NCBI GenBank assembly: GCA_000934665.2
Contig: JYFJ02002820.1
Span: 1 to 50,335, forward strand
Direction of reading: 5' to 3'
DNA from: Catajapyx aquilonaris
Lineage: Eukaryota
DNA: 50,335 nucleotides
Every line of letters begins with the position of its first letter. Positions within the stretch are counted from its first letter, which is position 1. The notes beneath the pieces were generated by a model. The model had not been told where the DNA came from and did no database searches. It worked only from the letters and a program-made list of their open reading frames with translations. Shown here piece after piece: positions 1 to 50,335 of the stretch. The position numbers and the translations under genes were made by a program.

Positions 1-542
1 TACCCCTGGGGCATATGTGGAGGCCTCCGTATGGATCTGTTTAGGTCACAAAAGAGAGACAGACAGATATAGGTCTTGAAATATGTATTAGATATGCAAT
101 GTTGATTTCATTTTAGAACACGAGTGAAAGAGGCAGATCCATCATTTGGGCTTGTTGACAGCCAGGGTTGCTAGGCAATTGCTTAATCTGCTGAAAACCC
201 CCCTTAGACTCAAAAGAGTTCGAGTTTGGGACTTTTCTAGGGGTCAGTGATATGTAAGACATGGCTCTGAGAAATTTGAGCGCTCTCCGTACCCGGGAAG
301 TGGCTTAATTAGGCGTGACATACATTAATACGTACAAATATTGAGCTTTATATATATGGGGATATTATTGTTACGTTCATCAGTCATGCTAATAGCATAA
401 TTATAATGTTGGCCCTTTACTTCAACTCGTACCTTTGCAAATGCATTTTCTTTGCATGCAGGCAATACTACGTATTAGTTATGTGTACTTAAGGTAACTT
501 TTTGCAGGGATTATCTATATAAAGGTCTCTGTAATGTTTCAG

Positions 543-3500
543 GATTGTGTTATGCTGAGTTTGGTGCTCGCGTGCCAAGAGCAGGGTCTGCATATGTCTA
601 CAGTTATGTCTCAGTTGGTGAACTTATGGCTTTTGTTATTGGCTGGAACCTCATTTTAGAATATGCCATTGGTGAGTGCTTCAGAAAATTGCTCATAAAT
701 AATTATGTTTTCTGTGCATAATGAAATACAATTCTGATACACTGATGCTTTCTTTTTTTCACAGGTACTGCCAGTGTTGCAAAAGCATACAGCAATTACC
801 TAGATTCCATGGTTCATGATAAGATGTCTGCAGCCTTTGCATCTGTCGTCTACATTGATGTGCCTTATATTGGGCACTACCTGGACTTCTTTGCATTCAC
901 AATCACCATGGCCGTTACCATAATTTTGGCAGTGGGAGTCAAAGAATCCTCAAATTTTAACAACATTTTCACTGTCCTTAATCTTCTGGTGGTGCTCTAT
1001 GTGGTCATCTGTGGATGTTTTAAAGGTTAATTACTCTTTTTTTGGGGGGTGACACCTCATTATGTCTTATCTCACACAGCATGGCTTCTCACTGATTAAG
1101 AGGTGCACAGTACATGCTGTGGGTATTACTCTTGAAGATAACAAGTTCAATCATCATCATGATAGTAGAAATTGGCTTTGAAAAGCGTATACCCTAGTGC
1201 TATAAAGCACATTTAAATAGCTGATGGTGGGTTTTGTTGCTGTAATGTAATCCATTACAGTTCAGATAAATGCAGATACAATTGGTGTGTGAATAACATG
1301 TCAACTTGAAGCACATATGAACATATGAATATAATGAAAGGAAGGGTCATTTCTTGTTGTTATAAAGCTCACATGTTTTGAAACACTCCATGTGATGACA
1401 TGATAATTTAGTATTTTATTGATCAAATATTTTGCAGTGATTAATGTAGTGATACCTGTAGATGTCTTTCCTCTTTTGCAATCTTTGTCATGTGATTTGA
1501 GTGCTGCATATAAATACCACAATAACTGTCTTTCCAGAGAAACAAAGCCCATCCGAGTTCAAAATTTGGACATTCCTACTCCTACAGTTTCTTTTCAATC
1601 CATCAGTGATCTGCAAACAAGCAGGGCACCCAATAATTCAAAATTGGATCAACTTCAGAGTTTATGTATTGTTGCCAATACTGATTGGTTTTGTTTTGTT
1701 TCAGCTGACATTGCAAATTGGGAAGTTCCAGAAAGCAAAGTACATGATCTTTGTACTCAAAGCTGCGACCCTCAGCCAAACTGTGGAACAGGAGGGTTTC
1801 TCCCATTTGGTTTTATGGGAATGATGAGTGGAGCAGCCACGTGCTTCTTTGGATTCGTTGGTTTTGATGTTGTTGCCACAACTGGTCAGACTTTCTTAAG
1901 ATCTGGGGGTTAGAATGACAGTTTAATGCTTGGTATTTCATTATCAGGCGAAGAAGCCAAGAATCCACAACGGGCTATTCCTCTCTCCATAATTTTCTCC
2001 CTGGCTGTGATATTTATGGCCTATTTTGGAGTGGCAGCAGTTATAACACTCATGGTACCTTACTGCCTGCAGGTAAGAAGTTCACGTAACAAAGTTATTA
2101 TATTGTAATGATGACACAATTTTATGTAGGATGAAAAGGCATCCCTTCCGAAAGCTTTTGAATTTGTTGGGTGGCCAGTTGCACAATGGATAGTCACAGT
2201 TGGAGCTCTGTTTGGACTCTCAACTAGGTAAGTTTCAGTGACAAATTAGGTGTGAGTGACTTCATTTGGATGTTATTTTTGCAGTCTTTTGGGTTCAATA
2301 TTCCCTCTTCCTCGAGTGATTTATGCCATGGCCTGTGACGGACTTGTATTTAGAAGCCTGGCAAATGTTCATCCGAAGTCACAGATGCCTCTTCTTGCCA
2401 CATTCATTTCTGGATTTATAAGTGGTGAGTTACCAAGTAGCAATAATTCTATAAATGTTTGGTTATGAATGAATCCCTATTACTAAATATTACTATGATT
2501 TGTTGACAACAGCTCTCCTTGCTGCCGTTTTTGCGCTTAAGGAACTGGTGGCTATGATGTCTATTGGAACACTCTTAGCCTACACTCTAGTAGCGGCCAG
2601 TGTACTACTTCTGAGGTAGGTTGATGAAAAGTTGGTGATAAAATAATATCAGTGGTCCCTGGGAACATTTTTGAAATGTCATCATCATTTTTCTCCTCAA
2701 TATCTGCTGCAGTGAATGCTTAATTATTATTATTTTTTTGCTCTTTCTGAATGGCGTGATTCGCAGGTTTGAGGACGAGTCACATTCGGTGACATCGAGT
2801 GAAGGATATAAACTCGTTCCACAAGAGGTGAATTTGTAAGAACTCATACATACCTTATTTTGCACTCACACCAAATAAGGAAATAATTGCACCGCTTGCA
2901 CAGTCAGCACTCTTTATGACTAATCTGATGACAGTACTCCTCTCAGATGCTATAATCATATTATGAATGATTTTGACTGAGGGTATATTGCATTATAAAT
3001 ATTTCAAGAATACAATTAATGTGCTTTAATGGATTTACAACTGCACATGAACTAATGTGACCATTTATTTTTATGCCATCTGACAGGAGGGTAAGTATTC
3101 ACATCCCAGTGAAATTTTGTGGTTGACAAAAATCCAGTATTACTAACACAGAGTATAGCTGACCTCTTCTTGTAGGGTTCCCTGGAGTTGGTCTTTGTTC
3201 TGCTATAAATTGAATCGTATTCTACAAACAACATAAATGAAACTAAATGAGCTCTTTTTATGATTCAAGCAGCATGGAATTATTTTCAGTAATTTAATTG
3301 CACTACAGGGTAGGTAAAGGAAAGGGCTGATATTTTGCAAGTTAGGCTCTAAAATTCTGGAAAAAATATCACAGATTTCAAATGTGTGTACAGTTTTGGA
3401 ATTTGATGGCATATTAGCAAACACTGCCAGGTTTCAATTGAAGGAGAAGTCAACCATAAAAAGTTGCTGAGAGAGGTATAACAAGCAGTTTGTGAAAGTT

Positions 3501-6500
3501 TTGGACATTTCCTGGGCTGGTTGTTAAAATACCCGTTATTTGTTTAATTTTGTATAATTTTGGTGTGTAGTTGGCAAAGTTTGATTTTTGCTTCAGGTGT
3601 TGGTTTGTAGTAACAGTTGTTTATTTTACATGTACACTTGCATTCCATTTTGCTTGCACAGCTAAGTGAATTTATTGAACTTGTCTTAACAGGTTTGATG
3701 CTGATGTCGATGAAGACGAAACAAATATAAATTCATCTGCTCTGACAGTGAAGGAATCGACTTCATTGATTGGATCACAACAACCCACTCCTCACAACAA
3801 TGTACTGCTTCAGATATTTAATCTGAGAGGCCCAAGTCGACCCACATCTCAGACATCTTCCATGGCCAGTTGGCAAGTCCTCGCATTCTGTAAGCAACAA
3901 GCCTTTCAATTTTTGAAGACCTAAAATGCAGAATGATCAGGGACACTGAACCATCAATTTGGGCAGTCCACCACCCTGTATTATTGATTCCATGCATCTG
4001 TCATGTTACTCGCCACATGATGCGAATTATCTATTGTTTTAGGTGTGCTGAGCACATTTGTGGCTGTTACCATCATCCAAGCAGGAGAACTGGTTTTGGA
4101 TGGCATCCCATGGGCAATAGCGTTGCTGTCTGTTGGGCTTCTACTGTTGGTTCTGACACTTATTGGACTTGCACTCCAACCAAGGTCACCAAAAAAACCT
4201 GCATTCTTGGTTCCCTGGGTTCCACTTATTCCTGCACTTAGCATATTTGTCAACATATTCCTTATGTTGATGCTGAGCACGGACACCTGGATTCGTTTTG
4301 GAGTCTGGATGTGCCTTGGTGAGTCCCTCAAATGCACAACTGATAACAGGTTGATAAATTACATAAAATGGAAATTCAGTAATATGTTGGTATATACAGG
4401 GATCTAGCACAAAGTGTATACATGAAACTAGATGAAGCCATTACCTAGTGCTTCAAAGCTCTTCATTTCACAAATACAATTTCTAACAAATATATTATTA
4501 TTAATCACGCACATCTTGAGAAAGTGATATAAAATCATCTCAATGCATTTTCTCATGATGTGAAACCTTCATTCCAAATTAAAAGTAACCCCTTACTGAT
4601 GAGAAAAGGCCCTGTGCAAGATTCCCTGTATATTCAATGCAAAAAGTACTTTTTGTACTGTTCAAAACTCTACATGAAAGTCCACGCCATTTTTCCTAGT
4701 TCTTCACAACATTGTCGTTAATGTCCTAACAGTAGACTTAAGCACCTTTCCTCACTAACAATGCCCTCCCCCTCCTCTTCCTCGTCATCTGTAGGCTTCT
4801 TGGTTTACACATGCTACGCTCTTCCTACACGTTACATGATGGAGAAGAAGCAGAAGGTTGAGTTGCAGACACCTGCAGTGACTGACAATAGTGTGATGAA
4901 TGGTCATGTGAACCACAGTATTCAGGCTGATGATGGCTTGATGCCTGAGATTGCTATCCAGCAAGCCACTCCTGTGCCCTCTGCTGCAACTACTCCAGTG
5001 ATGGAGAAGGAGCAGGAAAAGACTTTTGAGACATCAGTACGGATTGTCTTCCACAATGTTGATAATGAGTATGACTCAATTGATGAGGCTGAGCAAGACA
5101 GGCAGAGTATGGAGGCAGTAGAAGACCTTGAATATGTTATTGAAAAATTATCCGAGGGAAGCCTTATCCTGGACAACAATGACAGTGCACAGGACAGTCA
5201 AGATGATGGTGCTGAAATAGTTACTAATGGACAGGAAGAAGATAATGATTTGGTACCAGACGTGGCACTTACTGAGGCAGATGATAATAACAATGAAGTC
5301 ATTGCTACCAATGAGCTAATTCAAGATGAAGTGTCTGCTGTTGAAAATGCTGCTCTCTGCAGTGAGACCTCAAGCATTAGTGAACACACTGCTCTAGGCA
5401 GCAGTGACAATCCTGTCAAGTCAGATGATAATGAAGTGACCAGCATTAATGATGTTACAGAAGATAAACATCAAGGCAATACCTATGTTGAAGCAAGCAG
5501 TGAGATTGGTAGTGTTGAAGATGATTCAAGTAACAATTTAGCAGACATGGACAAGAATTCCACCATTTCAGCAAATGCTGATGACTCTCAAGGAGACAAC
5601 AATCCAGTGATTCTAAATGACCCCGAGCCACCTCTGGATGATAGTGAACTCCAAGTAGACAACACTAACGAAACCAAGCAGAACAGTGATGTGATATCAG
5701 ACAACAATGAAAGCAGTGAAACCCCACAGGAATTGCCAGTCGTCAAAACAGAAGAATCCAGCCACAGCAGCTTTGCTGAAATTCTGTCCAAGATGGAAAA
5801 TTTACACTTTGGTCAAAATAGCCCTTTTGTGTCAAAGGCACCTTCAGAAGCAACTTCAGCCACAGCCGATGAGCAGGATTTGAATCAATCTGTTCATGAT
5901 GACTCCATAAGTCCTCCTCCATCAGAAATTCCGACACCTCCACCTTTTCCTCCCACATTTAACATTCCCTTGTCACCGAGTGCAACAAAAAAGACTGTAC
6001 CCAGGGTCAGAAAGGCATCTGTAGTCCAGAGGGAACTTAAGGGCCAGCTAATAGATGAATTGAAATCAATTCTCCAATCTGGCAAGGGCAGCAGTGAGAA
6101 TGGTGGTGATGATGATGGTGGTGATGGTGAAGAAAAGCCACCAATTAGAAAAGTGAGGAGCTCGGGGAATTTAACATCCCTTGATGACAATGAGTTTGCA
6201 GCTGCCCGCCAAAATCTTAAAGCACGTGGGGTTAACAAACCAGAGGGCAACAACAGAGTTCCCAGGAAAAATAATAAACCTGCACCATCTCAAGAAAAGG
6301 AATTTGTCATAGACAAAGACCTTCTGTCACCATATCAAAAACCTCGAGTAGAAAGCAACTCCGGAAGCAGTGGTCCCAGCAGCAGCAAACGAGGCAATGG
6401 TGTCCGAAGATCTGCCAATATAAGTGCCATGATGACTAAGTTCCAAGCAGATGTTTGATCCTGCCCGATTTGACTCTTACTCTTGTGTTTCAACATTGTG

Positions 6501-6887
6501 TACAAAATACTAATAAAAAGTGTAACTGTACATATAGTTGGCACTGAGCAATGACATTGGCTCAGGTACCCAACATACACATTGCAATAAAAAAGAGAGA
6601 TTGAGAAATTTTCTGATAATACTTCAAGGAGATTGTTTTTTTTAATCAGTTGTCAGAATGTAAGATATCTTAGGTGGTTGCAATCAGTGGTCACCAGGAG
6701 TCGCTTTTATCACCTGGGAAGTCACATAATTTCAAAGATTCTGGATGGTAACAGCGCCAATTTTCCCGTTGCAGGCTTTCTCATGTATGGCTGTTACGGC
6801 TGGTGGCACAGTGCAGAACGACAATTGCGCCAGCAAATGATAAATGGAGCCGCCACTGAGCCAGAGGAAGAAGTGAAGGACAGCTGA
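543..6887 (+). CDS. Cationic amino acid transporter (SLC7A1-4 / slimfast-like, APC superfamily), 5'-truncated by the window edge; canonical short-tail isoform
   Basis: Frame-consistent AG/GT-bounded exons: 543-671 ([40 protein letters not shown]), 765-1025, 1705-1884 ([26 protein letters not shown]), 1948-2072 ([12 protein letters not shown]), 2130-2227, 2285-2424 ([20 protein letters not shown]), 2513-2615 ([10 protein letters not shown]), 3693-3889, 4043-4318 ([21 protein letters not shown]...TWIRFGVW), 6775-6887 ([13 protein letters not shown]...stop). These motifs are hallmarks of CAT-family transporters; the exact ortholog cannot be assigned by eye. Confidence 0.95.
4795..6458 (+). CDS. 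Alternative terminal exon of the cationic amino acid transporter, encoding the end of the last TM helix plus a roughly 550-aa acidic/proline-rich tail
   Basis: Branch-point-like ACTAAC (4754-4759), long pyrimidine tract, AG at 4793-4794. Phase 1 matches the donor after 4318. Begins GFLVYTCY, homologous to GFLMYGCY of the 6775 exon. Open for 1664 nt; AATAAA at 6512 and 6586. Confidence 0.85.
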
Positions 6888-7242
6888 AGCTTCTGGTATC
6901 TTCGCATCCCTTTTAAAAATGAACTGGGTAAATTCTAGCAGTCATGTCTTTCAGATCTGACTCATTTTTAATACTTATTTATTAATCTAAGATGTGATCT
7001 GATTTTCATTCCAATTGGCAGTGTTGTATTTATGCTGTTGTTTTTATTTTCAAGATTACTCGAGTGCCAAAGAGGATTCAGTATTCAGTGTTTTAAGTAG
7101 AACCAATACTATACTGGGGTTTTTATTGTTTAATGAAGGACATAATTTAAAAGTGCAATTATATGTACATTTACATGAAATGAATTTGAAGCAATGCAAT
7201 GTTTTAAAGATTGGAGAGGTGATAAGAAAGTGTTGAATACAA

Positions 7243-9831
7243 TCACAGTGAATAAGTAGTAACAATGTAAATAGTGCCAATGACTCCCATCATGAGAGCA
7301 AATGGCAGCCATGTCTTCAAGAAGCTTCCAACACTAAAAAGAAGAAAGTTGATTAGTTTACATATATCATTTCAAAGGCCTTTTCAAGCAATACACTACA
7401 CCTCTGAAGCGTCACTAGTTTTGATACACATTCCAGTCAAGCTCTGCATGATGAATAGTGCCATGCAAGATAATATTTGAACTATTATTATAAGTGGTAA
7501 CTGCTGTGATAGTTTATGCAGGTATTTGGATAATTTCTGCAGGACATTCATATGAGTAATGACATAATACATAATTGGTGCAACACTAAAATTTATTAAT
7601 ATGCAAACATCTTGCTGCATGTCAAGGAGCAGACACACGGGACAATTTGTTAATATAAAAAATAGCAATGACAATAACTTCAGACTGACTTGCACTGCAC
7701 ATCTTATTCCCAACTGTTTGTGTGTCTGCCCTCATGGTATTACCTAAAGTATCCTACAACGAACCTTACTGAATATCTTAGGGCTGGTTCTGGGATAGAC
7801 ATATCAAACTCAGAACGAGCTGTTGATTAATGTTTTTCATGTAGGATTGATCTGTCAATCACTCAACCAATATGCATGAGTAATTCCCCCGTAAAAACAG
7901 GCATGACTGACACCAGTAAGCTAATTTTCCTTGATTTTTTAAATGTTCATAAAAGGATTTCAGTTTTCCAACAGATGAAGTCATCAGTAAATTGATATTG
8001 GATGTAAAAACCCTATGAGTTTCTGCAAAAGTCTGATCATTGGCAGGAAAAGTCATGTTTTGCCCAAAGCTGGTTTCTCAGACAATCAAAATTCTGGTTA
8101 AAAAAAACCTAAAAAACCTTTTAAAAAAACCTAATCATAATCTTACATTCATTGTTATTTCCTTTTAGACCTGTTGCTTGTACAGTATGACAAATATTAT
8201 GTGATCTATTGCACTATTAGTCATTGTGTAGTCCAAAGTTGCAGCATCACCTTTGCAGATTGATGCATGTCTTAAGTTTGAGAACTTTTACTGAAGATAT
8301 AACATTGTCACCTGATTCACATGATGTACTGTAAACCAGCCAATGAGGGGCAGCAGCAGGCAGAATTGGCTAATCTAATCATGTGAGCACAGTCAGGCGC
8401 GGATCCAGGGGGGGGGGGCAATTGGGCAATTGCCCCCCCCTGAGCTCCCCNCCTGAGCTCCCCCGGAAGAAAAAAAACGGAAAAAAATAGAAAAAAAACG
8501 GGTGGGAAACTTGCAAAAAATTGCACTGTTCTATGGGTTCTTTTCCGTTTTGCGGTCGCGACCCCAAATTTGGGGTCGCAAGGAAGGGTTGTGACCTTGA
8601 ACTGGAAAAAATTTTCGGCTGCGGCGGGCCCTCCACCCCCGCCCCCAAGATAAATTTTTGCATGCACTATACCCTTGTGCCCCCCCCTGAAAACATTTCT
8701 GGATCCGCGCCTGAGCACAGTTAATGTTACCTCTCAATTACTAATGCCTTCAACTTTATAAATCTGACTTTCCAGATGTAACTAACCTATTCTGGACAGT
8801 GAAGTAACTTACTAGTAGGGTATCTGCTGCGGTAATGTATCAAACAGTTCCCTGCGTTACTTGTTAATTGTGAGGCTATTGCTGAGTTGAAGGCCTTCTT
8901 TAGTTGAGAGCCTCTCAGTACTTAATAATAATGAGAGAAAAATCTAGTCTATAAACAAATGGTGTAATTATTTATTTATTTTTCAATTGAGCCGTGAGTA
9001 ATCCAAATCTCAAAATTAATCAAGTCATGCTTCAGCTTATTCATTTGCAGTTAACCCACTTGCTGTGTATCTTGTGGCTTAAGAATTTCATTGCTGACAA
9101 ACTCACCTCGCATACTTTCCATGAATCAGCATAAGGAAACATAGCTTCACCATGTTCCAAGATCCACTACTGTTGTAATGCATCTTGTTGAGAGCCAGTG
9201 CAACATGTGAATGGCAATTGTCACAAAACAAGTTGTGCTGTTGGATGAAAAACAAATGTTTAGAAATTAAAACAAGTGTACATAATTCTTTCTGAGATAA
9301 TAAAAAAATTACAACTTTCTACACATCTTATTATTTCTATCGTGCACTGCATGTATCGACTCACCATCCGTCCTTTGTACACATCCGAGGCTTCCCTCAC
9401 GCATCTGTCCCAAGACTTGATCCCACCGTCCACCTTCACCACGTCCAGCTTCCAGTACTTGGTGGGCTTTCCAAAGGACATGTCATCCTCCGACACATAA
9501 TACGGGCCAGCAAAGTCTCGAATCACACCAGACGACATTGCAATACCCATGTGGCCTACAAACGGCAGCAGCCATCTGCAAAGAACGGGATGAACATGCG
9601 AACTTAATTAAGGAACTATTATTTATTATTATTATTATTATCCAATCATGGTGAGAATTTTAAGGGAACGCACGTAAGAAGTGGTATGGGCGTCCACACT
9701 ATGCAGCAGGGATATCTGCTCTTCTTGTGGTCCATGAGACCAGCAGTGTCCTCGACTCCTCCGAAGCCCTCCTCCGAACAGCCAGACCCCACGGTTCTGC
9801 AGGGAGACTCACCACCGCTGCTTCCCATCAC
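7243..9831 (-). CDS. TMEM222: Transmembrane protein 222 (DUF778 / RTE1-like family), complete, 4 exons
   Basis: Exons 9831-9674 (RYPCCIVWTPIPLLT), 9575-9365 (WLLPFVGHMGIAMSSGVIRDFAGPYYVSEDDMSFGKPTKYW), 9237-9107 (HNLFCDNCHSHVALALN...WNMVKL) and 7333-7243 (SVGSFLKTWLPF...stop). All junctions are GT-AG and in frame; motifs match TMEM222. Confidence 0.93.
8394..8713. mobile_element. Non-autonomous hAT-type DNA transposon (MITE), 320 bp, in TMEM222 intron 3
   Basis: Perfect 15-bp TIRs CAGGCGCGGATCCAG (8394-8408) and CTGGATCCGCGCCTG (8699-8713). Exact 8-bp TSD AGCACAGT (8386-8393 and 8714-8721). CAG termini with an 8-bp TSD are typical of hAT elements. Confidence 0.92.
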
Positions 9832-11415
9832 CCGGACGACCTTCCAAGCAAATCAGTCCTTCTCTAGTTCTCTCATCTAAAATTGTCCGTCGATCAAGAA
9901 GTAATAAAATGTCATGCAATATATTGCTAAGATCACGGCACGTGCCGGGATCCTAGACATCAGCTGTAATTGGTTCTGATGACTGACGAATGGGGCGCTC
10001 GTGTCGGCAGGTCCGTTGCGGTGCTGCCTCGTGTGGACAGACTGAGAACTACGTATTTAAATTCAGGCCTAAAATCTTGCAATCTTGCCAAAGCAATTGC
10101 GTAAAATAAGTACGCAGTAGTTCGATGCCAAATTGTCATCGTTAACGACTTTAAGACATTTCAATTGGAACAGCCAGCTAATATCTTAACACAATTTTTG
10201 TGGTGACGTCTTGAATCAGAAGATGGGTGACAGTATAGGTGACGCCCAAACTTTAGATTCAATCTACAATTATCGTCGATTCCTTGAATACCGTGCAAAA
10301 GCTTATTCGTCGCCATCAAAGGCAAGTCGCACTCCCCTTGCGTCCGTGCTGGTGTCTCCCATGACCATGAGATTATTGCTTGAAAATTCCAGAAGCAAAC
10401 ATGGAACTGTGAAACATTCCTTGGGCGGAAATGACATTATTTTCTCTGCAGTCAGCATTCTTCAATGGCGCAATAAATAGACGTGTGAATATGATCACTT
10501 GGTACGGTATTTAATTTTTATGCCCATCTTGCACTTCATTCATAGTTTTATCCTGCAGAGCTTGCATTCATTTCCCACAGTCTGCAAATGTGGTGCAAAT
10601 AAAAGTCAGTGTCAATGATTCTCTTCCTAAATGTAGAATGGGGTTATGAATATTGAATTAATACACAAGGTGGTGCTTTGTGCACTCTAATATTAGTGCA
10701 AGAGAAGGGAGGATGGACAGTCATGAAGGGTTTACTCCAGCAACAATATTACAAATGATTGAAATGAATAAGGTTTTGATTGTTGGTTACAATATGTTGT
10801 TTCTTTCTCAACATGTTCATGGAGTAAACAACACATGAATAATCCCTATACCCTTGGGCAGTGTCCTTCACCCTGATGTGAGTATAGCCTATTGTTGTCA
10901 GTTCACTCTATACCTTCATGCCATCTGAAGTTCTTTGGCCATTTCAGTCCATGTGTGATCTTTGCCAGTATAGGCGGTGTAGCACAGTGGTTCTGGACTA
11001 GTTTTTTTGTTCACATCCTCTAAATCCTGAAACATTATACTCAAGCTGTCAGCATATCAATATTTACATATGTAAAAATCTGGGCTAGCTTATAAACCCA
11101 TCATGTAACACAAGTTATTGCTGTATAATCACCAAACCTGCCATCCTTAGCAAGAAAGTCGCAATTGCAATGGGGCGTAATGTCGTCATTTGTTTGTCCA
11201 GCTTATTTGCCTTTTGCTTTTGACTTATACAGTATTACTCGCTGCAGTAGTCTAATGAAGCTATAGAGTAGCCAAATTCCAACATTACTCCACATTGGTG
11301 TGCATAATGTAGGCTACATGGATTTGCTAAGAAAGGCAGAAATAAGCGGCGACAAAGACTATAAAAATCTACCTGCACCTTACGCTCATCCTCCTCAGAC
11401 ACGACTTTGCTCTTA

Positions 11416-13486
11416 TCAAGATGCATGCCCTCTCCTATCTTTCTGCAGTCTTTTGCACACCTCTGTAACTCGTTTGATGGCATCCTCGCTGTGAGCCAGT
11501 CTCTTTTTGATACCCAAAATTGTTTCAGTTTGGGTCATTACTTGCGAACGTTGCTGAAGTTCGTCGTGGCCATGAGGTGACCTGCACACGTTTTTTGTTC
11601 TGGCGACTGGAGATGCTTTTCGCGTACACACCTCCGCAGCATCCAAAGGCCAAGCTAGGTGAAGCCTCTTCTTCAACTGAACGGTCAGGGCATCTGCTTC
11701 AGCCTTCCATGTCGCCATCTCGGCGCCTGCCTTTAGAAGCTGAAGAACATCCAAAAATTCATTGAAAGACACGAATATTATTCATTGTGATTGTATAGGC
11801 TGTACGTATACCTCCTGTCGCAGCTCAGATATTTGCCTGTCCTTCTCTAATTCAAGATTCTTTCTGGTATTCTCCTGGCGTTCGTACCTTTTAAGTATCA
11901 AATCTGTTAGTTGGTACCTGAGTGCAGTTGAGTCTCGATTATCTCTATACTAACAGTCCTTTTTGTTGCTCCATGAGCGCAGTCAGGTCGGACAGCAATT
12001 CGCTAACTTTTGTATTGTCTCTTTCTAGGTAGTCAATTCGCTCCTTGAGTATCTTCACCTTACTCGACGGACAGTCACCATCATCGTGAGGCTGCATGGT
12101 TTTGATTCTGATGAATAGTATTTTTTAAACGGCCTTTCGGTTAAAGAGCTTTGGGGCTTTGACATGACTTTCACATGGTACCTTACTTTTGGTCCCTATT
12201 TTCGAGCAACTGGAGCCTTTGCAGGGACTTCGACATTCTGGCTCTCACTGCATGTTCCCATTCGAGCTTCTTCACTTGAACTTCTTCCTGTACTTTAGCA
12301 TTGATCCACTCCACTACTTCAGGATCTTGTAACACCCTAAAGAAGAAGGGAAATTATTTTTACTTGTACAGTACACTGCACCTGCACTGACCTTTTCTTC
12401 AAATCTGACGCCATCTTTTTCATTCCCTCGTTGCTCATCCCTCTCTCCAAGAAGCTTAATTTTGATTCCAACTCGGTTTTATTGTGATTCAAGGCTAAGA
12501 CCTGCGACTTTAAGGACCTCTCTGAAGTAAGCAATTGCCTGATTGCATAGGTGCACCGCCTAAGCACATCATCTGTATCATTTTGCTTCTTCTCGGCCTC
12601 TGAAAGCGCTACCCGAAGTTTCTCCTACACAATGCATAGTTCATAATTGTATGATAACCGACAGTAAAAGATTGATATTCTCCGGAATGAAAGATTCATG
12701 TTACCTCCAGCTCCTGAGCCTCTCCCTTAAACACATGGCGCTCACGATCGGAAATTCTGATATTTTCCTTTAACTTGGTGACCCTTTCTTTTTGAAATTT
12801 GCATTCTCCTGCTTGCTTTTGCATCAAGTCATGCTGGTGAGCAGCGACTTCTTCTGCATGTCTCCTCAGCTCCTCTTCTTTAGCCAGTTGACGAGAGAGT
12901 AGCGCATTCCGATGTCTGAGTCGTGTAACAGACAGATCCTTGTTAATCCGAGCAGCAGCAGGTGGGGCGATCTTTTTGTTAACTGATGCTATGGCTCCTT
13001 GGTTTCCGGATTCCGCCATATTCTGTGGTTCCGCATTATACGTGCATGTTTGAAGTGTCTTGAGCAATTGCAATTTTTTCCTTAGTTCTTGCAGGCGACA
13101 ACGAACTTCTTTCTGAAAAGTTATATGACACTGCCTTATTGATTTATTCAGGGTGTTCCGATTTGGAATTGATCTGCTTATTATTATGTATGCATTTATC
13201 CTGTCAAAAATATTTCGACAAGATGACACCTGCCTAATAACGGATAAAATAATAATAAAAATAATGGATGGGTTGATGGATAAAATAGAACCTTAGTGCC
13301 TGTTTGGCAAGAATTATGGATATTGTTGATATTGGGTATAGGATTTATGGAAATTCATGCTAATTGCATTATGCGTGCTTCACCGAATTTGGAATTTTCA
13401 AGATGTATATGCCTATACAGTACCTTCTTTTGGACCATATTTAGCTTAGTATTCATTCTTCGTTCGGTTAGCCTAATTACACCCTC
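11416..13486 (-). CDS. Uncharacterized multi-exon coiled-coil protein; 5' and 3' ends uncertain
   Basis: Frame-consistent exons at about 13486-13424, 13112-12705, 12624-12392, 12336-12186, 12107-11955, 11888-11813 and 11740-11416. They encode K/E/L/R-rich heptad-like sequence (RLQELRKKLQLL, KLRVALSEAEKKQ, KILKERIDYLERDN, ELEKDRQISELRQE). No family recognised. Confidence 0.65.
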
Positions 13487-13689
13487 CTGATAGTCGAAAC
13501 AACCGTAAACAACCGTTGCCACGAGCTTACTTAACAACATTAGGAATTCCTGCAGTGCAGAAATGTCCGAGTAAATTGTGTCGTCTATTTTTTTACGTTA
13601 CCCCGTGATATGGCCATAGGTCCTTATAGGGGAGTGGAATACCACCATTTCTCCTGCAATTTTCTGCTTTTTCTTCTAACTCCGGTGCA

Positions 13690-13917
13690 AGGATGAAAGG
13701 ACATGGGGTAAGGGTATAGGGATTTTTGGGGAGGGAACATTGGTGCAAGTGCAATGTCGATAAATAGTGGGTCTTGTGCTGTTCCCCAGGAGGTGAGGTT
13801 GCCAGACACCTCCTTGGTGCAGGTCACTCAGGTGAAAGGAAAGTTCCCCAGGCGGGGATCGAACCTGGGGCCGTTCACTCAGCAAGCCGAGACGTTACCA
13901 TCTCGGCCATCTACACC
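13690..13917 (-). mobile_element. tRNA-derived SINE
   Basis: Minus strand starts GGTGTAGATGGCCGAGATGGTAA (Pol III A box), then GGTTCGATCCC (B box), followed by a non-tRNA body. The 3' boundary is approximate. Confidence 0.75.
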
Positions 13918-16900
13918 TCCCCTGTTGTCTATTTAGTTAAGCATTTTATAGCCGAGTTCTCGAATGATACTTTCTGATGGTCAGGAACAACGTTACTGTC
14001 CCCTAATAAAGAAAATTGATGTTCGAAGAATTGGATTATGTATATAGGCTCTAACAATCCAAATATTCAAACCATCGCAATTTTTTTGCATTTCCTTCTC
14101 TCATTATTATAGGTTAGTTTTAATTTAGTTCATATGTTGGGTTAGCTTGCGTCTCCCTTCATCGCTGACTACCCCTCATAGGGAAATGTCGTGATGGTGA
14201 TGATGATTATGATTGTTATATGTGTTCACTTCACAAATCGTACCAAGACAGCTAGAGACGTCACATGTGAGACTTTTTAGAAATTCTGATTTGAATATCT
14301 GAACGTATAGGCCTATAACTCAACTTGACACTGACATTTGTATTGCCAGGTAGCATGATTGCAGAAAATATCTACAAGGTTGCACTTGGATGACCGCTGT
14401 GATGGGCGGCAGTGTGGATGATTGGAGTTTTGGAACCAGCTTTATTTGTGGAGAGGAAGGGTCCCTGAAGGGTAGAATTTGTCCTGAGGTATAGCAGCCA
14501 TTTGCCTCCCTTATAGGTGGCAAGTATGAAAAGGCCCACGTCCCCAACTATTTAGCTCTTTCGACTCCTAATCCGCCGCCATCCATCACCTTTTAGTGAA
14601 CTGGACCTGCAGTCAAAAGTGAGCAGCGTTCCGGATCAGAACATCCAGGTGGCCCTACACTCTCCAACAGAAAACTCCCAGCACTTTTAGCGACAGGAGA
14701 GGGTCCACGAGTGTACTTTTGGTGGGACCTCCCTTAGGGCACAATGCTGGTGGAAAACGAGATTCTAATAGCCTTTTGGGAGGAGTCATCCTTCTTCTGG
14801 GCAGCAGCTCCACGCGAACACGGCCACACTATTCTTCCTGGATCCTTTTCTTTCTGGACGACCTTTCCTCCAACTGCTCCTTTAGTCCAAATGGAGCCTA
14901 CCATCTTTCACCACCGAAAAGGTCCTGCATTCACTCCTCCACTTCAACCCCCAGAGTATTAGAATTAATCCAGGCACAATCTTGAAGCACCTCTAGACTT
15001 TTCGGTAGTTCCCACGGTGCGGAGTTCTGATTAGAAAAAAAAGGGTTTTGTAAATATAGTGGCGTATAATTCATCTTGAAATATTGTATGCGGGGTACCG
15101 GTACTCTTTTATTAGTGAGGGAAAGTAATGCGTAATAAAATATCATGTGGAATTTAGAATGGAGTGGTAAAAAATAAACCTACGAGAGGATCCTGGTCAC
15201 GTAGCACTCGTGAAAGACAAATCAAGGGCAGCTGCTGCCAGGATAAGTGTATAGGATAATTTTTTTTTCAGTAGTCTCAAAGCTTATGGATTCATAATCC
15301 AAATTGTCTGGAATGATAAGTTGCGACACGTAAATACACTTTGCATTCCAGGAAAACCGTGCTTAGGTGTTTCAGAGATTGTGTTTTTGCCAGTTGCACT
15401 ATACGGCCAGCAGGTTTTCTGATGGGAGCTGCCTAATTACGGTAATCAGATTAGCTCTTGCTGTTTTGTTACAGTAGCTGATCTGATGATATGCTTGAAG
15501 TCTCACATTATCCTAAATGCAATAATTATATTGGTGAGTAGGTCCTTACAAGAGCACACCATCTGCATCTTGTCGTAAACACTTGGTATAACCTTCATAC
15601 ATTCGGACATGTTTCTCTTCCGCGATATTTTATTCGGATGTGTAATAAGTGTCATTAGGCCACAATTACTTTTTCGGGCTTCAAGTGTACATGGCGTGTA
15701 CATTCTTGTATATCGGCATACTTTGACAGTGTACCGCAATAATACTGCCCAGTCGCAAGATTTAAGTGACAATTCCCTCCCCATTCAAAACTTTATGAAT
15801 GACTGGTTCCTCTGGCCGAAATGAATCAGACCGCCGAAATTGCCCAATTAGGTACACCCCCCTGCTTCTGTGTGGGTATTTTCATGGGTTGGCTGTAGAT
15901 CACTTTCGGTGGGGCCTCAAGAAGTGGCCCTCGGAGCCGGAAAATACCCAGAATGAAGTGATAGGGCAGGTTTGGGAAGCTCATTGATGGGGCCAGAATT
16001 TGGTGTCGAGGGCAGGCCCAAAGTGCATTAAAAGCTGACTAAAGGCCCAGTGACAGCTTTACAAGCACCCCATTGGAAGTGCCCTTTGATTTTGGTCCTG
16101 CTGCCTGACCCTTCCCAGGGAGACTTTTCAGCTTTTGTCCAGGTCCCATACTTGAAATCACCCATCTGCCGTTCCCTTTCCACCTATAGAAACTGTTCTT
16201 TTTGCAAGCATTTTGCAGATGTTGTTTTTTTTTGAAATAACAAGTAAACAAGTAAAGGCGTAATTTTGCAGCATATGTGAATGACATGGGATGCCCTCGG
16301 GAAGATTTGCCGCAATTAACGTATGCCCTACCCTGTACTTTGCATTTTAAGATTTTAGTGTCGAGGCCAGCTTCTGCTCGAGTTTTTTCGCCCATCCGAT
16401 GGTTTTTGCAGCATTTTCAATAACATAACTGTCGCGGCAACTTTTCCTACTCAAAAAAATGCATAACCATGCAGCATAAACATCCATTATGATGATATCT
16501 CCAGACTACTGTTACACGCTAATCGTGTGTTTTTATGTACACTAGATGGTGTATAATGACTCTCCAATTCGAGTCTTAAACGCTCTCATAACACTAATAG
16601 GAATGATAATAAAATAGCAGGAGAGCAGCTGCTTGGAGCCAAAGAAGCAGGAAGGCAAAGTAGCTTATTGTCATAAAAATGGTTATTTTTTTTAACGGCG
16701 AACAAATGAGATGGTGAGCTGGGGTCGCAGAGGTGATGAGGAGGTAGGACAATTCAAACTGGATTCGGCGCAGACTCGGGATTTTCTACATCATTATATC
16801 ACCCATTATTTTTCAGCTTTCTACTCTGAACCGTATTTCTGGACCTTGCCGACGTTTTTATGACCGAGGGTAATCATGTTGGATGTCAAAGTAGGAGATG

Positions 16901-19900
16901 TCAAGCATGGAATTTCTCGCGTGTGAGAATCCGCTTTTTCTGATGCTTACCAGTTGCTTGTTAAAAGCGGCTGAAACTGTCGAAAATAATAGCATAAGAG
17001 CTCGGGGAAGCGATGGTTCGTTATTAATCTAAAGGCCTGGCTGTCCTGGCTGATTGACCGCTGCCCAATTACTGATTATATCAAGATCGTATCATAATTT
17101 TTAGGCACTTACAACATGCGGGCCTAACATTTTATGCGATTTGATAAAAGGAAACTTTTTGGATGGTCTAGGTCCGTGCTGGTTGGCAATGTCAAAGGAA
17201 GGAGAGGAAGGAGGACAAAGAGACGCTGCCGAAAGTGAGCTTCTTCGTGCAGTCATCCAAAGGTCTTTTTCCCCTTTTGTGTTCCTCTGGGTCCCCCTTT
17301 GGGAGGAGTACCTTGGACGGACAAAAACCTCCTTCCAGAATGACCCCTGGTGCGGGTACAGGCCTACACCTAACTGACCGTCACCTATTCAAAGTTCTTC
17401 CTGTACAAGGCTCTTCGATGGGTATCTTTCCCTTCACTATATAGTGAGGATGTCCCCAGCAGCAGTGTACTTTTAGGTATATTGTCAACTAAAATATGTA
17501 CACAATCCGATATTTTCTTACATAACACTTGTATACTACAGTGCTTAATGGCAACTTAGGTAGTGAGGGGGTGATATTGAGTTTTTTTTTCTTATCAAAA
17601 GGCAGGGGCTTTTCTTGTGTGTCTTTGGAGCAAGCAGGCTGCTGGGCTGGTCACGTGTTGCTCTTTTTCTTCCTTTTTCTTGGTCCCAGAGGGCAATTCT
17701 TCTATAGAGGCCTAATCGGCCACTTCCGGTGGATGACTGCCAAAGGCCATCTCACCCTGCAGGGGTACCTTATACCCAGCAGTATGCAGCTTCCAGCAGA
17801 TGGAACCTAATTTTTTGTCTTTCTTAGGTGCGCTCAGGTGTCTTACCGATCAGGTTTCACTACACAATGAACTTTTGCGCTATTATTACTGTCAAACATT
17901 GTCAACCACAACTCGGTTCTAATAGCACTTTAATTTTGCTGTGTGCGCAAGAAATATAATTATCATTGCCTGGTGGTTTCATCTTGCGGCCTCCCACGAT
18001 TATTATTCAGGCCTACTTGCCCCTTCGTTTTTTGGCCAACTTTATTTTATTTCTTTCGTGTGTCGTGGACTGCGTGCACCTGTTGGCTCTGTGATGCCTC
18101 CAGGGCCGAATCAAATAGGCGAGAGTAGAACACACAAAAGGGAAGCTTAATGACCTTGGCACTTGTATAATGATTTTGATACCAATAATGATGGTCGTGG
18201 AGAGAGAAAAAATGCTTTTCTTTGCCTCTTTTTCATGTCGGGTGTGACCGCTGCTCAAGGCACCAGAATCCCATTGGCGAGAGAATAGTTCAAATCCAAT
18301 AGGAGGATAGCGTGCTTCTCAAGCCACGTCTCATTCGTGCTCTACGGCCCGTGTCTCAAAACCTCAATCCGATTTTTTTTTTTTCCTTTTTTGGCCAGCA
18401 CAAATGGCGATGTATGGCTTCCGTTTGGGGGTCGTTCTTGCTCGCCTTTTTGCAGGTGACAAACGTTAGTACGTGTAGTCATAAAAAAAGTCCCGTGTTC
18501 ATTTGCAAGCTATTTTAGAAGTCAGTTTCTATGAGAAACCAGTTATACCGGCGTCTTGAAAGAAAATATGGCAAAAACTGTGAAAGAGAGCACCTGTACT
18601 CTGCAAAAAGGGCGGAGCAATTTTATTGAAATTTGAACTGCATAATATCATGTCCAAGGTGCTATACATTAATCAATATCAAATATACCATACAATAATA
18701 TAGACAGGAGTAGGATTAGTATTTTTCTAATGTCCAAGCTGCAAAATTAATCTGGTCAGTGAATTTACTGCTTAAGGCAGCTAGTGGTCCTCATATACAG
18801 TAAGTTAGTTGAAAATGAGATATGCAGGATGATCCTAACATACAAGTCTTGTCCTACGAATATATGCCTAGCCGGAGTGCATTTTAAATTAATTGCATAC
18901 TGAGCTTATATAGTCGTGCACTTGGCATTCATTAAATTGCAATGCACAGGGTTGGGCACTGCCTAGTCCCCGTAATTTAAATGGGAAGCAGGTGAAGATA
19001 CAACGACTCGTTTTTCCAGCAACCAGTTTTAACAGAAGTAAACAATTCCGACTGGTGAATGTGGCCCTGATTATCGCTTCTTTACTTGTAGCTGGAACTG
19101 GAATAAACAAGCTGATGCATTCTGCAGAATGCAGATTGTTTATTCCAGCGAACAAGGGCAGGGGCATGCACTATAAATTCTTCCCTTTCCAGTTGCTTGG
19201 ACTGTTCTTGGGACTTGAACCTATTTTTTCAATATTTTTTCTATCACGCAAAATGACAATCTGTTTTATAATAAGTGTTATAGGTCAAACGAATATTGAA
19301 ATAGCTGGTGAGATAATTTTATTAACATATCTGCAGCAGATTTCGCACATTTAATCAGAAACAAGCGTCAATGCATAAATTTCATATAGCTTATATTTAT
19401 AATGAAAACATTATGTCGTCTAATCACGCAAGGCAGTCCACATGCATCGAGGTCATCCATATATCAGGTGTCAAAATATGGCATATTTGTCTAAACAAGA
19501 CCAGAAGCTACTTGCTGCTGTTTTTTTGTTTTTTTGTTTGCATACTCACACGCTATAAAGTACTTGAACATACCACCACCTGTTGATGCTGGGAGTATGC
19601 TGTGGCTAACATATAATCTACAAGCTGGTGGCAAGCGGGACAGACCAACTGAAATCTGTTTGTCTGCAAGCGTCGGAGAATCTCTGAGTAGCTCATCAGA
19701 CACACCTTAAGCATGAGCCCAAGCAGACAGCACAATGGTGGAGGTGCGAGGGCTCATCCCATTTGACATTCCGAGATATCGCTTCCTGAAAAAGACCCAG
19801 GACACGCATTACACGCGCTCTACCGCTTTTCTAAAATCCGCCGGCCAGATTTTTCCGGGCCGATGAGCTTTTTGGGATTTGTCGGCTCTTTCTCACATGG

Positions 19901-22900
19901 GCTTAGGTTACGGGTCCTCTTCATTCGGTTGCTGCTTCTGTTCGGACTGCAGCAGATGTCCCCGGTTATTCTTGGCCAAAACACTCACTATAGAACTCCT
20001 CGTGTGATAATACACCATGTTTACATCTCTGTATAAGTGATACACTAATATGCATAATGACGCGCCCATAAGTTAAACACACGTACTGTATGATGATATA
20101 CTGATTATTTTGGACATGTACCTCATACAGGGTGTTTACCTTGTAATGTTTGCCGATGCTATCATTCCTTGGCATCGGAATATATCAACGGGTGAAAGGG
20201 AAATTATGGGGGGTACCGGTGTGGGTTTGTTTGTGTGGTGGTGGTGGTGACCGCTTGGGATTACGGAGAAGGTTCTGGCCGCCTAATATATGGGGCCCGC
20301 GACTTGTTTTCTGGCCCTTGGTCTCAATCCAGGCGTGCAAATGGTTCCTGCGGCGTTTACACAGGAATCCAGGCGTGTGATTAGGACCATCCCTTCTCTA
20401 ATCCTGCCCAAGTCTATTTTACGCGGATTCCAGAAGGGATGAATCCTTCGCATTGGCCTGCTTTAATAGTGAACATCTCCGCCTCCTACACATGTGTGGG
20501 TGTCATCTAAAGTGATATGTGGCGGTACATGCACAGTAGGAACTTTTTACCATGTTTTTAATTACTTTTCTGGAATCATCTTGTAAAAAAATTAAATGCC
20601 AGTTCTTTTCAACTGGGATTGATTGTTGTAAGCCATAAAACTCATAATACACTATTGGCTTTACGCTCGGCCGAGAAACATTTGACCTGGATCCAACCAA
20701 GTACCACGTGGCCGCATGTGGTGGTATCATCATATATGATTAATATAAAATGTGGTTGAGAGTCTTGAAAAACGTTCTTGTAATAAAGTAATTAGCCATG
20801 GCTTGAAGAAGATTAATTATGTCATCACGATGATTTTAGTTTTTTTATTGCATCATCATTGGGCAAGATTGACTTTGCTGTAATAATCAAGAACAAAAAT
20901 GCTGATGACCTTGTTGTTATATACCAAATGCTGGGGGGAGTAGGAGAAGGAAAAATGATAATTAGTATGAATATTTTTAAATTACTAATAGTACTTCACT
21001 CTTAGGGTCTGCGAAGTGTGAATCTGCTTAGCCTGTACACCGCCTAATTTGAAAAAAAATAATTGACGTAGTGTTTCAAAAAAGTTGTAAGTCATTATTG
21101 TAGTAGGCCTATCACCTACAGCTGCATCTTGGCGACACTGTATATAAGAGTCGCGGAAAAGATGCGCGCCAAATTGAGGTTCCCTTCGAGTTACTAATAA
21201 AATATTTGTTTACACCCTCAATTTTGGCAAGTTCTAAAACAATTTTTGCTGTCAACCACGGGGGTGATATAATGTAGAGATAATATCCTGATGGTTATGC
21301 AACCTCCAATATAATCGGTCCCAGCTGCAGGAATGCTTTAGTCTAAACCGCTTCTTCTGTAGAAACAGGAAGTCCGAAAAAAGTACGAGAGGATGTAAGC
21401 ATATCCACCACCTTATTTGATCATAATTATATGTTTAGGCCTACAATCATATTATGGGGATAAATTATTGCTCTCTTAGGTTATTTAGCTTATTATAACA
21501 TCATGCATCATATTATTATTATTATATGCATACTGCACGTTGTCTCTATCGTATACCACCAAAAAGCTTTGTATTATGCAAAAAAAAGTGTCTTCCAATG
21601 ATATCCCGAAATTACCACTGATCTGATCATTATAAGTTCCAGGTGAAAGTCAGCCAAAAAGACAATCCCTTAACCTTTGTAAAGTTATGATGGTTGCATA
21701 GTGACAAGGATGCGCTTGGCCATACACTTCTGATGACTATACATTGATTCGTGAAAAGGTTTGACGTATACAGTCTTTGACTGCTGTTTTAAATGTTAAG
21801 CGAACGCTAAAAAAAATACAAACCTCATCGTGCTCTTCAACTTTTCAACTGTGGATAGTAAGTCACCTATTTCAACTATAATAGGCTTGTATCAAAGTAG
21901 TTTCTGAAATCTACTAAACCAATCACTGATGCAAATTTTCTGCAAAGCATTCGCGTTCACTTAATTCCCATTATTCACGAGTTATTTTCCTCCAATAAGT
22001 CCTATACATTGGCGGCATCTCGTTTCTTCAACACTTTTTTCCTCTCCCCCTGGCCACGGTGTCCACATCCTCAATTTTTTCCGTTCATCCGACTGAATCC
22101 TGATCGGATGTCTGGATTGATGTAGCGTGACGCAGAAGATGAGTCACGGACGAGGATGCTGCTCCTTTTTGCCTCACTTTTTTGGACACCTTCGAAACCC
22201 TTGTGCAAGCAGTGCAAATTGCTGCGACATGTCCGCCAGACAGATTTGCCTGAAAGTGGGGGCAGTGAGCGATGGTTCCTGTGCCCCACATTTTTTTCTT
22301 CTTATTTTATTGGCGGCTTTTGCTCCATTGCCTTAAAAGTAGACACACTGTTAAGGGTTGGATGCTGACCACCCTCGGTTGCTTTGTCACATTTGGCTTG
22401 TTTATATCTAGAGGTCAGCATGTGACCTGACCAGACATGTACACAGAGGTGTTGATGAAGCCGTGGAAGGTGGGAACGTGGTAGAGTACAAGCAGCAGGG
22501 TGTGATTTAAGTGTGGACGATTCCAGACTATTTATTGAAGTAGTGTATATAAAAACGAGCGGATCCTGCCATCCACGTGGAAGGTTTCCCACGACCCCTG
22601 GCAGAGACCCTCCTCCTCCACTTTGATGTAGTTCTCCAACTGGTTGGGCAACACTCCGAGGAAACCGCAACAACCTCAACCGGGGCCAAGGAGGCCTCAT
22701 TTCCACTCCGGATGCTGACTTTTATTCATCTGGACTTGTTCCCTTCATTCAGAAAACCTATTCCTACCTGAGGCATTTCCTGCCGCACTCCTTGTTTTAT
22801 GGCATGGCTTGCTGCCCACCTTCAGCTTGCATCTGGCTGCCCTCGAGCTGTTCAAATGGCGCTGACCCCAACGCCTAAGGGACAATTCTGCAATTTTTTT

Positions 22901-23034
22901 CATACAAATGGTGCTTGTAGTTCTGCAACATGATAGGATGTGTTGTAACGAACGAGTAACTGTTCCACAGTCTCGTCGGTCGTTACTTGGAACGTAAAGT
23001 AGCTGAAACCCTTCACAACAGCCATATTTTTCAG

Positions 23035-23111
23035 TACTCGCTTAGCACGGCAGTGGGGCTTCGCCCAAAGCAGAGAGAAGGGCTTCGCCCCCCTGCCGTG
23101 CGAAGCGAGTA
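23035..23111. repeat. Branched inverted repeat: 19-bp stem enclosing two GGGCTTCGCCC mini-hairpins
   Basis: TACTCGCTTAGCACGGCAG (from 23035) pairs with CTGCCGTGCGAAGCGAGTA (to 23111) with one mismatch. GGGCTTCGCCC occurs at 23056-23066 and 23080-23090. Confidence 0.85.
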
Positions 23112-24774
23112 TTTCCTATATGCTCTCGGTTAGGGGTTAATAGTAATATTGGATTTCGTCTTTATGTAGTTAGACTCTACATACATAGATGGGTAACCCA
23201 TGAGAATGGCAAGTGTTCCGCACTTGTGCCGCCTGCAATTGCGCAAGAATGTTTATAAGACATGTAAAGTGGCCGTAAATGGCTAGGTGAGTGGCGAGAG
23301 TGATTAGAGTGGATACGGTCCGACGGCTTTCCCACGCTGGGAACATGGCACAAAAAGGGCAAAAATGCTTCCGGAAAGTACTCTTGGCTGCAGCAGGTTG
23401 CTGGGGGATTGGTGGAGAGGGCCGCCCGGGGTAGAAAGACCTCATTGAAGCCATGACCGTGACTCCAAGGATGGTCGGGGTGGGTAAAAAAAATGCATGA
23501 TCTTTGCCACGCTTCTTGCACACGCCAATGAGATTTTTTAACAGTCTCCGACCGGCTGCTGCTGGATTCCTCTAGTACAGCCAGGCATGATGTCCTCTGC
23601 CTTCATCGCAGGATGCAGGCACACCCAGAGGGCATCGGAGGAATTATTTGGGTAGCGATGATGACTTGGTAACACGTGGCAAGCACAAGTGGCGCGTGGG
23701 TTCAGGTGATGGAAATGTCAATCGACGAGGGAAAAAATTTAGGCAAAATCGACTGTATTGTACTAAATTTTTTGTGCATGATTTAAGAGAATGAGATATG
23801 AGCGATAAAAACTTAAAGCTTTCCAACCAGAGCAGGTGGATAAATTATGACCTGTGCTCACTGCGGAGCAGACATCTTCAGAATGTAGCCAAGCAGCTAC
23901 TTTATGCAATAAATTTATTTTCATTGTACTTTTATGGCGATAAACTCCTTCTGCTACATTTTTTCACCAAGTTGAACAGAATTAACTAACTTTATTCAGA
24001 ATGCCTTTGTAGGCAACACTCAAGCATATTCCTCAGACCTTCATTATGTTATTCTGCTTCTTGAACATTTGAATCGCGGACAATGGACTCTACTGCACAA
24101 GTGAGTCGAGACATTATTTCATTTTCAGTAAAAACAGCCATTTTAATCCAACCATTCCATCGAGCAGTATATCCTTTAATTTTTAGCAATTTATTCATCT
24201 GATAGTGGAAACGCCCTGTAAATATTCATTATTGAGAAACTTACCTCCAGATATTATGAGGGAGACTGCTTGCAAGTTCATTATTCCTTGAGAGCCACAC
24301 AATATATTTCAACACGTAATTTTTAAGAAATAAAAAATGGTGGCAAGATCAAGGCCGAAACCATCATTTTGTAAGATAATGCAAGAAGAAAGCGGCCGTG
24401 AGCGTCAAAGGACGTAAAGAATAATCAGGTAGCTAATTTGGAGGTGGTAGCAATATTATCGCGCCATGAAATTGGCGACCTTTTTACTGGAGGTTGGTAA
24501 TTGCTCTGGTATTAATAAGCTGTCCGCTGAATCACGATGGCAATTCCAGTGCCTGTACGTGACTTTTAAGGACGATGGCAGAATGCAGACCTGCAAAAAC
24601 TGTCGGGGAATGAGGTGAATAGACTTCAAACACATCCATAATGTACAATAAATTGTATTAAAATTAATGAGATCAAATACCACAATGAAAAAATACATAG
24701 CACATGTTCTTATACATAGTGGATTTAATTATGTGAGAACCCATCATGCTTAATACAGAAGCGTAATAATTTCA

Positions 24775-24782
24775 TATCACAG
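24775..24782 (-). promoter_or_regulatory. K box (CTGTGATA), miR-2/11/13-family target site, in the putative HES 3' UTR
   Basis: Plus-strand TATCACAG is the exact reverse complement of the K-box consensus, about 660 nt past the HES stop. A second CTGTGAT lies at 25346-25352. Confidence 0.6.
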
Positions 24783-25442
24783 TCAACAGCGATAGAAGAA
24801 AAACAAAGGCTATCACCTTCGCTTCTCCCTTCTTCGTGTAGCAGCAGCAGCAGCTTCATACATCAACATCATAAAAACCTCAATGATATAGTTACAATAT
24901 TAAATATACTGTATTGCATGTGTGTACAGACAGCAGGAAACATGTAACATGAATATTGTTATTATCGTCATAAGTACAATACAATCGAGTAGTCTATATG
25001 TAGTACACTGTAGTGTTCTTGGCTTTTTGAAGAAGCCGGAGTCTCATTGAGTGATGATTAAAGGAGTACTAAACGTTTGAAGACATCTTACAGCTTCTTA
25101 GGCCGACAGCTGACGAAAAAGAGTTCGCAGATTCCATGTCAGCCATATTTCAAAAGGTAACTCGCTTAGGTAGACAGATGAAACTAAGACTTGCCAATCA
25201 CTTGCCATGAATATTGGAGAGGTGCACGCACATTCCCTTATTATAACAACACCTCATTACAAACAAGAAATTGTTGTTTTATATCTAATCACCTGGCATG
25301 ATTATTTGTAATTTCACCTGATGAAAAATTACACTGAAACATTCCATCACAGATTCTTCTTATTTTAGTACTACGGAAAATACTGTGTTCAATCTTCGGC
25401 ATGCAAGAGAAATAGGAAACGACCAAATGGGCCAGCGGCAAA

Positions 25443-28111
25443 TCACCAGGGCCGCCAGACGGCAACGTCATCCGAATGTTGGTGAGGCTGATGGTGCACC
25501 ACACACTTATCATTATTGTCCTGTTGCTGTTGCTGCACCTGCTCGTGTTGGTGACTCTGCGTTGGGAGATGAGGCGCCGGGGCCACCAACAGCTTCTTCC
25601 TGTGGTCTACCCTCCGCAGATGCTGTGCAGGGATCACGAAGGCCAGGTCGCCGTTGGGAAGCTTCGTGGGCAACAGGGCATAACCAGAAGGGGTGTGGAC
25701 GACCATCGGCGCCGGTTTACCGCCAGTACTGCCTTCGCTTTTGGTCGCCTCCTGATGACTCTCGTCGGGTTGGTGCTCTTCTGCTGGGTCTTCTTCTTTG
25801 GGTCGGTGGTATTCTAGCTGGTCGAGGCGGCGGTTCAGGTGCTTCAGGAGCCTCTCTTGCTGCTGGAGGAGGCTTCCGGACGATGTCTCTGCGAAGAGGT
25901 CCTCAACCATTCGAGCGCACTCGGTGAAACCAGCCAGAAACTTGTTCTTGCTGCAACTGGTGCTACTTTCGCTGGTCTTTCCGCTGGTGCTGCTGCTTAT
26001 AGCCGACTGGTCACTCGAAGAAGACACTTGATGCTGGCTGTCGTGAAGTCTTTGGACGTGCTTCACCGTCATCTCCAGTATGTCGGCTTTCTCTAACTTT
26101 GCAGGCCGGGCTCCCTGTGGAAAAGGAAAGGTACGGCGGTGTCACATGTATGCTCTCATACCCCTATGATTTTTTCTCAAATTTTAAATAGGGCCTATAA
26201 AGGGGACCGACTTTAATCATTGTCTGCGCTGTGATGGATTTTGATTGTGGAAGGAAACGGGAGAACCCCGAGAAAACCCACGCTAACACGGAGAGAACCC
26301 ATCGAAACTCGATCCACATAAGTATCCTTTGTCCGATCCGGGGATCGAACTCGGGACCTTAGAGGTGGAAGGCTGTGGCGAAATTTTAAATATTAACATG
26401 CCACTATTTTCCTACGGCGCAACGGCCACACATGCCAGCTCATCCTAACCGCATTATTTCACCCTTATTATTCCTTCCAGTATATATATCAATTTTACTC
26501 CCAATTCGAATTGCAAATTATTTTATGCAGAATAACATGATTGTAGAATACCAGCTATATAGGAGGTGAGCTCCCTATACGCACTGAAAACGGTAAAGTG
26601 ATGCGTGTTGCTGTTCTACTGACTTAATTAAGAAATATATAATTATGTTAATTACAACCTTTTTCAATTAAAGTGACATCTGCAAGCTTGCTGGGATGTC
26701 TTTGACGTAGTTGAATAAACAGGTACAGTACATGTATTATATATACGTATAACTTGTGAAATAATACAGGCTGACATATTTCGATCGATCCTAAATGAAC
26801 GTAAATAAAATCACAGGATACAGTTATGCTCATTTTAAAATTGTAATTTACCTGTAATTTCCGTAGTCTACATTGCAGAACTTGCACACCCCTTAAATAT
26901 TCGCATTATTAATTGGTGAATTTTGAGCAATGTTTGTCTCGTGCTATAAAAAGTGTGCTAATGTAGTCGGTCACAATACAGTACAGTATACAGTGTTTTA
27001 CATTATATCGGACCTACTGTATCTACAGAATTTTTCCATATAGACGAGTGCAGGCATGTGAAGACAACCCATTATCACCATTCAGCACTCAACCCATCAC
27101 AACTAACAATAACACAGATCCGATGATATACTTTTTTGCTTCATCATATAGGTCCTCTCTGTTTTTCTTAGACAAGCAGAACAGAGAGGTCCGAAGTGAC
27201 GAAGCGAAATTATCAGAATCTACTACTTGATGGTGGTAGAAAAGTGGTAGATCCATACGCATAATGATTGTATTTTGCTATGCGCTTTACAACCTTCACA
27301 GCTAATTAAATATTATCTTGCATCTCCAATCGCGACGGAAGTTCCACCTTAACAATGACATGTTAACAAAAACTTTTTATAGAACAATTATGCAAATCAT
27401 GCAATTCTGAAATAATACAGAGTAAAATCACAGAAACTATGCCAATAATCATCATACGAGGGTAACATACCGTGTATGTTCTAGAAGTACTAAAGAAGTA
27501 TGCTTGAGCAGCGTATAAAATAATTCTACGAATGGTCTATAAGCGGGCCAATTATATTGATGTAACTCTAAAATGACACCACCCCAAATGAATGTTTGAA
27601 AACTAACCTCCTTCTTTGCAGAATTGGCATCTAGTAAAAGTCGCTTTAACTCGTTGAGGCTGTGATTAATTCGGGCCCGTCTTCTTTTCTCCATCAAAGG
27701 CTTGCGGATCTAAAACCAAAAGAAATGTCATTTGAAGCAGTGTTGTTTATGTACATGCAAATATATGAAAAGTTCTACAAAATGATTGCATTTGCCACTA
27801 TTTTTAAATGGCGAAACAAATAATGCCAATTGACTATTCTTCGTTCTGTTCATATTATGATGAATCTTCATTTGCAATTTGCCCCTCTAAGTAGCCTGTA
27901 ATGGGTGTAACGTGTGTGACATATGAAAGAAGGAACAATTATTATAATAAAAGTCTCAGCGGATAAATGCCTTCAAGTCTCAATCTTTGGCATGGGAAAT
28001 GACATGGGCTGCACTTTGTACTTGAATAAAGTTCCTAAAGTACAAATACCGTACCTTTCTAGTCTCAGAGGCTTTCGACGGCATGTTGAGACGAGAAAGA
28101 GCGGAACTCAT
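25443..28111 (-). CDS. HES-family (hairy/deadpan-type) bHLH-Orange transcriptional repressor with C-terminal WRPW, 3 coding exons
   Basis: Exons 28111-28055 (MSSALSRLNMPSKASETRK; start could instead be the ATG at 28084), 27709-27608 (IRKPLMEKRRRARINHSLNELKRLLLD) and 26114-25443. The last exon has KLEKADILEMTVKHVQ, the Orange domain FLAGFTECARMV...ERLLKHL, the hairy-class motif LLPTKLPNGDLAFVIP, and the Groucho-binding end VWRPW-stop. Confidence 0.95.
26240..26380 (-). mobile_element. V-SINE-like tRNA-derived SINE fragment in HES intron 2
   Basis: Plus strand TGTGGAAGGAAACGGGAGAACCCCGAGAAAACCCACGCTAACACGGAGAGAAC resembles the reverse complement of the V-domain core (GCGTGGGTTTTCTCCGGGT..CCGGTTTCCTCCCACA). 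A B-box-like GAGTTCGATCCC lies on the minus strand near 26340-26352. Confidence 0.7.
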
Positions 28112-29757
28112 CCCAGTGGCAGCAGCCCTGACACCTGGACTCCTTCTGGGACCACCAAGCACAAACTGCCCTCCTTCTTCTTCAGCTTAGGCTGCTCCTT
28201 ACTTGTCCTCTCCTCCCACCCTTCTCACCTCCCCTGCCCTCTTTTTCAGCCTGCCTCAACCCACCCACCCACCCACCTTCCCTTTTCTTCCAAACATCAC
28301 CAACACTACAAAAGACCTCAAGACCATTCAACAAGGTTCTTGCCCATTCGTTCATTCAAGTCTACAAAAATTCAGAAGTTCATTGCAGACTTCTGAGCAT
28401 TTTTCGAAAAAGAAATCATAATTATAATTATGACGATATAGGCCTAGACGAATAGAGCCGGCTTCATCTTGTTGTCGTAAAATAATAAGGTGGCTGTTAA
28501 TGACGGCCATTGTTGAAATATTTTACACCACGTAATAGGGACAATTTCGCTCCTCATCAAAGAGAAGTTTCACGGAGAAGGCTGTAAAATTTGAAGTGCA
28601 TTTGCTAAACGGCTTTTATTAGCACAGTAAAACAGAGGCCTAAAATGGCGCTCCGAATTGGGCTTGTCTATTTAGTTTACTGCCGGCGACAAGTATGTAA
28701 AAGTACGCCTGATATTAAGCTAAAGAGCGACTGTAAGTAGTAATTAAGAAAATCACATCTCCTGCGTGATGACTGCGGCAAGCAGCGGCAAATGCCTCTA
28801 ATGCTATATTGAGAATAGCATTTGTCACGACAGGTGATGTAAAGAGTGGTAATTACAATACCTGCAAAACATTCACACCTGTTTCACTCCCTCTAGCGTG
28901 AGAAGCATTAATCCTAAATAAGGCATTCCACATTTTTTCAGGAGGCTACCTTGTGAGACTTATTTGCATGACATGTCTGTAGTCGTTTACAAAAAGTGGA
29001 ATTTTAATGCTTAACGCCACCAATTGCAATTAGTGTTTAAGTAAATTTGAAACATTAACACATTTCACAACGGGCGTGAGGCCAAAAACCCGTGCTGAAC
29101 TTACTGATCACCCTGTGTAAAGAGCAGTGGCAACGTCTTCGTTCATAATTATAAAGAAATGAATAACATATTATTGGACATTTGCGATAATACAAAGTGA
29201 TTCTCTCGAATGGAAATCCAAACACTGCTCATTAACTTTTTAACTATTGTATATTGTTCGTGATGAAAATATTGATGTATGTAGGCCTACAGTCATTTAG
29301 GATTTAGCCCCGATACGACGGGAGTTGGCTGCCATTATGATGATTGTCAGTTTGTCACATTAGCACATACTGTGGATGCTCGCAAACAAAAGTGCTTGGA
29401 TGATGGAGGGGACCATTTGCGGTATATTCTACCTTGTTTGGCAAGGCAACATATAGGGTAAAAGGTAAGTACATGTCACTTTTCATCGTGAACCATACAA
29501 TAAGCTTAGTTAAAAGTTATTGATCATTCGAGAGATTCACCCTGTATTATATGTAAGGCAATATTTCTCGAAAAAATATGTAAGTGACATTCACGAACAA
29601 TATTATACTGTAGTAGATTTGTTGTAACATTCGCTATAAAGGAAAACAACTGACAAACTTTGCAATATTTTCCTGTGAGACCAACAATCTCATCCACACT
29701 TTTTTCTGAGTAGCTTTTAGCCCTTGTTGATAAACCTTTTTGATAACTGGGGGCCCC

Positions 29758-29972
29758 GAGAGCAAGAATGGCGTATGCCACTCAACGGGGTAAAATGAGT
29801 CATCACCACAGATAAAATCCTCGCACCATACCAGTGTCACAGACTATGTTGGCATTCGTTATCTGAATGACAACAGCACCCAAACTTTCCGATTAACATT
29901 GAGGAGGTAGGCAATCTTCAAACGTGTTTATTTACTTTTGTCTCTAATGTGGCATATGCCATTCTTGTTCTC
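29758..29972. mobile_element. Probable MITE (about 215 bp) between the HES and VPS13D 5' ends
   Basis: 24-bp inverted repeats with 22/24 match: GAGAGCAAGAATGGCGTATGCCAC (29758-29781) and GTGGCATATGCCATTCTTGTTCTC (29949-29972). No clear TSD. Confidence 0.6.
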
Positions 29973-30049
29973 AGCCATTCTTTACAGTATAAGACCAGGT
30001 TGAATGTCTGATTTAAAAAATTTATTGTTCTTCATTTCATTTGCCTGGT

Positions 30050-30459
30050 CGAACAGAGCGCCTCACAACCTCCAGCGCCTCACAGCGGCTGAATTACACA
30101 CTCTCCCGATGACGTCACCAGAAACGACGTGAAGTTGCCCAGATGTTCGACCAGCGCGAAAGTGACTTGTCCTTTTAATCCGTTCTTTGCACTCTTTTTG
30201 GCGTCGCACGTTCCTCCGTCGCACGTTTCCCTTTCCGCGCCAGTGACGATGTGACGTTGGGCGACTCTCCTCGACGGTCAGAGCCAGGAAAGCAAAAGAG
30301 TTGGCTCGACTGTTACGAATTGGTAAGAAAAAGGGTCACGTGATTGTATTCGTGACGAGGGGGAGAAAGACTATTTTTGGCAATGATTTTGGTGGAAGGT
30401 CGAACGTTTCTCTCTGTAATTTGTGTGCTTCCGTCGCAGTATGAGGAGGAGGAGCGACC
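30050..30459 (+). promoter_or_regulatory. Probable VPS13D promoter, non-coding first exon and 5' UTR intron
   Basis: Locally CpG-rich; palindromic CRE/ATF site TGACGTCA at 30110-30117; donor GTAAG at 30323 and acceptor CGCAG ending at 30439, just upstream of ACCATG at 30460. Confidence 0.55.
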
Positions 30460-31889
30460 ATGCTGGAAGGACTGGCCACATGGGTGCTCAACAACTACCT
30501 CGGGAGGTACCTGGAGAACCTCAATGCCGCGCAGCTCTCCATCGCACTGCTTCAAGGTTCATATTTGGATTAGTGTTGGGTTACGATGGGCCAAAAAGAA
30601 GCCTGGTGACAGGGCTGGTTATGTGGGAGATCAACTTGCTGTCAAATTACTGCCGTACCATCTACTGATAATGATAGTAATCATCGTCATCATTTTCAGG
30701 AACTAATCATTTTATTGGGAAGGCAAGGGGAAATGAGTATTGTCATGCACAAAATGCAGCCCAAGAATTGGATAGGTTTGAGCAAAACTCAGCAAGAACC
30801 TCGGTTGTAGTCAAATGGCACAGAAGTGTTTCTTCGCAGAGAGGGCAGGATGGAGCGAGACTACCCTTTATACATCTAATAGACAGAATGACCTCAGGCT
30901 TCTACAGAGTGTGCTTATGCAATGTAGTTAAACTGCTGAGTTTGTGTTGGAGTTGTGAATCATAATGAATCACAGTTGGGTGATGCAATATTATATCCTG
31001 TGATGTTAAGATTCAAGGCACTGACTGCACTGGCTGGCATTCCACTAGAAGAGTAATAAATAACATAAAAACAGGCTGATAAGGCATGTATTTAAAATGA
31101 GCACAACTTTTGGTACACCACAGGTGCCAAGTAAATGGGAATGAGGAAAATAAACCTGACATTTTGCATTTTTTTCCATATTGCATCACAAAGACGCCAA
31201 ACAGTATATTGATAAAATTTTATTAAGGAATGACATTGGGTTTTAGTGGTAATGGTGCTAGACCATCAATTTTTTATTGGAGCAACAAGTGATTGTGTAG
31301 AGCAAAGAGATGACAAATTTATGTAATTTATACATTTAAAATGGCTAGTTACAGCAAATTATGTGGAATCCTTATAAAGTAGACTTTAATTTAAAGTAAA
31401 AGTGTCTTCAAGAATGAGAGTATATTGGAATATTGTGATTTTTTTTTTTTTTTTTCATTACCCCACGGGGGGAGTTATACTACTCCTTAGGGGGGATGGG
31501 TTGCCACCTTTGGAATTGTTTTTGGAGCGAGTTTAAGAAGAATCTTAATTAGTATGCTCCAAGGGTGGGTGGGAGGGGATGTGCAAAGTGCAAGTGCAAT
31601 GTCTCTAATCGTCATTTTGTGAACTCCCCCGGGTGGCTTAGTCTGCCGGAAATTGCCACCCGAAACGAAGCCAGAGATGGCCCAACTCTGCACGAAAGAA
31701 GGTGGGAACCCCGGGTGGGGATTGAACCCGGGACCTTAACTTACGTGGGCGCGCGCGTTACCGCGGCGCCACTCCGTCTTCCCGTGGAATATTGTGATAT
31801 TTATTAAACAATTATTAATAAATTTATTGTAAGGAATTTTTTTCAGCATCTGCATGTGTAGTCAACCATTAATAACAATCTTCTAAATC

Positions 31890-31948
<59 letters not shown>

Positions 31949-34900
31949 TTGAGGGACATTTCATCCATGTAATATTTTTTTATTTTCAAGAGCAAGGTTT
32001 CCTTATGCATGAAAATATTAAATGTAAAGGAAGTTGGCATGTGCTAAGAATGTTGTGACATGACCTGGCGTGCAGAATGTGATGGCCTGTTCACACAGAC
32101 GCTCCTTTTTCACAAAGAAGCTTTGGATTTCCTTTGCCACATGTAAAAAGCAGCTTCTAACTTAACTCACATGTGAAAAAAGCGGCTCTTTGAACAGACT
32201 ATGTATTATGACTGATTCTTTTTGCTGCAAGAAAAATATTTTATTCGCGGTATTTGCTTATTATACTAATTTTGTGCAGGTGAAGTGGAAGTGGAAAACC
32301 TTCCTCTGAAGAAGAGCGCATTTCAACACTTTGGAGTGCCTGTGACGGTCCGGACTGGCTTTGTTGGGAAGATAAAACTCAAGATACCTGTTAGTCGACT
32401 GAGGAGTGAACCCTGGGTCATTTTCATTGAGAGACTTTATGTTGTAGTTGGCCCTCTTCGACTGGATGAAGTAAGTGGAGTTCAATTAGTAACATGCTTT
32501 ATATGTTATATCTGATGATTAATCACAACAGGGAAATGTGTTTAGAACATAATTATGCTGTTTCAATATGCTGAACTCTGTTAAAACATTAGTAGTTAAT
32601 CTATTTTCTATCATTTATTAGCTTTTTATGATTTTAATTTTCCTTTTGGTCTTTTGGAAGATCCAGACTTTTCCTATAGGCATGAATTTTTGGATTTTGA
32701 GCACTAATGATCAGGATGCATACTTTCTTCTCCTGTTATATTAAGTCTAATCCAGTAATATCTCTGTGGCTTTGTTCACTTATTGATTGATCACGTGTTT
32801 GTGAAAATGTTTAACAAATCATCTCTTGTTTGTTTTAGTATGATGAGGAGCAAGAGGAACAAGCAGCCCAGGAATGGAAGCTTTCACAGCTGGATTCCAT
32901 GGAAGCACAGTGGCGGGCTGAGTATGAAGCCAAGCAGATGGAGGGAAGTTCCTCCTATTATGCCTCCAGTTACTCCTCCTGGTTGAGCTATGGGACCAGT
33001 TTGGTGGCCAACATTGTGGAGAATCTTCAGCTCAGGATTCATGACGTTCATTTTCGATATGAGGATGATCTCACCCTTCCCCGACAGCCCTTTGCTTGTG
33101 GTTTCACAGTGGGCAGCCTTTCTGCCCAGAGCTGTGATCACAACTGGATGCCAAAGTTTGTGTCCTCCGATTTGGAGGGAGGGATGGCTTTCAAACTCCT
33201 TGAGCTACATGATCTTGCCGTTTATTGGGACTCCAAAGCAGACATGGTTGGAGATCTTCCATTGTCACAATTGTCGGTATGTGTGGAAAAGGTTATTAAG
33301 AGTTATATTTCTGACTTGTGATGGTGTGCATTGCAGAACACATGTTAAATTTTTTTTCAGGAGGTAATGTGTCCAAGTAGCAGCAGGTCTCCTGAGTTTA
33401 TCCTTGCTCCAGTCAGTGCCCAGGCACATGTGAAGCGAAACTGCTCAGAAACTCCACTCAGATCAAGGAGTACACCACGCATCGTGTGTGACCTGCAGTT
33501 AGAAAAAGTTCCTCTTCAGCTTACAGATGTAAGTTATAATTTTATATTAATGCTTTTGAAGGCAAGCAGTTTTAACCAGTCAATATGTACCTTAAGTGCA
33601 TTTTACAATCTTTCTCTCACACCATTGTGCTAAATGTATATTGCATTATTTGGTGGTCATAAATTGTGATCCTTAATTGGAATTGCTTTTAAAATGTTGT
33701 TAGTAATTAAACTGGTAATTTAAAATTTTTCTTAGGCCTAAACTAGCTTACCCTTCACAGAAATTTGACTAAGTTAATATGAGACAATCCTGGATGCTTT
33801 CAGACTCAGTACCGCCAGCTTGTATTGTGCGTCCGATTCTTAGAGCAACTAGCACGTGGCCGCCCCTTTCGCAAATGGCGCCCAGATATTTCTATTCAGG
33901 AGAATCCCCGCTGCTGGTGGAGGTTTGCCACTCGTTGCCAAATTGAGAAATCCAGGCGTCGATGTGTTGGACGGAGCAAGGAGGCAACACTTCAGCGATG
34001 CCGGGATGCTGTTGCATATGTTAAAGCCTACTCACAGCACTTGAGAGATCCTGTGGGCCAGCTAAGTCCAGAGATGAAAGAGATCAAAGATAGGATGGAA
34101 TGTGATATGACTCTAGAGGAGTTGAAAGGTCTTCGGGAGGCAGCTATGGATGGAGTAATGAAAGAAAGTGTGGGAAAGGTGAGGAAGGTGGACAAGCAGG
34201 ATGGACAAGGGTTGCTGCAGAGGTGGTTTCCATCATGGGGAGGGTGGTATTCAACACCAGCTGCAGCTGCTGCAACTCCAGCAACAAGTAACGTGGGGAA
34301 GGAGGAAACACAGAAAGAAGGAATGAGACGGCTGGAAGAAGAGTTGATGGAGGCTCTCAATGACACCATTGAGAACAACACCATTTTTAGGCGAGATGTG
34401 CTGTTTGGCATCTTCAACTTTCAACTGAAATCTGGAGAATTCAGATTATATTTAGACAACTTAGGACAAAAGTGAGTGAAGTGTCATTAACATCAGTTTT
34501 ATTTTTTTACTTGTTGACTCTCTGGTTTTACTCTTGGTGTACTAATTTATTATTATCTGAGTTCATCATATTAGGCTTTTATTGTATTGCACTAATTTTT
34601 CAAAATTTCTGTTTTAGGACCCCACTTCTGGAGTTAGAATTTGAAGAAGTGAAAGCAGGCCTTGAATGGTGTCCTCGTTCAGGCTCCTACAAAGCAAATT
34701 TGGGCCTTGGAGCAATGTATTTGCGTGACTGCATTACAAGAGACAGTGTTTTCCCTGTGCTAATGGCCCCACAGGGCAAAGAGGCTGCCCCTTCTTACAC
34801 CAGAGGTCCCTCCCTTGTTGCTCATGGACTTGCCCGTATAGGAAGCCTTCTTAGCCCGAGGGGCACCTCTCCAAGGGTTGGACCAGGAATGGGGTGTGCA

Positions 34901-37900
34901 ACGGATGAGCCTTTGTTTGAGCTGACTTATGAACGCAAACCACTGGGGACTAAGGCAGACCATCGTCTCAAGATAAGGTCACAGTCACTGGATGTGGTTT
35001 ATAATCCACATGTGATCCGCTCAGTGAGGGATTTTGTAACTCTACACACACAAAAGAAGGAAGGGCAGAGTGCGAGGGAACTTAGCATGTCACAGCGGTG
35101 GCAGCGGGTGGCTCAGTACAGGTAAGAACATACAAATGCAGTATAGTTTTTTATCCTGGGAGACAGGAATAAATTAATCCAGCGATATTAAAATGCTGCT
35201 TTCTAATTACTGCATGTATTATAACATTTTACTCTTTTCCTCATGTTTGATTCTTGTGAAGAAATGTAACTAGTGATATTTCATATATAAAGGTATGAAG
35301 CAGTGAAACAGAAGACGAAGGAAGAACTGAGGCGCAACTGGGAGCAGACCCTGGAAGGACCAGATAGTAGGAAGAAAGAGGTGCAGGGCCCAGCCCTTTT
35401 ACGAAAAAGAGCAACTTGGGAAGTGGACCTGGATATTCAGCCTCCCAAGATCATTTTTGTGGAGCACTTCCAGGACAAGAATGCAGTGCTTGTTGTTATG
35501 GACTTTGGAAGGTTTCGCTTTTTTAATGCCACCACTAACATACCGCTTGAAGGGCCTCGAAGTGGGAGGGAGAGCGATGAGGATGGTGAGTTGAGAGTGG
35601 AATAATAATAATTTTCTTGCATTTGATTTTGATCATCCATGAAGCTTTGGTCAGATGATAAGAACTGTGTAACTCTGCGCCTGCCAAAATAATTTTTTAG
35701 ACTGCTGTGTCAGCATATGTTATGGTATTCTTTAAGTGCTGACTTGATGCAAAAATTGCATGCGTTTTCTCTTGCAGAGTTCCAAACCCCATGTTCAACT
35801 CCTCCAAGTGAACTTGCATCTGCCAAGGAAGATGTATCTAAGTCATCTGACCCACCTTCTTTATCTGAAGACAAGTCAGCTGCTGCAGAAATTCCTCTTC
35901 ACCAGCGTCTGTATGAGCGCTATACCCTGGAGACATCAGATATTCAGATTATTGTAGGGAAGGTGCGGGAGAACTGGAAATATGCCCATCTGAAAGGCAC
36001 ATCCAGCCTGCATGTACTGGATAGGTTTAACATAGCAGTACAGCTGGAGAGGAGGATCATGCACACGGCAGATCCCATGTGGCCTAGTGTTACCCTGAGT
36101 GGTAACCTTCCAAAGCTGGTAGTGCATATCAACGAATCGAAGGTCAATGCTCTGACTACCATGCTGGCTCTTCTTGGGGATGGTGGGGCCAAGTCACCGG
36201 CAGGGTCACCAAGCACTGATAGGGGTTCTTTTGATGAAGATAGCCCCATGTCAGAGAAGGTTACCAGTGTGGAGGAGACATCTAATCGGAAGGAGATGTC
36301 AGCTGAAACGAGGCTTGTTCTCATGCAGTTTAGTGTTGAGCAGGCAAGTTCTTGAAAATTTTATTTTTGCTCTTGTGTGACTCTCTTCTTATTGCTTGTT
36401 GTAGAGTGATTCATGGATGATTTCTTTAACAAGTTAGAATGAATATACTTGAGTTAAGTAAATATTTATTACAGGTAAGCCTGGAAGTGCAGTCCAGGGG
36501 GAGGAGTGTGGCAGAACTTCAGGTTTCTGGAGTTCGCGCTTCCTTCACAAAGCGTCCATATGACACAAGTATTACTCTCACTGTTCATGGCCTGCTACTT
36601 GTTGATGCAATGCAGACATACGGACCTGATTTTGAGCTACTTGTTGCAAGTCACAAACATGTGAGGTGAGTGCAAAGAAAGTGAGGAATACATTTAAAAA
36701 GTTTTCAAAATCACCAGTAAATATAGCCTACTCATAATTTCCTGTGTCTTAGGTCAGATTGAATTGCTTGTAAAATTTCAACTGTATGTATATCTTGTGC
36801 CAAATATTGGGATGATAATTTATGTAGACCATTGAAACTCCAGAATCTGAACAATTTTTCTTAGTTGGGGTACACCCTTCTCAGTAAAACAAAACCAGCA
36901 AGATTGCACCTGCCATTAATGGTTGGTTGGTTGGTTTTTGTCAGCAATTAATAATTAGTGCAATACAGCTGGATTTGTTTTACTGATTTCAGTGTTCCCT
37001 GCCCTCAGCCATAAAATGGGGGCAGTCAGGTAATATGTGGCATGACCATTACAGTATGGATAGTGTGAGTGGCAGTCTGAGAGACAGTGAGCCAACTTCA
37101 CCCACTTCTCCTGCGTCTCCTGATCCCACTGCGCCAAAGATGACCTCCCCTGTGGCATTGAGCCAGGCATTATACCACTTGCAAGCAGAAGGACAAGCCT
37201 TGGAAGCCAACCGAGGTAAGTCAATGAATCTTCTTCGACTAGTACTAATGGTTTCAAAAGTCACATTTTCATCTGTCTCTTGTTGCAAATGAGCAAATAA
37301 TTTATATAATCATTGCCTTTTGCATTAGCAACATCCCCAACGTTCCTGGATCCCACTTCACCTCATCGGGCTCAGTCTCCCACACCATTGAAAGGTGGCA
37401 ACCATCAGCCTCGCCATTCTCTGACCAACATGGAATTTGTAGATTCAGATGCCCTGATCACTATTGAGCTTGTTGTTATCAGTCCCTCCTGCCCCACCAA
37501 TTCAGATGAAGAGAACAATGAAACTCTCCAGATTGCTTCAGTGCAATTCAACACTTTGGATGTGATAGGTATGATAAAACTCACCAGTTCATTAATTTTA
37601 TATCATCGTGAAAGCAAGTTATGAAACTGTTTTATGTTTGCAGCCAATCAAGAGACAATCGTTGAACTTGTGGGTTTCATCAAGAGTATTCTACCTCAGA
37701 AGTCTCCCTCTAGGCAGGCTTCAGTCAAGCAGAATGAAGGCCTCATCAAAAGGATGGATGCCATAGGTGAGAAAAACTGGACACTAGTGATTTTAACACA
37801 TACCTAGTAGTTGCATGCATGAAGCAATAATTTTTGCAGATGGGAGTCGAATGTCATTTTCACAAGGAGATGGTGGAAGCGTCCCTCAAACTCCCATGAC

Positions 37901-40900
37901 TCCAATTTCCAAGTTGCCTTTTGAAGCCGATGATGAGTCTAAATTGACCCTAACCAGGACAGAAGTCACTTTTGATTTTATTCGTCTCAACATCCTCCTG
38001 CTAAGGGCGGTGATGAGAGAGAACACAGTGGTTGGAAGGAAGATTGCCACTGCCACCATGACCGAAGCTAGGATTCAGGCAACTGTTGGTGAGTGTTTAA
38101 TGGCTGTCATGTAACTGTTTAGTTGTGGGATTCATTTTGTGAATATTTTATTGAATAAATATTCGTTGCTTCATGTCAGTTACATTCGCCAAGGTAGTGA
38201 TACTTGGTAATAATATTAAACACACATGATTTGTAAATGGGGTTGCAGGAGAGTTACTGTAGTTTGAAATTACTTGTTAATGTAGCCTACATATTATCAG
38301 AGCAGAGTGATTTATAGTGGTTGTTGTCTTTTGTGTAGGTTCTGAACTGGTTGTTCAGGGTTCATTGGGAGGACTGCAGGTGCTTAACCTAACTCCAGAG
38401 GGTCAGAAGCATCAGAGGATCATTAGTATTGGACTGGATCCCCTTGTGGAGGATCGTACAGATTTGTTGACTGCCCTGAGTGCTGAAGTCTACAAGACCA
38501 TGTCTTCCAACGTACCAGAAGAAGAGGAAGTTAGAGCTTTCAGCTTCTCAGTGACCAGACCTCTCTATGAGAAAGGAAATAATGTCCAAGGTGAGCTTTT
38601 GAAGTGATAAAATGCACATACTGTACTGTTATTACTGTTAAAAATAACAAATTTATTGCTAATGCATTTAAAAATAATAACAAAAATTATTGCAATGTAA
38701 GGGCTGATTGTACAAACAGTGCTTGAGTGCCACCCATGCTCCAAGTAGCACCTTGGTGGGGCACTGTTTGTAAACTATATATAAGTACCGTAACCTAATT
38801 GTGTCACTACCAACACGTTGAAAGAAGAAAGTACAGAAAGAAATTGCAAAAAAAATGCAGTACTGATATTGGTTGCAAGTTTATTCATTCTTGACATTAT
38901 TCCAGGATTTCCCTCATTGGCCTCTCTTCCTGGTCGGGACCAAGTGGATGTGAAGCTGAGGATGGCTTCTGTCTGCTATACCCACTCTGCACAGTTCCTT
39001 CATGAGCTTCACTCATGTGCTACAGAGTTTAAGCAGTATATGTCAAATCTTGCGGCTTCCATCAGAATGGCAGCTACTGAGGTGGCGCTGGGAATCGTCC
39101 ATGCCAGGTGCGGGCTGCCTGTTTTTAAAGAAGTGAAACAGAGCAAGTGTGCCAGTCCTAGTGACAAGTATGGTTGAGTAATTGAGAATGAGATGTGAAA
39201 GAGCTTTTGTTGTGCTTAGTTATGAAAGAACATTTTTGCATTTCTTTCATACCATCATCTTTTAACCTGACAGGGCTGAAGTTCTTGCCCAAAGCCTGTA
39301 CCTGAACAACCGCCTGTCTTCCTCCTTTTATGGGGGCTCACTCGAGATGTCTCCAAAGCATCGCCGACACAGCATTTCAAAGTCAACTGAATATCTCGAC
39401 ATGGGTACTGGGAGTAGCAAACCTACATGTTACCACACCCCTGCAGAGGAGATAGAAAACCAGGACTTCGACATTGACATAAAGTGAGTGACTGTCAGTT
39501 TCTAAAATGTATTTGCCTATCTGGAGTGTTTCTTTACTGACTCTTTCACCTTGATTGCAGGTTTGACATCTTGTTGGAGAGTCCAGTGATAGTTCTTCCG
39601 CGGTCTCCTTCCAGCTTGGATGTCCTGGTAGCTCATCTGGGTAGAATCAGTGTACAAAACTCTTCCTCAACATCTAGCCAGGAGTCATTGCTGGGGTTTG
39701 GAGGAGACCTAATGGACAACTACTTGCATCAGGAGCAATTCCATATTGAGATCAAAGATATGAATTTGCACTCACTGAATTTGTCTTCAAAATGGCAGGA
39801 GAAGGGGTTAGTGGTTTGACATGTGTCATAATTCAGTTATCATAATAATATCATTGTGCCATGTGATGCTGGCCTGCATTTCTGGAGCATGATGTTAATC
39901 CTGCATAATGCATTGCATTTGTCCATGCAGGTTATTAATGATCATAATAATATGGTAACACTGACATGAGTGGACTGAGGTTGATAGTTGCAACAGAAAG
40001 TTTACCTTATGAAGTCTGACAATGACCATGACCATGTAATTTTCTTCACAGGTCTACTCTGCCAAAAGCTCAAGACCTCTACTCATGTGTGAACAGCAAT
40101 GGAAAGGCCATTGTGCACAACACAGCTATAGAACTCTGTGTTCATCGACAAAAGAAAGGTCCACAACCTTCTTTGAGCAGCTCTTGCCTTCTCTTGGATA
40201 CCTCAGAAGGGAAATCTTGGCAACAGGAATCCCTAGAAATAACAGGGCAAATAGTTACTAGTCTGATGGTGTCTCTCAGCCGGTCACAGTATGAGCAGCT
40301 GCTGGAGTCTCTGGACAACCTTGCATATGATGACATGGAAGCATCCATTGGGGTCAGAGACAAGGGGGATTCTGGTCTTCTGCGTAGGATAGATGAAGAG
40401 GGGCCAGCTGATGTAGGGTACAGGACTGGCTATGATCGAAAGCTCAGCACAGAAAAGGGTCCTGTGGAGAATGACCGTGGTGCTATGTTTGTTCAGTTGA
40501 AAGGTATGTGTGCATTAAATTAGAGCAGTTGTTGCATTAGTAAGTTATTGATAGGGTTATGTGACATCCAGCTTGATTTTGCCAGGTTCATTCACTATTC
40601 CAAGGATCAGCATTGACCTGCTTGGGGACTTTGGTGTGGAAGAGAAGGGGTTAGTTAACCTCTCCTTTAATGACTTTGTGGTGCAGTATGAGAAGGATGA
40701 AGAATATGTCACAAATATGCAGGTGCAGTATTGTTAAAAGATTTTCTGAAAAGTTTGAAGTAATTGTTTAAGGGTTTGTTTGCTTGTGAAGTGAATTTTC
40801 AGACACATGCATGTGTGGTCATGCTGTCCCCAGTTCAGTCTCTGGATTTGCAAATTGTTTTGAAGGGTTTACTTTACTTCACCAGTACACCTCTTTTTTT

Positions 40901-43900
40901 GTGTGCAGATTGCCCTGAAATCACTAGTCATGGAGGATTTGCAAGTGCCTGAGGACTCAAAGCACCGGTTTCTTGCATTGTCCTCAACTGGTGAGGACGA
41001 TTCTAATCGGCTGGGTCAAAGGCCACGCTTTGTGTCAACATCATGCCCTGATTTATTGAATCACGCTCCTCTTGCACAACCGCAAGGGTCTCTTCCTGAC
41101 CACCTGGAGACTGAACAATTTTTTTGGAAACTGCCGTACAAGGAAAGACGGAAGAAATCAGGTACTTTGACACAACTCTCTAATTGATTCGAAATTATCA
41201 TGTGTATGTTATGCTTACTTGGATATCTTAGTAGCTAATTTTGATATAAATAATTATTGTCATTGCCAATATATAATGATCAAATCTGTGTTAATCAACC
41301 CTCTTGGTACTGCAAATGCATTGTAGCACATATCTGGTGTGTGTAGGTGTGTGGCCGTTTTCAGAAAAAGTAATCTCCAATTGTTGTGCATGCTTGATTT
41401 CCTTATGGCTGGAACCAAAGAGCCTAATAACTATTCTAAGCTCTTTGGCTCTATCCAGAGGGTTGAGCAAGCTTTTTTTTAATGTTGTTCATGTTTTACC
41501 AGGGTGCAGCTGTGGAACTGCTGAGACAACTAATGAAATCCATTTTTATTACAGCTGCATTTGTGTCGAAAAAGGATGATGATTACCCTTGCACTCCCCC
41601 ACCCTCACCAAGACCAGATGGGATAAGGAAGGATCCCATAGGAGAGGACAATTTGGTTCGCATTAATGTCGTTCTAGTGGACAAGAAATCACCTGAGCTT
41701 TCTTCCAAATATAACTTGGTGAGTTATCACAAACTTGTTAGTAAAGTCACTAGCTTATTAAATTTTTTTACCCCTTAGACTCATCGCTATGTAGATGTTG
41801 ATTTCCACTCCTTGGACATAATCCTCAATCCCCAAGCATGGGTTGTGGTCTTGGATTTTTTGGGTATAGAATCTAATTCTACATCTGGAGAAGCTCCAAA
41901 AGTGCAGCGGGCTGAAGTGTCCGGGCTGCCTCCTACACAAACTGCTGCTTCAGTCACCAACTGGGAAGTTGATATCCAGGTCAAATCCTTCACAGTTGTT
42001 CTCAACAAGGTAAGATACTTTCTAGAGCTCAGTAACTGCGAATATAGTATGGGTGTCAGAATTTACCATATAATTATACACTCACTCCTGTCACCTTGCA
42101 TGCAAGTGTAACAGTGAGTTACAGACACAAGTGGAAATCCCTGAGCACTAGTAAATTTTTACTGTTACAACTGCGAGGTAAATTTTGTAATGTGCTGAAT
42201 AGGTTGACACCTACGCTGTTACGAAAAATAATGACAATATTTGCAATTCAGTTGTTGTATTTTCATTTCCAGCCTGAGTATGAGTTGGCTAGGGCAAACA
42301 TCTCCAGCCTGGTTTCCAGAGTGCGGCTGTATGAAGGGTCTGCCACTGTCTCAGGGAAGTTGGGAAGCATTTCACTGCTGGACTTAACTCCACATGGACA
42401 ACTTTATAAGGACAGATTTGTCTCATCTGGGAAGGAAGCCTTGGATTTTTATGTCTTCAAGTGAGTTCTTTTTTGCAGTGTAATGCAGAGAGAAATACAC
42501 TACATCACATAACATTATTATTAGTATGTGTGCTGATAGAAGAAGCTAGAAAAATATTTTCACTCTGAATAATGGTTTTCATATTTGTGAAAATTTTACA
42601 GGTATGGGAGCAGTGACATGCAACTTCAACGTGATTGTGATGTCATAGTCAAGCTGAGAATGGCATCTGTTTTGTACATTCACACCCAAAGATTCCATTC
42701 CGAATTCCTGGGCTTCTTTGAGCACTTCAGTCAACTGAGGAATGTCATGAGCAGGATTCGTGCTGCTGCTGCTGGCAGTGTGGTAAGTGTCTACATTTAT
42801 TTTCACATGCAATATTATTGACTGATAGCGTTTATTTTTCAAAGTGGTATAAATTATGTAGTGCCAACAGATTTTCAAATATATGTAGAATTTAATTTTA
42901 ACTTATGCTCAACAACATAATAATCAATAACATTAAAAATCAGGTTGATGAAACAACTCCAAGCCGCTTGCGAATCCTTCTGGACATCCAGGCTGGGTCA
43001 CCCGTTCTGCTGCTTCCACTCAGCTCAAAGTCAAGCGAGGTCTTGGTGTCGGACTTTGGTTGCTTGACTGTGACAAATAGCTTTAAATATTCAGAAGTTC
43101 CCACACTGGAAGGCAAACCTCCATTGCTTGACATTATGTCAGTAGAGTTGGTTCGAATGGATCTGTATGCAGCCAGAAGGGAATCAAAGCCACTTGATAG
43201 GGATCCAGGGAAGGATGGTGCTGTTTTGGTGTTCAGCAGTTGTGTGGTAAGGCGGACTGGCCCACCCCTTCTGAAGGAAAAATGTGAACTGAAGTTGCAA
43301 GTGCAGAGGAATCTGGACTCAGGAACAACTCACAGTGGCAAGTATTTGTATTACAAGGAAATTTTGAGTGTTGGATTTGGTGAATCTCACATAAGTTACT
43401 TTTGTTCTCAGCAGTTCCTGATATGAGTGTGATGGGAACGTTGTCCAGAGTACACTGCACCCTGGATATATCCCAGTACAAGCTGATCCGTGGACTGTTG
43501 GCATACAACATAGGCGAGCCCGTTGATGAGTTTCAAGGAGTTGCATCTCCTGCTGAGATCAAAACATTGGGTTTTCAGGTAAGTTCAGTAAGACAGGTAA
43601 AAGTGAAAGATCCATTGTAGGATTGTTGTCTCCGTACATGCAATATTCGTGTAATGTTCCTTCAGGCCATAACCGACCTCCAGAAAATAGAAAATTCACG
43701 AATCTGAGTGTACTACTATATTTCTTGGTAGTTCATGTACTGTGGAGAAAGTGCATGGTATTTCATATCTGTTCACCTGTGGTGAATTTAATGGCAAAGC
43801 AACTGTCTAACTAACTCATTTCTACAGAAGGTGGGAAACAAGGTGTGGCAAACTACATTCATCCACATTGACCTTGTTGATGTGACCTTGGAGCTTCTGG

Positions 43901-46900
43901 CTGCCAGGGCACCTTCAGGGTGTGATGCCAACCTAGACATGTCACTAGCCTGCGTGAATTTCATCACATCACGATTCATGTATGAGGGCTACAGTGATGG
44001 TTCCAAGGATGTGGACCTTACTTCTCAAGAAATTCTAGTCATTGACACTCGTGAGAAGGATGCCCCTGTTAACAAGAGGGGCAATGTCTTTACTAACATC
44101 TTGCAGCCTCTCACCAAGATGAGGAATAGAGGGCTTCTGCAAGCTGTGCTGCACTACAGGTTAGCACTACAAGTAGTCATAGACTTACTCGTTAGTTGCA
44201 TTGGCTTCTCCCTCTAAATTAACCTAACTAAACTAACTAAACTAACAACAGTGAGTGCCCAAATGAGTTTCTTGCAATCCATCATCAATATGAAGACCTG
44301 AAATGTAACAATCAGAGTCACTTGAACTGCTTTCATTATATTAGATTTACCCATCAAATGTTAAATGTTTTTTTTAAAAAACCCTGCAAACCTGATGGTA
44401 ACCTGAAACTGCAATGGGCACCATCAATGGTCCAATTCGTCCGTAAAAGTAATTTAAACAACCTTTTCAGATTCACTCCTGAATATACGAGTTTCACAAT
44501 ACTGCTGAACAACATGAGGGTTATGGGAGTGTTTGACTGGTGGCTCACAGTCCATGAATTTGTCATGACACAAGCTGACAACCCTCATCAGAGAAGTAAG
44601 TTTTCATATTATCCATATGCCTTCCATGTCCTAACTGGTTTTTAAAAATGGAACCAGGTACACCAGAGAAGAAAAGCAGTGACAACGAATGGTCCACCAT
44701 GGTGGTTCCCAAGCCAGGCAGCAGTGATCATAGGAAGCCAAACCTTATGGCTGTGTCCTCAGGGATTGTTACCAAAAGAGCCCCTGTTATAGGAGTAGCT
44801 GATTCTCCCTTTGAACTTAAACTCAACATCACTGACTCAGAACTAGTTGTGGTGGAGAGTACTGCCCACTGGGACACCATTGCAATCATACTCAAGGTAA
44901 GGATATCTTGATGAAACCATCCTGGTTTGGAATGAGACCTCCCAATACATCTGAACTGGCTAGTTGTGTTACAATTGAGGCTCTGCATGGATCTTGATTA
45001 TCTGACTGGAGGTTTTTGGCACATCATATATCTACCTGTGGAATAGCTCATTAATCGAGCAAGAGCACCTGCCTTACATGAACTCTAAGAATTACCAGAT
45101 TATGCCGATAATGCAAATGAACCACATAGTGACGATGAAAATTTTCAAGGTCATAAGTTATGAAGGGTTAATAATGCAAGTTAATTTAAAAGTAATGTCA
45201 AAATCATTCTAGTACAACACCTGTATATGGTGCAGGGCCTTCATTGGTCGCATCGCCTTAACTCTGACAAAAAAAGTACCACACTGTCTTGTGATACACC
45301 AGTGACACAGAATGTAAACACACTCTCTATATTACAGTATCATTATTATTCAAGGCTTATTTTTGACGCTTCTCCTACAGAGCACTGCAGTGGTGTCATA
45401 TAGACCAAAACTTCATGAGCATCCTCTGTCGTGCAACTTGAACAATGTGGAGGTATTCTCTTGCATTCTGGGACTGGAGGAAGAAACAGCCCTCTCCATC
45501 ATAGATCCAGTAACAGTCAACATGGAAATATCCACTGCTAAGCAGTCCAGCTCTGAACCAAGGGGAATTCTGGATGCAGCCTCTCCTCCAGGCAGGGATA
45601 TTCACAGGGTGATGGAGATCCAGATGCAACACCTTAACATTCGACTCTCCTACCATGACATGAAAACCTTCCTTCAAATACTGCACAGCCTACCCAAGCA
45701 GGCTAACTGGCAGGGCAGGGGTGATAATGAGGCACGCCCACCTGCCAATGTACAGAGTAGGTTTTTTCTGCAATCAGTGTGTGAGAATGGGGAAAAGTTG
45801 AATTAATTTGTGATGTAACAATTATTTAAACTTAAAATTTTCTTCCTGTTACAGACCAAATGAAGAAGCTGATGGTACTAGGCTTCTCTAGTGAGGACTG
45901 TCTCAAAGCACTAGAGACATGCGAAGGGAGGCTGGACGACGCAGCCCTCTGGCTGACGCAAAATGCTTCTCCTTGCCACTCCCCAGAAGTAGAAGTCGAT
46001 CCAGGAGAGATTGAGTCAGAAAGTGCAATCGGTTTCAAAGCTGTGGAACTCAAGACTAGCTGTGTGACCCTCTACATAATTGATGATTGCAAGGATGCGG
46101 ATGTGCCTCTTCTGGAGTTTAGCCTTACTCACCTCAACTGGCACCAGGACATGGAAGGAAATGGGAGGGCCTCCTGCAACCTGTCAGCTGATTACTACAA
46201 CCGCACTCTCTCTGGATATGAGCCATTTGTGGAGCCATGGATGTGAGTGCAAGACAAATGATACACAACTTTTCACACTACATGTGGGCTTGCCTTGGTT
46301 TCTTTCCAGCTGTAATGTGTCCTGGAATCGGGAGATGACAAGCAGCTCGAGCAGCAGGCTCAGTGTTGATGTCTATGCAAATGACGTCTTAAATATAAAT
46401 ATTACTAGTACACTCCTGGAACTCTACAGAATGGTCAAGGTCAACTGGACTGAGGATTACTATAATTTGTCAGATCGAGAGAGGTTAGAATTTTTTTGAT
46501 CATTAAAAAAATCATATATCAGTTTTAATAAATGCATTGCACCCTTGTAAGGGCTGTTAGCCCATTAGGAAATAAACGTAACCATCAGTGCATTGCAGAG
46601 TTCATTCAGAATTGCAATTTTATTGTTTTGCTATGGTTTTCTTCTAGATATGATGCATCCAAAGCAGTTTTGTCAGGAAACCAGCTTCCCGGCTATCGGC
46701 GTCGCTCCCCATTCATCCCCTTTGCTCTTAAAAATGACAGTGGTTGTCGCCTGTGGTTTTCCACGCTGACTGCAAGTGCCGAGAGCCTCAATGATGTCAG
46801 CCAACGTAGGACATCTGAAGGGAAGTTAGCAGGGCTAACCTGGACACCTGTATCTCCTGGAGAGGCTGTCCCTTTCACATTTGAAGGCAGAGGTAAGCAT

Positions 46901-49356
46901 GTGTGACCCTGGGATTATTCCAGTGCTGCCATTCTTTTGACAGATTTCATTCCCTTTTACCTCCTGCATCAATTATTGTCATACCAGCCCCACCATTTAC
47001 GTAAAGTCACCACTGTGGTTAAATCTCCTTTGTGTTAATTGTTTTTTAAATTGCCGTGTTGTAATATGAAATTGTAAATGCACACTGTGCACTGTGATTT
47101 ATTTGCATAAATTCAACCAGCCCTTCGCCTACATTTCCTTGCATGAAATGCTAATAAAATATTGTTTGGCAGGCAAACTCCGGCATCGTGACAGCCACGA
47201 CCTGAAAGTTCATCAAATTGTGGTCCGAGTGGAGGGCTGGAAGCCCATCTCACCTGTGTCTGTGGATAAAGTTGGAATTTACTTTCGGCAAGCAGCCCCT
47301 GAAGTACAAAAAACTGCTGGCAATGTAAGTCTAAATGGTGAAATGTTTTTCCTTGCTTCATATCGGCTTGAATAATTGCATGGCCATTGAAATTTCAGTA
47401 CTCACAACTGCCCCCGGCCAGAGTGGTAATAGCAGTGACGCTTGAAGGATCTGCCCAGAAATTGGTGACAGTAAGGTCTGCCCTGTTGATCACCAATAAA
47501 CTTGAAGATGTTGTGGAACTCAAGTTGGAAAGTGCTGTGATTCAAACTGGAGGTATTGTGATTACAACTGTTGCAAAATTGTCAATGGGCAATGTTCATT
47601 TATTTTATCTAAATTCTCTCCTTTTTTATTTTATTCACTATGATTATTCACTTTCACAATATTTTTAAATGTATATATTTTTCTCCCCATCACGCTTTCA
47701 TGTGCATGTCTTTGATTCAGTCGAAGCTCTTTTGGATGAAGTGATTGTCGATTCTTTGCTAGCTTTGGATCCATGTGTGGGTGAGTGGATTTTTGTTTTG
47801 TTTTATTTTGCTTAAAGTGTTGAAACGTATTACCTGTTGTTAGTCACCAAATTCTGTAGATGTCTTGTGCAGCATTGCTTCATAGATGAATGTAGTTACA
47901 GTAATGTGTTCCTCAATGCCTTAGTGCTTAGTCAGTTAACAAAAATTGAATTGAACTCTTGTCAGATAAGGGTGCAAATAAAAATTATTGGCTTCAGATG
48001 AGGTGCACATTTTGACTTTTCAAGACCAGGTTAGGTTTTTAAACTACAATTTGAGTTTTAAAATTGCACTCGGTCACTGAAGCACCTGACAGAAGAGACT
48101 CTGTGATTCACTACTTTGACTTAAATTTCCGAATTTTAAATTAATTTGTGATGAGATGTTTTAAGAAGAAAGTTGTAACTTAAATTGCTCATGTTCATCA
48201 AGCAAATGATTTCTCTCAGTTTTTAATGTATACTGACATATGGAAGATTATTTACATTTGTTTGTTTCATTTCAAATAATACTGATATAAGTACTGTTTC
48301 AATTTGACAATGTAACATATTTAAGCTACATACCAGTGCACTCATTATGATTGATAATAATTTTACTGAACAAGAATGAATAATTTTATTAATGCATTGA
48401 GTAATTTTGCACCCTTATTTGCAACACATTCAGTAGTCCTTTTCAACCAAATTGTGACTTACTTGCATAATGTGCATGTCCACCTCTCCTTCCATTATAC
48501 CTTCATTTTATTTTTGTACGCCATTCTGCCCTTACCACAATCCTTCCCAAATATTACCCCAGCATCTCAGGTGATCCGAGTACCCCCGAACTCCACTCAT
48601 GCGGTGTCTCTGTCCTTGGTGACATCCTCCATATGGGCACGGCCCCTGATGTCCAACCAGCCCCACTGCCAGTATGGCTACTGTGACCGCCAGTTACGCT
48701 GGAACCATCTGGTCACAGCAGGCCAGGTTGCTGAGGGGGTCAGGGTCTGCAGTCATGCATCATCTTCCAAGGAGAGACCATACAGGTCATTAACAACTAG
48801 GGGTTCTCAAAGAAACCAATCGCTTGGAGAATAAATGTTAGTTACTGCTACATTGGGCAGAACAATATTTTGTCCAATTCAGTGTTTCTCCATGTACTTA
48901 TGGAATTATTTAAAAAGGAGGGAATAGATTATAAAATGGCATTCTTCAAGGATTATGTTTCTTTGTGAACACCCTCGCCCTTGATCAGTAGTTGCTAACA
49001 GCATCCGTATGTGTGTTTGTGTGGGAATGCTTGGGTAGTTGTCTGGAATTTTCACTCATCTTTCAAAGAGCATCACTGAATGTGAAAGGCAGGTACATGA
49101 GGCAGGAAAAGTACCATTAGGTATTGCTTTCAGATGTGAAAATTATGCAGCTGTATCCAGGTGACAGTGTTCCGGTGCCAATTCCACGTGTTTGGTCACC
49201 TCTGTGGTTCAGGGTCCTAGGGGATCTCGGAGGCACAGGTCAGAAGTGGCAGTTTTGCAACTTGGCCATCTATTGGTACTACACTTTAGCTCCTGGAGAG
49301 GAGCAGAGTGAGCAAAGGTTTTGTCGGCGAGCCGGACACAGGGATGAGCGTTATAG
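30460..49356 (+). CDS. VPS13D: Intermembrane lipid transfer protein VPS13D; about 36 coding exons in the window, 3' part beyond the window
   Basis: Chorein-N start [33 protein letters not shown] (30460-30556), then [14 protein letters not shown] (32280-32470), [19 protein letters not shown] (32839-33276), [23 protein letters not shown] (36475-36665) and [19 protein letters not shown]. The internal UBA domain ([32 protein letters not shown], near 45860) is diagnostic of VPS13D. Downstream: [42 protein letters not shown] and [17 protein letters not shown] (47399-47552). Confidence 0.96.
31500..31783 (-). mobile_element. tRNA-derived SINE in the first coding-region intron of VPS13D
   Basis: Minus strand has A-box-like GTGGCGCCGCGGTAA and B box GGTTCAATCCCC. 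The body shares a 16-bp motif with the SINE at 13.7-13.9 kb. The 3' boundary is approximate. Confidence 0.7.
31891..31948. repeat. (AAT)n microsatellite
   Basis: About 19 tandem TAA units. Confidence 0.95.
47721..47780 (+). CDS. VPS13D: Putative 60-nt in-frame cassette exon of VPS13D
   Basis: TTTGATTCAG acceptor and G|GTGAGT donor; phase 1 at both ends; open frame (V)[19 protein letters not shown]. Confidence 0.55.
48563..48785 (+). CDS. VPS13D: VPS13D mutually exclusive exon A (223 nt)
   Basis: CCCCAG acceptor, AG|GTCATT donor, phase 1 in and phase 2 out. Encodes [29 protein letters not shown]...YCDRQLRW...RVC...ERPYR. Confidence 0.8.
49134..49356 (+). CDS. VPS13D: VPS13D mutually exclusive exon B (223 nt)
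   Basis: CTTTCAG acceptor, AG|GTAAAA donor, phase 1 in and phase 2 out. Encodes [29 protein letters not shown]...FCNLAIYW...RFC...DERYR. Confidence 0.8.
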
Positions 49357-49839
49357 GTAAAATCTGGGTGGGGAAATCTATTTGAGTTGCATTCGGAGCA
49401 TGATTATGTAGTGGACTGACTATGTGAGTTAGATATGCTCCATTATTAGGATGTAAGGAAGGCAATGTAATTATGAGGCCAGGTTCTTAGAATATCAGAG
49501 TTACGGTAGTCTAGTCATAGGCCAGGTATACGTACTGTGAGGAGAAAATGGAACCTGAGCTTGGGAGAAAGAGCACATGGGGTGATGTGTGAGGAAACTT
49601 TCACGAAACTAACCTGTCACGACCAAAAGGCAATTTATGGTAGAAGCAGGGCCAGCCCTAGGCTGGTGTAGGGCCCAGGGGAAGAAGAAAATGTGGGGCC
49701 TATTCTCAATGAGTAAATTTCTATACAACGCCAGTTACGCAGACAATTATTTTGTTGGGCGACTTATTAACGTACCGCCTAATTAATTAGTACTGCGCTA
49801 AGTCCTTTATGCATAGTTATAGGTTAGGTAGTTTTTCGC

Positions 49840-49841
<2 letters not shown>

Positions 49842-49876
<35 letters not shown>
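49842..49876. repeat. (AAT)n microsatellite
   Basis: About 11 tandem AAT units. Confidence 0.9.
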
Positions 49877-49877
<1 letters not shown>

Positions 49878-49949
49878 TAATTGGTGGGGTAATGCTTTCA
49901 CCCATCAGGGTTTATCGCATGGACCTTTATTATTAGCTGTTGGTGTATA

Positions 49950-50150
49950 CAGTGCCGGATCTACGAAATTTCGGAGGGGGGGCAGAAACCTTTCCTGCCG
50001 CCCCCCACCCCCACCCCCGCGGTTTGAAAGTTTGGTTTCATTTTTCTGACATGGATCTTCTCCAGTTTAGGCAGTGGCGCATGCAAAATGTTCTTTTTGG
50101 GGGGGAGCTGGCATGCGAGGAAGCCCGCCGCAGGCGAAAATTTTTGTGTG
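49950..50150. mobile_element. Left part of a hAT-like MITE related to the 8394-8713 element; other end not seen in the window
   Basis: Begins CAGTGCCGGATCT followed by a G run (compare CAGGCGCGGATCC). Contains GCCCGCCGCAGGCGAAAATTTTT near 50123, almost the reverse complement of AAAAATTTTCGGCTGCGGCGGGC near 8607. Confidence 0.55.
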
Positions 50151-50335
50151 TTCAGGGCCACACAAGCTGAGGATGCTAAATTCCTTTCTGCCAGAAAGAA
50201 ATATCGTCTTCAGCGTTGTTTTGCATTTCTGGGAAAGAGTCCCTAAGATGCACTACAGTTTTGACTACCAGTCCAAATAATATACTGTTTGCAGATATTT
50301 TCGTAATGAACGCACGTCTTGTCATTGTCCCGGAC

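Follow-up and report, generated by a model that had tools for sequence, protein, structure and literature searches.

Does a cationic amino acid transporter of Catajapyx aquilonaris end in an ordinary short C-terminus, in a tail of several hundred residues, or in either of the two? The question is raised by a stretch of 50,335 nucleotides (contig JYFJ02002820.1; the whole of it is called the window here), where one splice donor is followed by two acceptors that open onto very different exons. All features described below are on the + strand. The exon 4021-4317 matches the Pfam family AA_permease_C (PF13906) at 1.6e-15 and 57.4 bits (the Pfam cut-off being 27 bits), over model positions 1-37 of 51, and the solved CAT1 structures 9uat and 9fqt align to the last common exon over 91 residues (E 4e-15). 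Because of these two kinds of match, the gene is identified by similarity as one encoding a CAT-type (SLC7A1-4-like) cationic amino-acid transporter. Its permease core is collinear in tblastn with three insect CATs, in exons running from 536 to 4320 and with 42-82% identity per piece. The insect queries match from residue ~76-81 to the end of the core; the window does not extend to the first ~80 residues. No RNA gene was recognised in the window by Rfam or tRNA scans.

The last exon common to both forms of the protein (4043..4318) is supported by joints in spliced contigs, Pfam, the CAT1 structures, and tblastn. It encodes the last complete transmembrane (TM) helix and, of the final one, the first half. 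The donor after 4318 is in phase 1 (...TGC CTT G/gtgagt), where the protein reads WMCLG. This exon boundary falls within the last conserved C-terminal block, which is where the AA_permease_C match breaks off. In the original prediction the donor was read as shared by two in-phase acceptors: one at 4795, opening a 1.66-kb frame (a tail of ~550 residues) with AATAAA signals of its own, and one at 6775, leading to a canonical CAT end of ~37 residues. Direct reading and translation bear out each part of this layout.

The distal (short) terminal exon has its coding part at 6775..6887. It starts after the acceptor ...ccgttgcag/GC at 6775, with 21 pyrimidines among the 40 upstream nucleotides, and encodes 37 residues followed by a stop at 6885-6887. 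CAT/SLC7A1-4 proteins, vertebrate CATs included, end in GFxxYxxYGxxHS plus a short tail. The distal exon begins with 13 residues that form this canonical end (G-x-x-x-Y-x-x-Y-G-x-x-H-S), and 24 more residues follow. Its Y-G-x-x-H-S is shared with four short insect forms (P0008 and P0021-23 in the protein set described below), and the short insect forms end in GMILYFGYSVRHSEE and GLSIYFCYGVRHSKM, comparable to the end of the distal exon. In relation to vertebrate CAT1/SLC7A1 (9uat, 9fqt), the common exon aligns and the distal exon supplies the ordinary short end; the solved CAT1 chains, 601 aa or 902 aa with GFP, are without a long tail.

RNA-level data come from one public run (X1), whose kind is not on record and which is stored as contigs. 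Note that such contigs show neither RNA 3' ends nor levels and that rare forms are dropped from them. Among the joints listed for run X1, at least five GT..AG joints are found in the transporter gene, and spliced RNA is therefore the source of its contigs. These joints include the distal junction (4317/18>6774/75, GT..AG), found in a 553-nt spliced contig that extends 81 letters beyond it and carries the joint 3889>4043 as well. Further contigs lie on 7146-7335 and 7364-8351, and the region 6888..8351 is, tentatively, probably a long 3' UTR of the short form. No AATAAA or ATTAAA is found between 6888 and 9265. Six indels (1, 2, 3, 3, 1, and 2 nt) are listed for the contig on 7364-8351 against the window.

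The proximal (long) terminal exon lies within what is otherwise the last intron. Its 3' splice region (4745..4794) has a branch-like ctcactaac, a pyrimidine tract, and the AG; the acceptor (...tcatctgtag/GC at 4795) is preceded by 31 pyrimidines in 40 positions, compared with 21 in 40 for the distal acceptor. The coding part (4795..6458) consists of an open frame of 1661 nt at 4795-6455, encoding 554 residues, and a stop at 6456-6458. The first 11 residues complete the last helix and supply the half-helix absent after 4318, although only G-F-L-x-Y-x-C-Y of the canonical CAT end is retained. They are followed by a predicted cytoplasmic tail of 543 residues. The 3' untranslated part (6459..6599) has AATAAA at 6512-6517 and 6586-6591, the sole AATAAA/ATTAAA hexamers within 6440-8500, and the contig covering it ends at 6599.

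The 554-aa frame is far beyond chance. It has no stops, as against 15-79 in the other five frames, and the longest ORF in 2000 mononucleotide shuffles of the region is 181 aa (mean 81). The first codon position is biased in this frame, with 38% G and 11% T. The position of the frame is also specific. When all 6230 AG sites of the window, on both strands, were read in phase 1 against the first eight residues of the distal exon, 4795 alone reached six identities; the next best score, four of eight, occurs at six sites. This likeness may reflect an old exon duplication or convergence on the same half-helix. A duplicated terminal exon had been proposed in the original prediction, and the six of eight like residues at the start agree with it. 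At the DNA level, however, only 16 of 39 positions are identical, which is no more than the shared residues demand, and convergence fits equally.

A rival reading separates the frame from the transporter and makes it a gene of its own within the last intron, with its own start (e.g., ATG 4762 or later) and a soluble acidic protein as its product. There is an in-frame ATG at 4762, the exon has AATAAA signals of its own, and the contig covering 5200-6599 is joined to no transporter exon. We nevertheless regard a nested gene as distinctly unlikely. The stretch from the ATG to the acceptor (4762-4794) is the pyrimidine tract itself, and the frame opens immediately after a strong acceptor whose phase matches that of the donor. 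It starts with the missing half-helix of the transporter, at the sole such site among the 6230 AG sites, and insect proteins fuse the same kind of tail to a transporter at the same residue. The proximal exon is probably an alternative last exon. On balance we favour, with reasonable confidence, a CAT-type gene in which two alternative last exons share the phase-1 donor at 4318 and give a long and a short form of the protein.

If acceptor 4795 is used, as we infer from the sequence, the transcript would stop at the AATAAA signals that lie within the otherwise last intron, with putative polyadenylation at ~6600. The long form would then consist of the full transporter and the 543-residue tail: ~400 acidic residues of low complexity, then a proline-rich block and ~150 basic residues. 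If the proximal exon is skipped, 4318 would join 6775 and the ordinary 37-residue end would result. Because the two forms share one and the same transport core, such a switch should alter tethering or regulation (sorting, anchoring, docking of cytosolic partners, phosphorylation) and not the substrate. Any function of the tail itself is equally putative.

The RNA data bear on this switch, which the original prediction had attributed to alternative splicing and polyadenylation, in two ways. Of the two junctions it had singled out, 4318->6775 is present in a spliced contig. The other, 4318->4795, is not among the joints listed for run X1, where the only listed joint from 4318 leads to 6775; bins without cover in this run are 601-1500, 3001-3600, and 4501-5100, including the first 400 nt of the long exon. 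The proximal exon itself is represented by a 1415-nt contig that covers 5200-6599 with the frame intact and has no link to transporter exons. Its end at 6599 is compatible with an RNA end just past the second AATAAA but is no proof of one, and unspliced precursor is a possible source of the contig. The anatomy, the distal junction, and the 5200-6599 contig speak for the switch, and the absence of 4318>4795 from the listed joints speaks against it. An acceptor near 5198 was considered as the reason for the contig start at 5200 and rejected: it is without a pyrimidine tract, and a stop follows within seven codons.

The 5200-6599 contig differs from the window by 20 listed substitutions and two in-frame insertions (+6 and +9 nt). 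With all of these applied the frame is still open (560 aa). Since 20 random changes would keep the frame open with probability 0.495, these differences do not demonstrate that the frame is maintained. Sixteen of the 20 are nonsynonymous and four synonymous (pN/pS ~1.1), and they give no detectable constraint on the residues of the tail. Could the long exon, then, be transcribed but functionless, i.e., an old duplicate drifting neutrally and seen through splicing or polyadenylation noise or precursor retention? The pN/pS value would suit this, as would the divergence of the contigs from the window: the tail contig differs at 26 letters in 1400, a rate close to the 20 in 988 of the presumed UTR contig and higher than the 4 in ~720 of the core exons. 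The proximal junction missing from the joints listed and the lack of tail relatives in protein and metagenome searches point the same way. On the other side, 554 open codons need selection, given a maximum of 181 aa in the shuffles, and both indels are multiples of three. Only 3 of the 20 listed differences fall in the last 190 residues (5888-6455), and the arrangement recurs in insects, where blocks of the tail are conserved. A functionless exon is therefore possible but unlikely, and two alternative last exons in use remain the preferred reading.

The composition of the tail changes along its length. The acidic part, rich in Ser, Asp, Glu, and Asn (4944..5993, residues 51-400), has a net charge of -65 in total, as summed from 50-residue bins. 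It includes a proline-rich block at 5910..5978 (residues 373-395). The basic C-terminal part (6144..6455, residues 451-554) has a net charge of +10 and ends in ...KFQADV. Between the two, a regex scan gives one match at 6003..6020 (residues 404-409), RVRKAS, which fits the pattern RxRxx[ST] / [RK][RK]x[ST] and which we take to be that of a basophilic kinase. Other motifs found by pattern are nine [ST]P sites and 17 CK2-like sites. As the original prediction had it, the tail is probably disordered, judging by composition only: its charge and hydropathy place it past the boundary towards disorder, and no segment of it is TM-like.

Searches with the tail found no relatives. It has no match to a Pfam family. 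Among 5.8 billion clustered proteins (word-indexed) none is related to it, either at 304-970 aa (6968 candidates) or at 971-2770 aa (7999 scored), and phmmer against 1.84 billion representative proteins gave no match at E<=0.001. In metagenome contigs, 342 pattern matches were obtained and none was confirmed. The best ESM Atlas score for residues 356-554 is 0.79, which is noise level. Orphan sequence of this kind might be expected of a transposon remnant or of captured foreign coding DNA, and a transposon ORF was a possibility named along with the original prediction. Such an origin is highly improbable. No mobile-element Pfam family is present, no inverted or terminal repeats are found (inverted repeats were sought in 4300-6800, where direct repeats are only 17-28 nt), no second copy of the frame exists within the window, and the composition is low-complexity and acidic.

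Long-tailed CATs are already annotated in insects. In RefSeq and GenBank, CAT1-like proteins of 900-1122 aa with C-tails of 350-600 aa are entered for insects, in addition to short forms. Examples of these long "high affinity cationic amino acid transporter 1-like" forms are Diorhabda sublineata isoform X1 (XP_056647777.1, 1122 aa), Zophobas morio XP_063926032.1 (1090 aa), and Blattella germanica C0J52_06403 (1119 aa); the long forms bear RefSeq isoform names. With the last common exon, 21 proteins were retrieved, of which nine have at least 900 aa and 15 continue for more than 200 residues past WM..G; wherever a match is named, it is from an insect. Long relatives resemble short ones as far as WM..G and differ from them beyond it, as in P0012 and P0015 (75% identity, 585 aa) and, with the same split, P0008 and P0024. 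In the long insect forms the tail starts after ...W[IV]RF..WM..G, the same point as the window donor, which sits after WMCLG, and short canonical forms in the same or related species diverge from long ones at this very residue. The order of parts is also as in the window gene: a CAT core, a degenerate half-helix, and a tail of 350-600 aa without a Pfam family.

The original prediction knew of no such isoform, and in this respect it has to be corrected, since long insect CAT1-like forms with the same branch residue are already in RefSeq/GenBank. In the literature no description of a long-tailed CAT isoform was found by full-text search, and a term search of PMC3824880 gave nothing relevant. The window gene thus probably adds a member to a class of isoforms that is annotated in insects and apparently undescribed in papers. 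For the window alone, it is a well-formed yet ordinary case of alternative last-exon use. As a lesson for annotation, a 1.7-kb "intronic" open frame without relatives can be a genuine terminal exon.

All ten insect tails analysed are net acidic, and most have a central block rich in proline and are neutral to basic at the end. The layout of the window tail is similar, but it is more acidic (net -58). The ten tails share conserved blocks among themselves, with leave-one-out Z of 3.4-16.6 in the four tested (3.4 for P0018, a divergent true tail), and long tails are therefore maintained in insects. Is the window tail homologous to them? BLASTP against the insect tails gives a best E of 0.86. With a profile of the ten tails, 352 of 1000 shuffles score at least as high as the real window tail. 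The best of 23 insect block matrices has p=0.001 on the window tail (0.023 after correction), which is counted as null. The signal in Smith-Waterman alignments comes from the proline block alone; without the block p>0.05 in 10 of 10. This block, itself of low complexity, is the sole stretch that clearly resembles an insect tail (Blattella ...LPTPPPLPPFTQPFSP). One test is positive: a collinear chain of the 23 blocks scores 63.2, compared with 42.6 +/- 6.6 (p=0.005; p=0.016 with 30-residue local shuffles), and its traceback consists of many weak matches and two moderate ones. With four kinds of test null and one positive, homology of the tails is not established at the sequence level. Resemblances picked by eye (RRPSSQPNLTSL on the insect side) are unsupported by statistics, and some occur in a different order from that in the insects.

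A more far-reaching proposal is that the tail represents, in this lineage, an ancient and rapidly evolving cytoplasmic module that CAT genes of the arthropod type have retained as an alternative last exon from a time before the split from insects. Under a splice/poly(A) switch, the module would make of a plain carrier a tethered signalling or anchoring platform (a transceptor form) that feeds nutrient pathways such as GCN1/TOR. This is conceivable but doubtful. An old module would be recognisable here only through collinear short motifs and the charge layout.

The long form, which is predicted for this genome and annotated in beetles, cockroaches, and stick insects, nearly doubles the protein by way of its cytoplasmic tail. 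By analogy it is a candidate for coupling transport to signalling, sorting, or anchoring. Long cytoplasmic extensions on transporter folds recruit signalling proteins in yeast, as in the C-tails of Snf3 and Rgt2 and the N-tail of Ssy1. These serve as a working analogy for the transceptor idea, although they belong to other transporter families and are constitutive, whereas the extension here would be switched by an alternative exon. In SLC7A2, mutually exclusive exons give CAT2A and CAT2B. That switch is internal (in a loop) and alters transport kinetics; in the window gene the cytoplasmic end alone differs. The insect CATs Slimfast and mosquito CAT1 act upstream of TOR and GCN signalling. It is reported in PMC9587632 that the C-terminal tail of Aedes aegypti CAT1 is a docking site for GCN1 in nutrient signalling. 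The mosquito tail has 28 residues, no alternative long exon, and a sequence unrelated to that of the window tail; short insect CAT C-termini have already served as bait for signalling partners (PMC9587632).

Judged from its sequence, the first gene of the window is an animal CAT-type cationic amino-acid transporter. It is already under way at the window start. With three insect CATs as tblastn queries, exons are found at 536-4320, and they match the queries from about residues 76-81 onward. The exon at 4021-4317 hits positions 1-37 of the 51-position Pfam model AA_permease_C (1.6e-15) and also aligns with two solved structures of CAT1, 9uat and 9fqt (E 4e-15). The donor of this last common exon (G/gtgagt after 4318, phase 1) splits the last conserved block midway, so the terminal exon must provide the remainder of the final helix. 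The proximal terminal exon starts at acceptor 4795 (tgtag/GC, ctcactaac upstream, 31/40 pyrimidines) and is open for 554 residues up to the stop at 6456-6458. AATAAA signals follow at 6512 and 6586, and the hexamer scan finds no further AATAAA or ATTAAA as far as 8500. The distal terminal exon starts at acceptor 6775 (21/40 pyrimidines) and encodes 37 residues up to the stop at 6885-6887. Re-reading and translation reproduce all coordinates and lengths of the original prediction for both exons.

The two quite probably serve as alternative last exons. If splicing selects the strong proximal acceptor and polyadenylation occurs within the last intron, the product would be a complete transporter carrying a disordered cytoplasmic tail of 543 residues; skipping of the proximal exon would give the ordinary transporter. 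The core is the same in both forms; the tail should therefore act on tethering, sorting or regulation.

X1 is the only public sequencing run found with part of the stretch; its kind is not on record, and it is stored as contigs only, which were compared with window positions 1-9000. Five GT..AG joints lie within the transporter gene (2225>2283, 2423>2512, 2613>2765, 3889>4043, and 4317>6774), and the X1 contigs therefore derive from spliced RNA. Introns in the spliced contigs measure 57-153 nt. A single contig of 553 nt joins exons 3693-3889 and 4043-4317 and runs 81 letters into the distal exon, so the short form is real. Thus, of the two predicted junctions, 4318>6775 is found in a spliced contig, whereas 4318>4795 is in none of the X1 contigs listed over 1-9000. 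A second, separate contig of 1415 nt aligns to 5200-6599; it takes in three quarters of the long frame together with the stop codon and the two AATAAA signals. It ends 8 nt past the second AATAAA, although contigs cannot prove an RNA end. Contigs show neither the end nor the level of an RNA, and precursor RNA is a possible source of the 5200-6599 contig.

The long open frame exceeds chance expectation. It has no stops, against 15-79 in the other five frames, and the longest open frame in 2000 shuffles of the stretch is 181 aa, versus 554 in the real sequence. Codon-position bias in the frame is strong (position 1: G 38%, T 11%). An independent nested gene is a quite unlikely reading, since the acceptor is in matching phase and the frame opens with the half-helix. 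When all 6230 AG sites in the window are translated in phase 1 and scored against the first eight residues of the distal exon, 4795 is the sole site with 6/8 identities; the runners-up have 4/8. The DNA of the two exon starts is identical at 16/39 bases. If one start was copied from the other, this happened long ago, and the like starts could also be convergence on the same half-helix. The repeat search finds no mobile-element features around the tail, and mobile or captured DNA is a highly improbable origin.

A further reading, rather unlikely, is that the long exon is an old duplicate, transcribed and functionless. The 1415-nt contig differs from the window at 26 letters and carries two insertions, one of 6 nt and one of 9 nt. 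Among the 20 substitutions listed of these 26, 16 are nonsynonymous and 4 synonymous, and pN/pS is about 1.1; a value near 1 favors the functionless duplicate, while an open frame this long and the insect precedent described below argue against it. Introducing these 20 substitutions together with the two insertions leaves the frame open (560 aa). However, 20 random changes spare it with a chance of 0.495, so the comparison is no proof of frame upkeep. In the presumed UTR at 7364-8351, the six listed indels are of 1, 2, 3, 3, 1, and 2 nt. The region 5200-5887 holds 17/20 listed substitutions and 5888-6455 holds 3/20, with a pN/pS in the latter of 0.59, on three changes only. This fits an acidic linker almost free of constraint and a better kept C-terminal third, on small numbers (20/26 differences).

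The tail has 46 K+R versus 104 D+E. By charge count, residues 51-400 are acidic and 451-554 basic, and a proline-rich block lies at 373-395. All four tail segments fall on the disordered side of the charge-hydropathy boundary and there is no TM-like segment (peak 19-residue hydropathy 0.51). The tail is thus predicted from composition to be disordered, in agreement with the original prediction. Pfam finds no family in it, and no relatives are found in any protein or metagenome collection searched. Pattern scans, which give leads only, find one basophilic-kinase-type pattern (RVRKAS, residues 404-409), 17 CK2-type sites, and nine [ST]P sites, and no SH3, WW, EVH1, Homer, or dileucine patterns. 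An imperfect trinucleotide array at 6100-6130 (TGG/ATG units, 9.7 copies) encodes GGDDDGGDG within the tail; it was handled as a repeat when contigs were placed on the window.

Similar long forms are found in insects. A search of longer proteins with the last common exon retrieves 21 proteins (identity 44-74% over the aligned part), and all named ones are from insects. Nine of the 21 have at least 900 aa, for example those of Zophobas (1090), Diorhabda (1122, 'isoform X1'), Trypoxylus (1105), Popillia (1087), and Blattella (1119), and 15/21 have more than 200 residues beyond ...W[IV]RF..WM..G. Canonical short ends are found in Periplaneta 'isoform X3' (GMILYFGYSVRHSEE...), firefly (GFAIYGLYG...), and bee (GLSIYFCYGVRHS...). 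Short and long relatives are similar until the final glycine of that motif (the branch glycine) and unrelated beyond; P0012 and P0015 are 75% identical across 585 residues, and P0008 and P0024 behave likewise. The top-scoring relative, P0004 (Logan-derived, 314 aa), ends ...WMLIGKNFYKIFCDA directly after the branch glycine, which is either a third type of ending or intron read-through. The insect long forms bear RefSeq accessions and isoform names. The original prediction knew of no such isoform; database entries from beetles, cockroaches, and stick insects already annotate it, with the same branch point, although full-text literature searches found no paper on long-tailed CAT isoforms. The observation of the original prediction is confirmed and its interpretation supported in part, and the window gene adds one member to a class annotated yet unstudied. 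In the nearest published work (PMC9587632), mosquito CAT1 has a tail of 28 residues, which as bait finds GCN1.

None of six insect long forms scanned has a Pfam family in the tail at Pfam's threshold. The insect tails have conserved blocks in common (leave-one-out Z 3.4-16.6, four tested). In P0005-P0024 these are ..LD.vL.. and RK.SvDSVSnAS...EE.VvA.VH, then a proline run, later NLkFGs..yK.F...L and d.K.KL..FL, and a C-terminal H+..M...F.SI+L+K.DSF, doubled in some. Like the window tail, 10/10 insect tails carry a net negative charge; in most of them the middle is rich in proline, and in most the end is neutral to basic. Homology between the window tail and the insect tails is not established at the sequence level. 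BLASTP of the window tail against 15 insect tails gives a best E of 0.86, and a profile from 10 insect tails gives -26.6 bits, equaled or exceeded by 352/1000 shuffles. The best of 23 block matrices has p=0.001 (corrected 0.023). Smith-Waterman alignment to the cockroach tail reaches Z 5.6 through the proline block alone, and with this block removed 10/10 comparisons have p>0.05. When the 23 blocks are scored as a collinear chain, the window tail reaches 63.2 versus 42.6 +/- 6.6 in shuffles (p=0.005; p=0.016 with local shuffles), and the reversed window tail scores 35.8. This signal is about as strong as that of the true insect tail that diverges most (Z 3.4), and its traceback consists of summed weak matches plus two moderate ones. 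It is taken as a hint, because it is the fifth kind of homology test applied.

In the roughly 2.4 kb downstream of the short terminal exon (6888-9265), neither AATAAA nor ATTAAA occurs. X1 contigs nevertheless cover 7146-7335 and 7364-8351; at 7335 one of them departs from the window sequence. Around the window's only N (8451), 8380-8480 consists of a G-run, CAATTGGGCAATTG, a C-run, and CCTGAGCTCCCC repeated twice, and has the appearance of an assembly join or of a palindrome of low complexity. An exon of an RTE1-like gene on the reverse strand at 9260-9607 (PF05608, 3.5e-21) bounds the transporter 3' UTR. Also on the reverse strand, an open frame at 25443-26141 has a helix-loop-helix match (PF00010, 8e-5) and by eye appears hairy/HES-like, from ...ADILEMTVKHVQRLH.... 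On the forward strand, 32839-46900 contains numerous exons that belong to a VPS13-family gene (VPS13_N 1.3e-36, VPS13_M 5e-10) with a UBA-like domain, which presumably points to a VPS13D-type protein.

Follow-up and report, generated by a model that had tools for sequence, protein, structure and literature searches.

The window analysed here is a stretch of 50,335 nucleotides of the Catajapyx aquilonaris genome (contig JYFJ02002820.1 of assembly GCA_000934665.2, forward strand), and the gene on its plus strand is an orthologue of VPS13D, as seen from the presence of a UBA domain in a VPS13 protein and from best matches to VPS13D proteins. Comparison of the window with seven full-length orthologues (tblastn) resulted in a colinear tiling of the plus strand from position 30460, corresponding to residue 1 of the orthologues, to position 47572, corresponding to about residue 3069 of the newt protein. 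The UBA domain is encoded in the exon at 45836-46246, with Pfam matches to VPS13_M (5.2e-10) and UBA_7 (6.5e-5) whose scores lie below the whole-protein cut-offs, as expected of a single exon. This exon matches 279 representative proteins at E ≤ 1e-3. The named matches that were looked up are VPS13D or VPS13D-like proteins (Diaphorina, Frieseomelitta, Pleurodeles, Stegodyphus, Crassostrea, Ptychodera and others) and span a psyllid, a bee, newts, spiders, a millipede, a mite, an oyster, a snail and a tick, with further VPS13D matches in flies, a mosquito and an acorn worm. The constitutive exons are closest to a dragonfly model (P0017) and to protein P0003, with 50-68% identity, which points to an invertebrate source whose close relatives are absent from the protein sets compared. 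The inclusion of named VPS13D proteins among the best matches of the UBA exon agrees with the gene assignment made in the initial annotation of this DNA, which was based on the nucleotide sequence alone.

The constitutive exon upstream of the two exons under study (47399..47552, plus strand) codes for the initial strands of VAB module 1 and contains the conserved asparagine (ITNKL). It matches positions 55-91 of the 570 of the Pfam model VPS13_VAB (E 1e-4; 21.4 bits, with a cut-off of 22.6), in line with the previous assignment of this region to the VAB domain. Its identity to the top-listed named VPS13D orthologues is 53-68%, and about 32% in the most distant rows of the alignment, with the asparagine present in 11 of the 13 aligned rows. 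Comparison of the exon with longer proteins gave a single match, to the insect-like protein P0160, which was uninformative. The exon lies between an acceptor (...gaaatttcag/TAC, where the slash marks the exon border) and a donor (...CTGGAG/gtattg, at 47552), and carries over one base at its end (phase 1). The intron that follows it on the plus strand (47553..48562) has a GC content of 0.32 (0.321). A candidate in-frame cassette of 60 nt within this intron (47721-47780) is unsupported, its peptide having no orthologue match.

Two exons of 223 nt, both entered in phase 1 and left in phase 2, are found on the plus strand after this intron: exon A at 48563..48785 and exon B at 49134..49356. They are separated by an intron of 348 nt (48786..49133, plus strand, GC 0.385), and the distance from the start of A to the start of B is 571 nt. 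Exon A is bordered by ...attaccccag/ upstream and /gtcatt downstream, and exon B by ...tattgctttcag/ upstream and /gtaaaa downstream; the encoded peptides end in ...SSSKERPY(R) and ...AGHRDERY(R), respectively. Each exon is open in only one of its three frames, at offset 2 in both cases, which implies that both take up the single leftover base of the upstream exon; at their other end, both leave with the AG of a split arginine codon that follows a tyrosine. Direct reading of the sequence thus reproduced the coordinates, lengths, phases and Tyr-Arg endings that had been given for the pair. The polypyrimidine tract and both splice-site dinucleotides are kept in the two copies. In the donor of A (CAG/gtcatt), position +3 is C and +5 is not G; in strength it falls clearly short of the donors of the neighbouring constitutive exons (gtaagg, gtgagt, gtaagc and gtaagt), and the donor of B (TAG/gtaaaa) stands between them. 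A weak donor would fit a regulated exon, yet it is also the main reason, at the level of sequence, for doubting the use of A. A side observation in the surrounding introns is that an arm located just 5′ of B (49066-49084) can pair with either 48425-48443, 5′ of A, or 48877-48890, 3′ of A. No role is claimed for competing RNA structures of this kind: their perfect cores are just 10 and 8 bp long, and a stretch of 2.9 kb should contain about four perfect 10-mers by chance.

The remainder of the window (49357..50335, plus strand) corresponds to the first part of the downstream intron, with no third copy and no further VPS13D exon before the window ends. The search for a third copy was carried out with an orthologue profile over all the open reading frames of the window, including those in 49357-50335, and none was found. 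A profile of the orthologue segment that follows the one encoded by A and B gave a best E value of 1.1 over the whole window, in comparison with 22 matches at E < 1e-3 in control loci. The silence of a profile that works in the controls indicates that the next constitutive exon lies beyond position 50335. Of the exons that flank the pair, the upstream one is inside the window and the downstream one outside it, and the orthologues run for more than 1000 residues further.

The peptides encoded by A and B are homologous. A direct comparison (BLASTP) aligned them colinearly with 16 of 71 residues identical (23%) and an E value of 1e-6 for this single comparison. The orthologue profile, which was built from 33 orthologue segments with A and B left out, was run against the 1689 six-frame open reading frames of the window, and its only significant matches were the A frame (E 1.3e-14, 50.7 bits, profile positions 2-63) and the B frame (E 6.3e-10, 35.7 bits, profile positions 2-68), the next frame having an E value of 0.27. 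The spaced residue pattern previously noticed in the two peptides therefore reflects real homology.

Individual orthologues led to the same placement. In the spider protein P0036, the upstream exon aligned with residues 1507-1556, A with 1564-1623 and B with 1557-1615; in the millipede protein P0086, the corresponding residues were 2738-2777, 2785-2864 and 2787-2853 (BLASTP in both cases). Likewise, A and B fell on common residues right after the upstream exon in P0001, P0092, P0015 and P0026. In a MAFFT alignment with the 33 orthologue segments, A and B occupied the same columns, and their ends coincided with a (Phe/Tyr)-Arg of the orthologues. A placement of the two peptides on consecutive segments had been named beforehand as an outcome that would speak against the proposal of mutually exclusive exons, and both were found to map to one orthologue segment. 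The sharing of orthologue columns, together with the fact that A and B are the sole profile matches, indicates at the sequence level that they are alternative versions of one segment. Homologues of A were searched for among proteins of 129-2000 aa, and those of B in the near set of proteins, with none found for either exon; a metagenome scan with exon A alone gave 598 pattern matches, none of which was confirmed.

We also considered that both copies might be constitutive and translated in tandem through other splice sites. Enumeration of the frame-compatible GT/AG pairings gave 102, of which a single one leaves both exons intact, joining a donor at 48803 (GGG/gttctc) to the acceptor of B at 49134. 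However, this is a very poor donor, and it does not coincide with the conserved Tyr-Arg(AG)/gt border that A has kept and that the orthologues use. Furthermore, a consecutive double match was found in no orthologue (one domain in 16 of 16 proteins, and two matches in none of 46 loci), and two part-copies of one beta-sandwich would be at odds with the module architecture of the domain. Tandem translation is, on this evidence, extremely unlikely.

With alternative use of A and B, the spliceosome would pair the donor at 47552 with the acceptor of A or with that of B, and then splice the chosen copy to the next exon beyond the window. The exon length of 223 nt (3 × 74 + 1) has consequences for any other combination. 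When A is read straight into B, which is then entered in its frame 1, an arginine and nine further residues are followed by a stop, so that a transcript containing A and B would terminate 10 codons into B; a transcript containing neither exon would be frameshifted. This reading agrees with the earlier claim that inclusion of both exons breaks the frame. Full-length VPS13D would come only from mRNAs with a single inclusion, and nonsense-mediated decay (NMD) would be expected to clear the rest. A frame shift combined with NMD is a recognised means of enforcing exclusivity, as described in the human survey of Hatje et al. 2017 (PMC5740500), after which we distinguished the classes of mechanism that make exons mutually exclusive. 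Among the other classes, steric exclusion is ruled out, the 348-nt intron being too long, and incompatibility of U12-type sites does not apply, since the copies have ordinary GT-AG sites and the 348-nt intron does not start with a U12-type donor. We infer that both copies are spliced in and that NMD polices the choice between them.

The same premature stop could also serve a different function, in which one copy acts as a regulatory "poison" partner and co-inclusion lowers VPS13D output through NMD, with no second isoform being produced. In the clusters of frame-incompatible exons described in PMC5740500, reads joining the two mutually exclusive exons are common, which would be consistent with such a role. 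However, a poison exon needs neither an open frame of 73 codons, nor residues conserved in the family, nor a matching phase, and we regard this explanation as very unlikely.

To place the duplication among relatives, JGI metagenome contigs were scanned with the alignment of the upstream exon, which yielded 46 VPS13D-like loci from various eukaryotes, several of them near-duplicates across samples. At E < 1e-3, the A/B profile gave exactly one match in 32 of these loci, none in 14 and two in none; in 21 of the 32 single-match loci at least 1 kb of sequence was available 3′ of the match, with no second copy there. The exon unit is present in single copy, with a length of 208-229 nt and the same phase, in VPS13D of other animals: it measures 223 nt in L005 and L006, 217 nt in L011, 211 nt in L014, L002 and L012, and 208 nt in L026, L041, L020 and L021, in all of which it ends in (Tyr/Phe)-Arg with AG/gt. 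In L001 and L010, which are poor in introns, the unit is not separate but continuous with the adjoining exons. These comparisons of sequence point to an ancient exon unit and phase. In the orthologous proteins, a search for a second segment found one segment in each of the 16 checked, and no isoform differences were found at the segment in six same-species or same-cluster sets (14 of the 16 proteins), the sequences being identical. The finding of two copies in none of the 46 loci and of one segment in 16 of 16 proteins indicates that the duplication is not general; on present sampling, it appears to be confined to the lineage of the window.

The age of the duplication was addressed with a maximum-likelihood tree of the segment, in which 24 distinct segments from the 46 loci were included (64 rows, 68 columns, many long branches). 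The topology obtained was (A,(B,(P0015,P0034,L010,L027,L001))), with support of 98/82 for the grouping of B with P0015, P0034, L001, L010 and L027, and of 97/27 for the joining of A to them. Constraining A and B together had a cost of only 0.37 log-likelihood units (AU p 0.476). B and the five sequences grouped with it share a signature (VW...W-x-F/Y...WY(H/Y)), and A looks canonical. The organisms of these five sequences are not the nearest to the window by their constitutive exons, so that long-branch attraction or convergence is as likely an origin of the grouping as an ancient split. A more elaborate scenario would start from an old duplication in an ancestor with both flavours of the exon, after which intron-poor lineages of the L001/L010 type fixed B and others fixed A, and each flavour would stand for a different state of the VAB domain, in its partners or its regulation; we consider this scenario unlikely. 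In sequence, A and B have diverged (23% identity) about as much as orthologues of different phyla, and the claim of the initial annotation that they are old tandem duplicates of one exon is supported.

Several features bear on whether both copies have been maintained. The GC content is 0.578 in A and 0.516 in B; the introns next to them have values of 0.321 and 0.385, and the neighbouring exons values of 0.48-0.53. The GC3 of A is 0.67. From 62 orthologous segments, 23 columns were defined as conserved (residue class conserved in at least 60% of the segments); A and B each kept 17 of them, 13 being kept by both. Each copy has lost one of two near-invariant prolines: A is without a proline found in 98% of the orthologue rows, and B is without the proline of the "RP" found in 95% of them. 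The 35.7 bits of B against the orthologue profile are within the range of genuine single-copy exons elsewhere (27-75 bits). Judged from these sequence features, both copies look like maintained, working exons.

Some of the data would be consistent with one copy being the working exon and the other an unused relic of the duplication left in an intron: A has a poor donor, B scores lower than A against the orthologue profile (35.7 vs 50.7 bits) and has lost the near-invariant proline of "RP", and the pair is absent from every other sampled genome. Against this, the open frame has been kept in both copies at 23% identity, a stop-free frame of 73 codons being present at 5 of 2124 positions of the flanking non-exon DNA. 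The exact length, the splice dinucleotides, the polypyrimidine tract and the terminal Tyr-Arg(AG)/gt are also preserved in both, as are an exon-like GC content well above that of the introns and 17 of the 23 conserved columns in each copy. A copy that had evolved neutrally for as long as this divergence implies would be expected to have lost them, and we consider the presence of a relic unlikely.

Altogether, the data suggest that A and B are probably a lineage-restricted pair of mutually exclusive exons that arose by tandem exon duplication. The pair has the features used by Pillmann et al. 2011 (PMC3228551) for the prediction of mutually exclusive exons, namely similar length, splice sites and phase, lack of in-frame stops, and homology; according to the same source, only 0.56% of the exons on the X chromosome in Drosophila melanogaster that are not mutually exclusive share such features. 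The points counting against exclusivity are the weak donor of A, the proline lost from each copy, the lack of the pair in any other sampled species and the one pairing, through the donor at 48803, that would keep both exons in frame.

The position of the segment within the protein was examined on a structural model of the relative L010, whose contiguous open reading frame of 373 aa, aligned with 17 relatives, gave a mean pLDDT of 77.8. Its best match among solved structures was the crystal structure of the Vps13 VAB domain (7u8t, E 1.7e-15), with the fold and the asparagine positions being alike. The VAB domain is built from six beta-sandwich modules, and a conserved asparagine ends the first strand of each (PMC8978259). 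In the L010 model, a strand at residues 62-75 ends with N75, and the first strand of the next module, at 218-230, ends with N230. The residues equivalent to A and B are about 106-177 (profile match at nt 322-504); they lie between the two asparagines and cover the strands at 107-111, 116-118, 127-132 and 158-167 and the start of that at 175-184. According to this model, the A/B segment accounts for the greater part of the body of VAB module 1; three elements are predicted to be constant in both isoforms, namely the strand with the asparagine, a second strand, and the last strand except for its start. The two isoforms would differ in about 74 residues, which form most of the beta-sandwich body of module 1: the swapped part would follow the two constant strands and extend into the beginning of the last one.

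This position has consequences for the function that can be attributed to the swap. The initial annotation had named Miro as the adaptor of VPS13D and had proposed that the swap alters part of the adaptor-binding surface and may retarget the lipid bridge to different contact sites. However, the groove that binds PxP adaptors is formed by module 6 and the interface of modules 5 and 6 (PMC8978259, PMC7068118), and modules 5-6 are enough for adaptor binding in yeast (PMC7068118). The A/B segment belongs to module 1 and is thus not at the PxP site, so that the swapped part differs from the groove characterised in the Vps13 VAB domain. In addition, the motif reported to bind Miro in human VPS13D is a loop at about L2554, in a position described as "adjacent to the VAB domain" and before the UBA domain (PMC10897228), and the A/B segment is not this loop. 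The location of the segment in module 1, with the PxP and Miro sites elsewhere, makes changes in the adaptor surface or Miro retargeting speculative, and these two proposals found no support in the form in which they were made. In yeast, mutation of the module-1 asparagine lowers adaptor binding only in the full-length protein, an effect that the authors read as conformational or regulatory (PMC7068118). On this basis, an effect of module 1 on the conformation of the VAB domain is possible, and the more defensible inference is that the swap would act on the surface of module 1, or on the gating or conformation of the VAB domain, and not on the PxP site. In the literature searched, we found no description of alternative splicing within a VAB module.

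Compared with the mutually exclusive exons from tandem duplication described in PMC3228551 and PMC5740500, A and B are alike in being homologous neighbours with the same length, phase, type of splice sites and encoded segment, and in that joint inclusion shifts the frame. They differ from known cases in that the VPS13D pair is known here from its sequence, in one lineage, and is unusually diverged (23% identity). The device itself is textbook, and the VPS13 family holds a precedent in VPS13B. The supplementary material of PMC5740500 lists a mutually exclusive pair of the human VPS13B gene under the number of cluster 2844, and a supplement of PMC8373072 gives this pair as a substitution derived from tandem exon duplication and dates it to the last common ancestor of vertebrates. 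The VPS13B pair resembles A and B in belonging to the same family and in consisting of homologous tandem exons used alternatively, but it is found in another paralogue and its exons are short and of unequal length (22 and 28 aa). VPS13D itself is not mentioned in PMC5740500 or PMC8373072, in either the main text or the supplements consulted, and no description of a mutually exclusive exon event in VPS13D was found in the literature searched.

If both exons are used, one VPS13D gene would produce VAB module 1 in two natural forms, and this module is the end of the adaptor-binding domain about which least is understood; in other respects, the pair would be an ordinary case of a common route for making isoforms. 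It has no direct bearing on the disease variants of human VPS13D, and its relevance is to research on the targeting of VPS13 proteins, for which it is of moderate interest. An isoform pair differing only in module 1 would, if the present interpretation is true, be a ready tool for probing the role of this module.

In the orthologues, the stretch matched by both tandem 223-nt VPS13D exons, exon A (48563-48785) and exon B (49134-49356), lies directly after the equivalent of the upstream constitutive exon (47399-47552). In two intron-poor VPS13D genes from metagenomes (loci L001, positions 7655-8875, and L010, positions 1-1119), the exon equivalent to A/B is fused with its neighbours, and the VW / W-x-F/Y / WY(H/Y) signature of exon B is also present in this segment of both genes. 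Two predicted proteins, P0017 (a Ladona fulva model) and P0004, stop about 15-35 residues past the equivalent of the upstream exon, where the A/B segment is expected to start; these early ends may reflect a break in the gene model or in the contig.

Analysis of the sequences flanking the two exons, proposed to be mutually exclusive, revealed an arm just 5′ of exon B (49066-49084) that is complementary to two alternative sites, one located upstream of exon A (48425-48443; 19 nt, 79% complementarity) and the other downstream of it (48877-48890; 14 nt, 86% complementarity). The arm and its two partners are arranged in a similar way to docking and selector elements; however, these pairings have perfect cores of 10 and 8 bp, lengths that are expected by chance. 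Further 3′, the intron that follows exon B contains an (AAT)n microsatellite (49846-49878) and a G/C-rich run (ggggggg...ccccccaccccc) at about 49975-50020.

The intron upstream of exon A harbours a candidate 60-nt open cassette (47721-47780), bordered by the acceptor ctttgattcag| and the consensus donor |gtgagt. If spliced, this cassette would add 20 residues at the phase-1 junction, with the frame being kept. No counterpart of the insert was found among the orthologues compared, and the alignment revealed that length at the insertion point differs between orthologues.

The VPS13D gene starts at about position 30460, with other sequence occupying 1-30459. Within the gene, two pairs of similar ORFs were identified, the members of each being located far apart: 38311-38604 and 42048-42461 (E 3e-4), and 38794-39174 and 42591-42818 (E 5e-6). 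A parallel to these pairs was observed in human VPS13C, which is matched at two places by the N-terminal stretch of the oyster VPS13D orthologue. Both pairs probably represent repeated units within the lipid-groove region of VPS13 rather than alternative exons.
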